Positions 1 through 64,000 of a DNA stretch of 64,000 nt are shown here, one piece after another. A program made the position numbers and the translations under genes. Numbering within the stretch: the first letter of the stretch is position 1; every line of letters starts with the position of its first letter. A model generated the notes under the pieces. The model saw only the letters and a list, made by a program, of their open reading frames with translations, ran no database searches and had not been told where the DNA came from. This stretch comes from Pirellulaceae bacterium. GTDB taxonomy: Bacteria; Planctomycetota; Planctomycetia; Pirellulales; Pirellulaceae. The stretch covers positions 4,884,419 to 4,948,418 of the forward strand of contig OZ247499.1 in assembly GCA_965233625.1 (NCBI GenBank), in the 5' to 3' direction.

Positions 1-225
1 GGTGCGCCACCGTGACCGATTCGGCCAGCGGAGACAGCAGGTTGAAATACTCGCCATAACCGCAGCTGGCTTCGTAAGCCACATGAAACGGCTGGTCGAG
101 CGACTTCAGGAAATGCAGCAGTTCCGTCACCGGCCCCAGCTTCACTTCCCGCTGCTTTTTCCCTTGATCGTCGAGCACACATACCGCTACAAACTTTGCA
201 TGAACATCTAATCCAACGTAAAACA
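1..225 (-). CDS. IS110-family transposase, N-terminal fragment; gene continues beyond the window start
   Basis: The minus-strand translation from the ATG at 225 reads MFYVGLDVHAKFVAVCVLDDQGKKQREVKLGPVTELLHF..., which is the characteristic N-terminal DEDD/RuvC-like motif of IS110 transposases (xxVGIDVxKxxxxVCV). The sequence 'gggagg' sits about 6 nt upstream. The reported plus-strand ORF 2..211 is rejected as its shadow. Confidence 0.6.
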
Positions 226-304
226 TCCTGGAAGCCTCCCAAGGTCAAGTGAAAGAATCTGCTAACTTCCACTTTAAGACCGACGGAGGCTTCCTTCATA
301 GTTT

Positions 305-417
305 CGAGGGGCGTTTGATGTGGATGCGAAAACGGGGGTTTTTGGCCGTATTCTGGTGGACTTCAACCGGCGATGCGCTGTTAATTCCGGCGTCCCTTGC
401 TCGCGCTTCGGGTTAGT
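305..417 (+). repeat. 5'-truncated copy of the ~145-bp palindromic repeat element (PRE family); only the right half and right terminal inverted repeat are present
   Basis: The segment 'cgaggggcgtttgatgtggatgcgaaaacgggggtttttggcc...cgtcccttgctcgcgcttcgggttagta' aligns with the inner and right-terminal parts of the copies at 17648, 19952, 48476 and 49497. The left arm 'taacccgaagcgcgagc' is absent, and the IS110 5' flank lies immediately to the left instead. Confidence 0.6.
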
Positions 418-525
418 ATTCTTATTTGAATTTAAGGCTGAATGTGATTTTCAGCCTCAAAGTGTGCAGCTTTAAAACCTGTTGCCAGGTTAGGGTCATC
501 GCTGTTGAGTGAAACAGGAAGTGCT

Positions 526-720
526 TTAGTTGTTGCCGCTTTCTGCGGCGTCTGTGAAGTTGTAGGTCTCGACAATGTCCGCTTCGATCTTCCGGGTGGC
601 GCCGTGCTGCTGTAAGAGCTGTTCGACGCGGTAATTCAGGTCATCCAGTTGATCCAGAATCTCACTTTGGCGGAGATCAATCTCATCAATCATCGAGCCG
701 GGATCTTCGGTATTGGACAT
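526..720 (-). CDS. small hypothetical protein (64 aa), predicted coiled-coil
   Basis: ORF only. No recognisable SD, and it sits between the IS110 fragment and the FKBP gene. Confidence 0.25.
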   Translation of the reverse strand: MSNTEDPGSMIDEIDLRQSEILDQLDDLNYRVEQLLQQHGATRKIEADIVETYNFTDAAESGNN

Positions 721-1064
721 AAAAAAATCACTCGGGTGGGTGTAACTTGCGGAAGGTGGGCAGGCTTTGATGCCCTATCTGGCGGGGTTTGCGTTTTGCG
801 GGCGCTCGCGTTCAAGGTTGGCAGTTTGTATATTTAAGGGGCAGCGAGCTGCGCGTGCCGGTAGCGATAGAACGCTTCTGGCAAGTGTTGCATCGGCTCT
901 AAACCCAGGCCGCTTTGACTTCACACCGTTGCGATTGCGTTAGTCCGCCTGCACATTCTTTACCCTTCACACAGACTTTGCCGGTCGGGTTGTCAATCAC
1001 GCCAAGCGGCCTGCCATCTCTGCCCGGTAAGCATTCCCCACCCCGTTTTCCGCCAGGAAATCTT

Positions 1065-1871
1065 ATGAAACTATTACACATTGCCGCATTTTCCGCCGTC
1101 CTGCTGATGGCTGGCTTCGCACTGGCCCAGGACGACAAGCCTGAAAAAGAAAAGCCCAAGGCCAACAGCAAATACAAAACTGAAAAAGAACAGATGAGCT
1201 ACGCGCTGGGCTTCGATATCGGCCGTACGTTCAAAGAACGCGGCGTCGAGCTGGACGCAGAGCTACTGATCAAAGCCTTCAAGGCAGGCTATTCCGAAGC
1301 AGATTCGGACATGACCCGCGAAGAGCTGGAAGCCGCTTTCCTGGCCTATCAGAAGGCCGCCCGCGCAGCCGCCGAGCAAATTGCCAAAGAGCGCGCCGAG
1401 AAGAACAAAAAAGAAGGCGAAGACTTCCTCGCCAAGAACAAGAAGCGCAAGGGCGTGGTTACCGAGAAGTCCGGCCTGCAGTACGAAATCCTGAAGAAGT
1501 CGAAAGGTGAAACGCCCAAGAAAGACAGCATCGTCAAGGCGCACTATCACGGCACCTTCATCGATGGCGAAGTCTTCGACAGCTCGCTGGGCAAACGCCC
1601 GCTGATCATCCCCGTCAACGGCCTGATCGAAGGCATGAGCGAAGCGCTGCAGAAGATGAAGGTGGGCGAGAAGTGGAAAGTCTTCATCCCCACCGATCTG
1701 GCCTACGGCGCCAACCCCGACCCGCGCAGCCCGATCCCACCAAACGCCGCGCTGATCTTTGAACTGGAACTGCTAGGCATCGAAAAGGCGCCAGCCACCG
1801 GCGACGAACCCGGTGAAGACGCCCCCGCCGACGGCGAATCCGCCCCCGAAGACCTCGGCGACAAAGAATAA
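1065..1871 (+). CDS. FKBP-type peptidyl-prolyl cis-trans isomerase (FkpA/Mip-like), secreted
   Basis: The ATG at 1065 is preceded by 'aggaaa'. The N-terminus is a signal peptide, MKLLHIAAFSAVLLMAGFALA. The dimerisation helix region reads MSYALGFDIGRTF..., and the C-terminal FKBP domain reads LQYEILKKSKGETPKKDSIVKAHYHGTFIDGEVFDSS...IPVNGLIEGMSEALQKMKVGEKWKVFIPTDLAYG. Confidence 0.85.
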   Translation: MKLLHIAAFSAVLLMAGFALAQDDKPEKEKPKANSKYKTEKEQMSYALGFDIGRTFKERGVELDAELLIKAFKAGYSEADSDMTREELEAAFLAYQKAARAAAEQIAKERAEKNKKEGEDFLAKNKKRKGVVTEKSGLQYEILKKSKGETPKKDSIVKAHYHGTFIDGEVFDSSLGKRPLIIPVNGLIEGMSEALQKMKVGEKWKVFIPTDLAYGANPDPRSPIPPNAALIFELELLGIEKAPATGDEPGEDAPADGESAPEDLGDKE

Positions 1872-1907
1872 AGGCAGCGTTCAAACGCCACCATCAGACA
1901 ATCAACA

Positions 1908-1944
1908 AAGCCCCGGTGATATCCATCGCCGGGGCTTTTTGTGT
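1908..1944 (+). terminator. rho-independent terminator after the FKBP gene
   Basis: The hairpin aagccccgg-tgatatccatcg-ccggggctt is followed by ttttgtgtg. Confidence 0.65.
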
Positions 1945-2046
1945 GGCTGGGCCCAGGGGCCGCGTCAGTTTTTTCTAATGCGTTCAGAGAAGGCACGTAA
2001 CTGCGTTTTTCTGTATTTCGGCTTTGCTAGTAAGGGTAGAAAGAGA

Positions 2047-2523
2047 ATGGGTTCTGTCGAAGTCCTGCGAGATCGTCAGTCTGGTGCATTCATTCTAAAT
2101 CCTAAAGGAACCTTTAAAGGCTATGGAGCGTATGTCGGAATCAATCCTTATCGCGAATTGCACAATACGACGCTCAATCAACTCGGGCAGCTCATTGTGG
2201 ATTTACTCGAGCTATCGGGCCCACAGCCATACCATATCAAAGAGTTTGAAACGTATCTTTCCAATAACACAGATGAGGAAACCAAACGGATTCGCGACGT
2301 CTATTTTCCATCAAACAAACGCCATACGACCGGGTCACTCGCAAGAAGATTTGCACACGGAGGTGTCGAATTCAAACCTGGGCAGAAGTCCTGGTTAGTC
2401 TGTTCAGCGGTGTACGACCCAACGGAGCGAGTTCTCAATACAAATGCCGCACGCCGGGTCAAGCTAGCAGGTGGAACCACTGCACTGGGAGCAGCAATTT
2501 CAGAATTGCTTGATGAAGTTTAA
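2047..2523 (+). CDS. hypothetical protein (158 aa) in a low-GC island
   Basis: The ATG at 2047 follows the SD-like 'aagggtagaaagaga'. The local GC (about 47% by eye) is clearly lower than the flanks. No motif was recognised. Confidence 0.5.
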   Translation: MGSVEVLRDRQSGAFILNPKGTFKGYGAYVGINPYRELHNTTLNQLGQLIVDLLELSGPQPYHIKEFETYLSNNTDEETKRIRDVYFPSNKRHTTGSLARRFAHGGVEFKPGQKSWLVCSAVYDPTERVLNTNAARRVKLAGGTTALGAAISELLDEV

Positions 2524-2722
2524 GCACCCGGGCAAGATGGAGTCGGGTTAGGTAAGAAATCCGATTCCCATTCCACAGTCCGTTACGCAGTTCTTAGCTG
2601 CTGCGCCGCATGACCAGAGCTGGGATGCCCCCGGTCCAGCCGGGTGGAAAATCCTGGTGGTTACGATATGGTGGAGAATTGTATAGGGGATCGGTAACAG
2701 GTGCTTTTTCTGAAACATTCCG

Positions 2723-3589
2723 TTGAACGATAAGATTCGAATTTCCCTGCTGCGCGGTGTCTGCCAGCTTCCGGCGTATGTTGCGCATCACCGGGGTTTC
2801 TTCACGCGGGAAGGTATCGATTCATCCGTCAGCATCGCGCCGACTGCGTGGTTGATTCCGGATCAGCTTGCCAGGGGGGAAACGGACTTTGCGGTGATTC
2901 CGTGGACTCGTGTGGCGGTCGCCAGCAGTGAGTCTCCGCTGGTTCTTCTCTCTGGATCAGGCTGTGAAGAGGCGGCGGTGGTTGTGCGGGCGGGTCTGAC
3001 CGTTGATGAGGTGCGGTCCGTCGCAGTGCCCCGCGAAGGTGGCATGAAGGACCTGACCGCCATGGGGCTGCTTGAGAGTCTGAACTGGTCCCGGGACAAG
3101 GTGCAGCAGTTGCGGTTCCCTTCCGGCGACGGCGCCATTATCTGCCTGAACGGCAAAGGCTCTGACGCGGCAAGCATGATCGAGCCCTACGCAACGATGA
3201 TGGAAGTTGTCGCGGGATGTACCGTTGTCCGCCGGACCGGTGACCTCTGGCCGGGGGCGCCTGGCTGCTCTCTGGCGACCAGCGCTGCCATGTTGAAGGC
3301 TGCACCCGATCTTGTGCAACGTGTTGTGAATGCGTACGCCGCGGCCACAACGTACGTACACAACCACCCCACTGAAGCGGCGGCAACCGGCGCCCCGGTC
3401 ATCGGCGTCCACCCTGATATTTTACTTAAGTCTTTGGATGCGAACCGGCCGGACATCAACGCCGTGCGGAACACCGGCGCGATGGATCAGATTCTGAAGC
3501 TGATGCTGGAGTTGGGGTACGTGGATGAAATCCCGCGTGATTATTCCGATCTAAGTTTTCTCGACCGCGCTCAACAGTGTGCAACGTAG
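2723..3589 (+). CDS. NMT1/THI5-like (SsuA/TauA-type) substrate-binding-fold protein, apparently without a signal peptide
   Basis: The N-terminus IRISLLRGVCQLPAYVAHHRGFFTREGIDSSVSIAPTAWLIPDQLARGETDFAVIPW matches the conserved start of NitT/TauT-family binding proteins. The start codon is uncertain, since the TTG at 2723 is the first in-frame start. The stop overlaps the downstream NRPS-like gene. Confidence 0.5.
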   Translation: MNDKIRISLLRGVCQLPAYVAHHRGFFTREGIDSSVSIAPTAWLIPDQLARGETDFAVIPWTRVAVASSESPLVLLSGSGCEEAAVVVRAGLTVDEVRSVAVPREGGMKDLTAMGLLESLNWSRDKVQQLRFPSGDGAIICLNGKGSDAASMIEPYATMMEVVAGCTVVRRTGDLWPGAPGCSLATSAAMLKAAPDLVQRVVNAYAAATTYVHNHPTEAAATGAPVIGVHPDILLKSLDANRPDINAVRNTGAMDQILKLMLELGYVDEIPRDYSDLSFLDRAQQCAT

Positions 3590-6230
3590 CGCACGCGATG
3601 GCGCTGGAAGCCATGAAGGCAAGTCCGTGAAGACCGCCAGACGCATGCGAACCGTTGTCGAGATGTGGAAGGCGGCCGTCGCCCAGCACCCCGGACGGAC
3701 GGCGGTCGTAGACGGCGCCAGTTCGTTGACCTACTGCGAACTCAACAGCCGCGTGCGTAAATGGGAATCGCGGCTGCGGGCGGTGCGGACGGAGACGGCG
3801 TTCGTCGCTTTGCACTTGCCACACCGGGCAGAGAGCATCGCCGCCCTGCTGGGGATTTTAGCTGCGGGGAGGGCGTTCGTAGCTATCGATCCCGCCACAC
3901 CCGTCACACATCGCTGCGCGCTGCTTGATTATGCGCAGGCACGCGTGGTGATCGGGATGGGAAGTCATGCTGACGAATTACGTGACGCGGGATGGGACGG
4001 CGAATTTATAACCGCAACCGGCGCCGACGCAGTTTCGCCTCAGGAAATGGAAGACGGGGCTTGCGATCTGCAAAGCCGGGCGGCGCTTTGTTTCACGTCC
4101 GGGTCTTCAGGGAATCCCAAAGGTGTGGTGACGCCCCACCGCACGTTTGCTTTTGCCGCGCAAAATCTGCATGCGATGTTCGAGTTCCGGCCGGAGGACC
4201 GGCACGCACTGCTGGCTCCGCTGGCGGTCGCATCAACGCATGCGCAGGTTTTTGCACCGCTGGCCGCAGGGGCGACTATCTGTATGTTGGAGGCGCGCTT
4301 GCACAGTCTCTCTCGTCTGGCCGCCTGGCTTCAGGAGGAAGGCGTCACCACTGTACAGACCGTGCCGTCGCTTGCGCGGGCGCTGTTCAGCGAAGCTGCC
4401 AGCGGCGCCGGCTGGCCAGCAATGCGTGCCTTAAAAACCGGTGGCGAGAGCACGACGATCGCGGATGTGCAACTGTTTGAAAGCGTGCTTCCGGAAGGCG
4501 CCACGCTGATTAACGGGCTGGGAATCACAGAGGCCGGCTGCAATGTGTGCTGGTTCCGCCGGCAGAATGGCTCCAAGCTTGGTGGGCAACTTATGCCCAT
4601 CGGAGTTCCTCCAGATGATATTGAAATTGTCATCGAAAACGCCGAAGGCGCCATCGCTGCCTGCGGAGAGCCTGGGCAGATCGTTGTGCGTTCGCCGATG
4701 TTGCCCACCAGCTATTGGCGCGATCCTGCGAAAACCGCCGCGGTTTATCGTGACCTGCCTGAGCGCGAAGGATGGCGTGAACTTCGTACAGGAGACACCG
4801 GCCGCTGGCGCGATGATGGGCAGCTTGAACATCTGGGCCGGTTGGATCAGACCGTGAATGTGCGAGGACACCGGGTCTGCCTTGTCGAAGTCGAAGCCGC
4901 CCTGAATGACACCGGACTACTATCTGGCGCCGTTGCCTTTACGGAAGATTCCGGCAGCGGAACCCGGTTATGTGCAGCGGTTACCTTCCGGCCCGGCGCA
5001 GAGACGGACGATTCAATTCTGCGGAGCAGGCTGGCGCAGAAGCTGCCCGGCTATATGGTTCCCGCGGTGCTCCAGATTGTTGAACGTCTACCGCGTCTCG
5101 AAAACGGAAAAATCGATCGCAGTCAATTTGCTTCCGGCAACCAATCAGCAGCCGTTGAATTGCCGGCGCCACGCGACGCACTGGAACAGACCTTGCATGG
5201 CCTGTTTAGCCGTGCTCTGCAGAAGAAGCCACTGGCACTGGAAGCTTCCTTCTTTGACGAAGGTGGTGACTCGCTGGTTGCTGCGGCTTTGTTCGCATCG
5301 ATTAAGAGAGTGTTTGACCGCGATCTTCCGCTGACCGATCTGGTGGCGCATCCGTCGGTGAAATCCCTTGCGGAACACATGCGTTCAACCGGAACACAGG
5401 CACACCCGGCCATCACTTTGCTGACACCTTACCCGGAGGAAAATGCGCAGAACATTTTCGTGTGGCCTGGTGCGGGTTCCGACACGTTGGCGCTCTATCC
5501 GCTGGCCCGGAATTTAGGCGCCTCGCACGCAATGTACGGAGTTCAACACCGGGGCGCTGACGGGACACGTCAGTACGATCTGACGGTGGAAGACGCAGCT
5601 TCCCGCGGCGTTCAACTTGTACGCCGCGTCCAGCCACAGGGTCCGTATGCGCTTTGTGGCACATCGTACGGTGGACTTATAGCGCTCGAAGTCGCGCGCA
5701 AATTACAGGTGCAGGGTGAGACCGTCAATTTCCTGGCAATGCTCGATAGCTATTCGCCGGGCTACCCGCGGCGACGCGCCGACCTGGGGTTGCGCGACAG
5801 GCTGGCGCTGTGGAGCCGTAAATTCCGGCCGTTCTCTCAGCGGGATAAACCCGGCCTGGCAGTGCTGCGCAAAGGGTTGCATGAGCAATGGCAGCGTTTT
5901 GTTGCGAGGCGGTTCGTCCAGCGACCAGATCCAGACACGGAGCCGCTGCCGATACCTATCCGGTTCCTCTACTTGCAGGAGGCCTGCTTCATTGCCAGCC
6001 GGGCTTACCGTCCTGCCGACTATCACGGAGAGGTCCACTTCTACACGGTTGCAGAGCCTACGAATACGAGGTTCTTTGAACGTGACGCCGCGCATGGATG
6101 GTCCCAATATCTCAAGGGCGCCCTACATATCGAGACCATTCCCGGCAGGCACTCGCAGCACATTAAAGAGCCACACGTGGCCGCACTCGCGGAGAAACTT
6201 CGCAACCGGCTCAATGAGTTACGGGAGTGA
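3579..6230 (+). CDS. NRPS-like single module: adenylation (AMP-binding) - PCP - thioesterase
   Basis: The adenylation core motifs are FTSGSSGNPKGVV (A3), TGD...GRLDQTVNVRGHRV (A7/A8) and NGKIDR (A10). The PCP carries FFDEGGDSL. The C-terminal alpha/beta-hydrolase TE carries GTSYGG (GxSxG). The start is either the GTG at 3579, overlapping the upstream gene, or the ATG at 3645. Confidence 0.85.
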   Translation: MQRSARDGAGSHEGKSVKTARRMRTVVEMWKAAVAQHPGRTAVVDGASSLTYCELNSRVRKWESRLRAVRTETAFVALHLPHRAESIAALLGILAAGRAFVAIDPATPVTHRCALLDYAQARVVIGMGSHADELRDAGWDGEFITATGADAVSPQEMEDGACDLQSRAALCFTSGSSGNPKGVVTPHRTFAFAAQNLHAMFEFRPEDRHALLAPLAVASTHAQVFAPLAAGATICMLEARLHSLSRLAAWLQEEGVTTVQTVPSLARALFSEAASGAGWPAMRALKTGGESTTIADVQLFESVLPEGATLINGLGITEAGCNVCWFRRQNGSKLGGQLMPIGVPPDDIEIVIENAEGAIAACGEPGQIVVRSPMLPTSYWRDPAKTAAVYRDLPEREGWRELRTGDTGRWRDDGQLEHLGRLDQTVNVRGHRVCLVEVEAALNDTGLLSGAVAFTEDSGSGTRLCAAVTFRPGAETDDSILRSRLAQKLPGYMVPAVLQIVERLPRLENGKIDRSQFASGNQSAAVELPAPRDALEQTLHGLFSRALQKKPLALEASFFDEGGDSLVAAALFASIKRVFDRDLPLTDLVAHPSVKSLAEHMRSTGTQAHPAITLLTPYPEENAQNIFVWPGAGSDTLALYPLARNLGASHAMYGVQHRGADGTRQYDLTVEDAASRGVQLVRRVQPQGPYALCGTSYGGLIALEVARKLQVQGETVNFLAMLDSYSPGYPRRRADLGLRDRLALWSRKFRPFSQRDKPGLAVLRKGLHEQWQRFVARRFVQRPDPDTEPLPIPIRFLYLQEACFIASRAYRPADYHGEVHFYTVAEPTNTRFFERDAAHGWSQYLKGALHIETIPGRHSQHIKEPHVAALAEKLRNRLNELRE

Positions 6231-6327
6231 AATCACGTGATGGAGATACTTTTCACAATGGCGGCAGCTTGAACACCGTCGGATATCCGTCTACTGACAA
6301 CTCCACAATTCCAAACCCGAGTCGAGC

Positions 6328-7338
6328 ATGTTTGACAAACTAAAAAGCAGATTCGCTAGAGCCACCCGTCGGCCTCAAAGCGATGTTGAGCCAGGGGACC
6401 TGGAATTTTTCGGACTCAACAATCTGTGCCGCCTGGCGAGGATTAGAAGTTATTGGCAACACCGCCAGGATCTGCGAGACAGGCAGCAGGCCTACGCAAA
6501 CGATCTACCGCAGCTATTGCGTGAAAATGGTGACAGCGGCAGTTCTTCCATTCGCCTGAAAGACGGGTATGCAATCTACACGCGCAAAGATCTACCGCAC
6601 CTGGACCGCGTTTATGAGGAAGCGGAAGAGTTTATCGCATTGCGGGGCGGCAAGCCGCGAGAGCCGGGAAACCGCGCCTTCATCAAAGATCTTATCGAAC
6701 CGGGCGACCTCGAGCGATTTCCGTCGTTCCTCGACTTTGCCACCAGTTCTGCTGTGGTCGAGCCGGTCTGTCACAGCATGAAAATGGTGCCTCGACTTTC
6801 GGACCTGGTGCCTCCTCCGGTCCGCTTGACCGAAAGCACCATCCAGGGCCAGGTCGCGGAAGGCGAGTATTTTACGTCTCAGCTGTTTCATCTGGACTTC
6901 CACGACAAACCGGTTGTTTACGTCATCCTGCTGCTTAGGGATGTAGGCCCCCAGAGCGGTCCTTTCTGCTTCTTGCCCAGCAGCGTTTCCGCCCGGGTTG
7001 CGCGCGAACTGAAGTATGGAAAACGGAACATCCCGTATCGACTGACGGACGAACAGGTGGCGAGCGTTGTTGATGAAGATGAAATCATTAGATTCGAAGG
7101 CAGCCGGGGCGACGTTCTCTTTCTGGAGTCGAACGCATGCTTTCACTTTGGCAGCCGCGACTGTCACGTTCCCCGTTACCAGTTGATGATCGCCTATGTC
7201 AGCCCCTGCCGGACAGACTTCTCCGATCTCTACATGGACCGCAATCATCTGCCAGCTTCCCCTTCAGACTCGCGACTACGGCAGATGCTCTTTCGCAGCT
7301 TGCCCAATCACAGCCGCAAGTCGAAGACTCCGTCGTAA
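6328..7338 (+). CDS. hypothetical protein, possibly a PhyH-like Fe(II)/2-oxoglutarate-dependent dioxygenase
   Basis: HLDFHD (HxD) and a downstream FHFGSRDCH are compatible with a 2-His-1-carboxylate facial triad. The gene lies immediately downstream of the NRPS-like gene on the same strand. The assignment is weak. Confidence 0.4.
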   Translation: MFDKLKSRFARATRRPQSDVEPGDLEFFGLNNLCRLARIRSYWQHRQDLRDRQQAYANDLPQLLRENGDSGSSSIRLKDGYAIYTRKDLPHLDRVYEEAEEFIALRGGKPREPGNRAFIKDLIEPGDLERFPSFLDFATSSAVVEPVCHSMKMVPRLSDLVPPPVRLTESTIQGQVAEGEYFTSQLFHLDFHDKPVVYVILLLRDVGPQSGPFCFLPSSVSARVARELKYGKRNIPYRLTDEQVASVVDEDEIIRFEGSRGDVLFLESNACFHFGSRDCHVPRYQLMIAYVSPCRTDFSDLYMDRNHLPASPSDSRLRQMLFRSLPNHSRKSKTPS

Positions 7339-7578
7339 ACAACTGCCACGCCTTTCGCTTAAAGATTTAGAAACCAGCCGCCGTGCGAAATTGCCGCGGC
7401 TGCCAGCGTGATGAGGATGGCGCCAGAGATGGTCCAGACCAGCATCTTGCGCTTCAGGCAATGTTCTTCATGTTGTTGCTGCATGATTCACGCCTCCGAT
7501 CCACGCGTTTACGACCTTCGATTCCCGTCCGACAGTCTGTTAAGCGCAGACGGTGACGATGTGTTACGGTGGAAGCCT

Positions 7579-7992
7579 ATGGCCACACATCAGCAGTTCT
7601 TAGACGCAATCGCCGCCGCGCCGGATGATCCGGCGCCTTGCTGGATGTATGCGGACTGGCTGGAAGAGCATGGAAATCCGCTATGTCATGCGTGGCGAAA
7701 CGGAATGACGCGCGTTCGATTACGTACAGACTACTCTCGCCTTCACGAGGATGGTGGCAATGGTGATGGGTTTGGCTTTGGCGATGGTATAGGCTCTGGC
7801 TCCGGCGATGGCTCCGGCAATGGCGTTGCCTCTGGCTATGGCTATCCGTTATGTTCTGGCGCTGGCTTTGGCGATGGCGCTGCTTTTGGCTACGGTTATG
7901 ACATTGGTCCTTCTAGTGGGGACGGCTACGGCTACGGCAAAGGCGATGGCGATGGCTTCGGCAATGAAATCAGTGCCGGCTCCTTTAGATGA
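7579..7992 (+). CDS. TIGR02996-like 'repeat-companion' N-terminal domain protein with a Gly/Asp/Tyr-rich low-complexity tail
   Basis: FLDAIAAAPDDPAPCWMYADWLEEHGNPLCHAW matches the planctomycete 'LxAIxAxPDDDxPRLVYADWLEExGDP' signature. The remainder consists of GDGxG/GYGYG repeats. The ATG at 7579 was chosen because the 5' part of the ORF, rich in Cys, looks non-coding. Confidence 0.55.
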   Translation: MATHQQFLDAIAAAPDDPAPCWMYADWLEEHGNPLCHAWRNGMTRVRLRTDYSRLHEDGGNGDGFGFGDGIGSGSGDGSGNGVASGYGYPLCSGAGFGDGAAFGYGYDIGPSSGDGYGYGKGDGDGFGNEISAGSFR

Positions 7993-8079
7993 GCAACACG
8001 CCCGCTCAAAACAAAAGCAGTCACGACCCGGAAGTCGTGACTGCATCGAGAACCTGTTCGTGAGGCTTACCTTCCGCGG

Positions 8080-11000
8080 TTAGGCGGCGGCTAGTTGACG
8101 GCGTTGGCCGGCGGCTGCGATCCATTCCTGCACTTCTGTCAGGTCGGGCTTCTTACCGTTGCGGACAATGCGGATGCCTTCTTTGGTCTGGCAGAAGGGT
8201 TTCACTTTGGCGAACAGCGCGGTGGCCGATTCGGCAGCCAGTTGCGCCGCGGTGGTTACGCCGCATGCGACCAGAATCTGTGCGTCGTGGCCGCGTAGCC
8301 CCGGCGTGCAACAGACCAGTCTGGCCTGCGCCTGCCAGTCGCGGACGTGCGACGCCTTCACGCGCCGCTGGTTCAGCCGGTCGGCAACTTCCACGGCGTC
8401 TGCATTGAGCAGATCGTCCACGGTATAGATACCCACGGCCTCAAGCCGGGCAGCGGTCTTCGGACCAATCGAAGGTGCGGCGGCGATTTCCTGTTCGCGG
8501 CTGAGGTAGAAGCGGAGTTCCGCCGGCTCGGATACCGCCGGTGTGCTCTCGCGGCGGGTGGTTGAACGTGCTTCACGCTCGCGGGAAGCGTACTCCCGTG
8601 CGTCGCGTTCACGGGCGTCGCGTTCACGCCGCTGGCGTTGCCGTTCCGCGCGGCGTGCTTCACGCTGGCGGCTCCCACGTTCGCTGCGACTGCGGTGCGA
8701 ACTACTGCGGGAACTGCTGGAACGTGAACTGCTTGAACGCGAACTGCTCGAACGGGAGCTGCTGCCGTTACGCGTGGTTGCATAACGCGAGTCGCCGTCG
8801 CTGTCTTCGTCGCGGGTCCGCAGCCCTTCATAGGCTTCGTTGCGGAGCCGGCTGTACTGGCTGCTACGATGCGTGCGGCCATTGCGCGAGCTGCGCCAGG
8901 AAGCATGCCGCCACGAAGTACCGCCGCCCTTGATCCAGCGCGTTAAACGGTCGATCTCGGCCGTCGTGCCCGACCGCACCAGACGCGAGCCTTCGGGCGT
9001 TGCGACAAATTCTTCCAGCATCGCCTGCAAGTTGCCTGGACGAATGCTTGCCAGTTGCTGGCCGTCGTAAATCCGGCAGGCGTACAAAATGCGGGCGTCG
9101 TACGAGCGGAGGTTCCGCACTTCGCACATCAGCCGCGACATACCCTGCCAGCGCGAAACCGTCGAGTGCTTCACGTTGGGACGGGAAAGACGTTCAGCCA
9201 GTTCACCGGCATTGGCGTGCAACAGGTCTTCGACCGTATAGACGTCCAGGTCGCGTAACTGGTTAGCGACCGCCGGCTCGAGAAAAGGGATCTGGGTTAC
9301 CTCATCGCGGGTGCGGAGAAAATAACCGTCTTCGTATTGCGTTTCACGCTGCCGGGCCGAAGCCGGTTCGTACTGGCGGTGCACCCGCAGCGGAGCTTCG
9401 TCGCGGTGCAGGTGGTACGGACGTGAAGTGCTGTATCGTAGCTTGTGCGAAAACACGGGTAGTGTGCGGTCGTACTGGCGGACGCCGTAGTAAGGCGTGT
9501 GGTACGAAGCCTGCGGTGTGTCCTGCGGCTGCACCGTATAAAGATACGAATCATCGTAGCTGCGACGCGGTGTATGAGCATGCCGCCGCGATGCGCTCCA
9601 GCGGGGCGTGTAGTGGCTGGCCGGGTGATGATGCGGCAGCGCGCCGTGCCAGGCGTATTCGGGCAGCTTGGCCGTGGTTGTCCGGCGGTACTCACCGTAG
9701 TAGTACGGGCGCTGTGCCGCGCGGTAATCGTATTCGTCCGCCCGGTGATGCGGATAACGCGGCCCAGCGTACGAACGCACGCCACGGGCAGGCGTTGTCA
9801 CGGGCAGGTTACGCACAGGGGCGCCGTACGATTTCATCAGGTCGGCGATCTCACGCTGCGACGTCAGCAGCACAATCTGCCAGCCGCGCGAAGCATAATC
9901 GCACAGCAGTTCCGCAGCCGCCCGGTGGCAGTGCGAGGGCAGATGGCGGAAGGCGTCGTCCAGCAGGACCGGCGGCTGTTGCTGCTGCCGCGAACGGTCG
10001 CTGGCCAAGGCCAGGCAGAGGCTGAGTTTGACCAGATCACGCGAACCGGCCGAAAGCACATTGGCGTTGTGATACATGCCGGTGTTGTCTTCAACGCGGA
10101 TCGAACGGCTGTCGCGATCCACGGTGATCCGCACCAGTTCTCCGCCGGTCAGCCGGTCGAGATTCTGCGATGCTTCCGCCGTAACCGGATGCGTCTGACG
10201 GGTGACGATCCGGCGGAGCGATGCGGCGAAATCTTCGCGGGCGATCACTGCCTGGCGGACGCTGGCGCCAACGCGTTCGAGTTCTGCACGGCAGTGGTCG
10301 ATGCGGTTCTGATGTTCGTTCCAGCGGTGGTGTTCAAAGCGGGCGAGTTCCGCACGGAGCGAATCCAGTTCGGCGTTGGCCGCTTCGATGCTGCGTGCAA
10401 GCTGCGAAGCATGCGTGCGCAGATCGTGCAGATGTTCGCGCTCCAGCGTTTCGCGGCGCTGGGCTTCGTACTCTGGCCAGTGGACATCAGCCGGCTGCAT
10501 GCGGTCGTTGATGTAGTGCCGCTGTGCGGTCAGGCATTCGATCTGACGGGTGGTCTCTTCGATCTTGGCGTGCACGTGATGCAGTTCGCAGTGCAGGCCT
10601 TCGTTCTGAATCACACGCCCGTTGCCACGCATATGCTGGGCAAGGGTGGTGAGTTCCGTCTGCAGCGATTCCAGCACGGGCGTCAGCCGGGTGTACGCAT
10701 CATCGCGGCGCCAGTGGTTGGCCCAGCGGTAGGTGGTGCTGCGGCGGGTCGCCAGTTCGCGGTCGATCTCGTGGGCTTTGCGTTCCAGTTCGGCGCTGTA
10801 GCGTTCTGGATCGTAGTCGTATTCGTCGCGTGCAGCGGGGCGTGACATCTGATCTTCCAGCCGGTCGGCGCGCTGCTGCAAGCTGCTGCGCGAACGGTCA
10901 AGCTGCGCGATCTGATCGTTGAGGAAGTCTACGCACTGCGTTGCGTAACGCGTGGCGGCTTCGTTCTCGCCACGGAGACCTTTCCACCAGTGGGCGATCT

Positions 11001-11778
11001 CTTCTTCAACGCGTTTGATTTCCGCCTCGACACGATGCAGTTCTGCGGTGCGGCTGCGCTGATCCTGTTCGATTACGGCGATCTGATCTTGCAGACGGCC
11101 CCGTGTTGTAACAGCTTCGGCGCGAAGGGCGGCAGCGCTGCGCTGAAGATCGTCCAGCTCAACATGCAACTCGTGGCGCCGGGATTCCAGGTGCTCGACC
11201 TCTGCATCCAGGCTGTCCAGGTGGCGTTCTTCTTCCACCGTGGCTGCGTATTCGTAATAGTGATCGCCGGTGTACGACGTGGTCAGATCGCCGGCGCCGC
11301 GTGCGAGTGTGACGTCGATCAGACGGTCCAGCGAGTATTCTCGCGGGAATTCTACGGCGTAAACGGCCGCGAATTCGGCTTCGTCCATGCCACCCACCCA
11401 GCGCGCTGCGAGATGTTCGCCCGCATCGTAGTGATGGTTGAGCAGGTCGGGCTGATGATGGCGCCCGGAGTAATAGTCTTCGTAGTCGTGCGAAGAGCGG
11501 CTTTCCAGCGTCAGTTCGCCACGCTGTGTGCCATCGTTTACACGGCTGAGCGTTTCCGTACCACGGGGTCCGCTGAGTGTAACGGCGCCGACGGCTTCGC
11601 CCTGGCGTGGCGCCAGAAACCGCAGGCTGGGATCGGCCAGGCCGTACAATACAGCCTGCGTGAAGCGGGCGACGGTTGTTTTCCCGGAGCTTTCCGGGCC
11701 GTAGATAACGTTCAGACCGGCAGCTAAATCATCTAGCTGCAAGCCCAATTCGCTTACATGAATCTGTTGAATTTTCAC
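8080..11778 (-). CDS. SMC/RecF-like ABC-ATPase with a long coiled coil, C-terminal tandem DUF4332-like (HhH-type) domains, and an intervening Arg/Ser-rich tract
   Basis: The GTG start at 11778 is preceded by a perfect SD 'aaggaggg' 8 nt upstream. Walker A is NVIYGPESSGKTTV. A heptad-rich region of about 400 aa follows. The C-terminal head half carries VLLDDAF (Walker B/D-loop) ... SHCH ... VLLTSQRE. Two copies of a domain carrying an 'LIDA'-like motif follow: YTVEDLLHANAGELAERL and YTVDDLLNADAVEVADRL. Between them lies SRSSSSRSSSSRSSSSRSSSHRSRSERGSRQREARRAERQRQRRERDARERDARE. Confidence 0.8.
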   Translation of the reverse strand: MKIQQIHVSELGLQLDDLAAGLNVIYGPESSGKTTVARFTQAVLYGLADPSLRFLAPRQGEAVGAVTLSGPRGTETLSRVNDGTQRGELTLESRSSHDYEDYYSGRHHQPDLLNHHYDAGEHLAARWVGGMDEAEFAAVYAVEFPREYSLDRLIDVTLARGAGDLTTSYTGDHYYEYAATVEEERHLDSLDAEVEHLESRRHELHVELDDLQRSAAALRAEAVTTRGRLQDQIAVIEQDQRSRTAELHRVEAEIKRVEEEIAHWWKGLRGENEAATRYATQCVDFLNDQIAQLDRSRSSLQQRADRLEDQMSRPAARDEYDYDPERYSAELERKAHEIDRELATRRSTTYRWANHWRRDDAYTRLTPVLESLQTELTTLAQHMRGNGRVIQNEGLHCELHHVHAKIEETTRQIECLTAQRHYINDRMQPADVHWPEYEAQRRETLEREHLHDLRTHASQLARSIEAANAELDSLRAELARFEHHRWNEHQNRIDHCRAELERVGASVRQAVIAREDFAASLRRIVTRQTHPVTAEASQNLDRLTGGELVRITVDRDSRSIRVEDNTGMYHNANVLSAGSRDLVKLSLCLALASDRSRQQQQPPVLLDDAFRHLPSHCHRAAAELLCDYASRGWQIVLLTSQREIADLMKSYGAPVRNLPVTTPARGVRSYAGPRYPHHRADEYDYRAAQRPYYYGEYRRTTTAKLPEYAWHGALPHHHPASHYTPRWSASRRHAHTPRRSYDDSYLYTVQPQDTPQASYHTPYYGVRQYDRTLPVFSHKLRYSTSRPYHLHRDEAPLRVHRQYEPASARQRETQYEDGYFLRTRDEVTQIPFLEPAVANQLRDLDVYTVEDLLHANAGELAERLSRPNVKHSTVSRWQGMSRLMCEVRNLRSYDARILYACRIYDGQQLASIRPGNLQAMLEEFVATPEGSRLVRSGTTAEIDRLTRWIKGGGTSWRHASWRSSRNGRTHRSSQYSRLRNEAYEGLRTRDEDSDGDSRYATTRNGSSSRSSSSRSSSSRSSSSRSSSHRSRSERGSRQREARRAERQRQRRERDARERDAREYASREREARSTTRRESTPAVSEPAELRFYLSREQEIAAAPSIGPKTAARLEAVGIYTVDDLLNADAVEVADRLNQRRVKASHVRDWQAQARLVCCTPGLRGHDAQILVACGVTTAAQLAAESATALFAKVKPFCQTKEGIRIVRNGKKPDLTEVQEWIAAAGQRRQLAAA
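8545..8800 (-). repeat. coding low-complexity Arg/Ser (RS) and Arg/Glu/Asp repeats inside the SMC-like gene
   Basis: The translation reads (S)RSSSS x4 followed by an RE/RD-rich stretch. The same DNA on the plus strand gives repetitive ELLERELLERELLERE. Confidence 0.7.
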
Positions 11779-11988
11779 CGCGGTTTCCCTCCTTAGAAGT
11801 CGCTGAAAACATCCTGTTTTTGAAACAACTGAACCTAGGGCGCGGTACGGGTGACTCCGCGACCGGTACAGCCGATGGGAAACTTTAGGCAAAAGCTGAA
11901 TTTTTTTCCAGATCAATCGAATAGCGTCTGCGGTGCGTTTTGCCGCATAAAACAGCCCTTTGAGAACACCTGCTACTTGGAGATCCAC

Positions 11989-12369
11989 ATGGACTACTTT
12001 GACTTCTTCTTTCCAGAACAGGCGCAAGCCGCCCATCTACGCAGACTTGCCAGCCGGCCGACCGCTGTTGTGCGTTCGTCCACAGACGACGGGCAGGCAG
12101 CCGAGATTCAATCGCTGCGGGAAGATGTGAATTTTCTCACGCTCGTCATCGCGGCGTTACTGCGCCGCTCTACCGAGACCATGAGCATGGCCGACGTGCA
12201 GGACCTTCTGACAGAGATCGACGGACTCGATGGTGTCGCCGATGGCGGGCTGGATACCGGCGTGCTGCGCGGCATTCTTGGTGTGCTGAAGGTGCAGAAG
12301 GAAGAAGAAGCAAAGCCAGACCACCCGGCGTTCAACATCAAAACAACACCGCGCTACCGCAACAGGTAA
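11989..12369 (+). CDS. hypothetical small protein (126 aa), divergent from the SMC-like ATPase gene
   Basis: The ATG at 11989 is preceded by 'ggag' 9 nt upstream. No motifs were recognised. The gene ends 7 nt before the miniature PRE copy. Confidence 0.35.
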   Translation: MDYFDFFFPEQAQAAHLRRLASRPTAVVRSSTDDGQAAEIQSLREDVNFLTLVIAALLRRSTETMSMADVQDLLTEIDGLDGVADGGLDTGVLRGILGVLKVQKEEEAKPDHPAFNIKTTPRYRNR

Positions 12370-12375
12370 CCTGGC

Positions 12376-12430
12376 ACACTAACCCGAAGCTCGCGCTCCG
12401 GGTTAGTGCATGATGCGAAAAACTTGTGTA
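12376..12430. repeat. miniature PRE copy (fused termini only) plus the flanking 'gcgaaaaacttgtgta' motif
   Basis: The sequence 'cactaacccgaag-ctcgcgctccgggttagtg' is the left terminal arm fused to the right terminal arm of the 145-bp element. It is followed by 'catgatgcgaaaaacttgtgtat', the same motif that flanks copies A (17648-17669) and D (49642-49664). Confidence 0.55.
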
Positions 12431-12488
12431 TCCCGCGCACTCAGGGCGCGGGGGCGTTGGGACCGCTGCTCTTCTAAGCCTCGTTCTT

Positions 12489-14177
12489 CTAAGCTTCGTC
12501 CGGCGGATCGATCTTGGCGTCCTGTGCGGCGAGGCGTAGCTTGCCGAGGGCGCGGGCTTCGATCTGGCGGATGCGTTCTTTGGTCACGCCCATTTCGGCG
12601 CCGACTTCTTTCAGCGTCTGCGGCTCTTGCTTGTGGTTCAAGCCAAAGCGGCTGACGATGATCTTCTTCTCGCGGTCATCCAGCTTGGAAAGGATACGGT
12701 CCACCTGTTCTTTGCGAAGATGCTGAGCCAGCTCTTGCAGATAAAGGTTGGTGCCGTCGTCTTCCTGGCTGGCGAACATTTCGTCCGTCGACGTGCGGAA
12801 GCGGTCGCGGTGTTTGTACTCGTCCGGAATGGTCCGGGCGAAGTTCTTCATAATCGCCCAGCTGGCATACGTGCTGAACTTGTTGCCGCGGGCATAGTCG
12901 AACTTTTCAACCGCGCGGATCAGCGACATGTTGCCATCGCTTACCAGTGGGAAGAAATCTTCCGTCGGCGAAACGTGCCGCTTGGCGATCGATACGACCA
13001 GCCGCAGATTGGCTTTGATGATCTGGTTTTTCGTGGCTAACGCCTGCGAGTACAGATCTTCAATTTGCTGCATGACCGCGGTTTTCGCCCGCGAGGGGTC
13101 CAGCGTCTCACGCAGTTTGCTGGCTTTGTGCTTCAGATAGTTGAAGCGGCGGAACAGGTGATACTCCTGCTCACGGACCAGCAACGGTGTTTCGTACAGA
13201 GACGCCAGGTACTGTGGCAGCCCGGCCGGAACACGCGTCTTACGTGGTTTGGTTTCCGGTTCTGGCATCGGCGCCAGGATTTCTTCCTCGTTGGCTGCAT
13301 CTTCGAACGTTTCGTTATAGATGTAGTCCAGGGGCAGGTCGAGAATCCGCTTCGCACGGACTTCGTTCACAATACGGTGAATGCTGCCCGGCGTGCGGCA
13401 GTACTTCTTGGCCAGCTTCTCAATGCTATCGCCGCTGCGCATCTGGCGGTGCTGCGAGTAGATGGAGTTTTTGGCTTCCTCTGTGAGGGGGCCGGTCTGG
13501 CCGGGGAAGACCGCCATGGTCGGATGTTCTTCGTCAAACTGCCGGATGGTGTAGCGGATGGTTTCGACGCTGCGGCCCTTGCGGCTTGCGATGCGGCGGG
13601 TGATGTCCGCCGGGCAGCCGCCATCGAGCACCATCTGACGGGCCATCGCGATAATCTCATCGCGGTCTTCGTCCGTCATCTGGCTGAAGCGTTCGCCGCG
13701 TTTGACGCGTTCTTTGTTGTGCTGCTGGAAGTATTCCACGCTGCTCTGCAAAAAGCCTACACGTTTGCGACCACCAAAGATGAAACGGCGGCTGGTTAAT
13801 CCTTTGTCACGCCAGCGCGAAATCGTCTTGGTGGAGACATTAAACATGCGGCTGACTTCGTCGAGCGTCAGCACGGGTTCGGCAATTTCATCCACGCTGA
13901 TATCGGCCGAGTCGGAAAGATCTTCCAGGAACAGCCGCAGATCGTGGTGCGCAACATCGCCCGGGATGGGTTCACCGGCTGCGTTGTCGCCGTCTTCACC
14001 TGCAAACCCGGTCACGCGGAACCGCAGATAGCTGAAAGGGTATTCGCGTTTGGGGTCCAGTTCGCGGAGTAGTTTCTCGGTGCGTTCGAGCTGATCAAAT
14101 TTTGTGTCGCGCGGTGCGTAACGGGTCTGTTCGTCACGCAACTGGCGGATGACTGTGTTTTTGTAATCGGAATGCAT
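12489..14177 (-). CDS. rpoD: RNA polymerase sigma-70 factor (principal sigma, RpoD/SigA-like) with a long N-terminal extension
   Basis: Region 2 is present as LRLVVSIAKRHVSPTEDFFPLVSDGNMSLIRAVEKFDYARGNKFSTYASWAIMKNF. Regions 3 and 4 are present as LDDREKKIIVSRFGLNHKQEPQTLKEVGAEMGVTKERIRQIEARALGKLR. The ATG at 14177 is the MHSDYK start. Confidence 0.9.
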   Translation of the reverse strand: MHSDYKNTVIRQLRDEQTRYAPRDTKFDQLERTEKLLRELDPKREYPFSYLRFRVTGFAGEDGDNAAGEPIPGDVAHHDLRLFLEDLSDSADISVDEIAEPVLTLDEVSRMFNVSTKTISRWRDKGLTSRRFIFGGRKRVGFLQSSVEYFQQHNKERVKRGERFSQMTDEDRDEIIAMARQMVLDGGCPADITRRIASRKGRSVETIRYTIRQFDEEHPTMAVFPGQTGPLTEEAKNSIYSQHRQMRSGDSIEKLAKKYCRTPGSIHRIVNEVRAKRILDLPLDYIYNETFEDAANEEEILAPMPEPETKPRKTRVPAGLPQYLASLYETPLLVREQEYHLFRRFNYLKHKASKLRETLDPSRAKTAVMQQIEDLYSQALATKNQIIKANLRLVVSIAKRHVSPTEDFFPLVSDGNMSLIRAVEKFDYARGNKFSTYASWAIMKNFARTIPDEYKHRDRFRTSTDEMFASQEDDGTNLYLQELAQHLRKEQVDRILSKLDDREKKIIVSRFGLNHKQEPQTLKEVGAEMGVTKERIRQIEARALGKLRLAAQDAKIDPPDEA

Positions 14178-14982
14178 AATGCACCTCTTCCTTTGGGCCG
14201 GCGCCTGAAACCGGACCCGCAGATAACTTAGGCGGCGTTCCCTGCGACTCCCATCGCTCCACCTAAGTCCCATACCTGGGCGTGTGGTCTGTCCCAGACC
14301 ACCGTGACCGGCAGCTTAAAGCTACCGCTGTATTTGCTTCAGCAGCGACGTGGCTGCGAATGATTCAATTGAGCTAAATCGTCGTTGAAATGACTTGTGC
14401 CAAAATGACGTAACGGATGCTTGTTGTGATGAGAATGAGCAAAGGGTGGGCCGGGTGTTCAATTATCTGTGTCTTACAAGACACTTTTGTCCGTAGGGAT
14501 CGATTCCGGCGCGGGGCTTCTACTAGGTATACGCTGGACATCCAGCTTTGTTTCAAATTGTTCGCTGTGTTTCCACTGATTTATTCCCAAAGTCACCGTA
14601 ACACTAACTGCTTCAAACGGTTGCGAGTGGCCGGAATAAACCGGTTTCCGGGTGGAATTTTCCAGGTGACGAGGTCTTCGCCACCTTAAAAAAGACTTGC
14701 TCCGGGTGAGTGTGCTGCTACGCGTTTAATGCAAAGGGTGTTAGTAAACGATGGCAATGAAATCAGCTAGCAATACGTGCTACCGATGGAAACTGCATGT
14801 ACTTTGCGGATGACGTGATGAATGTTTTGGTTGAACTTCGATCGCCAATACCGTCGATGTAACCGTTACATACGACACCTCTGGTCGCAGCCTACTGATA
14901 TTGGCAGGGGTTATTCGCGGCGACCGTGTATTTATTGGACGCATGTGGCGCGTTTCTGGTTACCAGATTGGCGAAAAAAATC

Positions 14983-16302
14983 ATGAAGATTACTAAGTTA
15001 CTGTCCTGCATTACTTTAGCGTTTGTCGCCGGAAGCCTGGCGGCGCCTGTCGCCTGGGGGGCGAAGCTTGACCTCTCGATCAAGCCAGCTAAGGACGAAG
15101 TAACGCTGGTGAACATGGCCATCGAATCAACCGGCCAGCTCAGCATGAACCCCAATAATAAGAAGGTGGTTCAGGCGCCAATGAAGGTGAAGGGCAGCCT
15201 TTATTATGAAGAACGCGTACTTGATACCAATGTGGCCCGCCCGCGCTCCATCCGCTATTACCGCCGCGCTGAGGCCGATATCCGTGTGGGCGAAGCAGAT
15301 GTGAAAAGCTCGCTGGCGCCAGAGCGCCGGTTGATAGTGGCCGCCTGCGAAAAAGATGCAACTTCTATCTTCTCACCCACAACGCCTTTGTTCCGTGAAG
15401 AGATGGATCTGGTGGACGTGCCCGCCAACACGCTCGCGCTGCCAGGACTGACGCCGACGGAGAAACAGGACAAGTCGCAGACCTGGACTGTGAACAACAC
15501 CACGCTATGCCGTCTGCTGCGGCTGGATGGCGTAAGCAAGTCCACCGTTAAAGGCAAGGTGACAGAGACCGCCGGCGCCAGCGCGACGGTGGAAATCGCA
15601 GGTGAACTCAGCGGCGCCGTCGAAGGTGTCGCGACCGAGATCACCCTGAAGATCAAGCTGAAGCTCAATACGGCCAGCCACAGCCCGGACTGGGTGATCC
15701 TGTCGATTGACGAGAAGCGTTCCATCGGCCACGCCCAGCCCGGCTTCGACGCCAAGACCACCATCCGCATGGGCATTGCCACCGCCAAGGGCAAACACCA
15801 CGTAGCCGAAGATCAGATCACCGGCATGCAGCTTGAACCCGCTCCCGGTACTGAGCTGGTCGCCTTCCGTTCGCGCACCGAAGGTTTCAGCATGGTGCAC
15901 GACCGCCGCTGGCGCGTGATGAGCGACTCGAAGAAAGTCACCATCATGCGGATGGTTGATAAGGGTAATCTGGTCGCCCAGCTGAACATCTCGCGGCTAG
16001 AGCCGCTGGAAACAGGTAAGAAGCTGTCCGTGGACGAATTCAAGGCGGACATCCGTGGCGCCCTGAAATCCACGCTGACTGCGTTCAATGAATCGGATGT
16101 GCAGGAGAACGAAGGCGTCCGCACCATCCGCGTGAACGCCACGGGCGAAGCCGGGCAGCTGGCCGTGCAGTGGACCTGCTTTCATCTTTCTAAGGAAGAC
16201 GGCGCGCGTTACAGCCTGGTATTCACTTACGAAGCGAAATACGCAGACCGCTTTGCCGGGCAGGACGACATGATCCGCCAGGCGTTTGAAATTCTCAAAT
16301 AG
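14983..16302 (+). CDS. secreted hypothetical protein (439 aa)
   Basis: The ATG at 14983 leads into a signal peptide, MKITKLLSCITLAFVAGSLAAPVAWG. There are no catalytic motifs. Confidence 0.6.
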   Translation: MKITKLLSCITLAFVAGSLAAPVAWGAKLDLSIKPAKDEVTLVNMAIESTGQLSMNPNNKKVVQAPMKVKGSLYYEERVLDTNVARPRSIRYYRRAEADIRVGEADVKSSLAPERRLIVAACEKDATSIFSPTTPLFREEMDLVDVPANTLALPGLTPTEKQDKSQTWTVNNTTLCRLLRLDGVSKSTVKGKVTETAGASATVEIAGELSGAVEGVATEITLKIKLKLNTASHSPDWVILSIDEKRSIGHAQPGFDAKTTIRMGIATAKGKHHVAEDQITGMQLEPAPGTELVAFRSRTEGFSMVHDRRWRVMSDSKKVTIMRMVDKGNLVAQLNISRLEPLETGKKLSVDEFKADIRGALKSTLTAFNESDVQENEGVRTIRVNATGEAGQLAVQWTCFHLSKEDGARYSLVFTYEAKYADRFAGQDDMIRQAFEILK

Positions 16303-16473
16303 CAGATAAAACCGCTCTGGTTCTGCTTACAAGGTTCTGATACGGTCCGGCCCGCTTATCAATTTCCGGGTAGGGTCCCGGCAACAAGAACCGGCCGTCA
16401 ACGGCGACTGAGGCGAAGTCTGCGGACAGCCCGTCGCCCTGCTCGCAGGCGGCCAGCGTAAGGAGACGCTGAG

Positions 16474-17610
16474 ATGAACCGCGCCAGAACCGTGGCCTGC
16501 TTTCTGCTACTAACGCTGTCCGTATCTCCGCTCGCGGCCCAGGGACCGGGCGGTATTGCCGGCGCCTTGCGGGCGCTGAGCCCGTTTTCGTCTGTTGAGG
16601 CGGATAAGAACAAAACCTACACGCTGACCGATAAGCACGGTCCGTGGCTGATTTACGCAGCCTCGTTCACCGGCGAAGGCGGCGCGAAGCAAGCCAATGA
16701 GCTGGTGTATGAACTGCGCCACGATCATCAGCTAGAAGCGTACATCACCAAGCACCACTTCGACTTTAGCGGCCGGATGACCGGTCTGGGGCTGCAGGAA
16801 GATGGCTCGCAGCAGGTTATGCGTCACCGCCGTAACGTCGCCTTCGACCAGTACGCCGTGATGATCGGCAACTTCAAAGATGTCTACGATCCGCAGGTGG
16901 AAACCACGCTGCAACGCATCAAGCACATGCAGCCTGTTACATTGGACCCGACCAAACGGGAAGTGACTTATCACAGCCTGGGCCTGTGGCGTGAAGTGCA
17001 ACGTCGCGTCAGTCCCAACCGCAAAGTGCGGAGCATGGGTCCGATGCGGGCGGCGTTTGTCACGCGTAATCCGCTGATCCCAGCTTCCTTCTTTGCACCC
17101 AAGGGTCTGGACCCGCTGGTGGTGAAGATGAACCGCGATGTTCAGTTCAGCCTGCTGAAGTGCCCCGGTAAGTACTCCGTGAAGGTCGCAACCTTCCGCG
17201 GCAGAACCACGATGGACACCAAGAAGATTGAACAGCTCATGGCCGCGCCCACCGACAGCAGCCAGCTTGCGGTGGCAGCCCACAAAGCCCACACGCTGAC
17301 CACAGCGTTGCGCAACCGCGGCGTAGAAGCGTACGAATTTCATGACCGGCACGAAAGCATTGTCGCCGTCGGTTCGTTCTCGTCGGTCGGAACCAAACGC
17401 CCCGATGGCAAGATCGAAATCAATCCGGCCGTGCACGCCATTCTGAAATCGTACGGCGCCTCGCAAGTAAACATCCCTGGCCGCGGGCTGCAGGCCCCAA
17501 CGCCGCACAGCTTTGGCAACATCCCCTTCGACATCCAGCCGATGCCGATCGAAGTGCCACGGCATTCAGTAGCCAGCGACTACGCACAGCGTAGCTCCAT
17601 CTTCGAATAG
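16474..17610 (+). CDS. secreted hypothetical protein (378 aa)
   Basis: The SD 'aaggagacg' is followed by the ATG at 16474 and a signal peptide, MNRARTVACFLLLTLSVSPLAAQG. Confidence 0.6.
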   Translation: MNRARTVACFLLLTLSVSPLAAQGPGGIAGALRALSPFSSVEADKNKTYTLTDKHGPWLIYAASFTGEGGAKQANELVYELRHDHQLEAYITKHHFDFSGRMTGLGLQEDGSQQVMRHRRNVAFDQYAVMIGNFKDVYDPQVETTLQRIKHMQPVTLDPTKREVTYHSLGLWREVQRRVSPNRKVRSMGPMRAAFVTRNPLIPASFFAPKGLDPLVVKMNRDVQFSLLKCPGKYSVKVATFRGRTTMDTKKIEQLMAAPTDSSQLAVAAHKAHTLTTALRNRGVEAYEFHDRHESIVAVGSFSSVGTKRPDGKIEINPAVHAILKSYGASQVNIPGRGLQAPTPHSFGNIPFDIQPMPIEVPRHSVASDYAQRSSIFE

Positions 17611-17647
17611 AAGTCCGCGGCATAAGCCCCTTTGGGGCGTTGATATC

Positions 17648-17813
17648 TACACATGTTTTTCGCACCCCACATTAACCCGAAGCGCGAGCGAGGGGCGTTT
17701 GATGGAGTGCGAAAAACAAGGGGTTTTGGCGAACCGACTTCAAGTCGATAGTCTTCTTGACGGGCCATTCGCAGCAACGCGGGACGCCCCTCGCTCGCGC
17801 TTCGGGTTAGTGT
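17648..17813 (+). repeat. PRE copy A: ~145-bp element with perfect 26-bp terminal inverted repeats, plus the flanking 'ctacacatgtttttcgc' motif
   Basis: The left arm is taacccgaagcgcgagcgaggggcgt and the right arm is acgcccctcgctcgcgcttcgggtta. The inner sequence is cgtttgatggagtgcgaaaaacaaggggttttggcg.... Confidence 0.8.
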
Positions 17814-17832
17814 TGTTGTAACTAGACGGTCA

Positions 17833-18831
17833 TTAGCCCTGGACCATCTCGACGATCATCTCTGCGATTGCAGCCGGCGTCTGCGAGTCGTCCATGGGAA
17901 GATGACGGCATTCAGAGAGGCCGCGGAACCATGTGTCCTGCCGGCGTGCGAACTGGCGGGTGCGGATATTCACCGCTTCGCGCATTGAGGCTTCGTCTTC
18001 TCCTGCTTCAAGCGCGGCGATCACTTCGCGGTAACCGACGGCCTGCGAAGCCGTGCGGCCCAGTTCCCCATACTCTTCCAGCAGACCGCGGACTTCCGCC
18101 ACCAGTCCCTCGTCGAACATCTGGTGCACGCGCTGCTCAATGCGGTTGTGTAGCTCCGCGCGGGGCCAGTCCAGCACAAACACTTTGCAATCTTTGGCGG
18201 CCCGGCCTTCTTCAAAATGCGTCTGCTGGTGGCTGATCGGCTGGCCGGTGATCTTATAGACTTCCAGCGCGCGGATGATGCGGCGCGTGTCGTTGGGATG
18301 AAGCCGGGCGGCGGACAGCGGATCGACCTGGTTCAGCCGGTCGTGCAACGCCTGGACACCCACCTGCTTCACTTCTTCCTCCACCGCGCGGCGGAATTCC
18401 CAGTCGGCGGGCGGACCTTCGAACACGCCGCGTAGCAGCGATTTCAGATACAGCGGCGTACCGCCGACAAACAACGGCTGCAGGCCCCGGTCGCGGATAT
18501 CTTTCACCACATCTGCGGCCGCCGCGATGTACTCGGCCGCGCTGAAACTTTCGACAGGTGTGGCGATATCGATCAGGTGATGCGGCGTCTGCGACCGCTG
18601 CTGGGCCGTCGGCTTGGCGGTGCCAATGTCCATGCCCTGGTAAACGGCCATCGAATCGAGCGAGATAATCTCGGCGTTCAGCCGCTGCGCCAATTCCAGA
18701 CCGGTCGACGTCTTTCCGCTGGCTGTGTGGCCCGAAAGGAACCAGCAGTCTTTGAAGGTCTCAGCAACGTCCCGCGACGCACCGGCGCCTGAATTCATAA
18801 CAACATTTCCAGCAAAACCACGCAGCATCAT
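17833..18831 (-). CDS. miaA: tRNA dimethylallyltransferase
   Basis: The P-loop FLSGHTASGKTSTGLELAQRLNAEIISLDSMAVYQGMDIGTAKP and the downstream GGTPLYLKSLL are the MiaA signature. The start is uncertain. The TTG at 18843 sits too close to the 'gaggaa' SD, so the ATG at 18831 is preferred. Confidence 0.85.
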   Translation of the reverse strand: MMLRGFAGNVVMNSGAGASRDVAETFKDCWFLSGHTASGKTSTGLELAQRLNAEIISLDSMAVYQGMDIGTAKPTAQQRSQTPHHLIDIATPVESFSAAEYIAAAADVVKDIRDRGLQPLFVGGTPLYLKSLLRGVFEGPPADWEFRRAVEEEVKQVGVQALHDRLNQVDPLSAARLHPNDTRRIIRALEVYKITGQPISHQQTHFEEGRAAKDCKVFVLDWPRAELHNRIEQRVHQMFDEGLVAEVRGLLEEYGELGRTASQAVGYREVIAALEAGEDEASMREAVNIRTRQFARRQDTWFRGLSECRHLPMDDSQTPAAIAEMIVEMVQG

Positions 18832-18967
18832 CGAACGGGCCAATTCCTCAGCGGCACTGACAAAACTGCCAGCGGCAAGCGGTCTATTTTCACCGGCAGC
18901 GACACATTGTCCACCGCCCTAAGAGGTTAACCGCAAGTGGTTGGCGTCGATCACTGGGGAAACAACC

Positions 18968-19038
18968 GTAGGTCAGGCGCCTGCCTGACGATGAAACGGA
19001 CTCCACTTCAAACGCCGTCAGGCAGGCGCCTGACCTAC
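18968..19038. repeat. perfect 23-bp inverted repeat (gtaggtcaggcgcctgcctgacg / cgtcaggcaggcgcctgacctac) around a 25-nt loop, followed by gggtttttgg; a terminator-like hairpin
   Basis: Read directly from the sequence. About 20-bp direct repeats flank it: ttggcgtcgatcactgggga at 18940-18959 and ttggcgtcaatcactgcgga at 19070-19089. Confidence 0.6.
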
Positions 19039-19085
19039 GGGTTTTTGGCACATCGCACTAGATAATTGGCGTTTGTTGGCGTCAA

Positions 19086-19871
19086 TCACTGCGGAAGCAG
19101 TTCGTGCAAAAGATGCGCGTGCACGCAGATAGCCAGATTGATCGGGTGATGCGTCTGGCGTTCTTCAAAGGCCGTGACCGTGCGATCGGTAATCCGGTGA
19201 TGCCCCACCACGATGCCGATGACGGATTGCTTTGCGTTCTTGTCGCTGCCGGCCGGACGCGTGACGACCACGGCGCCGCTGTCGCCGCCGAAGTTGCTGT
19301 AATTGATCAGAAAGGTAGAGGCCGTGGCGTTGGAACTGGGGGGATAGCTGGCCACGCTGCCACGCCGCAGGACAGGCCAGCCGACGGTGTCTGCTTCAAT
19401 CTTGGCGGGGAAGCAGGGGATGAAGCAGATATCGCCCAGCGAGACGCGTTCCGCTTTGATTTGTTCCTGGCTGCTGATCTGCTCCAGCTCAAAGGGTTGA
19501 ATATCAATCCCGGCGGGAAACGCGAATTTCATCACCGCCAGATCCGCCGTGGCGTGCTGCCGCCACAGAGGCCGCCCATCCATGCGGACGCGGATGGGTG
19601 TTTCCAGACGCTCGTACTGGCCATCTTCCTTCTTCTTGCGCAACACCAGCTTACAGACATCGCGTTTCATATCGTTCATCACATGCGCGGCGGTCACCAG
19701 CATGGCGCCTTCTTTGCCACGCACCACAAAGCATGTCCCCGAAGTGCGCCCGTCCGAAATCCGGAACGAAGCCCGCATCGCGTCCAACGCATCCCCCGCC
19801 GACGCCCCAGAGGTCAAAGCCGCCAGCATCATGAAAGTAAAAACAACAACCGCATGCAATCTCACGGTCAT
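19086..19871 (-). CDS. secreted trypsin-like (S1 family) serine protease
   Basis: A signal peptide, MTVRLHAVVVFTFMMLAALTSGASA, is followed by the catalytic-His context TAAHV and the catalytic-Ser motif GGDSGAVV. Confidence 0.8.
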   Translation of the reverse strand: MTVRLHAVVVFTFMMLAALTSGASAGDALDAMRASFRISDGRTSGTCFVVRGKEGAMLVTAAHVMNDMKRDVCKLVLRKKKEDGQYERLETPIRVRMDGRPLWRQHATADLAVMKFAFPAGIDIQPFELEQISSQEQIKAERVSLGDICFIPCFPAKIEADTVGWPVLRRGSVASYPPSSNATASTFLINYSNFGGDSGAVVVTRPAGSDKNAKQSVIGIVVGHHRITDRTVTAFEERQTHHPINLAICVHAHLLHELLPQ

Positions 19872-19951
19872 GCAAAAATCCTGTCAGTGGAAGTGAACGG
19901 GTTATCAGATGAACGATGGCGGTTAATCACGCTCAGCGGATTTCGCTTGCA

Positions 19952-20096
19952 ACATTAACCCGAAGCGCGAGCGAGGGACGGTTGATTGAGCGCGAAAAAC
20001 AAGGCGTTTTGGCGATACAGGTTCAAATCGAAAATCTTCCTGACCGGCCATTCCTGGGCAACGCGGGGCGTCCCTCGCTTGCGCTTCGGGTTAGTG
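19952..20096 (+). repeat. PRE copy B
   Basis: The sequence runs acattaacccgaagcgcgagcgagggacggttgattgagcgcgaaaaacaaggcgttttggcg...gggcgtccctcgcttgcgcttcgggttagtg. It has the same architecture and orientation as copy A. Confidence 0.8.
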
Positions 20097-20161
20097 TTCA
20101 TTCGCCAAAGCGTGAGAGTTCTGCACCCTTGCCGGTTTGCAATTGTCCAGCTACCAACCGC

Positions 20162-22549
20162 TTAGCTGCGTGTGATGGTTTCGTGCAGATTCAGAATCGC
20201 GCGGGCCAGGGCGGTCCAGGCGGCGAGTTCTGGTTTGGCGATGTCCGCCGGCAATGGCGCCTCGCCGGTCGAAAGCAGCGCGGCTGCGGCGGCTTCATCT
20301 TTGGCGTAACGCTGACGCTGCTGTTTCAGCAGTCCCAACAGAATGTCCGCTTCCGCTTGCGAAGGTGGACGCGATACCGCCCGCAGGAACATCCGCTCGA
20401 TCCGCTCTTTCTCGCTGCTGGCTTCGCGCTTCAAAGCACGTGTAGCGAAGGCGCGGGCCGCTTCGACATAGGCCGGGTCGTTCAACAGCACCAGCGACTG
20501 CGCCGGCGTGTTGCTGCGCGGACGCTCGGCGACGCATTCTTCCCGCGCTGGTGCGTCGAAGGCACGCATCGCCGGATGCCAGAAACTACGCCGCCAATAG
20601 GTATACACGCCCCGGCGGTACAGATCGGCGCCATGATCCTGCACGTACTTGCCATCTTTGTAAAGCTTGTACCAATAGTTGGCCGGTTGATAAGGCTTCA
20701 CGCTGCGGCCGCCCATTTTCTTCGAGAGCAGGCCGCTGATCGCCAGCGCGTTATCGCGGACCAGCTCCGCATCCAGGCGGTAGCGGTTCTGCCGGGCGAA
20801 GAGGCGGTTTTCCGGATCGCGGGCGGCGATCTCCGGCGTGGGGGTCGAACTGCGGCGGTACGTTCCGCTAAGTGCGATCAGCTTCATCATGTGCTTCACG
20901 TCCCAACCGCTTTCCATAAACTCAACGGCCAACCAGTCGAGCAGTTGCGGGTGCGAAGGCCATTCGCCTTGCGAACCGACGTCGTCCAGCGTGCGGGCGA
21001 TGCCCTTGCCCATCATCAGTTTCCACAGCCGGTTCACAAACACGCGGGCCGTCAGCGGATTTTTGCGGCTGGCAATCCAGGCTGCCAGATCCAGCCGCGT
21101 GAGCCGCTCATCGGAATCTTTGCCGCTGCCTAAGAAACCAGGAACGGCGGGCGTAACGACTTCGCCACTGTCGTCCAGCCAGTTGCCACGCGGCAGCACG
21201 CGCATGGTGCGTGGCTTGGTGGTTTCTGTGACCAGTGTTTTGGGCCAAGTCTTGGCGTCCGACGCTTTCTTCAGTTCCGCCTCAAGCTTGGCAAGCTGCT
21301 TGGTCATGGCCTGATGCTGGTCACCGCCCTGCGACGTGTTAGGCAGCTTTTCTTTCAGCGTGGCAATCTCATTTTCCAGCTGTTTCATCTTCGCGATCTG
21401 TTCGCTGGTGGGCATGTGCAACTGCTGCGGATAGCCCACGCCGCGTTCTTTCAGGTCGGCGAAGAATGCGGCGAAGCTGTAGAAGTCGCGTGCGGAAAAT
21501 GGATCGTACTTGTGATCGTGACACTCAGCGCAGCCGAGCGTGGTGCCCAGGAAGATTGCCGATGTATTGCGGACGCGGTCGGCGGCGTAGATGGCCAGAT
21601 ACTCTTTCGGCTGGGCGCCGCCTTCGCTGGTCGTCTGGTTCAGCCGGTTGAAGCCCGATGCGACCTTCCACTTATACTCCTGAAACTTGTCGCCCTTGAG
21701 CATATCGCCTGCCAGTTGTTCTTTGACAAACTGATCGAATGGCAGGTTCTGATTGAAGGCATCAATCACATAGTCGCGGTACAGCCAGACCTCGCGGTGC
21801 GAATCTTTGTGATAGCCCACCGAGTCGGCGTAGCGCACCAGGTCCAGCCAGTACAACGCCATTCGTTCGCCATATTGCGGCGAAGCCAGCAGCCTTTCGA
21901 CAACCCGTTTGTAAGCCGCGGGCGAAGGGTCCGCCACAAAAGCCTCTACCTCATCAGGCGTCGGCGGCAGCCCCGTCAGGTCCAGCGTAACGCGGCGGAT
22001 CAGCGTGCGCGGATTGGCGGCAGGCGCCGGGCGGATGTTCTCCCGCTGAAGACGCTGCAGAATGAAGGCGTCGATATCGCCAATCTTCACACCCGACTCT
22101 GCGGCTGGCTTAACCACGGGCACATCGGGCCGCGCGGGCGGAATAAAGGCCCAATGCCCCTGCCACGGGGCGCCCGCTTCAATCCACCGCCGCAACACAT
22201 CCCGCTGCGCCGGTTTGAGGGAAAGGTGCGATTCCGGCGGCGGCATCAGTTCGTCAGGATCGTCGGAAACGATACGGCGCCAGGCTTCACTATCTTCCAG
22301 CCCGCCGCCAAATGCATCGACAATGCCTTCATGCGTATCAAACCGCATATCGGCTTCGCGCGTACTCTTATCCGGCCCATGACAGCGGAAACAGTTCTGC
22401 GAAAGCAGCGGCCGGATATCACGATTAAACTGCGGCGGCTCAAGCACCTTCTCCGCGGCGCGACAGATATTCAGCGGCAACATGCCCCATGCAAGGACGC
22501 AGACGCCCGCAGAAGCAAGCCGTAATAACGCCACAAAATTCAAATGCAT
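20162..22549 (-). CDS. planctomycete PSCyt1 (cytochrome-c-like) / PSCyt2 (DUF1549) / PSD1 (DUF1553) domain protein, secreted
   Basis: A signal peptide is followed by the N-terminal motif NCFRCHGPDKSTREADMRFD, the characteristic CxxCH-like 'planctomycete cytochrome C' signature. The size (795 aa) and composition are typical of DUF1549/DUF1553 proteins. Confidence 0.8.
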   Translation of the reverse strand: MHLNFVALLRLASAGVCVLAWGMLPLNICRAAEKVLEPPQFNRDIRPLLSQNCFRCHGPDKSTREADMRFDTHEGIVDAFGGGLEDSEAWRRIVSDDPDELMPPPESHLSLKPAQRDVLRRWIEAGAPWQGHWAFIPPARPDVPVVKPAAESGVKIGDIDAFILQRLQRENIRPAPAANPRTLIRRVTLDLTGLPPTPDEVEAFVADPSPAAYKRVVERLLASPQYGERMALYWLDLVRYADSVGYHKDSHREVWLYRDYVIDAFNQNLPFDQFVKEQLAGDMLKGDKFQEYKWKVASGFNRLNQTTSEGGAQPKEYLAIYAADRVRNTSAIFLGTTLGCAECHDHKYDPFSARDFYSFAAFFADLKERGVGYPQQLHMPTSEQIAKMKQLENEIATLKEKLPNTSQGGDQHQAMTKQLAKLEAELKKASDAKTWPKTLVTETTKPRTMRVLPRGNWLDDSGEVVTPAVPGFLGSGKDSDERLTRLDLAAWIASRKNPLTARVFVNRLWKLMMGKGIARTLDDVGSQGEWPSHPQLLDWLAVEFMESGWDVKHMMKLIALSGTYRRSSTPTPEIAARDPENRLFARQNRYRLDAELVRDNALAISGLLSKKMGGRSVKPYQPANYWYKLYKDGKYVQDHGADLYRRGVYTYWRRSFWHPAMRAFDAPAREECVAERPRSNTPAQSLVLLNDPAYVEAARAFATRALKREASSEKERIERMFLRAVSRPPSQAEADILLGLLKQQRQRYAKDEAAAAALLSTGEAPLPADIAKPELAAWTALARAILNLHETITRS

Positions 22550-22745
22550 ACGTCAATCTCACCAACCGCCAGTGCGGGCAAAAACCATGTTCCAAAGTCT
22601 CAGACAGCCACCCCGCCATCCCTCAAACGACTACCTTCAGTATGCTGCGCCACAGGCGAAATCTCAAGTCAGCCTTAGATCGGACTGGCCGGTGGTTTGG
22701 CTGGAGAATTGGCGTGGTCATAAGTACTTCCGCCCCGGCGGGTGT

Positions 22746-25265
22746 TTACTTTATCTTGACCAGACCGTTGGTTTTCCAGTTGCGACTTGTTTCACTGAAT
22801 ACTGTCTGTTTCTTCTTTGTGAGCTGAGAAACTTCTTGTTTTACGAAACGGCTCAGTTCAACTTCGTCAATGACGGAGTCCGTTTCACCATTGTGGGGGA
22901 TATCACCCTTCCCATCCACAAGCACTTTCAACAGCGCCTCGGTAAACGCGCCGTTCTCCCATTCCTTTTTCTCAATACTCACTTGATTCGAAGCAGACGA
23001 CGCCAATACGAAGGCTCCACAATCTTTCCAGACAACGCGTGGATGGTCGCTGTTGGTCAATTCTGTGATGTCGACCGTTGGCACACGCCCGCCCTGGCGG
23101 ATGACATCTGATGAAAAGCACGCGTCAACGAACAACGCCGTTTTGCACTTCAAAGAGTCGTGTACAACACCAGACAGCGTCGATTGCGGAATGCCTTTAA
23201 TGCGCAACGCTTTGGGATCGGTATCGTGTGCAATCAAGTAGTAAACGCCTGTTTTTTTGTCATGTAATCCGTGCCCTGCAAAGAAGATGATGGCAAGATC
23301 TTTCGCCGTTGTTCTCTGTTCTAGCCAGAATAAACCTTCCAGGATCTTATCTTTGGTTGCGTTCTTGTTTGTCAGCTCTCTGACGAAAACGTCCCGGTAC
23401 AAACCCTTTTCTTTCTGCTCTAGCCAGGCATTGCCGAAATCGCGGGCGTCTTTATGCGCGTAAACCAGGTTTCCGCAATGAGCATGTTCTGATACGCCGA
23501 TCGTAAGCACGTACAAATTGGGGAGCGCTGTTTTCGATCCATCGTCGTAGTCGAATGTTGCCGCTGCCACCTGGCTCTTCGCGCCGTTCGATCCGTAAGC
23601 CGTTGCTTCAAGCTGATTCTTGCCTGGATTCAATTCCAGTTCGCCGGTGTAACGGTTGCTGCCCGCTGCTCTTTGCACGCCTTTGACGATCCGGCCATTA
23701 ATTTTAAACTCAACCCTATCAACGGCCTCAGCCGCTTTAGCGCCAGGAACCGTGGGTAGAATCGCTTCAACTTCCGCCTCGATGACATTGTGTTTAAATA
23801 CTTCGCCGCCGGTGGGTCGTAGGAGCCTGGCGCGCGGAGGTTCGTTGAGCAAATCCTGTTTCGTTCGAGGGCTCGCAGGCATGCGAGGGTCATCGGGTAG
23901 CGGTGTTTCATGTTTATTAACGGTGCTGTGGCGGAGCAGCGCTTTTGTCAGACTACGACGGACAAATAAGTCGTCAACAATTAAAGGTTGCTGCAGTTTT
24001 TGATACTGTGCCGCTTCCAGGAATTCGGCTGCTTCATCGCGGTTGCGATTAATATGCCAACCAATCAATTGATCGCCGCGCGACGACGAATCGAAGTAAC
24101 CTGCGGGCGACCAGATCACCCATTCGTCCTGCCTGGTGTAAACAAAGCTCAATAACGGCTCTACATGTGGCGGTCGCGACGCCAGCGTGACATTTGTCTC
24201 GAACTTCGTTTTATTGTTGCGGATCATGCCTAACCTGACGCGCTGCCCGGGACGATACACGCCGCGCAATTTCCGCGACCGGCTTTCGTAAAAAGAAGTT
24301 CCATCGAAGGTCATGATCCGGTTGGTTTTTACGATGGGAGGCACCGACTTTGCTGCCAGGCTACCTTCGGGCACATCAAGCACCTGGTTCCCGCGGAAAA
24401 GAAAGTCGATGTCTCCCACGGGGGCGACGTAATCTAGATTCCAGATACGGACTGCGCCTTCCGTAGAAGCAGTTGCTAATAGCGAGCCGTTAGGGTTCTG
24501 TGCAATCGACGTAATAAAGTTGCGATGCCCCAGGAATTCCCTCAATACCCGGGCAGAACCCCGGCTATCGATAGCGACGCCCACAAGTTGCCCCGTCAGG
24601 TCGCCAGCGATGTAAATAACCTCGTCTGGTTGCTGCCCCCACTTTGGCTGCTTGGGCAAACGCAAAATCGCCGAGATATAGCCAAGACCTCCTTCGCGAA
24701 CGGCGCCTTCTGGTAATGCACCAACCGCGCTGACGGCTGCGGCGTAATTGATTTTGAAGGGCGAATCAATCGGCCTGTCCTGTGGGCGCAGCTGGCGCAC
24801 ATGTCGCGGGTTTACGACCAGTTCATGGGTTAACCGGCCGTAATCATTCCGCTCCCACTTGTTTCCGTCGCGCTCGACGCCAAACAGCAGCCCGTCACCC
24901 GACGGTGTCCAGGCAACCTTATAAATGCGTTCGACCTCGCTGGTGTCAATTACCCAGATAGGTTCCGCGGTGCGTGTATTCCAGACATGAATACCACCAA
25001 GTTTGTCAACACTGACCGCGCGTTTACCATCGGCGCTTGTCGTCACCACAAGCGGTGTCCAGGCGTGCCCGAAATAGGTGCAGATTTTATTTGTTTCATT
25101 GGGTTCGTGACTGCCGTTCTGGTCCTTCTGGTAAACTTGCACCCAGAACCGTGTGCCGGCGGGATTTGCCCGCGTGGAACCACCACGAGCCAGATAACTG
25201 GAACCCGGACCGCTTCGATCCGTGGGAGGCATGTACCACCAGGCCGTTTTGAACACACCGTTCAC
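22746..25265 (-). CDS. WD40-repeat / caspase-like (peptidase C14) domain protein; appears to be the distal part of a gene interrupted by an in-frame stop
   Basis: WD40-like repeats are visible (GHRNFITSIAQNPNGSLLATASTEGAVRIWNL). The C-terminal caspase fold reads LYVLTIGVSEH...DLAIIFFAGHGLHDKKTGVYYLIAHD...TALFVDACFS, giving a His-Cys dyad in the GHG and DAC contexts. The first start is the GTG at 25265, with no ATG for 260 nt downstream of the stop at 25527. Confidence 0.7.
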   Translation of the reverse strand: MNGVFKTAWWYMPPTDRSGPGSSYLARGGSTRANPAGTRFWVQVYQKDQNGSHEPNETNKICTYFGHAWTPLVVTTSADGKRAVSVDKLGGIHVWNTRTAEPIWVIDTSEVERIYKVAWTPSGDGLLFGVERDGNKWERNDYGRLTHELVVNPRHVRQLRPQDRPIDSPFKINYAAAVSAVGALPEGAVREGGLGYISAILRLPKQPKWGQQPDEVIYIAGDLTGQLVGVAIDSRGSARVLREFLGHRNFITSIAQNPNGSLLATASTEGAVRIWNLDYVAPVGDIDFLFRGNQVLDVPEGSLAAKSVPPIVKTNRIMTFDGTSFYESRSRKLRGVYRPGQRVRLGMIRNNKTKFETNVTLASRPPHVEPLLSFVYTRQDEWVIWSPAGYFDSSSRGDQLIGWHINRNRDEAAEFLEAAQYQKLQQPLIVDDLFVRRSLTKALLRHSTVNKHETPLPDDPRMPASPRTKQDLLNEPPRARLLRPTGGEVFKHNVIEAEVEAILPTVPGAKAAEAVDRVEFKINGRIVKGVQRAAGSNRYTGELELNPGKNQLEATAYGSNGAKSQVAAATFDYDDGSKTALPNLYVLTIGVSEHAHCGNLVYAHKDARDFGNAWLEQKEKGLYRDVFVRELTNKNATKDKILEGLFWLEQRTTAKDLAIIFFAGHGLHDKKTGVYYLIAHDTDPKALRIKGIPQSTLSGVVHDSLKCKTALFVDACFSSDVIRQGGRVPTVDITELTNSDHPRVVWKDCGAFVLASSASNQVSIEKKEWENGAFTEALLKVLVDGKGDIPHNGETDSVIDEVELSRFVKQEVSQLTKKKQTVFSETSRNWKTNGLVKIK

Positions 25266-25526
25266 ATGTGGCGGCGGGTAGACCGTATCAAAGTTTTCGC
25301 GGGTCCGGATGATGCGGGCCTGTTCGCGATGATCAATCTTCTTGCCAGTTTTTACGTTGATGATAACGCGGCGTTGCGCAAGGTCGGCGAGAATGTGATC
25401 GTTGTCGATGAAGCCAAAGAAGTCAGAAATGTTCTGGTTCTTGAACTGTTCGTCCGGGTCACGGTAATAAGTCTGTGTCGTTTCTTTGCTTGCGATAGGC
25501 CAAGACTTGACCTGAATTCGACCGCC

Positions 25527-26009
25527 TCAGCCATAGCTCGCGATCCATTTACCATCGGGTGAAAACGCTAAGCGATCGGCGCAACCAATATGGCCTGGAA
25601 GAAGTTCCTCAATCTTCGAGAGATCACGTAGCGCGTACTTGCGTATTGAACCCGCAAATGTGTTATCGCTAACACCCACATACAAATACTTGCTGTCGGG
25701 CGAGAACCGGACTGCGTTGGTACGCCCTAATTTCAGGTAAGGCGCCAGTTGAAAACCCCGGAGCCGGCCAAGCAATGTTTTGTTATTAACATCCCAGACC
25801 CGCACTTCTTTATCACCAGCAACGGCCAGCAGGCTGCCATCACCATTAAGGGCGCAGTCGCGGATACTTCCGCTAGCGAAGCTGCCACTTCTCACAACCA
25901 GAAATGGGTTGTCTTCGGCAGATGCCGTTGAAGATGTGAATGTTTGCAGGACCACGACAGCTACCACTGTCCAGCCTGCAACTAGTTTGTACATCTCAAA
26001 ATGTCGCAT
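25527..26009 (-). CDS. N-terminal fragment: signal peptide plus WD40 repeats; same frame as 22746..25265, separated from it by a single TGA
   Basis: The signal peptide MYKLVAGWTVVAVVVLQTFTSSTASA precedes a WD40 unit, LAVAGDKEVRVWDVNNKTLLGRLRG. The stop TGA (revcomp of 25527-25529) is in frame with 87 downstream sense codons that lead into the GTG at 25265. Confidence 0.6.
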   Translation of the reverse strand: MRHFEMYKLVAGWTVVAVVVLQTFTSSTASAEDNPFLVVRSGSFASGSIRDCALNGDGSLLAVAGDKEVRVWDVNNKTLLGRLRGFQLAPYLKLGRTNAVRFSPDSKYLYVGVSDNTFAGSIRKYALRDLSKIEELLPGHIGCADRLAFSPDGKWIASYG

Positions 26010-26194
26010 GAAATTTCCCGCAACTGCTAACCCGGCACTTCTGGGGAGGCGTAAGACCCCTTGCCGGATGATTTTACTTGGATGCGTGAGGCGCTTCAAT
26101 AAAGGAGGCACTTGCTCTACATCCGTAAATCAATTTGTCAGCGGACAAATTTCAATCCAAAAACGTAAGTAACCGTCGCACGCAGTTTACTCGA

Positions 26195-27460
26195 CTACAA
26201 CTCGTCGGCGCCGGTGAAGTTTGTTACCAGCGCGCGGAGCTTGCGGCGGAGGACGGTGTAGCTGAAGAAGTTGCGGCTTAGCTCGTAGTTGCGGTTGACC
26301 ATCTCTTCGCGGTATTGCTCATCGTTGATCACGCGGCGTACGGCTTCTACGGTTTCGCGGGTGAGATAGCCATCCATCGGGACCACTTGAAAGCCCCGTG
26401 GTTCGATATCGGCGATGTAAATCGAATAGCGGTTTACGAGCACGGGTTTGCGGTAATAGAACGCCTCAAGCAGCGCGTTGCCGAAGCCTTCGTAGAGGCT
26501 GGGGTAGGTGATAAAGTCGGCCACGGCGTAAGCATCGCCCAGCGTATAGACGCGGCGGCCATCTTCGCGGACGCCGCGTTTTTCGTTCACCTGTTCATCA
26601 ATAAATCGCAGGTCCACGTTCTGCCGCTCCGCCATCTCGATCAGCGCGTTGCAGTACTCGTACCCCTCATCGCCGGATGCGTGCGAGATGACCAGTTTGC
26701 AGCGTGGGTCTTTCAGTTCACCCATCAGGTTGATCGAGTGTTCGATGCCTTTGCGCGGCACGACGCGGGTCGGTTGCAGGAACATGATATCGTCGTCCGT
26801 CAGTCCGATATCGCGCCGCAGCGTGGAGGTGTAATCATCCGGCTCTGGCGGTGTGCGTTCAAAATTCAGCACATTCGGCACCAGGATCGAAGACACGCCG
26901 CAACGGTGCGAAAGGTCTTCCTGCGCGAATGAATTGATCGTGACGTGCTGGATTGATGGCAGATCGGGCGGAAACGCCATCGACAGAAAATCGCCTGCCG
27001 AGTTCACCGCAAAGCGATCGCGTTCCCAGTAGAAGTCGTGATGGTGGGCGATTGTCGGGAAGCCGGTCTCCGCAATGAAGTTGGTCAGCGCCACGCCCAA
27101 CGGGATATTCATGGGAATCGTCAACGCGTTCTGAACAATCAGAATGTTGATATCGAACTTCTGGACAAACTTCTGCAGCATGTACTTCAGATGCTCAGCC
27201 AGCGAATACACCAGCCGCGTGACGTTCGGATCGCGCTGCCGCGAGCCGAAGACGTGCCGGTTGATGAAGGCGATGTTCTCGCTGCCGAAGTATGCGGTTG
27301 GCGCCAGCATGCTGATGTCCGGATCGGTATCCAGCACTCCGGCAAACCAGAAGCTGCGGTGCTTATGATCCCAGAGAACTTCCGCCCATTTCGCACTTTC
27401 GAGTGAGACGCCATCCGTGCCGGCGAAACGGGTGGAAACAAAGCCGATGTTCTGTCCCAT
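26195..27460 (-). CDS. GT4-family glycosyltransferase (sugar-phosphate synthase-like)
   Basis: The protein is 421 aa with a C-terminal GT-B donor-binding region, [24 protein letters not shown] (an E-x7-E-like motif). It is the last gene of a three-gene minus-strand operon. Confidence 0.7.
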
Positions 27461-27581
27461 GACGAGGGGCCTTTGTGATAAACGCGCCTTCGTCGCAATA
27501 GCGCGTTGGTGAAAGTGCTAATGTGGCCACGCGATCCATCACGCAACCGTCCGTCCAAGGTGTGTTACTAAGTAAGTGTGT

Positions 27582-28448
27582 TTATGCAATGCACTGCGGG
27601 ATCGATGTTAACTGCGTCACCACGGCGCCGGGTTGGCAGCCTTGCATCCGCGCGTCTTCTTCACGCAGACGTAAGCTGCGCTTGTCGCCTGCAAACAGAA
27701 TCGTCTGCATGCCAGCCTGCTCGGCGGCCCAGACATCGTTGAGCATATCGTTACCCACGAACACAGCCTGCGCGGGCTGCAGATCGTGCGCGGCAAGCGC
27801 TTTTGCCGCGGCGTTGAACATCGTGGCGCCGGGTTTTGATTCGCCGCACAGGTAGGAATAAAATTGCAGATCCGGCAGGAAGCCCAGTTCGTCCAGCGTT
27901 TCATCCACCAGCGCGGGGAACAATTGCCGCGTCATCGCCTGCGCGTTGCTGACAATTCCCAGCTTCAGCCCGCGGCTTTGCAGCGCTTGCAGGCAATCGT
28001 GCAGGCCGGGCATGGTCCAGACCGGATTAACCCGCACTTCATATTCCAGAGCCACGCGCGAAGCATCGATGCCAGCATCCGCCAGGCCGGTCTGCTGCAA
28101 CACGTCTTCCCAGACGGCGACAATATCCACCTCTGGATGGCCAATTCCTTCCGTGCGTTTCTTGTCCTGATGAGCGGCGATGGTCTGCTTGAGAATTCCG
28201 GGCGGTATTTCGCGGACCTTCGCGACACTGGCGCCACACTCCAGCAATGCGGTTTGCAGCAGTTCTTCGCTGGAGGTTCCCGTCTGTAAAGAAATATCGC
28301 CTGCGGCGCTGATTAGCATCGTGCCATAAATATCAAACAGCACTGCCTGAATACCGGGCAACACATCCAGCCGGGGCGCCATGCCGGTGGGCCGTGGCTG
28401 CATGGGCTGGCAGTGGCTGCGAATGATCTCTGAAACGCCGGTAGTCAT
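27582..28448 (-). CDS. HAD-superfamily hydrolase (phosphatase)
   Basis: Motif I is VLFDIYGTM (DxYGT). Motif IV is VFVGNDMLNDVWAAEQAGMQTI (GDxxxD-like). Confidence 0.75.
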   Translation of the reverse strand: MTTGVSEIIRSHCQPMQPRPTGMAPRLDVLPGIQAVLFDIYGTMLISAAGDISLQTGTSSEELLQTALLECGASVAKVREIPPGILKQTIAAHQDKKRTEGIGHPEVDIVAVWEDVLQQTGLADAGIDASRVALEYEVRVNPVWTMPGLHDCLQALQSRGLKLGIVSNAQAMTRQLFPALVDETLDELGFLPDLQFYSYLCGESKPGATMFNAAAKALAAHDLQPAQAVFVGNDMLNDVWAAEQAGMQTILFAGDKRSLRLREEDARMQGCQPGAVVTQLTSIPQCIA

Positions 28449-28481
28449 CGGTTAATGTTGCGCAATAGCGCCTTGCATGGT

Positions 28482-30047
28482 TTACGGTTCGACCCGCACG
28501 GCATGCAGACGCTGCAAATCCAAAAAAGCGTGTAGAAGCTGTTGAGGGGCAATGGCGGTATTTATAGGAGCATCTGTCTCCGCAGCAAATAGTATTCCGT
28601 AAATCCGCTGCAAGTCGGCAGCAGTTGCCGCAAGCGAGTAGTTCTCCCGCACCACCTGCGCATTGGCCGGCACAATCGTCTGCCAGATGGCGCCGTCCTC
28701 ATCAAGCGATTGCCGCATCCACGGATTCAACTGCTGAAGCTGTTGCCGGGCCACATCATCGCCCGCAACACGCCGCACCACCTGCGATTGCATGGCAGCG
28801 GGAAGAACGGCGAAATCGACGGTTGCACCTTCCGTCAGTTTTTCTGCCTGTCGCGCGATGTCTGCGGGCGACTGTTGTCCGTACGCGCTGCAAAGCTGCT
28901 GATTCAAAGCCACCAGGCGGTCCATCAGTTGCTGCCGGCCCACCCATTCAACGGGCACGTGCACCGCCTTGCCCAGATGCGTCAGGTCGAGGCCCTTTTC
29001 GCAGAAGTCGGCCGTGATGTCCGGAATGTTACGGCCAATCAGCGGCTTGCCGGACAACCAGCTTTCGAGAAACACTAGGCCGAAGCCCTCGGCCACGCTG
29101 GTCGTGATGATGCGGTCAGCGGCAGCGATATTCTGCTGAAACGAAAGCTGATCGTTCAGCCCCACTTCAAACAACATCGGCAACGCCAGTTCCGCCGCCA
29201 GCGTCTTCCAACGCGTGTAAGCCGGCGCTTCTTCCTCGCTGGTGGCCGGCAGCGTGATGGCGAAAACATACGGATCGCCCGCAAGAGCGGCCCATAGCAA
29301 CAGTTCGCCGATGTTCTTGCGACGGATCGCACGCACTGGATACAGCATCAAACGCTGCTCTGAACGGAGCCCGTGCACGCGGCGGAACTTGGTGGCGGCT
29401 GCCGCGGCGTCCGGCAGTTCAGCCGGTTGCGGGACGGGGTTAGGCAGCATGTGCATGCGCGAAGTGTCGCCGCCGGCTGACTGAAAAAGATCGCGGTCGC
29501 GGTTGTTCAAAAACGCGTAGTGAATATGCGGCGCCGCGGGATACAACGCGCGGGCATCCGCCTCTGCATGTTCGCCCGCGGCGATGCGCTGATAGTTGGC
29601 TGGTCGCAGGTCTTCGGCAAAGTCGTGAATTTGCAGGAGCAGCCGGTAGCCCGCCGCCGCAAGGTTCCGCAAAGTGCCCGGCAGCGAAAGGTTCTTCACC
29701 ATTGAATGGTTGTGCACATGCAGCAGCGTTTGCCCCGCATCACAACCTGCCGCGGCGAGCGCGCTGGTGACTGCCTGCGTAAGACCCGCGACATCTTTCG
29801 CCGGCTGGCCCTCTGGCTTCGCCTCATCGTAATCCAGCGCGGGAACGCTGCAGAATTCAACCGGCGTTGATGAATCGCCAACCGTTGCCGGCAGCGTTTC
29901 CCAGCCATTACGCCGCCCGCCGTATAGCACCACCACGCTGGTCACGCCCATGCTGTCAGCGAAATGGCAAATGGCCTGCAAATGGCTTTTCATCACCTGC
30001 GTTACGCCGCCACGATTCAGATGATAGTGAAGAATCGCAAGTTTCAT
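28482..30047 (-). CDS. GT4-family glycosyltransferase
   Basis: Carries the GT4 signature SVAEGFGLVFLESWLSGKPLIGRNI (EX7E). The ATG at 30047 (MKLAILHY) is preferred over the upstream M at 30071. Confidence 0.7.
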   Translation of the reverse strand: MKLAILHYHLNRGGVTQVMKSHLQAICHFADSMGVTSVVVLYGGRRNGWETLPATVGDSSTPVEFCSVPALDYDEAKPEGQPAKDVAGLTQAVTSALAAAGCDAGQTLLHVHNHSMVKNLSLPGTLRNLAAAGYRLLLQIHDFAEDLRPANYQRIAAGEHAEADARALYPAAPHIHYAFLNNRDRDLFQSAGGDTSRMHMLPNPVPQPAELPDAAAAATKFRRVHGLRSEQRLMLYPVRAIRRKNIGELLLWAALAGDPYVFAITLPATSEEEAPAYTRWKTLAAELALPMLFEVGLNDQLSFQQNIAAADRIITTSVAEGFGLVFLESWLSGKPLIGRNIPDITADFCEKGLDLTHLGKAVHVPVEWVGRQQLMDRLVALNQQLCSAYGQQSPADIARQAEKLTEGATVDFAVLPAAMQSQVVRRVAGDDVARQQLQQLNPWMRQSLDEDGAIWQTIVPANAQVVRENYSLAATAADLQRIYGILFAAETDAPINTAIAPQQLLHAFLDLQRLHAVRVEP

Positions 30048-30191
30048 ATCAGCCTGGCGGTGGTGGAACACGGTGCAAGTTGTGTGAATCGCAGCGTTGT
30101 AGGCAGCCGCGTTTCACCAACGATTAGACGCCATCGCCGCAAAGACGTGAACCGGGGTGCGAATGTGCCGTTGTACGCAACGATCTGTGAC

Positions 30192-30230
30192 TCCCCTCAC
30201 CCCAGCCCTCTCCCCAGAGGGGCGAGGGGG
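30192..30230. repeat. ~40-bp 'cccctcaccc(c/t)a(g/a)ccctctcccc(a/g)gaggggcgagggg' element, copy 1
   Basis: The sequence is ctcccctcaccccagccctctccccagaggggcgaggggg. The same motif occurs at 40109, 60395 and, degenerate, 49398. Confidence 0.7.
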
Positions 30231-30417
30231 CCAGCACGGTCTCGATGCGAATGTTTGAGACGCCGGGAGGTTCTAGCCCTATAATTCAACGGACGAACAT
30301 ACCGGCAAATTTGTGCAATATTTCTGCGGTGCGGGCGAACTACGTGCGGCTTTGATTTCGCAGATAGGCGGATTGAAGCTGCCTGGGATCCGTGAATTTG
30401 AACAAGGGAGAAGGGTC

Positions 30418-31095
30418 ATGTACTGGTTATTTTTAGGCTGTGCGGTCGTGGGCGGCACCGTACTGGCCTGCCAGACACTGCTGACTTTTATCGGACTGGG
30501 CGGCGATGAAATCGGTGATTTCGACGTAGGCGATGCAGACGCCGGCGGCGGGTTTGACGCCGGCGATTTTGATGTGGATGGCGATGTTGGTGATTTTGAC
30601 GCTGCTGCGGGCGATGCCGATTTCGACGGCGACGGCCTGCACGAAGGCGCCTCACACGGCGGAAGCTGGCTGTTTGGCATCCTTTCGTTCCGCACGCTGG
30701 TGGCCGCGTTTACGTTCTTCGGGCTGGGTGGGCTGACGGCCGACGCCGCCGATCAGACGCCTCTGGTGCAGATTGTGGTCGCGCTGGTGGGCGGCGGCAT
30801 TGCCATGTACCTGGTGCATTGGGTGATGAAACTGTTCAAAACCCTGGGCAACGATGGCACCGTGCAGATTCAGCGGGCACTGGGCCAGACGGCCAAGGTT
30901 TACCTGTCGATCCCCGCCGACCGCCAGGGAGCCGGCAAAATCCATGTAACCGTGCAGGAAAGATTGATGGATTACCCCGCAGTGACGGCCCACAACGAAA
31001 TTCTCCGTACAGGTGCTACGGTTAAGGTGGTGCGTGTCATCGGCGGTAATACGCTGGAAGTCGCACCTATCAAGAAGAAAGAACCCGTCGCGTAG
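30418..31095 (+). CDS. NfeD-like membrane protein (OB-fold C-terminus) with an acidic Gly/Asp/Phe-rich linker
   Basis: An SD 'aagggagaaggg' precedes the start. The N-terminal TM helix is MYWLFLGCAVVGGTVLACQTLL. The central tract reads GDFDVGDADAGGGFDAGDFDVDGDVGDFD. It sits immediately upstream of the flotillin gene on the same strand, the classic NfeD-SPFH pairing. Confidence 0.65.
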   Translation: MYWLFLGCAVVGGTVLACQTLLTFIGLGGDEIGDFDVGDADAGGGFDAGDFDVDGDVGDFDAAAGDADFDGDGLHEGASHGGSWLFGILSFRTLVAAFTFFGLGGLTADAADQTPLVQIVVALVGGGIAMYLVHWVMKLFKTLGNDGTVQIQRALGQTAKVYLSIPADRQGAGKIHVTVQERLMDYPAVTAHNEILRTGATVKVVRVIGGNTLEVAPIKKKEPVA

Positions 31096-31157
31096 CTGCC
31101 ATGCTTACGCGGGTAATACCCATACTCCAAACTCCCTCGCTTCCGGGAAACTGTGAA

Positions 31158-32843
31158 ATGTCAAACGCACTATTACTCGCCGATACGATGCAGGTGCTGA
31201 TTTTCATCGCCATCGGCGGCATCGCTGCGGCGGTGATGTTCTTTGGCTTCGTGCTGTTGTTGATGAAGCAGTACAAACGCTGCCCCAGTAACCGGCTGCT
31301 GGTCATCTACGGTAAGACAGGCCGTGGGCAGGCGTCGCGGACCATTCACGGCGGCGCCGCCTTCGTGTGGCCGCTGGTGCAGGATTACGCCTATCTGAGC
31401 CTGGAGCCGATTCAGATTGAAGTGCCGCTGCGTGGCGCCTTGTCTGCGGAAAACATCCGCGTGAATGTGCCCAGCGTGTTCACTGTAGCCATCGACGTGA
31501 AACCAGAAGTCATGCAGAACGCCGCCGTCCGTCTGCTGGGTCTGACCGTGGGCGAAATCCGCAAGCAGGCAGAGGAAATCATCTTCGGTCAGCTGCGTCA
31601 GGTGATCGCTTCCATGCAGATTGACCAGATCAACCGCGACCGTGAAACCTTCCTGCAGCACATTCAGGACTCGCTGGAGCCGGAACTGAATAAGGTGGGT
31701 ATGAGCCTGATCAACGTGAACATCACGGACATCACCGACGAATCGGGCTACATCGACGCCATCGGTCAGAAGGCTGCTTCGCAAGCGGTCCAACAGGCCC
31801 GTGGTGATGTGGCCGACAACGAGAAGATGGGTGAAACGCGCGTCGCCGCCGCCGAACGCGACAAAGCAATTCAGGTCGCTGCCGCACGCCGCGACATGGC
31901 GATTGGAACGCGCGAGGCGGAACGCGATCAGTCCATCAAGGTCGCCAACCTGGAAAAGGAACAGACCATTGGTGAAAAGCAGGCGTCGTTCCAGCGTGAA
32001 GCAGAAGTGAAAGACGCCGAACGCGGCATGCGTATTCAGGTTGCCGAAGCCGATGCTGCCGCCATCGACGGCGAAAACATCTCCCAGGCCAAAGTCGCCG
32101 CTTCGGAAGCAGAACTGGCAGTCAAGAAGGCGGACGCTTATCAACAAGGTGAAACGCGCAAACGCGAAGCACAAGCGGCCGTGCTGGAAGCCGAATACCG
32201 CGCCATGGCCAAAGCCGCCATCGCTGACGCCGAACGCGTCGAAGCCGAAGAACGCGCCAAGCTGGAGGCGCCCGCCAAAGCGGAAAAAGCCAAGATGATT
32301 GTCGACGCCGAGGCTGACGCAGAGCGTGTCCGCATCGCCGCGAAGGCAGAAGCCGACGCCCTGTTCGCCAAGCTGGATGCCGAAGCCCGCGGTCAGTACG
32401 AAATCCTGGCCAAGAAGGGCGAAGGTCTCCGCGAAATCGTCTCTGCCTGTGGCGGTTCGAAAGAAGCCTTCCAGATGCTGCTGCTGGAACACATGGACAA
32501 CCTGGCCGAAGCCTCGGCCAAAGCCATCTCCAACATCCAGTTCGATAAGATCGTGGTCTGGGAGAACGGCGGCGGGAACGGCAAGAGCAACACGTCGAAC
32601 TTCCTGTCGGGCATGGCCAACTCGCTACCGCCCATGCTGCAAGTGATGAAAGACATCGGCGGCGTGGAACTGCCTGAGTCCCTGATCAAACTCCAGGGCG
32701 AAGAACCCGCCGGCCACGTCGCTTCCACCAACGGCGCCAGCCCCAACGGCCCTAAACCTCGGGCGGAAGCATCGCCTGCGGAAGAAAGCCACGAGAACGA
32801 AGAAGCCGCTAACGAGCCCGACGGCAGCACCGGCCCAGTGTAG
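31158..32843 (+). CDS. flotillin (SPFH/band-7 domain, FloT/YuaG-like)
   Basis: An N-terminal TM helix is followed by the SPFH domain (LLVIYGKTGRGQASRTIHGGAAFVWPLVQDYAYLSLEPIQIEV...). Then comes a long Ala/Glu-rich 'flotillin repeat' coiled coil (EAERD.. AKAEADA..). Confidence 0.85.
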   Translation: MSNALLLADTMQVLIFIAIGGIAAAVMFFGFVLLLMKQYKRCPSNRLLVIYGKTGRGQASRTIHGGAAFVWPLVQDYAYLSLEPIQIEVPLRGALSAENIRVNVPSVFTVAIDVKPEVMQNAAVRLLGLTVGEIRKQAEEIIFGQLRQVIASMQIDQINRDRETFLQHIQDSLEPELNKVGMSLINVNITDITDESGYIDAIGQKAASQAVQQARGDVADNEKMGETRVAAAERDKAIQVAAARRDMAIGTREAERDQSIKVANLEKEQTIGEKQASFQREAEVKDAERGMRIQVAEADAAAIDGENISQAKVAASEAELAVKKADAYQQGETRKREAQAAVLEAEYRAMAKAAIADAERVEAEERAKLEAPAKAEKAKMIVDAEADAERVRIAAKAEADALFAKLDAEARGQYEILAKKGEGLREIVSACGGSKEAFQMLLLEHMDNLAEASAKAISNIQFDKIVVWENGGGNGKSNTSNFLSGMANSLPPMLQVMKDIGGVELPESLIKLQGEEPAGHVASTNGASPNGPKPRAEASPAEESHENEEAANEPDGSTGPV

Positions 32844-33226
32844 CTCTAGATGAAATGAAGCACGGCACGCGCTGCCCGGATGCTGGGCAGGCGCTGCCTG
32901 CGGGATGACGGATTGTGCAGGTCAACCACTATCTATTGGAAGGCCTCTAACCGGCGAATTGCGGCGTCTTCACGGCCGTAACCGGGGAAAAACTCCTGGA
33001 TAGCGAAGTAGCCCCTAAAGGCGGCAACGGGTATACTGACAGTAGAGGGTCGCCTAACCCGCACAGCCGACCCTGTCTACCCGGTTGGCATAGCCACCGC
33101 GTGGCTTCTTTCGTAATATCTGACTGTTCAGGCCTTTAGATAGCGTTGCCTACCGATCTGGCAACCGCCGAGTGCAGAAACGAGGCAGCGACGTCGACCG
33201 GCGTTGCTGCTTGAGGAAAACCCCTA

Positions 33227-35314
33227 ATGTCGAACGAAGAATTCAACGAATTACTACGGCGGATGCCCGAAATTGCAAAGTCCGTCAACGCCTTCACTTC
33301 GGAAGAGATCCAGAAACAAGCCTACGATGCGCTGATTCAGGCATTTCAGGCGGAACAGGCTGAGAAAGGCGAAGCTGAGACTTCCGCCGGAACAACCGCC
33401 AAACCGAAACAGAAACCGGCCAAAGACGCTGCCCCGAAGGGCGTCCAGGACATGCTGGCGATGGCCCGCGCGAATAAGCCCGTTAGCAAAGCGCAAGGCT
33501 CTTCGACTAATGGCAACGGCAAGAAAAAGGCCGCAACCAAGGCGCCTGCCGCTTCAACCACTACGAAGCCGCTGAAAGAAGTGCCTGCTGGCAACGGCAA
33601 AATGGGCAAGCCAAGCCCTGTTGAAGTCTTCAAAGAAACCAGCCAGAACCTGCTCGGTGATATTCCGGAAGAACTGGTCGATAAGACGGATCACTTCGGC
33701 AAAGGCAGCATTCAGCTGCTCAAGCATCACGGCACCTATCAGCAGGACGACCGCGAAACCCGCAAGAAAATGAAGGCGGAAGGCAAACGCGGCAAAGCCT
33801 TCATGTTTATGGTGCGGAGCAAAATTCCGGGCGGTAAGCTCACGTCGGAACAGTTGCTGGCGCAGATCGACCTGGGCGATGAACTGGCGGACAACACACT
33901 CCGCATCACCAGCCGTCAGGGGCTGCAGTTTCACGGCATCGTGAAAAAGGATCTGAAAAAGAGCATCCAGCGGATCAACGAGATTCAGATGTCCACGCTG
34001 GGCGCCTGCGGCGATGTGAACCGCAACGTCATGTGCTGCCCCGGCGCCTACACCGACGCCGCCCATCTTGAAACGCAGGCCCTGGCCGACGAACTTGCCA
34101 GCCACCTGGCGCCACGGACGCGTGCGTATCATGAGGTCTGGCTGAAAGACATGGAAACCGGCGAAAAAGAGCTGGTCGGCGGCGGTACGGAAGGTAAAGT
34201 CATCGAGCCGATCTACGGCGATGTTTACCTGCCGCGTAAATTCAAAATCGGCATCGCCTTCCCGTTCGACAACTGCATCGATGTTTACACGCACGATGTG
34301 GGCCTGCTGGCCATTGTCGAGAAAGAAAAGATCACCGGCTACAACATCATTGTTGGCGGCGGTCAGGGTAATTCGCCCGGCGTCGAGTCGACCTTCCCCG
34401 CGCTTGGTCAGAAGATGACCTTTGTTACGCCCGATAAGGTGCTGGATGTTGTCACCGCCATCGTCAAAGTACAGCGTGACTTTGGCAACCGGAACAACCG
34501 CAAGCAGGCGCGTATGAAGTATCTGATCCACGAATGGGGCTTGAAGAAGTTCAAGGCCAAGGTGGAGGAATACTACGGTAAGAAGCTGCCACGACCTACC
34601 CGCCACGATGTGACCGGCGTCAACGATCACATGGGCTGGGAGGATCAGGGCAACGGCAAAGTCAGCTACGGCCTGAACGTAGAGAACGGCCGCATCAAAG
34701 ACGACGGCGACTTCAAACTGAAAACCGCCATCCGCGAAATCTGCAAGAAGTACAATCCGGGCATCCGCCTGACCGCGCATCAGAGCATTATCTTCACGGA
34801 CCTGGATCCGGCTCAGAAAGATGAATTCGAGAAGCTGCTGAAAAGCCACGGCGTGAAGCTCAGCAGCGAAATCTCGAACGCCCGCCGCTGGTCCATGGCC
34901 TGTGTCGCCTGGCCGACGTGCGGACTTTCGATTACTGAGAGCGAACGCGCGCTGCCGGGCGTGATCGACAAGATCGAAGAGGATATCGCCCGCCTTGGCC
35001 TGACCTCCGAAGAATTCACGATCCGTATGACCGGCTGCCCCAATGGCTGTGCCCGGCCGTACAACTCCGACGTTGGTCTGGTTGGCAAAGCCGCAGGCAA
35101 GTACACGCTGTATCTGGGCGGCCGCCTCAACGGCGACCGGCTGAGCTACATCTACAAGGATCTGGTTCCCGCGGAAGATGTGGCGCCAGAACTTGCCTCG
35201 GTGCTCACGTACTTCAAAAGCGGTCGCAAGAAGGACGAGTCCTTCGGTGACTTCTGCCACCGCAAAGGCAAAGAAGACCTGCTGGCCTGGACGGCTGAAA
35301 ACGCGAAGGCGTAG
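33227..35314 (+). CDS. sulfite reductase hemoprotein (siroheme-[4Fe-4S], CysI/Sir family) with a ~140-aa Lys/Ala-rich N-terminal extension
   Basis: NirA/SiR repeats are present. The two Cys clusters are TLGACGDVNRNVMCCPG and MACVAWPTCGLS...MTGCPNGCARP. SD 'gaggaaaa'. Confidence 0.8.
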   Translation: MSNEEFNELLRRMPEIAKSVNAFTSEEIQKQAYDALIQAFQAEQAEKGEAETSAGTTAKPKQKPAKDAAPKGVQDMLAMARANKPVSKAQGSSTNGNGKKKAATKAPAASTTTKPLKEVPAGNGKMGKPSPVEVFKETSQNLLGDIPEELVDKTDHFGKGSIQLLKHHGTYQQDDRETRKKMKAEGKRGKAFMFMVRSKIPGGKLTSEQLLAQIDLGDELADNTLRITSRQGLQFHGIVKKDLKKSIQRINEIQMSTLGACGDVNRNVMCCPGAYTDAAHLETQALADELASHLAPRTRAYHEVWLKDMETGEKELVGGGTEGKVIEPIYGDVYLPRKFKIGIAFPFDNCIDVYTHDVGLLAIVEKEKITGYNIIVGGGQGNSPGVESTFPALGQKMTFVTPDKVLDVVTAIVKVQRDFGNRNNRKQARMKYLIHEWGLKKFKAKVEEYYGKKLPRPTRHDVTGVNDHMGWEDQGNGKVSYGLNVENGRIKDDGDFKLKTAIREICKKYNPGIRLTAHQSIIFTDLDPAQKDEFEKLLKSHGVKLSSEISNARRWSMACVAWPTCGLSITESERALPGVIDKIEEDIARLGLTSEEFTIRMTGCPNGCARPYNSDVGLVGKAAGKYTLYLGGRLNGDRLSYIYKDLVPAEDVAPELASVLTYFKSGRKKDESFGDFCHRKGKEDLLAWTAENAKA

Positions 35315-35489
35315 TCGGCCCTCGCGGAGTATCGCACCCTCGCCATGAAGGAGAGGGTGCATGAAGTGCCGGGTGAGGACTTCTCTGGCTGTTGCTTTAC
35401 CGTCAGGTGGAAGTGTTCTGCACGTTTCGGTGGGGCAGCGTTTTCCCCCTAGTATCTTTCTATTCGCTGGTTTTCCAGACTGGTGATGA

Positions 35490-36760
<1,271 letters not shown>

Positions 36761-36943
36761 GCTGCCTGGACTCCACGCAGTTCATCCTCTCCCTGCGCAC
36801 AAGCAGAACAATCGCCCGCAAAAAACAAACGATGACCAGAACCCGTTTGACAAAACTCAAGACCGTCGCTCATCTGGCCTCCGGCCATCTTCTCCCCCAA
36901 GGGAGAAGAGCATTTGGAGCCGTCGCAGTCGCGTTCAAAGTTC

Positions 36944-37966
36944 TTATTCGTTGTCCAACGATGATTTGCCGTTGTCGATGGCGTGCATGTTGCCTTCGCG
37001 GAAGGCGTGGGCCATGGCCATGGGTACTTCCGCTTCGGCCAGCACCAGGCGGGCGCGGTTTTCGGCGACTTTGGCTTTGTTTTCCTGCTCGGTAGCCACG
37101 GCTTCAGCACGCCGCTGTTCTGCTTCGGCGCGGGCCACGCGGGTGTCTGCTTCGGCCTGATCCGCTTGCAGGCGGGCGCCGATGTTCTCGCCCACGTCGA
37201 CGTCGGCGATGTCAATGGAAACGATTTCAAACGCGGTGTGTGCATCCAGGCCGCGTTCCAGCACCGCGCGGGAAATCCGGTCCGGGTTTTCCAGCACCAG
37301 CTTGTGATTGTCGGCCGAACCAATGGAAGAAATCACGCTCTCGCCCACACGGGCGATGATCGTTTCTTCGGTGGCGCCGCCAATCAGTTGTTCCAGGTTG
37401 GTGCGGACGGTCACCAGTGCGCGGGCGCGGAGTTCGACACCGTCTTTGGCAATCGCGCTCAGGGTGGTCTTTCCGCTGCGTGATGGATCCGGACAGGCGA
37501 TCACCTTCGGGCGGACGCTGGTCTGCACCGCATCCAGCACGTCGCGGCCTGCCAGGTCGATGGCGGCCGCACGGTCGAAGTCCAGGTCGATCCCGGCGCG
37601 GTGGGCGGCAATGATGGCGTGAATCACGTTCATCACGTTGCCGTTAGAAAGGTAATGCGCTTCCAGCCGCGTGGTGCTGATACCCGTACGGCGGTTGATG
37701 TTCAAACCGGACTGCGCGGCTTTAATCTTGGCCGACACAATCACTTTCGGGTTCACCTGGCGGAAGCCCATTCCGACCAGGCTCCAGATGCTGACATCCG
37801 CGCCGGACATATACGCCTGAAACCAGACGTTGCCGTAACGCAGGAACACGACCAGCAACACGAACGCCAGCAGCGCCATTAAGATGCCAACGCCGACAAG
37901 CAGGATACCAACAAAGCCCGCAATGGGCGCCGCCGCCTGGGCAAGCAGATGTGGTTGGAACGTCAT
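36944..37966 (-). CDS. floA: flotillin-like protein FloA (YqfA/UPF0365 family)
   Basis: An N-terminal TM segment, [28 protein letters not shown], is followed by [29 protein letters not shown]...[24 protein letters not shown]..., which is typical of FloA. Confidence 0.75.
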
Positions 37967-38365
37967 CCAGAAGACTCCGGAAAGTAGTTTCAAACAAACG
38001 CCGCAAGCGGGCGCGCCAAACAAGCGCCGGAAAACGGCCGCAGCGTATCACGAATGATAACCCATCCCGTGGCGCCGTACACCATCGGGCGGGAAAATCT
38101 CCCGCGGTAGTGTCCACTTATCACCGTCAGAAAAAAAGCGGCTGGCGACTAGCGACTGGGCCTAGTGGACGGGTGATTTCGCGTCGGTCCGCGCGGCAGT
38201 TTCCGCATTGCGGATTTGGCGGGAATTCGCCTGCTCTTAACATTCCTTAAGAAGCAGTTGCATGCATTTCGCGCGGGCTTCTGACCCGGCATGCAATCTT
38301 GCTGGCAACCACCCGGTTGTCAGTCGACGGAGCGTACTTTCCCACCTGCCAGCGGAGCTGTCGTT

Positions 38366-40051
38366 ATGACGAAAGAAGTGGAACAAGCCGTCGGAAGATT
38401 TGTCGCCACGCTAGTTGATATTGCTAGCAATGATAGCCGCGTTATGTCCGGCGTGCACGAAATAGCCGCTGCCATTGCCGCCGCCACAAAGTCCGCCCCA
38501 GAAACCGCCCCGGAGCAACCCGCAGCGGACGAAGCAGACGAGAAGACAGGCGATGCCACGCCGCCGTTGACCGTAACCGCACCGCCAGCCGATCCACCGC
38601 CGACGCTTCGCATGGATCAGGCCGCCCGCAAACAACCGGCGCCGGATACCAAAGCAAAACCCGTTTCGCCCAAGTCACGCAAACCTTCGCCCCCGAAGCC
38701 CGATCCGGACGAACCTGTCATTCCCGCACAGGTCGCCGTCGATAGCCTGTGGCCCGCGAAGTCGCCCGATGCCCCTTCGCCTAAGCCAGAGCTGCCCGCC
38801 TCTGCGTACCGGCAGTGGCAGCAATCGGAAACAGAAGACGAATTGCCAGACATCGCCCGCCGTTGCCGCTTGAAAGCAACCGCCGCGCGGTATGCAGGGG
38901 AACGTCGCCAGCGGATGGAAAACGGCGAAGACGTGCACGGTGAGTTTGCCGCCGGAGAGGAACCCTTGCGGGAAGAGGCCGCTGAACTTCCCGCATGCCG
39001 CCTGTGGATGCTGGAACAAGATACGGCGGCGCCCGAATCGGCGTACGACTATGAGCAGATCGCCCGCTGTTACGAGACGCTGGCAGAAGCCGCAGAACTT
39101 ATCTATGCCTTGTGCGAAGACCGCGACCCGCAATATTTCGAGCGTGCTTTAAATCTGCTGGCAGAATCGCAGTCGGCTGTGCGGGTGGCGTCTCTTAAGT
39201 TTGGCGGCCGGACGGATGCGGATCAGGATCTTATCTTCAAGTGGTTGAAGTTCGTCAGTAAGACGGAACAGATTTACATCAAACGCCACATGCGTATTGC
39301 CGACCCGGCCGATCCGGAACTGGCGCCCGGCATTCTTACCCGCGTCCGCACGCTGGGCAAACAGGTTAAAAACGACGCCCGGCAGTCGAAGGTCCGTTCC
39401 AAACGGCTGAAGAAAATCACTTTTATCAGCGGCAAGATTAAAGCCGGCGAAGAGGCCGACAAGCCTAAGCACTGGCGAACGCTTTTTCAGACGATCGACG
39501 ATCTGGTCAACGACGGCGTCCCGCCCAGCAGCCGCGAAATCCGCGACGGCGTGATTGAGATCATTCACGAAATCCCGGAAACCATCAAGAAGATTCCACC
39601 CAACGTGCATCAGGTCATGCGCGAAATCGACAGCTACATCGCCAACCTGGCTGACCACGAAACACCCGCCGCTTCTTCCTCCACCCTTTCACCCCAGGTC
39701 GCGGAAGTTGCGAAGCTGGTCGCGGGGCGCAAGATTCTCTTGATCGGCGGCGACGAGCGGAAGCCGCAGAAGCAGGCCATCGAAGAAGCGTTCGGCCTCA
39801 GCGAACTGGTGTGGTTTGTCACCAAAGAGCATCATCCTGTGCGCGAGTTCGTGCCGCATGTGGCCCGCGACGAAGTGGCGCTGGTGCTGCTGGCGATCCG
39901 CTGGTCGAGCCATTCCTACCGGGAAGTCAACGACTTCTGCCAGCAGTACAACAAGCCGCTGGTCCGGCTGCCCGGCGGCTACAACCCCAACCAGATCGCC
40001 GAACAGGTGCTGACCCAATGCGCGGACCGGTTGCGTGGCGAATCTGTGTAG
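38366..40051 (+). CDS. hypothetical protein: Pro-rich N-terminal half, with a C-terminal small domain bearing ILLIGGDER (possibly DUF2325-like)
   Basis: The ATG at 38366 (MTKEVEQ) is preceded by 'ggag'. No catalytic motifs were found. Confidence 0.5.
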   Translation: MTKEVEQAVGRFVATLVDIASNDSRVMSGVHEIAAAIAAATKSAPETAPEQPAADEADEKTGDATPPLTVTAPPADPPPTLRMDQAARKQPAPDTKAKPVSPKSRKPSPPKPDPDEPVIPAQVAVDSLWPAKSPDAPSPKPELPASAYRQWQQSETEDELPDIARRCRLKATAARYAGERRQRMENGEDVHGEFAAGEEPLREEAAELPACRLWMLEQDTAAPESAYDYEQIARCYETLAEAAELIYALCEDRDPQYFERALNLLAESQSAVRVASLKFGGRTDADQDLIFKWLKFVSKTEQIYIKRHMRIADPADPELAPGILTRVRTLGKQVKNDARQSKVRSKRLKKITFISGKIKAGEEADKPKHWRTLFQTIDDLVNDGVPPSSREIRDGVIEIIHEIPETIKKIPPNVHQVMREIDSYIANLADHETPAASSSTLSPQVAEVAKLVAGRKILLIGGDERKPQKQAIEEAFGLSELVWFVTKEHHPVREFVPHVARDEVALVLLAIRWSSHSYREVNDFCQQYNKPLVRLPGGYNPNQIAEQVLTQCADRLRGESV

Positions 40052-40108
40052 AGAAGCGTTTCCCGTCGTGTCTGCCACTACGGATCGCACCGTGCGGAGA
40101 AAGCCGTG

Positions 40109-40147
40109 CCCCCTCACCCTAGCCCTCTCCCCGGAGGGGCGAGGGGA
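40109..40147. repeat. ~40-bp 'ccctcaccctagccctctccccggaggggcgagggga' element, copy 2
   Basis: Read directly from the sequence, 57 nt after the stop at 40051. Confidence 0.7.
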
Positions 40148-40410
40148 CCAGAAACTGCACCTTCATCTGATCGCCGGTTGGTCGCTCGCTTGCCAGCACT
40201 GCGCGCAGGTTGTTCCGTTATTGCGGCAAATTCGGCTTCTTACCACCAGGAACCATTACAGCGGTTAGGCCTGTTGCGCCGATAGAGAACAAACAACAGG
40301 CGCCTGGAGGTTCTACCTCTGCGCCTGTGTAAACCGTGGGGCATTTGCAAATACATGGCTCTGGCTGTCCGGCAGCGAGGGTCCAATACGCCAGACTGAA
40401 GGTTCAACCT

Positions 40411-41367
40411 ATGCGCATCTTGCCAGGCTGCTTTAGCGCGGCTGGATTCGTCATTCTTGGTTTATCGGCCGCGTTGCTGCATGCACAGCCAGCATCGCCC
40501 GGAGCCGCCGGAGCCAAGATCGAACCGCCCGTCATCACGGCGCTGGCGGTGCAGAGCGGCGGCCCGCTAACGGCGACCGCGGGCGACGATCACTTTGTGC
40601 GTATCTTTAATTCAGAAACGGGCGAACTGGTGCACCGCTTGGCGTCGCACACCGGATGGGTCCGTGCGGTAGCTTTCAGCCCCGATGGCAGCCTGCTCGC
40701 CTCTGGCGGAAACGATCGCCGGTTGCTGCTCTGGCGCCCGACCAACGGCCAGCTGCTGCAGGAAATTGCCGCCCATCGCGGCGCGGTGACGGCCATTGCT
40801 TTCGATCCCCGTGGCGGCAAGGTCGCCGCTGCCGGTTTTGAAGACAAACTGCGGATCTACGACACAACCACCGCCCGGCTGGTGCACGAAGTGGATTGCC
40901 CCTGCAAAGATATCCGCGCCCTGGAATATTCGCCCGATGGCAAAATCATCGCGATTGGCGGACGCGACGGGAAGATTCATCTCTACGATAGCAGCACCGG
41001 AAAAATCCTGCGAAGTGTGGCGGTTCACACCCGCCGCGTGCGGGCCATCAGCTTTGCTCCCGACGGCGCCAGCATCGTCTCGACCGGCGAAGATCGTGCG
41101 GTCCGCGTCACCCCTGTGGCAGACGGCCCTGCCCGCACGCTGCCCCGTCAGAGTGCCAAGATCATGTCACTCTGCTACCTGCCCGGTAACCGTGTAGCAC
41201 TGGGCGGAAGCGACAATGTGGTGCGTGTCTGGGATATCGCCGCCGGCCGGCAGACTCAGAAGCTTGAAGGCCACACGGGAAGCGTTACCGCACTGAAGCA
41301 CAAAGACGGCATCCTGTATTCAGGCGCCTACGATACAACCCTGCGAACCTGGCGTGTCGCTCCTTAA
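40411..41367 (+). CDS. secreted WD40-repeat (beta-propeller) protein
   Basis: A signal peptide, MRILPGCFSAAGFVILGLSAALLHA, is followed by seven or more WD-like units (e.g. GHTGWVRAVAFSPDGSLLASGGNDRRLLLW). Confidence 0.75.
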   Translation: MRILPGCFSAAGFVILGLSAALLHAQPASPGAAGAKIEPPVITALAVQSGGPLTATAGDDHFVRIFNSETGELVHRLASHTGWVRAVAFSPDGSLLASGGNDRRLLLWRPTNGQLLQEIAAHRGAVTAIAFDPRGGKVAAAGFEDKLRIYDTTTARLVHEVDCPCKDIRALEYSPDGKIIAIGGRDGKIHLYDSSTGKILRSVAVHTRRVRAISFAPDGASIVSTGEDRAVRVTPVADGPARTLPRQSAKIMSLCYLPGNRVALGGSDNVVRVWDIAAGRQTQKLEGHTGSVTALKHKDGILYSGAYDTTLRTWRVAP

Positions 41368-41461
41368 GAGCAGCATCCGCCGTTAGCACCGCACACAAGA
41401 AGAACAGCACAGACCTGGTAGGCAGGACGCTTACCGTTTGATTATCGCATGGAGGCGACAG

Positions 41462-44400
41462 ATGAGCTGGCTCCGCAAAATTACACGGAAACTCTGGAAG
41501 AAGCCGGCAGGCAACGCCTGCTGCGATTCCAACGCCAACTCCACCGGGCGCGTCTGCGGGTTCGAAGAGATGGAACCGCGGCGGATGCTGGACGCAGACC
41601 CCATTCAGATCGGCGCCGTGTTCCTGGAAACAGACGACGGCGCCGACACACAGGCCGATGTCTTCGAGATCAGCTTTGAAGGCGGCGCCGCCGGGACGCA
41701 GCTGAAAGAGGTTTATATTGACCTGGATCAGACACCCGGTGGAACGCCCGGTATCTTGCAGGCGCCTGATCTGTTCTTCGACACGGCTGATACTGGTTTT
41801 GGCAGCCGCGAAGCGCATGCGTTTCAGGTCGTTAACGGCGCTGGTGACGGCATCGACAGCGTGCAGGCCGAAGTCGTCGACGGCACCTCGCAGTTGAAGC
41901 TGACGTTCGAAGGCTTCGACGCGGGTGAGAAATTCGTCTTCAGCATCGACGTCGATCACGCCAACCGCACGTTTATCAACGACAACTTCGACCTGCTCAA
42001 TACGGGCAACCCCAACGACCTGACGGCGGCTGAACTTTCCTACATCAACGACAACTCATTTGACTCGCTGGCGTCTGGGCGTGAGTTCGCCACGTCGCAG
42101 TTCCACGCTACCTTCGTGGCGCCCGGCTTTGCCGAGACAACCGGCATGGGCCGTTATGCCGACGATTACAACTTCAACGGAACCACGTTGCAGTTGACCG
42201 GCGATAGCGACACCAACCAGCCCAACCGCACCGACGGTGTGCACTTTCAGCTGGAGCAGGAAGAACTGCCCGTCACTATCAGCGGCCGCGTGTTCCACGA
42301 CCGCGACTTCAACCTGGTGCAGGACGGAACCGGCGCAGATGAAGATCACGGCATCGCCGGCGTTGAGCTATCTCTGCTGAAGCTGAACGAAACCACCAAC
42401 CAGTACGAAGACACCGGCCACACCGCCACCACCGACATCAACGGCGACTATCTGTTCGGCGAAGACCTGGGCCTGGGCTCTGGTACTTACAGTGTGGTCG
42501 AAACACAGCCGGGCGATTATCCGTACAGCGTGGGCGCCATTCCCGGTACGGTTGAAGGCGCCACGTCCGGCGTTGTGGGGCCGTTTGATAACAACGTGAT
42601 CGAACAGATCGTCATCCCGCTGGGCGGACAGGATTCGATCAACAACGATTTTGCCGAAGCCAAGCCGGTTGAGATCAGCGGCTTCGTCTATCACGACCGC
42701 AACGATAACGGCATCCGCGAAACGGGCGAAGAAGGTATCGAAGGCGTCACCATCCGCCTGCTGCCTATCAACACGGTTTCGCTGGAAACGCCGCGCGAGA
42801 TGCAGACCGGCGCCGATGGTTCTTACTCGTTTGAAGGTCTGGCCCCCGGCGAGTACGAAGTTTACGAGATCCAGCAGCCAACCGGTTACATCGACGGTAA
42901 AGACACCGCTGGCAAAATCGGATCGGACACAGTTGGCGTTGCTGGCAACGAACAGATCACCGAGATTTTCCTGCCCAGCGATTCTAAGGGTGTGGAATAC
43001 AATTTCGGTGAGATTCAGGAAGCACGCATCAGCGGCAACGTGCACCTTTCGACGCCCGAAGGCGAATGCTTTGAAGATAACCCCAGCACGCCTTACGTGC
43101 CTATTCCAGGCGTCCGGGTTGAGCTGACAAACCTTGACACCAATGAAGTCCGCCACACGTTTACCGATCAGAACGGCGATTACTCGTTCGACGGTCTGCC
43201 GCCGGGCAACTACAAGGTGGTTGAATTCACGCCGGCAGATGTGCTGGATGGCGGCGCCCGCGTCGGCGAAACGCCTGGTCCTGGCGATGGCATCCTGGAC
43301 CCGGCCGATCCTTCCAACATCATCACCAACATCACGCTAGAGCCCGGCGCCGTCGCCGTAAACTACGACTTCTGCGAGCATCTACCCGCCGAGATTGCCG
43401 GTAATGTCTACCACGACCGCAACAACAACGGCCTGCGTGAAACGGGTGAAGAAGGTATCGGCGGCGTCACCATTATTCTCCGCGACGCTGCGACCGGCGA
43501 CTTCATTTCCGACACCACCACGGAAACTGATGGCTCGTATAAGTTCGAGGGGTTAACCCGCGGCGATTACACGCTCGAAGAAGTGCACCCCACTGCCTAC
43601 ACGGACGGCAAAGATACGGCTGGCACCGTCGGCGGCACGACGCACGGCGTGGCGACGAATGATCTAATCAGCGACGTCCATCTCGACTTCGGCGAGGCGG
43701 GCATCGAGTACAACTTTGGCGAACGTCTGCTGGCGGAAATCAGCGGTAACGTCCACCTCTCGACACCCGATGGCGACTGCTTCGAAGATCTGCCGCAGGG
43801 CGAAGAATACCGCCCCATTGAAGGCGTGCTGATCCGGCTGATCAACGAAGACACCGGCGCCGAGATTACGCAGCTGACGGACTCTGAGGGCAACTACTCT
43901 TTCAAAGATCTTGACCCCGGCACTTACACCGTTGTCGAAACGACGCCGACGGGCTTGATCAACGGCGGGGCACGTGTTGGCGAAACACTGGGCGACGCCG
44001 ACGGCGTGCTCGACGCGCTGCGGCCGGGCGATGCGATCACCAGCATCGAACTAGAGCCCGGCGCCGTTGCCGTGAACTACGACTTCTGCGAGCACGAACC
44101 GGCTTCGATCAGCGGTCACGTGTACCACGATGCCAACAACGATGGCCTGTTCGACAAGATCAACGAAGATCCCATCCCAGGCGTCCGTGTGATTCTTCGC
44201 GATGGCAATGGCAACTTCATTGCTGAACGCACGACCGAAACCGACGGCAGCTACAGCTTTGAAGGCCTGGAAAAAGGCGAGTACATCCTCGAAGAAATTC
44301 ATCCCAATGCCTGGATCGATGGTAAAGACACCATCGGTACGGTCGACGCCATTCCTAACGGCTTTGCTGGCGATGATGAGTTCCTGGCCATCAATCTGCT

Positions 44401-47191
44401 CTACGGCGATGAAGGCGTTGAGTACAACTTTGGCGAACGGCTGCTCGGATCGCTCCGCGGTAATGTGCATCTATCCGACGGTCTGGGCGACTGTTTTGAT
44501 GACAACGTCATCTATCAGCCACTTCCCGGTGTTACCGTTCAGCTGATCGATCAGGCGACCGGAAACATCATCCGCACGACCACGACCGACAATCAGGGCG
44601 ACTACGAATTCGTTGACCTGGAAGCCGGCACCTACACGATTGTCGAAATCACACCGGCCCACCTGCTCGATGGCGGCGCCCGCGTAGGCAACATCGATAA
44701 CGTGGATGTGGGCGTGCTGGAGAACCCCAGCCGGATCAGCACCATCGTGCTGGACCACGGTGAAAACGGTGAAGATTACGACTTCTGCGAACACGAACCG
44801 GCCACCATCTCTGGCTTCGTCTATCACGATCGTGATAACGATGGCCTGAAAGAGACGGGCGAAGAAGGCATCAAAGACGCCATCGTGATTCTCCGCGATT
44901 CGGCGGGCACCGAAATAGACCGGCAGACGACCGGCGATAATGGCGAATACAGCTTCACCGGCCTGAAAGCAGGCGAGTACACACTCGAAGAAATTCAGCC
45001 TTCGGCCTATCTGGATGGCAAGGACACCACCGGCCAGATCGGCGGCAGCGACGTGGGCGTAGCTGGCAACGATGTGATCCAGCAGATTGTTCTGCCCGGC
45101 GGCTCTGACGGCGTGAACTATAACTTCGGCGAACTGCTACCGGCCAGCATCGAAGGTTACGTGCATTCGGACCCGGATCTGAACTGCATCTTCGATATCG
45201 ATGAAGACCCGATCGCAGGCGTGACAATTATTCTCCGCGATGCGAACACCGGCGACATCCTTGCCGATACGGTCACCGACGCCAACGGTCACTATAAGTT
45301 CGACAACCTCGGACCCGGCGAATTCACCATCGAGGAAATTCAGCCCGTAGATTACTTCCAGGGCGGTCAGGTTGTAGGTGTGACCGGCAACGGCGACGCG
45401 ACGGTCGACAACTTCCTGTCGTCCATCACGATCCAGTCGGGCGATGCTCTGGAGAATTACAACTTCTGCGAGATTCCTGCCGGCCGGATCTCTGGCTTCG
45501 TCTTTGTGGACGGCGCCCCGATTCTGACCGACACCGGCGCCCCGCCGAGCGACCTCACCGGCATCCGCGATGGCGTGCTGACCAACGACGATACCCGCAT
45601 CCAGGGCGTAACGCTGGAACTGCGTAACGGTATCACTGGCGACGTGATCAACGGCGAAGACCTGTTGCCCGGCGCCTACCCGAACGGCCCCGTGCAGACT
45701 CAGACCGACGCCAACGGCTTCTACGAGTTCACCGGGCTGCCGCCTGGCAGCTACGCCGTGTACGAAATTCAGCCGGTGCAGTACTTCGACGGTATCGATA
45801 CGCCGGGCACCACTTCCGGCATTGCCGTGAACCCGAATCAACCGCGTTCGGCAGCGGAACAACAATCTATCTTCCTGCTCTCGGAAGATCCTGGCGACGA
45901 CGCGATTATCCGCATCGCTCTGGGAATCGGCGACTCGTCCGAACTGAACAACTTCAGCGAGATCGAGACCACGGTCGGACCGCCGCCGCCGCCGCCACCT
46001 CCACCACCGCCACCACCACCACCGCCTCCACCACCACCGCCGCCACCGGGCACACCGCCCGATGTGCCGCAGGCGCCAACGGCTGCCACTCCGCCGTCGT
46101 CCGTGCTTGCTGTGGCAGGGGGAACCACCGTTTCGACCGTTCGCACCACTGGCGGGTTTGAGTTCAAACCTTACAGCTGGCACCTGAGCGTGATTAACGC
46201 AGGCACCCCGCGTGGTAACGGAGTAGAACTTGCAGAAACCGACACCTTCCAGCAGGCGGGGCACATCAGCCGCGATCGCTGGCAGGCGGAAGACCTGCAA
46301 GGCGGTTCGTTTGAACTGGTCACCGGCTACAACGATCCCGGCAGCCGCGAATTCTCAGAGAAACTGTTTGGCCTCGAAGGCGCCATTCCGGTTTCCGGAG
46401 ACTTCAACGGCGACGGAACCGATGAAGTTGGCGTCTTCCTCAACGGCGAGTGGTTCATTGATATCAATGGCAACGGACGTTGGGACTCAGAAGACCTATG
46501 GGCCAGCCTCGGCGGCGATAAGGACATACCTGTCACCGGCGACTGGGATGGCGATGGCAAAGACGACATCGGTATCTTCGGGCCGCAGTGGTCGGGCGAT
46601 CCGCACGCTATCGAACGCGAACCCGGTCTGCCCGATGCAGACAACGAGCGCAAGATGGTGGACCTCCGCGACGAACTGCTGCGGCGCAAGAACATGCCGC
46701 CACAGCGCGAAGACGCCACCAACGGCCACCGCGTGATGCAGCGTACGCCGGAAGGACGCGTACGGGCCGACGTTATCGACCACGTCTTCCGTTACGGTGA
46801 ACGGCACGATATGCCCGTGGCCGGTGACTGGAACGGCGACGGTATCCGCGACATCGGTATGTTCCGCGATGGCGTGTGGTATCTGGATGTCGATGGCGAC
46901 GGACGCATCAGCTACGCCGACAAACGGATCGAGTTCGGCGCCGCTGGCGACGTGCCTGTAACCGGCGACTGGAACGGCGACGGCATCGAAGATATCGGCG
47001 TCTACCGCAACGGCGTCTGGCATCTGGATGTCAACGGCAACCACGAGCTGGAAGCGGTCGATCGCGTGTTCGAGATGGGCGGCGCCGGCGATACGCCCAT
47101 CACCGGTGACTGGGACGGCGACGGTGTCGACGAACCAGGCATCTACCGCCACGGTCAACACCTGCGGCAAGCCCGTCGCGACGCCAGCTAA
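41462..47191 (+). CDS. giant secreted adhesin-like protein: ~10 SdrD-B/CnaB-like domains in tandem, a poly-Pro linker, and C-terminal FG-GAP/VCBS-like repeats
   Basis: The ATG at 41462 is preceded by 'ggagg'. The N-terminus carries FEEMEPRRMLDADP. Two alternating domain types are seen: ISGFVYHDRNDNGIRETGEEGIEGVTIRLL...GSYSFEGLAPGEY, and ISGNVHLSTPEGECFED...GVRVELTNLDT...GDYSFDGLPPGNY. A run of about 23 consecutive Pro follows. Then come five GDWNGDGxxDIGxF repeats. Confidence 0.85.
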   Translation: MSWLRKITRKLWKKPAGNACCDSNANSTGRVCGFEEMEPRRMLDADPIQIGAVFLETDDGADTQADVFEISFEGGAAGTQLKEVYIDLDQTPGGTPGILQAPDLFFDTADTGFGSREAHAFQVVNGAGDGIDSVQAEVVDGTSQLKLTFEGFDAGEKFVFSIDVDHANRTFINDNFDLLNTGNPNDLTAAELSYINDNSFDSLASGREFATSQFHATFVAPGFAETTGMGRYADDYNFNGTTLQLTGDSDTNQPNRTDGVHFQLEQEELPVTISGRVFHDRDFNLVQDGTGADEDHGIAGVELSLLKLNETTNQYEDTGHTATTDINGDYLFGEDLGLGSGTYSVVETQPGDYPYSVGAIPGTVEGATSGVVGPFDNNVIEQIVIPLGGQDSINNDFAEAKPVEISGFVYHDRNDNGIRETGEEGIEGVTIRLLPINTVSLETPREMQTGADGSYSFEGLAPGEYEVYEIQQPTGYIDGKDTAGKIGSDTVGVAGNEQITEIFLPSDSKGVEYNFGEIQEARISGNVHLSTPEGECFEDNPSTPYVPIPGVRVELTNLDTNEVRHTFTDQNGDYSFDGLPPGNYKVVEFTPADVLDGGARVGETPGPGDGILDPADPSNIITNITLEPGAVAVNYDFCEHLPAEIAGNVYHDRNNNGLRETGEEGIGGVTIILRDAATGDFISDTTTETDGSYKFEGLTRGDYTLEEVHPTAYTDGKDTAGTVGGTTHGVATNDLISDVHLDFGEAGIEYNFGERLLAEISGNVHLSTPDGDCFEDLPQGEEYRPIEGVLIRLINEDTGAEITQLTDSEGNYSFKDLDPGTYTVVETTPTGLINGGARVGETLGDADGVLDALRPGDAITSIELEPGAVAVNYDFCEHEPASISGHVYHDANNDGLFDKINEDPIPGVRVILRDGNGNFIAERTTETDGSYSFEGLEKGEYILEEIHPNAWIDGKDTIGTVDAIPNGFAGDDEFLAINLLYGDEGVEYNFGERLLGSLRGNVHLSDGLGDCFDDNVIYQPLPGVTVQLIDQATGNIIRTTTTDNQGDYEFVDLEAGTYTIVEITPAHLLDGGARVGNIDNVDVGVLENPSRISTIVLDHGENGEDYDFCEHEPATISGFVYHDRDNDGLKETGEEGIKDAIVILRDSAGTEIDRQTTGDNGEYSFTGLKAGEYTLEEIQPSAYLDGKDTTGQIGGSDVGVAGNDVIQQIVLPGGSDGVNYNFGELLPASIEGYVHSDPDLNCIFDIDEDPIAGVTIILRDANTGDILADTVTDANGHYKFDNLGPGEFTIEEIQPVDYFQGGQVVGVTGNGDATVDNFLSSITIQSGDALENYNFCEIPAGRISGFVFVDGAPILTDTGAPPSDLTGIRDGVLTNDDTRIQGVTLELRNGITGDVINGEDLLPGAYPNGPVQTQTDANGFYEFTGLPPGSYAVYEIQPVQYFDGIDTPGTTSGIAVNPNQPRSAAEQQSIFLLSEDPGDDAIIRIALGIGDSSELNNFSEIETTVGPPPPPPPPPPPPPPPPPPPPPPPGTPPDVPQAPTAATPPSSVLAVAGGTTVSTVRTTGGFEFKPYSWHLSVINAGTPRGNGVELAETDTFQQAGHISRDRWQAEDLQGGSFELVTGYNDPGSREFSEKLFGLEGAIPVSGDFNGDGTDEVGVFLNGEWFIDINGNGRWDSEDLWASLGGDKDIPVTGDWDGDGKDDIGIFGPQWSGDPHAIEREPGLPDADNERKMVDLRDELLRRKNMPPQREDATNGHRVMQRTPEGRVRADVIDHVFRYGERHDMPVAGDWNGDGIRDIGMFRDGVWYLDVDGDGRISYADKRIEFGAAGDVPVTGDWNGDGIEDIGVYRNGVWHLDVNGNHELEAVDRVFEMGGAGDTPITGDWDGDGVDEPGIYRHGQHLRQARRDAS
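42250..45500 (+). repeat. in-frame tandem coding repeats, period ~715 bp (pairs of CnaB-like domains), 4-5 units
   Basis: The recurring peptide 'E(I/P)(A/S)(E/S)ISG(F/N/H)VYHD(R/A)N(D/N)NG' starts near 42661, 43381, 44098 and 44803. Confidence 0.6.
45979..46047 (+). repeat. poly-proline codon tract (ccg/cca/cct)n
   Basis: The DNA reads ccgccgccgccgccacctccaccaccgccaccaccaccaccgcctccaccaccaccgccgccaccg, which encodes the continuous Pro run of about 23 residues. Confidence 0.85.
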
Positions 47192-47221
47192 ACTACAACT
47201 GGCAAACGTCAAAAAGAACCA

Positions 47222-47263
47222 ACCGGCGTCACCTGCAACTTGCGGGCGGCGCCGGCTTTTTTA
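47222..47263. terminator. bidirectional rho-independent terminator between the convergent adhesin and VWA genes
   Basis: The hairpin ccggcg-tcacctgcaacttgcgggcgg-cgccgg is followed by cttttttat on the plus strand and preceded by aaaaagaacc, i.e. a T-run on the minus strand. Confidence 0.65.
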
Positions 47264-47287
47264 TGCGCGGGTGTGTTCCGCAATGCA

Positions 47288-48337
47288 TCAGGGTTTAACC
47301 GCTGGCAGTTTCGACACATCCACGTATGCATGCTGGCCGCGGTTCTGCCGGGCAAGCTCTATCAGGAAGTTGTCTTCGGCATCCAGCGGACCATGCCCGA
47401 ATTCAATGGTGTTGATCACCGCAGACGTCCGGTTCAGCCGCCGGATCAGAGCCAGTTCTTCGCTGGTCAAAGGCGGCTCGCGGGCGTCGGTCAGAAAGTA
47501 AATCACATCAGGACTGAGGTTCAGCGCCAGACGCAGCGGCTCCAGATGATACGTATTGCCCTGCGCGGCCATCTTCCGCACAAAGGTGGTGGCCAGCTTC
47601 TTCTCGCGGTCCGAGCCCCACATCATGCGGTTATGCCGCGCGTTGAACGGATTAAAGACGTACGACCGCTCATTGTAAAAGATGATCTGAAACTGGTTCA
47701 TTCTGCCCAGCGGCTCCAGCCCGTTAATCAGCTCGCGCTTCGCCGCGGCGATGGGTCTGCCGCCGAATCCATCCATGCTGCCCGACCGGTCAAAGACAAA
47801 CACGAACTTACTGCCCTGGCTTTGAATACCAAACACGCTGGTCTGAACATCGTTGTTCACCCCTTGGCCGCGGACCTGACCGACCAGTTCACCCGGCGCC
47901 AGATCCCCCGCATCCGGCAACGCCGCTGCCATCGACGCAGCCAGTCCGCCCGTATCTTCCGCCTGCGGAAGAAAGCCCTCCACATCCACCGGCGGCAAGT
48001 CAGCGCTTGGCAGAACGCTCTCAAGCGAAGAGCTACTTGTTGAAGATGCAGCTGCCGCCGCGGTGGAAGCTGCGGCAACAGGCTGCCCCAGATACTGCGT
48101 CTCACCGCTGCTGGATGTAGTCGCCAGCACAATGCCCGCCGCCCGCAACGGCGTACGTTCGGGTGCCGGTGTGGCCATATTCCCCGCAAACAACGCCGCA
48201 GCCAGCACCACCAGAAAATGAAAGCCGCCCGAGAATAACCAGGCAGGCGCCCCGCGACGCGCACCCGTGGCAACAGCCTGCGGATCGCCCGGCGCGCTAC
48301 CTGCGTCTGGCGGAGTCTGATTCACCATCGAATACAT
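47288..48337 (-). CDS. von Willebrand factor type A (VWA) domain protein, N-terminally membrane-anchored
   Basis: The MIDAS motif VFVFDRSGSM (DxSxS) is present. An N-terminal hydrophobic segment, GAPAWLFSGGFHFLVVLAAALFAG, is followed by an Ala/Ser-rich linker. The ATG at 48337 is preceded by 'gggaagga'. Confidence 0.75.
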   Translation of the reverse strand: MYSMVNQTPPDAGSAPGDPQAVATGARRGAPAWLFSGGFHFLVVLAAALFAGNMATPAPERTPLRAAGIVLATTSSSGETQYLGQPVAAASTAAAAASSTSSSSLESVLPSADLPPVDVEGFLPQAEDTGGLAASMAAALPDAGDLAPGELVGQVRGQGVNNDVQTSVFGIQSQGSKFVFVFDRSGSMDGFGGRPIAAAKRELINGLEPLGRMNQFQIIFYNERSYVFNPFNARHNRMMWGSDREKKLATTFVRKMAAQGNTYHLEPLRLALNLSPDVIYFLTDAREPPLTSEELALIRRLNRTSAVINTIEFGHGPLDAEDNFLIELARQNRGQHAYVDVSKLPAVKP

Positions 48338-48475
48338 ACACCCGTTCCTTCCCACCGCCAGCCACAACAGCCGCCAGTGACATTCCCCTTCAATTCGAGT
48401 GTAAAGCCGCCCCGCAAAGCCGTCAAACCAGTTCAGCTATTAGCGTGCAGTTGCGAAGATGCAGCGCGCATTTGC

Positions 48476-48618
48476 ACTAACCCGAAGCGCGAGCGAGGGA
48501 CGCCCCGCGTTGGTGCGAATGGCCCGTCTAAGCTGCTTTCGACTTCATGCGATTTGGCCAAAACACCTTGTTTTCTGCACTAAATCAAACGTCCCTCGCT
48601 CGCGCTTCGGGTTAGTGT
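48476..48618 (-). repeat. PRE copy C, in inverted orientation relative to copies A and B
   Basis: The sequence runs cactaacccgaagcgcgagcgagggacg...gccaaaacaccttgttttctgcactaaatcaaacgtccctcgctcgcgcttcgggttagtg. The inner sequence is the reverse complement of the copy A inner sequence. Confidence 0.8.
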
Positions 48619-48693
48619 GCCAATGCACCTTGTGGGAAAGGTTGGCGTGAAGTGCCGGGTGAGGGCATTTCCCGGCTGCTGGAAAGCGTGGGC

Positions 48694-49263
48694 TCACACG
48701 CTTTGCGCAGTGGCGGCGTTAAAGCAGTGATCAAACAGCAGGCGCCACTCTGCGTGGGCTATGTCGCGGGCCAGTTTTTCGTGCCCGTCGTTGTTGCCTG
48801 CGACAGATTCGACAAAGTCGATAAAGCCGAATGCATCCCAGTCGCCGTTGCCGTCTAAGAATTTGCCGGTTGCATCAACGTCCGCTTCGGAGGCAAGCGT
48901 TCCCGCCAGCGGACCAAGTTTGTCGAACACGGCGTGATCACCCGTGCGGCGGAACCAGTACTTCGCATTGGGATAGTCCGGTTCGCGGCGGTGCATGATG
49001 CCGTGCCAGTAACTGCCCGAAGCCGAGGGAATATCCTGGCTGATGGTGTGCGACTGATCCAGAAAGTTGTGCAGCAGCCACAACCCGGAAATGCAGCACT
49101 GCGCCATCTGATGGTCCACCACATGCAAGCCCGCGAACGCGCTGTCAACCGTCAGCTTCCGCAGCGCGGCCCGGCTGGTTTCGTCAGTGGCGCCAGGGCC
49201 CAGTTCGCACAGGCTGGCGCTCTCGATCAAGTCGGTAACCGGCGCCGGATAGTTGGTCGTCAT
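48694..49263 (-). CDS. hypothetical protein (189 aa), bracketed by PRE copies C and D
   Basis: ORF with no recognisable motif. Confidence 0.45.
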   Translation of the reverse strand: MTTNYPAPVTDLIESASLCELGPGATDETSRAALRKLTVDSAFAGLHVVDHQMAQCCISGLWLLHNFLDQSHTISQDIPSASGSYWHGIMHRREPDYPNAKYWFRRTGDHAVFDKLGPLAGTLASEADVDATGKFLDGNGDWDAFGFIDFVESVAGNNDGHEKLARDIAHAEWRLLFDHCFNAATAQSV

Positions 49264-49397
49264 CGGAATCAGAATGTGAAGCCGCGTTGCTGTAAGTCCA
49301 TCGTTAATCCGTAGGATCGAGCGATGATTGTAGCAAAACGCCTGTCAACTGTATGCCGGTCGTTCTAGCAACGCGTTGATGCAGGACGGATTCTGTG

Positions 49398-49430
49398 CCC
49401 CCTCACCCTAACCTTCTCCTCGAAGGTAAA
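49398..49430. repeat. degenerate copy of the ~40-bp 'ccctcaccctaacc(c/t)tctcc' element
   Basis: The sequence gccccctcaccctaaccttctcctcgaaggtaaagg shares the first ~22 nt with the other three copies and then diverges. Confidence 0.5.
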
Positions 49431-49496
49431 GGTATCTACACAAGTGGAAACCTGAAGAAGGTGAATTAGCTTTAGAACTTTATTCGACGCACTAAA

Positions 49497-49664
49497 CACT
49501 AACCCGAAGCGCAAGCGAGGGGCGCCAGAGTCTGGAGCTAATAGCCCGTCGGGGCAACTCGTTCGATCTGGAATGTAATCGCCAAAAGTCCTTGTTCGCA
49601 GCGGTAAGTCAAACGCCCCTCGCTCGCGCTTCGGGTTAATGTGCGCGAGCGAAAAACTTGTGTA
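49497..49664 (-). repeat. PRE copy D, in inverted orientation, plus the flanking 'cgcgagcgaaaaacttgtgtag' motif
   Basis: The sequence runs cactaaacactaacccgaagcgcaagcgaggggcg...cgccaaaagtccttgttcgcagcggtaagtcaaacgcccctcgctcgcgcttcgggttaatgtg. Confidence 0.8.
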
Positions 49665-49738
49665 GATACCAATGCCAAAGGGTCGAGGGAACCAGATGTG
49701 GCGATTAGATAACGCCACAACGTCGTATGCCGGTCGTT

Positions 49739-50647
49739 CTAAACCGCGGTGGCTGCTTCTTCGTAGCAGACAACCAGTGTGCGGCTTGGCACCGCCAGTT
49801 TCAGCACTGGGGCGAAGTCTTCGTAGCTGGTGTCAACGTGTGACAGTAGCTCTCTAAGCCCAGGGCCGTCCGATGTGTTGATGCGGTTGTAAACGCTTTC
49901 AAACTCTTCGCGTTCGCTCCACATCGGATCGTGCACGGCGGGCAGCAAGGCCGAAAGGCTGACCGAAAGCTCTGGTACGGGCGGCTGCGATGCGGCCAGC
50001 AGGTCGTCCAGGTTCGGGTGCGCTTCGATCAGCACGGCGAATGCCTCGGGCAGACTCCAGCTGCGCGCCATCACGCCAGCTGCGTCAGCATGCGTCCAAC
50101 CGAAGCGTTCCATCTCTAGTTCCGACAGGCGCCGGCGGCCAGCGTCGCGGCCACTCAGCAGCTCTGTGTATTCTTCCGGCATCTCTTTGGCCAGCATCGG
50201 CACGGCCATGTCCTGCAGCAAAGCAGCGGCAAACAGATCTTCGGCGTCTTTCAGTCCCAGCTGTTTGCCCATCGCGCGGGCGAACAGGCCGCGGCGTAGC
50301 GAATCCTGCCACAGGCTCTTCAGTTCAAACGGGCCGCACTTCGGATTGGGCATCAGACTGAATACCGCGCTCCACAAGGCGAAGTTCTTGATCGTACGGA
50401 TGCCAACCAGCGTGATCGCCAGCTTCACACTCGAGATTTCCCGCGAGAAGCCGAAGTAAGAAGAGTTCACAAACTTCAGCACCTGACCGGTCAGGCCCGG
50501 GTCTGCTTCAATCGGTACAGCGAATTCCTGCGGGCCGTTATTGGGATCTTGCGATAGCTCTAACAGGCGGATCGCGCTTTGCGGCAGCGCGGGCAGTTGA
50601 GCATTGGCAAGGACTTCATTGAGCTTCTGTGTTGCGGCTGCATCCAT
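49739..50647 (-). CDS. HDOD domain (HD-related output domain) signalling protein
   Basis: LPALPQSAIRLLELSQDPNNGPQEFAVPIEADPGLTGQVLKFVNSSYFG is the canonical HDOD N-terminus. Confidence 0.8.
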   Translation of the reverse strand: MDAAATQKLNEVLANAQLPALPQSAIRLLELSQDPNNGPQEFAVPIEADPGLTGQVLKFVNSSYFGFSREISSVKLAITLVGIRTIKNFALWSAVFSLMPNPKCGPFELKSLWQDSLRRGLFARAMGKQLGLKDAEDLFAAALLQDMAVPMLAKEMPEEYTELLSGRDAGRRRLSELEMERFGWTHADAAGVMARSWSLPEAFAVLIEAHPNLDDLLAASQPPVPELSVSLSALLPAVHDPMWSEREEFESVYNRINTSDGPGLRELLSHVDTSYEDFAPVLKLAVPSRTLVVCYEEAATAV

Positions 50648-51227
50648 CGTTATGTTCCTATGGCGCCTAGCGGTGGGTCGCCCGTATTTCGCGGTATGGC
50701 TGCCGCCCTGCCCGGTAAGGGAGCTTTACGAATCGAAGACGGCGGACTGCTGAAATCTACGACACAGAATCCGCGCCGTCCAACCAAACTGCTGCGTTCT
50801 ACCGCAGTGCTTGTTTTGAAGCATTTTCGCCGCACGATGGGCTGCAAAATGTGGAGTTTCTGCATCAAATCTTCGCGTTGAAACCAGCAATGAAGCGTTT
50901 CGTAGGCTTCGCCAGCAGTGGCGCGCTGTTTGCCTGTAGATCAGTGCCCCGGCTGATTGCTGCGGCATACGTCGCCGGTTCAAAAAATCCACCGCCGGGC
51001 TGGAATAATCGCTGCGAACAGAGCCTTCCGTAAAACCCGCTCAGATATCACACGGACGGGGAAACTAACACGTTCCCACGTCAACTTCCTGCAATTACTA
51101 TCGGTACGGACACCCGCAGAATTCGTCGAACGCAAAACGTCCGCAGACCATCACATTGTGGACACTCCGACACTATTTTCATTCGCCTCTTAACCGGTCG
51201 AAGCTGCCGGCTAGTCAATATCCTGCC

Positions 51228-54200
51228 ATGCAACAGCCGTCACCCACTGAAAACAATCCGGGCGCCTCTTTCCCTCTCCAGGTAAGCACGGAACAATACC
51301 CATTCTTGCGCGACCATCAGGTGCAAGAGGCAACGCTACTTCCGGGCGCCTTGTATGTGTCAGTAGCGTCGGAGGCGTTTATCGCTGCCAGGCAGGATAC
51401 GAACAACGCTGAGGTGTTGCAGTTAACGCAAGTGAACTTCCTGCGGCCACGATCACTCAGCGGCACGGAACAGGTAACGCTGCAGGCCAACGATGTGCAG
51501 CCGCAACCCAACGCACCGCTGTGCCAGGGTTCTGTCACTGACGGTGAAAACACCCTGGTCGAATTTTACGCAGCCGCGCTACCGGCGCCTTCTATCAACC
51601 GCCTGCCGGCGCCTGCTATTTTAGAACAGGATGTCTCGTCCGCCTTTTACCAGCGGCTTCAGGAAGTAGGCAACCAGTACGGCGCGGCCTTTCAACCGCT
51701 GCGCAACTTACAGACCAAACCGGAGCAGGCTGCTGCCACGGTGATGGTTCCTGCCCCTGCGGCGCCGTTACGAATCCACCCGGTGCTGATCGACGCCCTG
51801 GTGCAGACGCTTGCGGCCTGCGTGGCCGAACCCGAGGGCCCCTATCTGCTATCCGCCGTCGCGAACATCGAATTAGATCTACGGGCGTTGCAAAGAGCGT
51901 TGTCCACCGGCGGCACGTTGCATAGCATTGCGGCCCGGAAGAGCAGCCACGAAGACGCGTCGCAGATAACGGGCGACGTGCAGCTGCTTGCCGCCAACGG
52001 TGAAGTGCTGATCGCCATGCAGGATGTCTCGCTGGTCTACCCGCAGGCAAAGCCACCAGAGCAGCGCATTGGCATTGCGGCCACGTTTACCGCCGAACCA
52101 CTGGCCGACGCCGTTGCATTCTGGGGCGCGCACTTTCAGGCGCCGTTGCAGGCTTCCTTCGCCCCGTACAACCAGGTGCATCAGCAACTGCTCGACCCGG
52201 GCAGCGTGCTTGCCCACCCGCAGAACGCGGCCAACGTCCTTCTGTTCTGCTGGCAGGACTGGGTCCAGAAAGCCTTCCGTCCGCTTACCGCCGACGAGAC
52301 GGCCCGGCAGCGTGTTGAAGCAGAACACGCCACGAAGAAGCTACCCGCGGGTATTCAGGTCGCCCATCTCAATCCGTACGAAACCGATTACGTCTTCAAC
52401 GAGATCTGGGTCGACCGCTGTTATTTGAAGCACGGCGTCTCGCTCGAGGATTGCCAGTGTGTGCTCGACATCGGCGCCAACATCGGACTGTTTTCGCTAT
52501 TCGTAAAACAGCACGCGCCGGATGCGAAAGTTTACTCGTTCGAACCATCGCCCCGTGCCCATGCGGCCCTTACCGCCAACGCGGAAATGTATGGCGGCGG
52601 TTCTATCACGCCGTTGCCGTGCGGCGCCGGAGAGCACGATGGCCACGCGACCTTCACCTTTTACGAGGCATCTTCCGTCTTCTCCAGCTTCTACGCTGAC
52701 GCGGGCGAAGATCACGCGGCGGTCGAAGCCATCGTTGCCAACATGGTGCGGACATCGCTGGGCGAAGACGCGGCACAGGACGCCATCGACGCGGCCGTTG
52801 CCAGTTTTATGAACGGCCGCATGAACAGCCAGACACTCCAGTGCGAGCTACGCAATGTTTCCAGCATCATCCGTCAGCACAACATCGACCGCATCGATCT
52901 GCTGAAGCTGGATGCGGAGAAAAGCGAACTGCCCGTGCTACGTGGCATCGCCGATGAACACTGGCCCATGATCCGGCAGGTTGTCGTAGAAGTTCACGAC
53001 CGCGAAGGCCCTGTGCTGGCGGAAGTGCAAAGCATTCTCGAAAGCCGTGGCTTTGAAGTGGCGGTGGAAGAAGAAACCTTGCTGCATGGCTCCGGGCTAT
53101 TCAACGTTTTTGCGATCCGCCCTGGGCAGAACAAAACCGCTGCCCAGAAGCAGCAAGACGCGGCAGATGTTTCCGCCCGTGTGGAAGAATTCGTCGCCAA
53201 CCTGCAAGCTTTCGCCTCGACCAATATCACGCCCTTGCTGCTAATGAGTTGCCCGCCGCATGGCGAAGAGGGAAGCAGCGCCGACCATCAGCAGGTAGAA
53301 AGGCAGATCGCCGCCGCGCTGCAACCTTACCGCCATATTCAATTGCTTACGTCGCAGGAGATCAGCCAGCTTTACCCGGTTGCGGAAATTCACGACGCGC
53401 AAGCCAATGCCCTGGGACATGTGCCTTATACCAGTGGCTACTTCACTGCGCTGGGCGCCTGCGTCGCCCGTCACTGGCTGAAGCATCGCGCACCGGCGCC
53501 CAAGGTGATCGTCCTGGACTGTGACCAGACCTTGTGGGGCGGCGTCTGTGGCGAAGACGGCGCCAGCGGCGTCACGCTCGATGAACATCGCATCGCTTTC
53601 CAGCAGCGGATGGTGGAGCTGATGAACCAGGGGCTGCTGCTGGCCGTCTGCAGTAAGAACACGCCGGCGGATGTCGAGGCCGTGTTCAACGGGCGTGAGA
53701 TGCCGCTCAAACGCGAACACTTCACCGGCTGGAAAGTGAACTGGAATGCGAAGTCGCAGAACCTGCACGAACTTGCCGCGGAGCTGAACCTCGGCCTGGA
53801 TAGCTTCATCTTCATCGACGACAACCCGCTGGAATGCGCCGACGTAGCTGCCAACTGCCCCGGCGTGCTGGTGATGCCATGCCCGGCGGAAAGCCGCGCA
53901 ATCCTACCCATGCTGGACCACGTCTGGTCGCTCGACCTTCAATCCAGCAGTGACGAAGACAGCCGTCGCACGCAGATGTACCGCGACGAAGCCAGCCGGC
54001 AGCAGGCCCGCGCGGCGGCGCCGACGCTCAAGTCGTTCATCGACAGCCTGCAATTACAGGTCCGCATCGCGCCCGTCACTCCCGCTCAGTTACCGCGTGC
54101 GGCGCAACTTACGCAACGCACCAATCAATTCAACGCATCCACCATCCGCCGCAGCGAAGCGGAACTGCAACAGCTTCTGGACAACGGCCACAGCGTGCAC

Positions 54201-55001
54201 ATGGTTCACGTGCAGGACCGCTTCGGCGATTACGGCGACACCGGCCTGTTGATCTTCCAGATAGCGGCCGGCGTGCTGCATGTAGACACGCTGCTTCTTA
54301 GCTGCCGCGTTCTGGGCCGCGGCGTAGAGCATCAACTGCTCGCGCACCTGGGACGCATCGCCATGGAACAAGGCGCCACGCGGATTGAAATCCCGTTCGA
54401 GCCGACAGAGCGGAACCAACCAGCCCGCGACTTCCTCGCTTCGCATTGCATTGGCCAGCCGTTTACCACCAGCGCAGAATCCGCCGCCAGCGTGCAGTAC
54501 AACCCGCAAGCAGCCGCCACGGCGACGGCCGCACCACTTCCACAACAACAACCCTCACGGCGTCAGTTGTTCAACGAACCGCTTGCGCAGATCGCCACAG
54601 AGTTGCAGACCGTTGAGCAGATCAGCCAGGCGACGCAGGCAACGCAGCGGCGCCCGCGGCCCGCCGAATTACCCGCCGAGACGCCGCCTGCCAACGACCT
54701 GGAACGGAACATCGCTGCCATCTGGTGCGAACTGTTGAAGCTCGAAAGCGTCGGCGTGTGCGACGCGTTTAAAGATGTAGGCGGCACCTCGCTGCTGGCT
54801 GTTCAGTTGATCGCCCGGCTGAAGTCGTCGCTGGATATCGACCTGCCTGTTGTGCAACTTTTCGAACGCCCCACCATCCGCCAGATCGCTGCCTACCTCA
54901 GCAACTCCGCTGACAGCCAGCCTGCGGAAGACGCCGCCGCCACAGCCCGCGACCGCGCCAGCCGCCGTAAGGCCCGCGCCGCATCCCGCCGCCGCGGGTA
55001 A
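51228..55001 (+). CDS. PKS loading protein: PKS-type dehydratase (DH) - FkbM-family methyltransferase - FkbH-like (HAD phosphatase-type glyceryl transferase) - ACP
   Basis: DH motif: LRDHQVQEATLLPGALYV (HxxxGxxxxP). FkbM motif: VLDIGANIGLFSLFV. FkbH motif: VIVLDCDQTLWGG (DxDxT) with FIFIDDNPLE. Carrier protein: AFKDVGGTSLLAVQLIARL. The first ATG is at 51228; the reported ORF start at 51156 is a TTG. Confidence 0.8.
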   Translation: MQQPSPTENNPGASFPLQVSTEQYPFLRDHQVQEATLLPGALYVSVASEAFIAARQDTNNAEVLQLTQVNFLRPRSLSGTEQVTLQANDVQPQPNAPLCQGSVTDGENTLVEFYAAALPAPSINRLPAPAILEQDVSSAFYQRLQEVGNQYGAAFQPLRNLQTKPEQAAATVMVPAPAAPLRIHPVLIDALVQTLAACVAEPEGPYLLSAVANIELDLRALQRALSTGGTLHSIAARKSSHEDASQITGDVQLLAANGEVLIAMQDVSLVYPQAKPPEQRIGIAATFTAEPLADAVAFWGAHFQAPLQASFAPYNQVHQQLLDPGSVLAHPQNAANVLLFCWQDWVQKAFRPLTADETARQRVEAEHATKKLPAGIQVAHLNPYETDYVFNEIWVDRCYLKHGVSLEDCQCVLDIGANIGLFSLFVKQHAPDAKVYSFEPSPRAHAALTANAEMYGGGSITPLPCGAGEHDGHATFTFYEASSVFSSFYADAGEDHAAVEAIVANMVRTSLGEDAAQDAIDAAVASFMNGRMNSQTLQCELRNVSSIIRQHNIDRIDLLKLDAEKSELPVLRGIADEHWPMIRQVVVEVHDREGPVLAEVQSILESRGFEVAVEEETLLHGSGLFNVFAIRPGQNKTAAQKQQDAADVSARVEEFVANLQAFASTNITPLLLMSCPPHGEEGSSADHQQVERQIAAALQPYRHIQLLTSQEISQLYPVAEIHDAQANALGHVPYTSGYFTALGACVARHWLKHRAPAPKVIVLDCDQTLWGGVCGEDGASGVTLDEHRIAFQQRMVELMNQGLLLAVCSKNTPADVEAVFNGREMPLKREHFTGWKVNWNAKSQNLHELAAELNLGLDSFIFIDDNPLECADVAANCPGVLVMPCPAESRAILPMLDHVWSLDLQSSSDEDSRRTQMYRDEASRQQARAAAPTLKSFIDSLQLQVRIAPVTPAQLPRAAQLTQRTNQFNASTIRRSEAELQQLLDNGHSVHMVHVQDRFGDYGDTGLLIFQIAAGVLHVDTLLLSCRVLGRGVEHQLLAHLGRIAMEQGATRIEIPFEPTERNQPARDFLASHCIGQPFTTSAESAASVQYNPQAAATATAAPLPQQQPSRRQLFNEPLAQIATELQTVEQISQATQATQRRPRPAELPAETPPANDLERNIAAIWCELLKLESVGVCDAFKDVGGTSLLAVQLIARLKSSLDIDLPVVQLFERPTIRQIAAYLSNSADSQPAEDAAATARDRASRRKARAASRRRG

Positions 55002-55049
55002 ATCGCAGCATGTCTGTAAGCTTTCCCACTGCTTTCAACCAGAACAACT

Positions 55050-58000
55050 ATGTATCAGCCAGGTGAATTTGATATTGCCATCATCGGACTCGCCGGGAAG
55101 TTTCCCGGTGCGGATTCCGTAGATGCGTACTGGCGGAATCTGGTGGAAGGCCGCGAATGCATCCGCTTCTTTTCCGATGAAGAACTCGACCGCGCCGGCG
55201 TGCCGCGCGAGATTTATCAGCGGCCCGGATACGTCAAAGCGGCGCCGGTGATCGAAGGACCCGGCCTGTTCGACGCCCGCTTCTTTGGCTACTCGCAGCG
55301 CGATGCAGAGCTGATGGACCCGCAGCATCGCGTGTTCCTGCAATGCTGTTATCACGCGCTGGAAAACGCGGGCCATACGGCTGATGGCTTCGACGGGCGA
55401 GTCGGTGTTTACGCCGGCTCTGCGATGAACACTTATTTTCTCTACGCGAATCTTGCCGAGCGGTTTGCCGAAGATTATCTGCCGACGCTGCTTGCCAGTG
55501 ACAAAGATTTTCTTTCGACACGTGTCTCGTATCAGTTGAACCTGACGGGACCCAGCCTGACCATTCAAACCGCTTGTTCAACTTCGCTAGTGGCGGTTCA
55601 CACCGCGTGTCAGAGCCTGATTAACGAAGAATGCGATATGGCGATGGCCGGTGGTGTTTCCATCCGCGTGCCGCACATCGCAGGGCATCAGGCAGAGGAG
55701 GGCAGCGTGTTCTCGCCCGATGGCCATTGCCGCCCGTTCGATGCGAGCGCCGCCGGCACCATCTTTGGCAGCGGCGCCGGCGTGGTGGTGCTGAAACGCG
55801 CGATAGATGCCGTGGCTGATGGTGACACAATTATGGCAGTCATCAAAGGCTCAGCCGTGAACAACGACGGCAACCGCAAGTCCGGCTACACGGCGCCCGG
55901 TGTCGAGATGCAGTCGCGGGCCGCGATTGAAGCCTATGCCGCCGCCGGGATTGAACCAGCGATGATCTCGTACATCGAAGCGCACGGCACCGGCACGTAT
56001 CTGGGCGACCCGATTGAAGTCGCCGCGCTTACTTCGGCCTTCCGCACGCAGACGCAGCAGCAACAGTTCTGCCGCATTGGCTCGGTGAAATCCAACATCG
56101 GCCACCTCGACGCCGCTGCCGGTGTCGCGGGGCTGATCAAGACCGCACTCGCCCTGAAGCACCGCACGCTGCCGCCCACGCTGCACTACACCACGCCCAA
56201 TCCGCAGATCGACTTCGCCACGTCGCCGTTCATCGTCAACCACCAGCTAACACCGTGGGCAACATCCAGTGCCGCGGATGATATCCGTTACGCTGCGGTC
56301 AATTCATTAGGCATCGGCGGCACGAATGCGCATCTGGTGCTGGAAGAAGGCCCGCGTGTGGAAGCTGCCTCACCAGGCGCAGAGCGGCCGCAACTGCTGG
56401 TTCTTTCCGCCAGAACAGAAACAGCGCTCGACGCCACGGCTGCCAAGGTTGTGTCACACCTGGTGGAAGACGGGACAACGTCGCTTGCCGATGCAGCCTT
56501 TACGTTACAGACCGGCCGCAACCGCATGGAGCACCGCCGCAGCGTTGTGGTGACGGACCGGGACGATGTTGAACTGCTCGCGGGTCAGCCCCGCGCCGCC
56601 AACCGGCTGGACAACCCGGACGTGATCTTCATGTTCCCCGGCCAGGGCGCCCAGTACGCTGGCATGGCCCGCGGCTTGTACGAACAAGACGCAGAATTCA
56701 AACGGCAGATCGATACGTTTCACGATCAGTTACTGGCCGAAAACAACATCGACTTACGCGGCGTTCTGTTCCCTGCCGCGGGTGAAGAACAGCAAGCTGC
56801 CGAATTGCTGCGGCGGACGCATGTAACGCAGCCCGCGTTGTTCGCCATTGAATACGCGCTGGCGCGGTTGTTGATGCGGTGGGGCGTTCAGCCCGCGGGC
56901 GTTACCGGGCACAGCGTTGGTGAATATGCGGCGGCGTGTATTGCTGGAGTGATGCAGCCGGCGGATGCGCTACGGCTGGTCGCGCTGCGCGGCGCCATGA
57001 TCAGCGAACTGCCTGAGGGCAAGATGCTGGCTGTTGCGTTACCGGGTGAAGCGGTGCAAGAGCGGCTGGACGCGCGGCTGGAACTTGCGGCCATGAACAG
57101 CCCCGGCGCCAGCGTCGTGGCAGGCGACGCTGCGATGGTGGACGCGTTTGAAGCGGAACTAAGCAACGCCGGCGTGCCGTGCCAGGTTTTGCGGACCTCG
57201 CATGCGTTTCACTCCGGCATGATGGCGCCGGTCCTAGAAGACTTCCGCGCGGCGGTTGAAAAGGTGCAACTCCGCCCCGCGCAACTGCCTATTTATTCCA
57301 CTGTCACCGGCGCCACGGCTGATCCCGCGGCCTACGCGCAGCCGCAGTTCTGGGTGGATAACATCCGGCAGCCCGTGCGGTTTTCAGAGGCCGCGGCGGA
57401 ACTTCTGAAACAACCCAACCGCGTGCTGCTTGAGACCGGCCCCGGCCAGACGCTCAGCGGTTTCATCCGCGAACAACCGGGCCACAACCAGCATCATGTG
57501 ATATGCACGTCGCTGCGCCATCCGCGCGAAGACGCTGACGATTACGCATTTCTACTGCGGACCCTCGGCAAGCTATGGGAGGCGGGTGTCACACCCGATT
57601 GGCAGAACATTCACGGAGCCAACCGGCAACGTGTGCCCCTGCCGGGATATGTTTTTGACAACGAGAATTACTGGCTCGCGCGCAGCACAACCGTAGGCAG
57701 CACTTCAACGACTACGACGCCGGCGGAACCATCTGAACCCGCCGCGCGGCCACAGATCCCGCGCCGGCCTGTCCCGCAGTGGCTCTACAAACCGAAGTGG
57801 CAAGCCGCTGAAACCGGTGCGTCTGACGAACCTTCGACCCTCATCAACCGCAGTACGGACAGCACCTGGCTGGTGTTTGGCGGGCGTGAATGGCTGCCGC
57901 AGGAAACGGCGAATGTTGTGACGGTTAAGCCGGGTGAGATGTTCCAGCAGATCAGCCGTCACGAATATCGCATCAACATCCATGCGGCGGAAGACTACCG

Positions 58001-60326
58001 GAAACTGCTTTCGTCGCTGGAAGAAAGTGACATACTTCCGTCACATGTACTGCATACCTGGATGACCGGGGAGGATGTGGAAGACGCACAGGAACTGCAA
58101 CGTGGGCTGAATAGCCTGACTTTCTTTACGGCAGCTACCGGCAATGTCTGCCCGCTTCATCAGCTTCAACTCTTCACGATTACTCACAAGGCGATTCCCG
58201 CCACACAGGATGACATCGTCCTTCCCGCCCGCGCTGCCGCAATCGCCTGTTGCAAGCTGATTCCGCAGGAGCACCCTGGCGTTGCGTGCCGTCACATCGA
58301 CCTGCCGGATGACATAAACGCGTCACACCGTTCTTACGCGTTGCAAAAGATGCTCGCACAAGCTGCAGCCCTTGATGGCGGATCATACGCCTACCGTGAC
58401 GGAAAGCTGCTGACTGAATGTTTTGAACCGTGCGAAGCTCCATCCGCCGGGGTAACAAAGCGTCTACGCGATGGCGACACGTATCTTCTGTTTGGCGGTC
58501 TGGGCGGTATTGGTCTGACTCTTGCCCGTGAGATTGCCCGGCAGGTGCGTGCGAATCTGGTGCTGGTTAGCCGTGGACCGTTACCGTTGCGGGACGAAGC
58601 TTCGCCGCGTGACTTGAAGAAACTCAAGATCATAGATCAGATCCGCGCCGCCGGGTGTCAGGTTCTGACAGTTCAGGGCGACGTCAGCCGCAGCGATTCT
58701 ATTGCTCAAGTGCTACAACAGACGGCTGACCATTTTGGCGCGGTGCACGGGGTGATTCATGCGGCGGGCGTGAGTGGGCCGCTGCGGCCGCTGCAGCAGA
58801 GTTCGCAGGAGGATATCGCGGCCTGCATGCCAGCAAAATTGCACGGTGTAGCGCTGCTGGAAGAATTGCTGGCGGATCAGCCGCTGCGGTTCATTCTTGG
58901 ATGTTCAACCATTGGCGCCACGTTGCATCATCACCGGATTGGTGAGCTGAGTTATCTGGCCGCCAACATGGCGCTGGACGCGTTTCCGTTTCATCAACGC
59001 ACGCGTGGCGATGGCGTCTTCCGGCAGACGATTCAGTGGGATGAGTGGAGCGAAGCGGGAATGGCGGCGGACCTTGCCGCTTCGGGTGGTAACCCGTCGT
59101 CTCCGCTGTTTGATATCGAAGACACGATTTCCCCGGAAGAAGGCGCCAAGGCGTTTGCGGCGGCGCTGGCGACGGATGAGCCGCGCGTTATTGTTTCGGT
59201 GCATGACCTGATAAAGCGTCTTGCCACCGCGGACGCGTCAGAGAGCCATACGGAAGCATCTCAGCAGGCCGCAATTTCTGCTTCAGCGGCGAGTGACACT
59301 ATTGCGTCACTGACGCAGATCTGGTCGGAACTGCTGGGAGCCAGAGATATCCGCCCGGGTGATGACTTCTTTGAACTGGGCGGTAGTTCCTTGCTGGCGG
59401 TGCGGATGAATTCGCAGATTGCCGACAGACTTGGCAAGAAGCTGCCCGTCGGTTCGATCCTTGAACTGCGGACGATTACGCGGCTTGCGGAATTGATCGA
59501 TGGCGGGCAGAAGAAATCGCATCCTTCGCTGGTGGCGATTCAACCCAAGGGCGCCCGCCCGCCGTTGTTTTTGATGCATGCCGCGGGCGGCAACGTGATG
59601 TTCTACCGGCAGCTTGCCGCACACCTTCCTTCGGACCAACCGGTTTATGGGCTTCAATCGCAGGCACTGATCGATGGCGAAGCCACCTTCCGCAGCATCG
59701 AAGAAATGGCCAGCGGGTACGCAGCAGCGATGCTCGCGATGCAACCAGATGGACCCTATCTAACCGGCGGATATTGCATGGGCGGCACCTTGGCGCTGGA
59801 GGTCGCACAGCAGCTGCGGCAGCGTGGTAAAGAAGTGGCCGTCGTAGCGATGTTTGAAACTTACAACTGGGAGAAGTGTAAGCGCCGCAAGCCGATGAGC
59901 GGCGGACGCTTCTGGCTTGAGAAGGTTTACTTCGCGCTTCGCAACGTGTTTGCAGCAGGTAGCGGCGCCTCGAAATTTGTGCGGGAGAAACTAAGTGTCG
60001 TCGGTGCGCGGCGGAAGGTGTGGCGGGGAGAACTCCAGCGTAAAGTGCATTCCGCGCAGGCCAGCGATCAGCAGATGCTGGCGCAGCTCTGGGAGAATAA
60101 CGACCGGGCCGCCATGCAATATCGCCCGCAGCCTTACGATCTGCCTGTGACGATCTTCCGTCCGGAGGTGCGGCACGCTGTGTTCCGCGATTGTGAGTTC
60201 GACCAGGTCAACTGCCACATCGAAACGCTGCCCTGCTTCCCGGCCGCTATGATGCTGGAGCCGTTTGTCGCAGAACTCGCCCGCCGGTTGAACCAGCGCA
60301 TCGAGCAGGCGATTCCGACAGCGTGA
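55050..60326 (+). CDS. type I polyketide synthase module KS-AT-KR-ACP-TE, with a Cys-type thioesterase
   Basis: KS: TACSTSLVAVHTACQSL, EAHGTGT, NIGHL. AT: GHSVGEYAAAC. KR: LLFGGLGGIGLTLAREIA ... SYLAANMALDAF. ACP: FFELGGSSLLAVRM. TE: GYCMGGTLALE, where Cys replaces Ser in GxSxG. The ATG at 55050 lies 49 nt after the upstream stop. Confidence 0.9.
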   Translation: MYQPGEFDIAIIGLAGKFPGADSVDAYWRNLVEGRECIRFFSDEELDRAGVPREIYQRPGYVKAAPVIEGPGLFDARFFGYSQRDAELMDPQHRVFLQCCYHALENAGHTADGFDGRVGVYAGSAMNTYFLYANLAERFAEDYLPTLLASDKDFLSTRVSYQLNLTGPSLTIQTACSTSLVAVHTACQSLINEECDMAMAGGVSIRVPHIAGHQAEEGSVFSPDGHCRPFDASAAGTIFGSGAGVVVLKRAIDAVADGDTIMAVIKGSAVNNDGNRKSGYTAPGVEMQSRAAIEAYAAAGIEPAMISYIEAHGTGTYLGDPIEVAALTSAFRTQTQQQQFCRIGSVKSNIGHLDAAAGVAGLIKTALALKHRTLPPTLHYTTPNPQIDFATSPFIVNHQLTPWATSSAADDIRYAAVNSLGIGGTNAHLVLEEGPRVEAASPGAERPQLLVLSARTETALDATAAKVVSHLVEDGTTSLADAAFTLQTGRNRMEHRRSVVVTDRDDVELLAGQPRAANRLDNPDVIFMFPGQGAQYAGMARGLYEQDAEFKRQIDTFHDQLLAENNIDLRGVLFPAAGEEQQAAELLRRTHVTQPALFAIEYALARLLMRWGVQPAGVTGHSVGEYAAACIAGVMQPADALRLVALRGAMISELPEGKMLAVALPGEAVQERLDARLELAAMNSPGASVVAGDAAMVDAFEAELSNAGVPCQVLRTSHAFHSGMMAPVLEDFRAAVEKVQLRPAQLPIYSTVTGATADPAAYAQPQFWVDNIRQPVRFSEAAAELLKQPNRVLLETGPGQTLSGFIREQPGHNQHHVICTSLRHPREDADDYAFLLRTLGKLWEAGVTPDWQNIHGANRQRVPLPGYVFDNENYWLARSTTVGSTSTTTTPAEPSEPAARPQIPRRPVPQWLYKPKWQAAETGASDEPSTLINRSTDSTWLVFGGREWLPQETANVVTVKPGEMFQQISRHEYRINIHAAEDYRKLLSSLEESDILPSHVLHTWMTGEDVEDAQELQRGLNSLTFFTAATGNVCPLHQLQLFTITHKAIPATQDDIVLPARAAAIACCKLIPQEHPGVACRHIDLPDDINASHRSYALQKMLAQAAALDGGSYAYRDGKLLTECFEPCEAPSAGVTKRLRDGDTYLLFGGLGGIGLTLAREIARQVRANLVLVSRGPLPLRDEASPRDLKKLKIIDQIRAAGCQVLTVQGDVSRSDSIAQVLQQTADHFGAVHGVIHAAGVSGPLRPLQQSSQEDIAACMPAKLHGVALLEELLADQPLRFILGCSTIGATLHHHRIGELSYLAANMALDAFPFHQRTRGDGVFRQTIQWDEWSEAGMAADLAASGGNPSSPLFDIEDTISPEEGAKAFAAALATDEPRVIVSVHDLIKRLATADASESHTEASQQAAISASAASDTIASLTQIWSELLGARDIRPGDDFFELGGSSLLAVRMNSQIADRLGKKLPVGSILELRTITRLAELIDGGQKKSHPSLVAIQPKGARPPLFLMHAAGGNVMFYRQLAAHLPSDQPVYGLQSQALIDGEATFRSIEEMASGYAAAMLAMQPDGPYLTGGYCMGGTLALEVAQQLRQRGKEVAVVAMFETYNWEKCKRRKPMSGGRFWLEKVYFALRNVFAAGSGASKFVREKLSVVGARRKVWRGELQRKVHSAQASDQQMLAQLWENNDRAAMQYRPQPYDLPVTIFRPEVRHAVFRDCEFDQVNCHIETLPCFPAAMMLEPFVAELARRLNQRIEQAIPTA

Positions 60327-60394
60327 CAGCGGGTAAATCGCTGTGCTAAACGCTTCAAGCGGGGCGGTCGTGTTGAGATTGGCTGGATGCGGAG

Positions 60395-60434
60395 CCCCCT
60401 CACCCTAACCCTCTCCCCGGAGGGGCGAGGGGAC
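60395..60434. repeat. ~40-bp 'cccctcaccctaaccctctccccggaggggcgagggga' element, copy 3
   Basis: Read directly from the sequence, 70 nt after the PKS stop. The spurious ORF 60387.. translates it as PLTLTLSPEGRGD. Confidence 0.7.
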
Positions 60435-60569
60435 GAGATGCTGCGCCTGGTTAACGTCGCAACATTGAGTTCATCGTTGCGGACCAGCAATTGTTTGCTT
60501 CGTAACACTGGCTCTTATACACTCGCCAGCCAGGGTAACGTGTTCATTACATCATTTGACGAGGCGGAT

Positions 60570-61451
60570 ATGACGACGCGACTGCTTGCCTGCTTGTGCC
60601 TTATTCTTGTCACTGCTGCCACCGCCTACGGTGAAGAGCCGGCTGGCGGTGCGTTGAAAATCGCCTGGAAGGACAATTACCTTTCGATCTTTGGCGACTT
60701 CCCCGGCAAAGAAATGCGGACGCATTACCTGGAGGCTTACTGCCGCCCCGGCTCGACGGACCGGGACTGGGGCGAAACGGTGATTAAGCACCGCGCTGAA
60801 CTTCTTTCTGCCAGCGAAGATGGTCGCGTGATTAAACTTCGCGATACGCTCGCCGACGGCGTGATTGTGGAGCACGTGATTACGGCGGGCGATGGCGAAG
60901 TGGACTTCCGCCTGACGGCGACGAATCCGACCAGCAAGGCCTCGCAGGCGCATTGGGCGCAGCCTTGCATCCGTGTTGATAAATTCACCGGCGCCGGTCG
61001 GGAAGACGCCCGTGTTCTGGTGCCGAAGTACGCCCGGCAGTGCTTCATTTTTCTCGATGGCGAACTCACGCGGCTGCCGACGCGCCCGTGGGCGGATAAG
61101 GCGCGCTACATTCCCGGGCAGGTTTACCGGCCCGCCCATGTGCCTGCTGATGATGTGAACCCGCGGCCGGTCAGTTCACTGACGCCCTCCAACGGGCTCA
61201 CAGGCGCGTTTACTGCCGACGGTAAACAGTTGATGGCGGTCGTCTGGGAGCCTTACCAGGAACTGTTTCAGGGCGTCATCGCCTGCATACACAGCGATTT
61301 CCGCCTGGGCGGTTTGAAGCCCGGTGAGACCAAGAAGATCCGCGGCAAGATTTATATCATGCCGGCGGATATCAAAGCGTTGGTCAAACGCTACGAAGCG
61401 GACTTCCCGGAGCAGGTAAAACAAGCTGCTGCGAGCCGGGATGATTCGTAG
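60570..61451 (+). CDS. secreted hypothetical protein (293 aa)
   Basis: The ATG at 60570 is preceded by 'gagg'. The signal peptide is MTTRLLACLCLILVTAATAYG. Confidence 0.6.
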   Translation: MTTRLLACLCLILVTAATAYGEEPAGGALKIAWKDNYLSIFGDFPGKEMRTHYLEAYCRPGSTDRDWGETVIKHRAELLSASEDGRVIKLRDTLADGVIVEHVITAGDGEVDFRLTATNPTSKASQAHWAQPCIRVDKFTGAGREDARVLVPKYARQCFIFLDGELTRLPTRPWADKARYIPGQVYRPAHVPADDVNPRPVSSLTPSNGLTGAFTADGKQLMAVVWEPYQELFQGVIACIHSDFRLGGLKPGETKKIRGKIYIMPADIKALVKRYEADFPEQVKQAAASRDDS

Positions 61452-61468
61452 TTAGCGGCGACGTCAGA

Positions 61469-62755
61469 CTAACTGCGTTGATCGACAGGTACAAAGTCGC
61501 GTTCGGTGGGGCCGGTGTAAACCTGACGCGGGCGGCAGATACGTTTGCCGTCTGAGTTGTGCATTTCCACCCAGTGTGCGATCCAGCCCGGCAGCCGGCC
61601 GATGGCGAACAGCACGGTGAACATCTGCACGGGGATGCCCAGCGCGCGGTAGATCACGCCGGAGTAGAAGTCAACGTTCGGATACAGTTTGCGTTTAACG
61701 AAGTACTCGTCATTCAACGCGACTTCTTCCAGTTGCTTGGCGACGTCGAACAGCGGATCGTCAATCTGCAGCTTCTCAAGCAGCTTGTCGCAGGCGGCTT
61801 TGATGATCAGCGCCCGCGGGTCGAAGTTCTTATAGACCCGGTGACCAAAGCCCATCAGGCGGAAGCCGTCGTCTTTGTCTTTGGCCATGTCCACGTATTT
61901 TTTGACGTTGCTGTCATCTTCAATGATGGTTTCCAGCATGTTGACCACTGCCTCGTTGGCGCCGCCATGCAGCGGTCCCCACAACGCACAGATACCGGCG
62001 GCGACCGAAGCAAACAGGTTGGCGTCGGCAGAGCCGACCATCCGCACGGTGGACGTGCTGCAGTTCTGCTCGTGATCGGCGTGCACAATCAGCAGCATGT
62101 TTAATGCGTTGACGAAATCGGGGTCTATTTCATAAGGCTCCGTCGGAACGGCGAACATCATCTGCAGGAAATTTTCGCAGTAGGAATAGTCGTTCTGCGG
62201 ATATACAAACGGCTGCCCGGTCGACTTCTTGTAGCTGTAGGCGGCAATGGTGGGCAGTTTGGCCAGCAGCCGGTGAATGGAAACCTCGACCTGCCGCTCG
62301 TCGTGCGGGTTGAGCGAATCCTGATAGAAGGTAGACATGGCGCCGCAGACCGAAGACAGGATCGCCATCGGGTGCGCATCACGTGGAAAACCGTTGTAGA
62401 ACGACCGCATGTCCTCGTGGATCATGGTGTGCTTACGGATCGAATCCGTAAACTTCTCCAGCTCATCGCGTGTCGGCAGTTCGCCGTAGATAAGCAGATA
62501 CGAAACTTCGAGAAAACCACAGTTGGCGGCAAGCTGTTCAATCGGATAACCACGATATCGCAGGACGCCCGTCTCGCCGTTGAGGAACGTAATCGCGCTG
62601 CGGGTGGAGCCGGTGTTCACATACCCTTCATCCAGGGTGATCATGCCCGTCTGGCCGCGGAGCTTCGAGATATCGAGGGCCTGCTCGTTCTCGACTCCGG
62701 TGACAATAGGGAATTCAATTTCCCGTCCTTCAAGATTCAGCTTGGCTGCGGGCAT
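61469..62755 (-). CDS. gltA: citrate synthase
   Basis: The catalytic region reads LLIVHADHEQNCSTSTVRMVGSADANLFASVAAGICALWGPLHGGANEAV...GFGHRVYKNFDPRA. An 'aagga' SD lies upstream of the ATG at 62755. Confidence 0.9.
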   Translation of the reverse strand: MPAAKLNLEGREIEFPIVTGVENEQALDISKLRGQTGMITLDEGYVNTGSTRSAITFLNGETGVLRYRGYPIEQLAANCGFLEVSYLLIYGELPTRDELEKFTDSIRKHTMIHEDMRSFYNGFPRDAHPMAILSSVCGAMSTFYQDSLNPHDERQVEVSIHRLLAKLPTIAAYSYKKSTGQPFVYPQNDYSYCENFLQMMFAVPTEPYEIDPDFVNALNMLLIVHADHEQNCSTSTVRMVGSADANLFASVAAGICALWGPLHGGANEAVVNMLETIIEDDSNVKKYVDMAKDKDDGFRLMGFGHRVYKNFDPRALIIKAACDKLLEKLQIDDPLFDVAKQLEEVALNDEYFVKRKLYPNVDFYSGVIYRALGIPVQMFTVLFAIGRLPGWIAHWVEMHNSDGKRICRPRQVYTGPTERDFVPVDQRS

Positions 62756-63051
62756 ACGAGTATCCTTGTCCACGTCTCAAGTGTTTCCACCACGGCGGCT
62801 TGTTAAACCAGTCTGCACAACCGTTACAGGAACATTAGTTTTATAGATCGGGTGACAATAGCTACCGGCAAATCACCGGCAGCAAACCGCCCGAGGGTGC
62901 TTCAGTTGCTTTCACGATGTTTTGTCTCGCAGTTTAACCGTCGCAACGCACCACGGCAATTCGGCGCCGGTAAAAACCAGGGGCCGACCTGGTTCATGCA
63001 TTTCCAGGAATATCTATCAGCTGGTCTGGTTTTGAACGACCACGCAGGTGC

Positions 63052-64000
63052 TTAACCTGGCTCGCGGTTGGAGGCGTCTTCGATCTGTGCTGGATCGAGT
63101 TCTTTGACTTCGGGCTGGCGTTTCTTGCGTGTCTTGACGGGCACCATGGATTTCATGGATTCGCGTTTGCCGAAGCACAGCAGGCGGTCGCCCGGCTCGA
63201 GGACGCGGCTTGATTTTGGGTTCGGAATCACCACGTTGCCGCGGTAGAGCGTGAGGACGTTGATGTCCTTGTCGGCAAAGGCGGCGTCGGTGATGGTCAT
63301 GCCGACGAAGTGCGAACCTTCGGGCACGATCAGTTCGCAGACGCCATATCCGCGGCTGACGGTCAGACGCTGACGGATATCCATCTCCGGGAAATCGACA
63401 TGGGCGGCGCAGTATTCCACCACGGCGCCGGCGATATCTTTGCCGGTCGCGCGTTCGATACCTTCCAGCCCCGGCGAGCTGTTGACTTCCATCACCTGCG
63501 GGCCTTTCAGCCCTTCCAGCATGTCCACGCCTGCGACCTGCAGACCCATAATCTGCGCGGCGCGGACGGCAGTCTCGCTGTATTGTTCGTCCAGTTCAAC
63601 GGCTTCCACACTGCCGCCGCGGTGCACGTTGCTGCGGAACTCGTCGCCTTGGGCCACGCGCCGCATGGCGCCGACAACACGGTCGCCTACGACGAAGGCG
63701 CGGACGTCGCGGCCTTTGCTTTCGGACACAAAGTTTTGCAGCAGCACGTTCTGACGGGCCGACTGAAGCGTCTCGATAATTGCTTCGGCCACCTTCAGGT
63801 TGTCGGCCAGAATCACGCCTACACCCTGCGTGCCTTCCAGCAGTTTAATGATCACCGGGGCGCCGCCAGTGCGTTCGATCGAAGGCAGCACGTCCGCACG
63901 GTCGCGGACAAAGGTGGTCTTCGGCATGCCGATGTTGTGGCGGCTCAGAATCTGCATGCTGCGCAGCTTGTCGCGACTGTTCGAGATGCCATTGGAAGAG
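63052..64000 (-). CDS. rimK: RimK-family ATP-grasp ligase with a C-terminal TrkA-C-like domain; N-terminus lies outside the window
   Basis: SRDKLRSMQILSRHNIGMP...GGAPVIIKLLEGTQGVGVILA...DEFRSNVHRGGSVE...QVMEVNSSPGLEGIE closely parallels E. coli RimK (ARDKLRSMQLLAR..). The reading frame stays open up to position 64000. Confidence 0.8.
   Translation of the reverse strand, partial: SSNGISNSRDKLRSMQILSRHNIGMPKTTFVRDRADVLPSIERTGGAPVIIKLLEGTQGVGVILADNLKVAEAIIETLQSARQNVLLQNFVSESKGRDVRAFVVGDRVVGAMRRVAQGDEFRSNVHRGGSVEAVELDEQYSETAVRAAQIMGLQVAGVDMLEGLKGPQVMEVNSSPGLEGIERATGKDIAGAVVEYCAAHVDFPEMDIRQRLTVSRGYGVCELIVPEGSHFVGMTITDAAFADKDINVLTLYRGNVVIPNPKSSRVLEPGDRLLCFGKRESMKSMVPVKTRKKRQPEVKELDPAQIEDASNREPG

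Follow-up and report, generated by a model that had tools for sequence, protein, structure and literature searches.

The window analysed here, a 64-kb stretch of a planctomycete contig, holds a pair of open reading frames on the forward strand (51228..55001 and 55050..60326) that are separated by an intergenic gap of 48 bp and are both open without a break across 9 kb. The coordinates given for these two genes in a preliminary description of the DNA match our ORF list exactly. Its domain assignments agree with the Pfam and NCBIfam matches for gene 1 (DH, FkbM-type methyltransferase, FkbH and carrier) and with the Pfam matches for gene 2 (KS-AT-KR-ACP-TE). The features of the pair and of its surroundings are as follows.

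51228..55001, forward strand: gene 1, a free-standing loading protein with DH, FkbM-type methyltransferase, FkbH and carrier domains, 1257 aa from ATG
51261..52034, forward strand: DH domain (double hot-dog), aa 12-269; PKS_DH_N 1.4e-11, PS-DH 1.5e-22
52080..52427, forward strand: conserved segment before the methyltransferase, aa ~285-400; block ATFTAEP...FAPYNQV.QQLLDP
52467..53057, forward strand: FkbM-family SAM-dependent methyltransferase, aa 414-610; PF05050 (Methyltransf_21/FkbM) 1.7e-15
53493..54449, forward strand: FkbH domain (HAD-IIIC phosphatase and C-terminal transferase part), aa ~756-1074; TIGR01686 7.1e-88
54711..54899, forward strand: gene 1 carrier protein (PCP-like ACP), aa 1162-1224; PP-binding 2.3e-13
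55050..60326, forward strand: gene 2, a single cis-AT module KS-AT-KR-ACP-TE, 1758 aa
55071..56189, forward strand: ketosynthase (KS), aa 8-380; PF00109 2.9e-71, PF02801 3.6e-44
56625..57566, forward strand: acyltransferase (AT), aa 526-839; PF00698 (Acyl_transf_1) 6e-53
57777..59051, forward strand: ketoreductase (KR; structural and catalytic subdomains), aa ~910-1334; NF047870 KR prefix, PF21394, PF08659 5.6e-34
59310..59498, forward strand: gene 2 carrier protein, aa 1421-1483; PP-binding 6.7e-13, Ser in GGSS
59526..60326, forward strand: non-canonical thioesterase (TE)-fold domain, aa 1493-1758; PF00975 8.3e-27, alignments and model
49739..50647, reverse strand: HDOD gene flanking the pair, 1.5e-51
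60387..61451: gene for a hypothetical protein without a Pfam match, flanking the pair downstream
3579..6230: A-PCP-TE gene, the nearest carrier-protein enzyme, ~45 kb upstream of the pair

Gene 1 has an alternative start at an in-frame TTG (51156), while the database copy (NCBI, ENA) measures 1231 aa and begins 26 codons later, a start that would drop residues alignable with homologues. Conservation along the protein was judged against an alignment of gene 1 with 16 diverse homologues. The DH motifs in the translation are HQVQEATLLP, which holds the His, and HPVLIDALVQ; in the alignment Asp189 is invariant and His30 and Gln193 are nearly so. The Gly of HxxxGxxxxP is replaced by Glu, at a position that is variable across the family, and the PDB matches of the domain are the DEBS, PpsC and borrelidin DH domains. 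Domain searches also recovered both FkbM (PF05050, and TIGR01444 at 92.3 bits vs a cut-off of 37.7) and FkbH (TIGR01686 at 294.8 bits vs 146.65, and TIGR01681 for HAD-IIIC at 58.9 bits vs 35.75). The methyltransferase motif VLDIGANIG is invariant in the alignment. The FkbH domain carries DCDQT (DxDxT) and SCRV, its residues Asp764, Asp766, Thr768 and Cys1026 are invariant in the 16 diverse homologues, and its HAD region matches the FkbH-like PDB chain 3slr (8.9e-23). We infer from these family memberships a domain that uses 1,3-bisphosphoglycerate to load a glyceryl unit onto a carrier. The conserved segment at aa ~285-400 is kept in cyanobacterial methyltransferase-FkbH loaders without a DH, and 3slr has about 220 residues ahead of its HAD domain; the segment presumably forms the opening half of the N-terminal domain of FkbH, with the methyltransferase inserted. 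The carrier, whose Ser1188 (GGTS) is invariant in the alignment, has NRPS carrier proteins as its best PDB matches; after it comes an Arg-rich C-terminal tail, conserved among the family members.

The exact 1758-aa product of gene 2 occurs in a public protein collection, and orthologues with identical layout are found in the closest related locus (L081) and in a locus from the Chloroflexota (L042). The KS motifs TACSTS, EAHGTGT and SNIGHL are kept in six orthologues and the Cys-His-His triad is intact, as the preliminary description had surmised. In the AT, GHSVG and HAFH are kept in 6/6 orthologues. HAFH is an established motif of malonyl-CoA specificity, and the substrate call made from these positions is accordingly malonyl, the motif predicting a malonyl-specific domain. 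The KR has GGLGGIG together with Lys, Ser and Tyr; of the KR type markers, neither the LDD motif nor the A-type Trp is found in the KR of the window or of L081. Gene 2 thus has the elements of a termination module up to its carrier, namely the KS triad, the AT GHSxG with a specificity motif, the KR NADPH motif with Lys/Ser/Tyr, and the carrier Ser, and the expected catalytic motifs in both genes are intact with the exception of the TE.

The terminal domain departs from its family in several positions. The PF00975 (Thioesterase) match spans profile positions 2-107 of 226 only, GYCMG with a Cys nucleophile stands where GxSxG is usual, the acid position is occupied by Glu instead of Asp (FET), and the sequence LPCFPAAM, where GxH is expected, puts a Pro at the position of the catalytic His. 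A Ser(or Cys)-Asp-His triad is absent, and alignment with the paralogous TE of the A-PCP-TE gene in the window (GTSYGG, IPGRHSQ) also leaves the gene 2 domain without the His. Retention of the Cys and absence of the His recur in 102 of the 134 nearest cluster representatives, a pattern indicating that the Cys-for-Ser exchange and the missing His are a conserved signature of a TE subfamily rather than random decay. The AlphaFold model (pLDDT 85.5) has a PCP-TE fold. The closest solved relative, the TE of the NRPS AB3403 (PDB 4zxh; profile E 3.5e-58), likewise has a Cys nucleophile (GGWCFGG) and a PCP-TE didomain fold, but AB3403 keeps His (LPGDHSS) and Asp where the gene 2 domain has Pro and Glu. 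A structural neighbour is the TE of Pks13, which passes acyl chains to trehalose. The exchange of Asp for Glu and the absence of the canonical His make release by simple hydrolysis doubtful. The preliminary description had overlooked the GYCMG motif and the missing His, and the TE release that it posited cannot be assumed for a member of this subfamily.

Pfam matches of the window ORFs agree with a two-gene boundary between the HDOD gene and the hypothetical protein, and the KS of gene 2 is the only one in the window, in keeping with the earlier statement that no further PKS genes lie nearby. The claim that the locus is self-contained held only in part: the two-gene boundary stands, whereas the 64-kb window encodes no phosphopantetheinyl transferase (PPTase) according to ORF Pfam matches and tblastn, and the pair lies among glycan-biosynthesis genes in three other lineages. 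No regulator adjoins the pair, and a promoter and terminator scan, which does not cover planctomycete promoters, gave no signal above shuffled sequences. The hypothetical protein was rejected as a third pathway gene: it is absent from all related loci except L081, where its counterpart has 86% identity, it belongs to a family of >4,000 proteins at 65–75% identity, and none of its homologues examined had PKS neighbours. The A-PCP-TE gene was rejected as a partner on account of its distance of ~45 kb and its canonical Ser/His TE. The planctomycete-specific domains PSCyt1, PSCyt2 and PSD1 are also present among the window ORFs and assign the DNA to that phylum.

Homologues of gene 1 number 467, nearly all of the same architecture, and at least 542 species genomes spread over many phyla contain relatives, in most cases accompanied by KS-AT-KR-ACP. 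The hosts are mostly uncultured species of Verrucomicrobiota, Acidobacteriota, Chloroflexota, Ignavibacteriota, Proteobacteria and others. A KS gene directly adjoins the gene 1 homologue in L001, L004, L034, L042, L052, L081, L082 and L093 and lies ~4–5 kb downstream of it in some 18 further loci; across distant relatives, the gene pair is the only shared part of the locus. In L081 both genes are kept, gene 1 at 64% identity and the ACP-TE region at 74%, and the gene upstream of the pair is another one. In L042 and in L004 (Rhodothermaceae), the pair is contiguous with genes for a GFO/IDH/MocA oxidoreductase and a DegT aminotransferase, and L042 also holds Bac_transf, FemAB-like and GT4 genes. 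In L093 the pair comes after GT2, GT4, MBOAT and Wzy_C genes, and some of the glycan-linked loci (L093, L082) carry an extra NRPS module with its own TE. The closest free-standing relatives of the gene 2 TE are ACP-TE proteins within acidobacterial exopolysaccharide loci that contain exosortase EpsH, glycosyltransferases, a FemAB-like acyltransferase and a PPTase.

The fusion of DH, FkbM and FkbH, presented as unusual in the preliminary description, is a described type of loading module, and the free-standing protein itself has hundreds of full-length relatives. In published accounts, a 2-methoxyacrylyl starter is ascribed to the first phormidolide PKS module, whose domain set recurs in OocJ1 of the oocydin PKS, and the OocJ1 architecture is described as that of PKSs with 1,3-bisphosphoglycerate-derived starters; the 2-methoxyacrylyl assignment is a biosynthetic proposal from product structures and not a reconstituted reaction. 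The first module of the phormidolide and leptolyngbyalide PKSs and OocJ1 have the same domain order as gene 1. The leptolyngbyalide (phormidolide-type) PKS of Leptolyngbya PCC 7375 (L032) starts with DH-FkbM-FkbH-ACP-KS, and gene 1 matches that protein at 602 bits (BLASTP, 34% identity over residues 139-1224, ~1,100 residues) with the DH His/Asp, the SAM motif, DxDxT and the Cys all conserved. However, gene 1 encodes a stand-alone protein of ~1,260 aa that stops after the carrier, whereas the phormidolide-type and OocJ1 loaders open a multimodular trans-AT PKS. The only partner of gene 1 is a single cis-AT module that brings an AT of its own, instead of a long trans-AT assembly line. Because the pair has a single module and none of the beta-branching, halogenation and macrocycle machinery of phormidolide-type PKSs, its predicted product would have 6 carbons vs about 40.

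Cyanobacterial NRPS loaders of the methyltransferase-FkbH-carrier type provide a second comparison. As in gene 1, an FkbM-type methyltransferase presumably sits within the N-terminal part of FkbH, and a PCP-like carrier comes after the HAD/FkbH domain, but they feed NRPS condensation domains whereas gene 1 would feed a KS. Loci from Nostoc, Symploca and Komarekiella show 40–43% identity to gene 1 from residue ~278 on. These loaders have no DH and would therefore keep the glycerate skeleton, and their methyltransferase-FkbH-carrier layout is that reported for the loader of the O-methylglycerate unit in banyaside/suomilide. That the DH-less relatives match gene 1 only from residue ~278 and have this O-methylglycerate architecture agrees with an action of the DH on the glyceryl unit.

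Other fates of a glyceryl unit were considered and rejected. The bryostatin loading module of BryA (DH-KR-FkbH-ACP) makes a D-lactate starter and resembles gene 1 in that modifying domains N-terminal to FkbH act on the carrier-bound glyceryl unit, but it has a KR where gene 1 has a methyltransferase, and the outcome is lactyl and not an enol methyl ether. Since the lactate route needs a loader KR and gene 1 has none, the earlier proposal of a methoxy-acryloyl or lactyl starter plus one ketide retains its methoxy-acryloyl part, which has the best homology support, and loses its lactyl part. In methoxymalonyl-ACP pathways of the FkbG-K/OzmB type and in tetronate/butenolide pathways, which use a free-standing FkbH, this domain is likewise predicted to load glyceryl from 1,3-bisphosphoglycerate, although in these the unit serves as extender or chain terminator, whereas here it would be the starter. 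A methoxymalonyl-ACP reading was dismissed since ORF Pfam matches reveal neither FkbK-/FkbI-type dehydrogenases nor a discrete ACP beside FkbH in the window; a tblastn search of the window that took the acyl-CoA dehydrogenase of a related locus as query gave no match. The window also lacks the FabH-like condensing enzyme that, with its associated tailoring genes, marks tetronate and butenolide pathways, the KS of gene 2 being its only ketosynthase.

Judged from its sequence, the locus probably encodes an intact minimal type I PKS that joins a 2-methoxyacrylyl starter to one malonyl extension before release. FkbH would charge its own carrier with a glyceryl unit taken from 1,3-bisphosphoglycerate, the methyltransferase would O-methylate the 2-hydroxyl, and the DH, by homology to the modules credited with this starter, would eliminate the 3-hydroxyl from the thioester-bound (2-O-methyl)glyceryl unit, leaving 2-methoxyacrylyl-S-carrier. 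The KS of gene 2 would accept this starter, with one malonate extension via the HAFH-type AT, and the KR would presumably reduce the beta-keto group to 3-hydroxy-4-methoxypent-4-enoyl-S-ACP. The terminal TE-fold domain would then take over the chain on its Cys, and the chain would exit by hydrolysis or by transfer to an acceptor. Hydrolysis would yield a C6 acid, C6H10O4, whose acid-labile enol ether would convert to 3-hydroxy-4-oxopentanoate.

The steps most open to another interpretation are release and dehydration. The terminal domain could be a transacylase that hands the Cys-bound 3-hydroxy-4-methoxypent-4-enoyl group to a cellular acceptor (a glycan amino sugar or hydroxyl, or a lipid), in which case the pair would be an acyl-donor system and not the producer of a free small acid. 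We regard this as possible but rather doubtful. It draws on the loss of the general-base His as a conserved trait of the TE subfamily, on the exopolysaccharide loci that harbour the nearest free-standing relatives, on the structural neighbourhood of Pks13 with its acyl transfer to trehalose, and on the glycan genes beside the pair in L042, L004 and L093, an association in three other lineages from which it follows that the product may be an acyl donor. However, adjacency in three loci is a lead and not a statistic, the NRPS module with its own TE in L093 and L082 implies that the chemistry there differs, no glycan, amino-sugar or acyltransferase genes adjoin the pair in the window or in L081, and a thiolate nucleophile may hydrolyse using another base. 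A wider version, in which the pair is the minimal form of a widespread acyl-donor system whose His-less, Cys-bearing TE-fold member attaches the group to an acceptor of the cell envelope, for example an amino sugar, is more speculative still.

It is unlikely that the DH leaves the starter untouched, so that a 2-O-methylglyceryl or a pyruvoyl/lactyl-like unit would be extended and the domain would either have no activity or act in trans on the beta-hydroxy product of gene 2, turning it into a dienoate by dehydration. The motif is off consensus (HxxxE vs HxxxG), a DH upstream of the loading domain is non-colinear, and the gene 2 module has a KR and no DH of its own; yet the DH His and Asp are conserved family-wide, the dehydrated 2-methoxyacrylyl starter is attributed to homologous loaders that share the N-terminal DH, the DH-less relatives have the architecture of an O-methylglycerate loader, and the KR needed for a lactyl starter is missing from the loading protein. 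Very improbable, finally, is a silent or decaying relic without a product. The lack of an adjacent PPTase or regulator, the incomplete TE triad and the empty promoter scan, with its limited coverage, would agree with decay, but both frames are unbroken over 9 kb, every catalytic motif outside the TE is intact, the pair is kept at 64–74% identity in L081, and the odd TE residues belong to a conserved subfamily signature.

If the prediction of a 2-methoxyacrylyl-primed PKS is true, the pair would be about the smallest line from a glycolytic intermediate to an enol-ether polyketide, with two proteins and one extension, and a convenient system for reconstituting 2-methoxyacrylyl loading, which so far has been inferred from the product structures of large trans-AT PKSs. 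The His-less TE subfamily raises the separate question of chain release vs transfer: the 3-hydroxy-4-methoxypent-4-enoyl group is a masked alpha-hydroxy ketone, and if the pair serves as an acyl donor, a large TE subfamily would consist of transacylases with a non-triad mechanism. Literature searches (FkbH with FkbM, planctomycetes, methoxyacrylyl) returned no description of the two-gene system or its product. Since the cassette occurs in hundreds of species without an assigned product in the searchable literature, one characterised member would annotate many orphan clusters.

Gene 1 and gene 2 lie 48 bp apart on the plus strand, and both open reading frames were confirmed at the coordinates assigned in the preliminary description, as were its borders, an HDOD gene on one side and a hypothetical protein on the other (followed by genes for citrate synthase and then a RimK-like ATP-grasp protein).

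Features of the window
2723..3589, plus strand: NMT1/THI5-like protein gene; its ORF overlaps the start of the next gene
3579..6230, plus strand: NRPS-like protein of 883 aa that stands alone (A-PCP-TE; TE with canonical Ser and His)
22746..25265, minus strand: WD40 and caspase-domain (Peptidase_C14) protein
35526..36683, plus strand: IS110-family transposase, flanked by genes for a sulfite/nitrite reductase and the flotillin-like FloA
40336..41367, plus strand: WD40 propeller protein
41438..47191, plus strand: 1917-aa protein with about ten SdrD_B / CarboxypepD_reg / SpaA-type repeats
49739..50647, minus strand: HDOD gene flanking the pair
51228..55001, plus strand: gene 1 (alternatively from an in-frame TTG at 51156)
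55050..60326, plus strand: gene 2 (KS, AT, KR, PP-binding and Thioesterase by Pfam)
60387..61451, plus strand: hypothetical protein flanking the pair, no Pfam match

The repeat protein, WD40 propeller and WD40-caspase genes appear unrelated to the PKS, and the A-PCP-TE gene lies ~45 kb from the pair. Neither a PPTase nor homologues of the accessory genes of related loci were found in the window, which elsewhere encodes the planctomycete marker domains PSCyt1, PSCyt2 and PSD1. The exact gene 1 and gene 2 proteins are singletons in the protein collection. Gene 1 has more than one possible start (51156..51306). The collection copy (sources NCBI and ENA) has 1231 aa, 26 codons fewer than from the ATG at 51228, and would begin just ahead of the DH His motif; when homologues are aligned, the ATG at 51228 or the TTG at 51156 is the better supported start.

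Profile searches recovered the DH, FkbM and FkbH domains proposed for gene 1. Pfam matched PKS_DH_N, PS-DH, Methyltransf_21 (FkbM) and PP-binding, and among NCBIfam models TIGR01686 (FkbH domain) scored 294.8 bits (cut-off 146.65) and TIGR01444 (FkbM family) 92.3 bits (cut-off 37.7), with HAD-IIIC a further match. In translation, the DH has its His and HPVLIDALVQ, with Glu replacing the Gly of HxxxGxxxxP; the methyltransferase carries VLDIGANIG, FkbH carries DCDQT and SCRV, and the carrier Ser lies in GGTS. A homologue search of a large protein collection (E ≤ 1e-10) returned 467 proteins, the nearest at 64% identity; the best 120 of these are almost all 1,240–1,340 aa long, with the same Pfam set and 37–43% identity. 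Across a diverse 16-member alignment, DH Asp189, the SAM motif, Asp764, Asp766 and Thr768 of DxDxT, Cys1026 and the carrier Ser1188 are invariant, and DH His30 and Gln193 nearly so; judged by this residue conservation, all four gene 1 activities are under constraint. Because the segments flanking the methyltransferase (aa ~285–400 and ~640–755) are conserved together, and about 220 residues precede the HAD domain in an FkbH-like PDB chain, we infer that the methyltransferase may be an insertion within the FkbH N-terminal domain. The carrier is followed by an Arg-rich C-terminal tail, RASRRKARAASRRRG (54900..55001), whose basic character is kept across the family and which might serve in docking to the KS protein; the latter has no recognisable N-terminal docking domain.

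The fusion of FkbH to FkbM and a DH, previously put forward as the central novelty of the locus, proved to be an already known type of loading module. The PKS of Leptolyngbya sp. PCC 7375 (locus L032) makes leptolyngbyalide, a phormidolide-type compound, and its first protein, which opens with DH, FkbM, FkbH, ACP and KS, is 34% identical to gene 1 over residues 139–1224. OocJ1 of the oocydin PKS has the architecture of PKSs that incorporate 1,3-bisphosphoglycerate-derived starters; the first phormidolide module, with the domain set of OocJ1, is credited with a 2-methoxyacrylyl starter, and a methoxyvinyl group is kept in both haterumalide B and biselide B (Meoded et al. 2018, PMC6174933). Cyanobacterial relatives that match gene 1 only from residue ~278 lack the DH and share the MT-FkbH-carrier layout that the banyaside/suomilide loader of O-methylated glycerate is reported to have, whereas gene 1 adds a DH, which supports action of this domain on the glyceryl unit.

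By family membership, FkbH would place a glyceryl unit on the gene 1 carrier; by homology, O-methylation of its 2-hydroxyl by the methyltransferase and removal of its 3-hydroxyl by the DH, in either order, would give 2-methoxyacrylyl-S-carrier. The KS of gene 2, whose active-site contexts are intact as first described (TACSTS, EAHGTGT and SNIGHL), would accept this unit. The AT has GHSVG and HAFH, the latter a malonyl signature, and would supply malonyl, while the KR (GGLGGIG with Lys, Ser and Tyr) would reduce the keto group to yield 3-hydroxy-4-methoxypent-4-enoyl on the ACP (Ser in GGSS). KR stereochemistry is not callable, because neither the LDD motif nor the A-type Trp is present in the window or in L081, the closest related locus. 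Chain release from gene 2 would be the last step, and the predicted free acid, C6H10O4, is an enol ether that should be readily hydrolysed to 3-hydroxy-4-oxopentanoate.

A search through one genome per species gave relatives of gene 1 at no fewer than 542 loci, in Verrucomicrobiota, Acidobacteriota, Chloroflexota, Ignavibacteriota, Nitrospirota, Beta- and Gammaproteobacteria, Rhodothermaceae and cyanobacteria. The loader directly adjoins a KS-AT-KR-ACP gene in L001, L004, L034, L042, L052, L081, L082 and L093, and is parted from it by a 4–5 kb insert in about 18 loci of Verrucomicrobiota, Acidobacteriota, Ignavibacteriota and Betaproteobacteria (including L003, L005, L006, L010–L013, L017, L018, L020, L025, L027, L029, L038, L043 and L046). 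The L005 insert (13777..17789) has genes for a hypothetical protein, an acyl-CoA dehydrogenase and an AMP-binding enzyme; NRPS, P450 and PPTase genes lie upstream. Termination varies: a fused TE in the window, L081 and L042, an added NRPS module in L082, L001 and L093, and direct fusion of a TE to the loader in L024 and several gene 1 homologues of the protein collection. From this linkage across phyla and varied termination we conclude that gene 1 and KS-AT-KR-ACP are a conserved cassette, of which the window has the simplest complete form.

L081, a metagenome contig, has the same two genes (64% identity in gene 1, 74% in the ACP-TE region), with different genes upstream (ribosome recycling factor, PtsI-like). 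The hypothetical protein encoded downstream in L081 shares 86% identity with that at 60387..61451, which we rejected as a pathway gene since no other related locus has it. Its family exceeds 4,000 proteins (typically ~283 aa, 65–75% identity to the window copy), and the homologues examined occupy varied contexts unrelated to the pair, one beside IF3/ThrS and an ABC transporter. At L094 (10001..13720) a gene 1 homologue of 41% identity occurs without a KS partner; its neighbours, DinB-like, PIG-L deacetylase and pyridoxal decarboxylase genes, suggest that the methoxyacrylyl or glyceryl unit is put to another use there.

The TE of gene 2 (59526..60326) is matched by only the first half of the Pfam model. 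Alignments with orthologues and relatives place Cys at the nucleophile (GGYCMGG), Glu at the acid position (FET) and LPCFPAAM in place of the GxH motif with the catalytic His. In the A-PCP-TE paralogue the corresponding positions read GTSYGG and IPGRHSQ; the best solved relative, the NRPS AB3403 (PDB 4zxh, E 3.5e-58), has GGWCFGG and LPGDHSS, but its catalytic His is Pro in gene 2. The structure model is confident (pLDDT 85.5) and has a PCP-TE fold, with AB3403, EntF, NocB and the Pks13 TE as nearest structural neighbours. Among the 134 nearest cluster representatives (50% identity) whose alignment spans the full domain (within P0312–P0459, ~260 to ~4,500 aa), 102 likewise have Cys and no His at the GxH position, which usually reads P-V-Y-P-A-G-M; on this alignment evidence, the His-less Cys TE is a large constrained subfamily, not a product of decay. 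We know of no characterised member.

This TE anomaly and the context of the pair elsewhere leave some room for an acyl-donor/transacylase system, which would pass the acyl group to a glycan or other acceptor. Glycan genes directly adjoin the pair in three other loci:

L042 (Chloroflexota): Bac_transf, GFO/IDH/MocA, DegT, FemAB-like gene, GT4
L004 (Rhodothermaceae): GFO/IDH/MocA, DegT
L093: GT2, GT4, MBOAT, Wzy_C

Free-standing ACP-TE members of the subfamily sit in acidobacterial exopolysaccharide loci with exosortase EpsH, glycosyltransferases, a FemAB-like acyltransferase, an AMP-binding enzyme and a PPTase. Four Acidobacteria-type loci (L083, L084, L091 and L092) share a recurring set within such loci, with one or two His-less ACP-TE proteins each, a PPTase, FemAB-like acyltransferase, TPP enzyme, AMP-binding enzyme, homoserine O-succinyltransferase-like protein, aminotransferase, flavin monooxygenase and ATP-grasp enzyme, and with exosortase EpsH and glycosyltransferases nearby. 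Because the window and L081 lack glycan-gene neighbours, we consider acyl transfer an improbable, minority reading for the window locus.

In the searchable literature we found no description of a free-standing loader with a single cis-AT module, of the very wide spread of the loader/KS-AT-KR-ACP cassette, or of a His-less Cys TE. The window locus is a good target for genome mining and enzymology.

Follow-up and report, generated by a model that had tools for sequence, protein, structure and literature searches.

A thioesterase-fold domain with a cysteine nucleophile and proline at the catalytic histidine position in a planctomycete polyketide synthase

Thioesterase (TE) domains determine whether an assembly-line product is released as acid, macrocycle, oligomer or strained ring, and are prime targets for engineering. 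Three TEs with a Cys nucleophile (Cys-TEs) have been solved so far, and two of them, ObiF and SulM, have shaped the idea that a Cys nucleophile means strained-ring formation. As hallmarks, both enzymes have the canonical His and an Asp at position II following beta7, lack an acid at position I (ObiF1 has Gly there), and group with type II TEs (PMC6668435, PMC11298585). The closest solved structure to the domain described here is the TE of AB3403 (ABBFA_003403) from Acinetobacter baumannii (PDB 4ZXH/4ZXI), part of an NRPS module with the order C-A-PCP-TE, whose own release chemistry is uncharacterised.

The window analysed here, 64,000 nucleotides of contig OZ247499.1 from a Pirellulaceae bacterium, encodes a polyketide synthase (PKS) that ends in a Cys-TE. 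The preliminary description of this DNA had suggested that the Cys, on a module producing a beta-hydroxy thioester, points to beta-lactone release.

A two-gene cassette with a single extension module

The PKS is preceded by a loading protein. The features of the two genes, and of a third gene considered below, are as follows.

51156..55001, + strand: loading protein, DH - FkbM-type methyltransferase - FkbH - ACP
51258-52034, + strand: DH of the loading protein
52461-53057, + strand: methyltransferase (MT) of the loading protein
53493-54449, + strand: FkbH domain of the loading protein
54711-54899, + strand: ACP of the loading protein
55050..60326, + strand: PKS ORF, single-module type I, KS-AT-psiKR-KR-ACP-TE, 1758 aa
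55071-56189, + strand: KS of the PKS (Pfam and coordinates, as for the next four)
56625-57566, + strand: AT
57906-58310, + strand: psiKR
58479-59051, + strand: KR
59310-59498, + strand: ACP
59517..60323, + strand: TE, type I thioesterase-fold domain of the Cys, His-less clade, aa 1490-1758 (Pfam and coordinates)
3579..6230: A-PCP-TE protein with a canonical Ser-TE (GTSYGG at nt 5658-5675)

Pfam matches in the PKS comprised KS, AT, a KR structural subdomain, KR, PP-binding (aa 1421-1483) and Thioesterase. In the translation, the KS carries the motifs TACSTS, EAHGTGT and KSNIGHL, the AT carries GHSVGE and HAFH, and the ACP carries GGSSL. By the usual motif rule, HAFH marks a malonyl-type AT. The KR shows GGLGGIG together with the Lys, Ser, Tyr and Asn residues, and an LDD motif is absent. 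Since the KR is intact and the module lacks a DH, a beta-hydroxyacyl thioester is the expected substrate of the TE, in agreement with the preliminary description.

The loading protein, whose true start is probably the ATG at 51228, matched PS-DH, Methyltransf_21 and PP-binding in Pfam, and TIGR01686 FkbH (E = 7e-88) and TIGR01444 fkbM_fam in NCBIfam; the DH motifs HxxxExxxxP and DxxxQ are readable in its translation. The same arrangement was found in a second organism (locus L003), where a DH-MT-FkbH-ACP loader gene also adjoins the PKS gene and the two-gene cassette is syntenic. Synteny with L003 stops at the two core genes, and no conserved neighbour that would be a candidate acceptor or partner enzyme was found beside the cassette. 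Within the cassette there is no other TE or release enzyme. With one FkbH loader and one module, this compact cassette is unusually tractable for testing release chemistry.

For the ORF at 60387..61451, downstream of the PKS, no family was matched; its start lies within a repeat element. PSCyt1, PSCyt2 and PSD1 domains are also encoded in the window. The NRPS-like protein with the usual GTSYGG elbow, which had been described as nearby, does have this motif, but its gene lies about 50 kb off and does not belong to the same cluster.

The active site of the TE domain

The TE matched PF00975 with 95.3 bits (gathering cut-off 26.4) at aa 1505-1609, directly after the PP-binding carrier domain, although the match is partial and covers profile positions 2-107 of 226, the N-terminal half. 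The alpha/beta-hydrolase core is present, a lid is inserted between beta6 and beta7, and the closest solved structures are TEs of the EntF/AB3403/NocB/Pks13 type. The following positions were assigned.

59577..59591, + strand: HAAGG loop after beta3, oxyanion-hole region, His1510-Gly1514
59769..59786, + strand: nucleophile elbow GYCMGG, aa 1574-1579
59775-59777, + strand: codon TGC of Cys1576
59856..59858, + strand: Glu1603 (TE-local 114), acid at position I, directly after beta6
59934..59936, + strand: Ala1629 (TE-local 140) in the long lid helix, His in 92% of the clade
60174..60176, + strand: His1709 (TE-local 220), four residues after beta7, position II region
60240..60242, + strand: Pro1731 (TE-local 242), canonical catalytic His position, loop after beta8

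The elbow was located by four routes. BLASTP against the window's own canonical TE aligned GGYCMGG to CGTSYGG, and phmmer aligned the elbow to GGWCFGG of AB3403 and GWSLGG of Pks13. In the AlphaFold model (pLDDT 90.9) the Cys sits between strand 81-86, which it follows directly, and helix 88-102, a classic strand-elbow-helix arrangement, and GYCxGG occurs in all 120 of the best database homologues. Because these four independent tests put Cys at the nucleophile position, it is neither a chance match nor a sequencing error. The preliminary reading of GYCMGG as a TE elbow with Cys for Ser was thus correct, as was the assignment of the domain. In the HAAGG loop, which follows strand 17-20 in the model, H21, A23, G24 and G25 are invariant in the family alignment; a role in the oxyanion hole would follow from the alpha/beta-hydrolase fold.

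An Asp and a His had been expected downstream of the elbow. The acid is present as Glu1603, which aligns with the Asp of EntF, of AB3403 and of the window's Ser-TE (MFETY vs MLDSY of the latter and vs ...DT of the former two), and the model strand 107-113 ends just before it. In the clade described below, Asp and Glu occupy this position in roughly equal numbers. The His is absent. Pro replaces it, according to three independent alignments and the secondary structure of the model: BLASTP aligned LPCFPAAMMLEP to IPGRHSQHIKEP of the window's Ser-TE, the family sequence lpvyPagml (LPCFP in the query itself) aligned to LPGDHSSIM of AB3403, and a MAFFT alignment with His-bearing relatives gave the same position, in a loop that follows strand 231-238. 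Position 242 is Pro in 120/120 homologues.

Another possible catalytic His, His1723 (local 234, NCHIETLP), was discounted: it is part of strand beta8, a His occupies the aligned position of the window's Ser-TE besides the true GRH His, and the nearest relative of the query (P0122) has Arg there. His1709 is a candidate substitute base by inference only. Local 220 is Tyr or Phe in the clade, and His occurs there only in the query and in P0122. The query has Ala140, His220 and Phe241, P0122 has Phe140, His220 and His241, and the clade-typical His140, Tyr220 and Tyr241 are all absent from the query, so its chemistry may differ from that of the clade or be impaired. A clean compensatory swap of His140 for His220 is a weak lead only, because it is a single evolutionary event in two sequences and eight other clade members without His140 have no His220. 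The class-specific residues N26, T91, N117, D196 and P216 are all present in the query; the first four are polar and conserved, and they would lie close to the active site, judging from alignment and predicted secondary structure.

A large clade of Cys-TEs without the canonical His

Sequence comparison places the TE in a large monophyletic clade characterised by a GYCxGG Cys nucleophile and loss of the canonical His. In a neighbour-joining tree computed after removal of the two diagnostic columns (elbow nucleophile and His position), this clade comprised 120 of 176 related domain representatives and had no His-bearing member. It contained 114 of the 115 Cys/Pro domains and six other His-less Cys domains, with the query inside; Cys was found in all 120 members and Pro at position 242 in almost all.

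Among 179 TE domains (150 best of 1.84 billion representatives), 115 were Cys/Pro, 23 Cys/His and 18 Ser/His. Clusters at 50% identity with E < 1e-30 numbered 355, and Cys was present in most of the 150 inspected. The statement in the preliminary description that Cys-TEs are rare is therefore true of characterised enzymes, but not at the level of sequences. A single TE sequence used as query gave no relatives in genome contigs, and genome loci were found by a search with the family alignment; the 80 loci retrieved, mostly from Acidobacteriota, included at least 63 Cys/Pro, 16 Ser/His and one Cys/His. Hosts of the clade include Acidobacteriota, Planctomycetota, Ignavibacteria, Entotheonella and others.

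The domain preceding the TE was an NRPS A or C domain in 79 of the 115 Cys/Pro domains and a KR in only 9. The Cys is thus a trait of the clade, for the most part passed down from NRPS-terminal relatives; it is no adaptation to a beta-hydroxy substrate and does not mark beta-lactone formation. The idea that Cys indicates strained-ring formation is not transferable to this clade, which has lost the canonical His and occurs mostly on NRPS modules.

The only close relative of the query TE is P0122, with 52% identity, in the same two-gene cassette of the second organism. Its retention at this identity in a syntenic cassette indicates that the TE is under selection. Conservation likewise suggests that the domains of the clade are active; if so, they use an undescribed release mechanism, and the mining rule "Cys-TE = beta-lactone/beta-lactam" would mis-annotate hundreds of clusters. 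No characterised member of the clade was found in the literature. Literature searches for TE domains without a catalytic His yielded nothing beyond the ObiF and SulM papers and reviews, and those for the elbow motif strings (GYCMGG and related) and for Cys-TEs gave only irrelevant matches.

Release chemistry and comparison with known systems

The interpretation favoured here, with a probability of about 55%, is that the TE is functional: a type I offloading domain with the thioesterase fold, which belongs to an uncharacterised Cys, His-less clade and whose release reaction is non-canonical. The FkbH domain of the upstream protein would load a glycerate-derived unit on its own ACP, which is the established function of the FkbH family, and the loader DH and the FkbM-type methyltransferase may modify this unit. 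Judging from its intact motifs, the KS-AT(malonyl)-KR module would carry out one extension and reduction, giving a short 3-hydroxyacyl-S-ACP. Fold, alignment and conservation suggest that Cys1576 would accept the chain by transthioesterification to form an acyl-S-enzyme thioester, with an oxyanion hole from the HAAGG loop and the elbow backbone, and with Glu1603 as the acid at position I. As no His follows beta8, deacylation cannot proceed by the standard attack of His-activated water. Within this explanation, slightly better than even odds are given to a thioester that is shielded from hydrolysis and resolved by acyl transfer to a competent nucleophile, perhaps an external acceptor or the 3-hydroxyl of a second chain; slightly lower odds go to a non-canonical base, for which His1709 is the only subclade-specific candidate. 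More tentatively, the Cys, His-less TEs may represent a distinct and widespread offloading class without a catalytic His, in which a hydrolysis-resistant thioester would be released by acyl transfer (e.g. aminolysis, thiolysis or esterification), and in which the planctomycete subclade would have rebuilt the active site again by moving a His to the post-beta7 loop. We regard this broader proposal as possible, but less probable than not.

A TE that hydrolyses or cyclises with the help of a relocated base is rather doubtful. In such an enzyme, Cys1576, His1709 and Glu1603 would make up a rewired triad, and a free 3-hydroxy acid would be released. Apart from the His of the HAAGG loop, His1709 is the sole His that the query and P0122 have in common; it replaces the clade Tyr/Phe220 in just these two sequences, both of which lack His140 as well, and it lies in the region past beta7 from which a triad residue comes in ObiF, SulM and RifR. 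These observations nevertheless reflect one evolutionary event only, and a gain of His220 did not accompany the loss of His140 in the eight other clade members. Moreover, the SulM paper reported that the beta7 loop of position-I TEs is more distant from the active site (PMC11298585), which makes His1709 weaker as a base.

Beta-lactone formation of the ObiF kind, in which the 3-hydroxyl would attack the acyl-S-Cys thioester, is consistent with the Cys nucleophile, with a thioester intermediate that favours strained-ring formation (PMC6668435), with the 3-hydroxyacyl chain expected from an active-looking KR and no DH, and with a small expected product like those of ObiF and SulM. The proposal of the preliminary description is nonetheless not supported, and we consider it improbable: the acid is at position I and not at position II, the His required in ObiF (H1284A was severely impaired) has no counterpart because Pro stands there, and Cys is found throughout a clade that occurs mostly on NRPS modules without a KR. 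Least probable is a remnant that has lost catalysis or has a purely structural role, the product being released by another enzyme or spontaneously. The missing canonical His, the absence of the clade-typical residues at positions 140, 220 and 241, and a Pfam match confined to half of the profile would fit such a remnant. Against it, elbow, oxyanion loop and acid show strict conservation in well over 100 clusters (50% identity) from several phyla, the model is confident and well folded, the domain has been kept in the orthologous cassette, and the cassette offers no alternative release enzyme.

Compared with described systems, the query TE shares with ObiF and SulM a Cys nucleophile, small substrates with a beta-nucleophile and the logic of a thioester acyl-enzyme. 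It differs from both in having Glu at position I, His1709 in the position II region and Pro1731 at the His site, and the Gln-Cys-Asn motif of SulM is absent, the query having Tyr-Cys-Met. In sequence and structure ObiF1 and SulM are distant from the query, which is nearer to EntF-like TEs. The query resembles the TEs of EntF, Pks13, NocB and Skyxy in fold and lid topology, has the same HxxGG loop and an acid after beta6, and likewise follows a carrier domain; these enzymes use a Ser nucleophile with the canonical His (Ser-Asp-His, acid at position I), whereas the query has Cys and no His. AB3403 combines, like the query, a Cys nucleophile with an acid at position I, and is the only other Cys-TE, among those solved, to do so (PMC11298585); it keeps the canonical His, where the query and its clade have Pro.

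The PHA synthase PhaC is an alpha/beta-hydrolase with a Cys-His-Asp triad and a lipase box G-x-C-x-G-G, whose elbow Cys carries (R)-3-hydroxyacyl thioesters and transfers them to a hydroxyl nucleophile. PhaC has no detectable specific relationship to the query TE, and serves only as a chemical precedent for the formation of an ester from a Cys-bound 3-hydroxyacyl chain.

The PKS module and the nucleophile of its thioesterase

The thioesterase (TE) analyzed here (59517..60323, +) is the C-terminal domain of a single-module polyketide synthase (PKS). The TE-local numbering begins at residue 1490 of the PKS, so that Cys87, Glu114, His220 and Pro242 are Cys1576, Glu1603, His1709 and Pro1731.

Features of the PKS gene and of the gene upstream (PKS domains from Pfam)
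51156..55001: upstream gene, DH + FkbM-family methyltransferase + FkbH + ACP (Pfam/NCBIfam/motifs)
55050..60326, +: PKS ORF, 1758 aa; the span first described, 59500-60326, is its C-terminal domain
aa 8-380: KS
aa 526-839: AT
aa 953-1087: KR structural subdomain
aa 1144-1334: KR
aa 1421-1483: PP-binding
aa 1505-1609: thioesterase PF00975, 95.3 bits (cut-off 26.4)
aa 1574-1579, nt 59769-59786, +: GYCMGG elbow
59775-59777, +: Cys1576 codon TGC

In the PKS translation the motifs of the KS (TACSTS, EAHGTGT, KSNIGHL), the AT (GHSVGE, HAFH) and the KR were intact, the carrier site read GGSSL, and neither DH nor ER was found. The AT is presumably malonyl-type by the usual motif rule. The upstream protein has both DH motifs (HxxxExxxxP and DxxxQ) and an FkbH domain (TIGR01686, E = 7e-88). 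FkbH domains transfer a glyceryl unit from 1,3-bisphosphoglycerate to an ACP, and the loaded unit would then be dehydrated and O-methylated by the upstream protein. Given this loader, followed by a KS-AT-KR module without DH or ER, the expected TE substrate is a 3-hydroxyacyl thioester with a short chain of about C5.

As an in-window control, the analysis took the Ser-TE of an NRPS-like A-PCP-TE protein (883 aa; 3579-6230, +) that stands alone, with no other assembly-line genes adjoining. With GTSYGG at nt 5658-5675, followed downstream by the Asp of LDS and the His of GRH, this TE is fully canonical. It is the second TE of the preliminary description, though some 50 kb separate it from the PKS, whose cluster does not include it. 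BLASTP aligned the two TEs end to end (E = 4e-17), pairing GGYCMGG with CGTSYGG, MFETY with MLDSY, and LPCFPAAMMLEP with IPGRHSQHIKEP. In a phmmer search of PDB sequences, AB3403 (E = 4e-23) had its own Cys (GGWCFGG) opposite the query Cys, and Pks13, EntF and the skyllamycin TE had Ser there. An AlphaFold model computed from an alignment of 40 sequences (pLDDT 90.9, pTM 0.90) placed Cys87 between strand 81-86 and helix 88-102. In this model strand 107-113 runs up to Glu114; the lid helices extend over 118-201, and after them come strand 207-216, then strand 231-238, a loop, and helix 250-265. These independent lines of evidence concur that Cys1576 occupies the nucleophile position, as had been claimed from the GYCMGG motif. 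The identification of the domain as a TE was likewise borne out by the TE fold of the model and the PF00975 score, the Pfam match covering only profile positions 2-107 of 226.

Three copies of a G+C-rich palindrome of 23 nt, CCTCTCCCCGGAGGGGCGAGGGG (+), are present in the window (30207-30229, 40124-40146, 60410-60432; 0-1 mismatch, 0 expected); the element looks like a REP-like intergenic repeat. The third copy, the one checked, closely follows the PKS stop codon and falls within the first part of ORF 60387-61451, an ORF that matched no family and is perhaps a mis-call. Elsewhere in the window, an 839-aa protein (22746-25265, -) with WD40 repeats and a C-terminal caspase (Peptidase_C14) domain adjoins planctomycete-type PSCyt1/PSCyt2/PSD1 genes (20162-22549), and a 1318-aa protein (8080-12036, -) combines long SMC/AAA_27-like coiled coils with two C-terminal DUF4332 (helix-hairpin-helix) domains.

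The acid and the missing histidine

Of the Asp and His expected downstream of the nucleophile, the acid was found as Glu1603, directly past strand beta6 (position I), where EntF and AB3403 have Asp, but the canonical catalytic His was absent. Its position is held by Pro1731 in the BLASTP alignment with the control TE, in the family profile (lpvyPagml against LPGDHSSIM of AB3403) and in a MAFFT alignment with His-bearing relatives; in the model this residue lies in the loop past the last core strand. His1723 (local 234) was rejected as a substitute: it is within strand beta8, the control TE has an aligned His there besides its true GRH His, and the nearest relative, P0122, has Arg. The missing His, absent from the preliminary description, is a more interesting point than the Cys alone.

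A clade of Cys, His-less thioesterases

The best 120 matches in a collection of 5.8 billion proteins, 41-47% identical across the whole domain, all had GYCxGG and Pro242. HMMER, run exhaustively against 1.84 billion cluster representatives, gave 355 proteins below E = 1e-30; the best 150 yielded 179 TE domains. By the residues at the elbow and at the canonical His position, these were Cys/Pro (115), Cys/His (23) or Ser/His (18), the few remaining being degenerate. When one genome for each GTDB species was scanned with the family alignment, at least 473 loci came up. The 80 retrieved contained 63 Cys/Pro, 16 Ser/His and 1 Cys/His TEs; the Cys/Pro loci were mostly from Acidobacteriota, with other hosts in Candidatus Entotheonella, Pirellulaceae, Ignavibacteria, Nitrospirae, Desulfobacteraceae, Syntrophales, Anaerolineales, Dehalococcoidaceae and Rhodothermales.

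When a neighbour-joining tree was computed with columns 87 and 242 left out, 114 of the 115 Cys/Pro domains fell into one clade of 120; its other six members were also Cys domains without His at 242, and no His-bearing domain lay inside it. Judged from sequence, Cys combined with an absent catalytic His is the mark of a large uncharacterised clade, not a one-off. No description of this signature was found in the searchable literature.

Discriminating residues (frequency in the clade; in His-bearing relatives)
242 Pro: 1.00; 0.00
139 Phe: 0.91; 0.05
196 Asp: 0.84; 0.02
117 Asn: 0.82; 0.00
216 Pro: 0.84; 0.05
26 Asn: 0.87; 0.17
91 Thr: 0.71; 0.02
220 Tyr: 0.70; 0.02
241 Tyr: 0.66; 0.05
140 His: 0.92; 0.32

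Since most of the 115 Cys/Pro domains follow an adenylation (51) or condensation (28) domain and only 9, the query included, a KR (AT 1, other 5; 21 are ACP-TE didomains or truncated), the Cys is, by domain context, inherited with the clade and not tied to beta-hydroxyacyl substrates. A recurrent arrangement in Acidobacteria is a Cys/Pro ACP-TE didomain followed, about 2 kb further downstream, by a TE match of the Ser type (L001 10001-13351 and about 17 other loci, including L004, L005, L008, L015, L018, L024, L025, L027, L030, L031, L036-L038, L040, L051 and L076). At L001, the only locus where gene calls were read, the order is ACP-TE(Cys/Pro), FemAB/Acetyltransf_6-like, ACP-TE(Ser), adjoining sugar-nucleotide, glycosyltransferase, TPP-enzyme and ATP-grasp genes. 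This pairing and these neighbours suggest that a Cys/Pro TE can work outside assembly lines, possibly in acylation.

A hybrid NRPS-PKS line at L002 1-11056 (C-A-T, KS-AT-KR, ACP-TE) terminates in the second-best TE homologue (P0002, 47% identity). This line is split by apparent frameshifts and followed by an Acetyltransf_6-resembling fragment, echoing the FemAB association in Acidobacteria. Five large NRPSs (P0131, P0134, P0147, P0149, P0162; 2243-4515 aa) carry two Cys/His TEs each (GYCFGG and canonical His), one sometimes internal (e.g. aa 1075-1351 of 3705); in several, the acid position is occupied by Asn instead of Asp.

Release mechanism and comparison with known Cys-TEs

The sole close relative of the query TE in the collections searched was P0122 (52% identity), on metagenomic contig L003. 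The same two genes, DH-MT-FkbH-ACP and KS|AT-KR-ACP-TE (the latter split by an apparent frameshift), are found there in the same order, and synteny was not seen beyond the ends of this cassette. SdrD_B proteins near both cassettes may be a coincidence, no synteny being detected between them: a 1917-aa protein about 4 kb upstream in the window (41438-47191, +; about ten SdrD_B/CarboxypepD_reg/SpaA-like beta-sandwich repeats) and one at L003 22908-24053.

Both TEs retain N26, T91, N117, D196, P216 and P242, but three positions set them apart from the other members: 140 (Ala or Phe instead of His), 220 (His instead of Tyr/Phe) and 241 (Phe or His instead of Tyr). His220 (His1709), gained in a single evolutionary event, lies four residues past beta7, in the position II region, from which ObiF, SulM and RifR take their triad Asp (PMC6668435, PMC11298585); the beta7 loop is reported to be further from the active site in position-I-acid TEs (PMC11298585, on SulM). 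Eight other clade members without His140 have no His220. His1709 is the only subclade-specific candidate for a substitute base, and a tentative one.

Cys1576 would take the chain by transthioesterification, giving an acyl-S-enzyme that His-activated water could not resolve. A non-canonical base, for instance His1709, would then substitute, or else the thioester would be held until a competent nucleophile attacks. Acyl transfer to such a nucleophile is slightly favoured, because thioesters are kinetically stable to water yet reactive to amines and thiols, because the clade-specific residues (Asn, Thr, Tyr, Asp) are hydrogen-bonding and offer no obvious general base, and because most members end peptide lines, for which aminolysis is a natural way of release. 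That the TE is a dead domain is unlikely, given its conservation. Beta-lactone release, previously suggested from the Cys, is possible in principle but quite improbable and without specific support: the TE and its Cys nucleophile stand, whereas the comparison with beta-lactone- and beta-lactam-forming TEs does not carry the further step.

ObiF/SulM-type TEs have a Cys nucleophile, have Asp at position II and no acid at position I, require the canonical His, and group with type II TEs; SulM additionally has a Gln-Cys-Asn motif (PMC6668435, PMC11298585). The query shares only the first of these four features. ObiF1 matched it at E = 0.36 (phmmer), against 4e-23 for AB3403, and SulM gave no match at E <= 1 among PDB sequences. 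The closest known relative is AB3403, described as the only other solved Cys-TE, with a position-I acid (PMC11298585). The query has its acid at the same position, but differs from AB3403 at the canonical His, which AB3403 retains.
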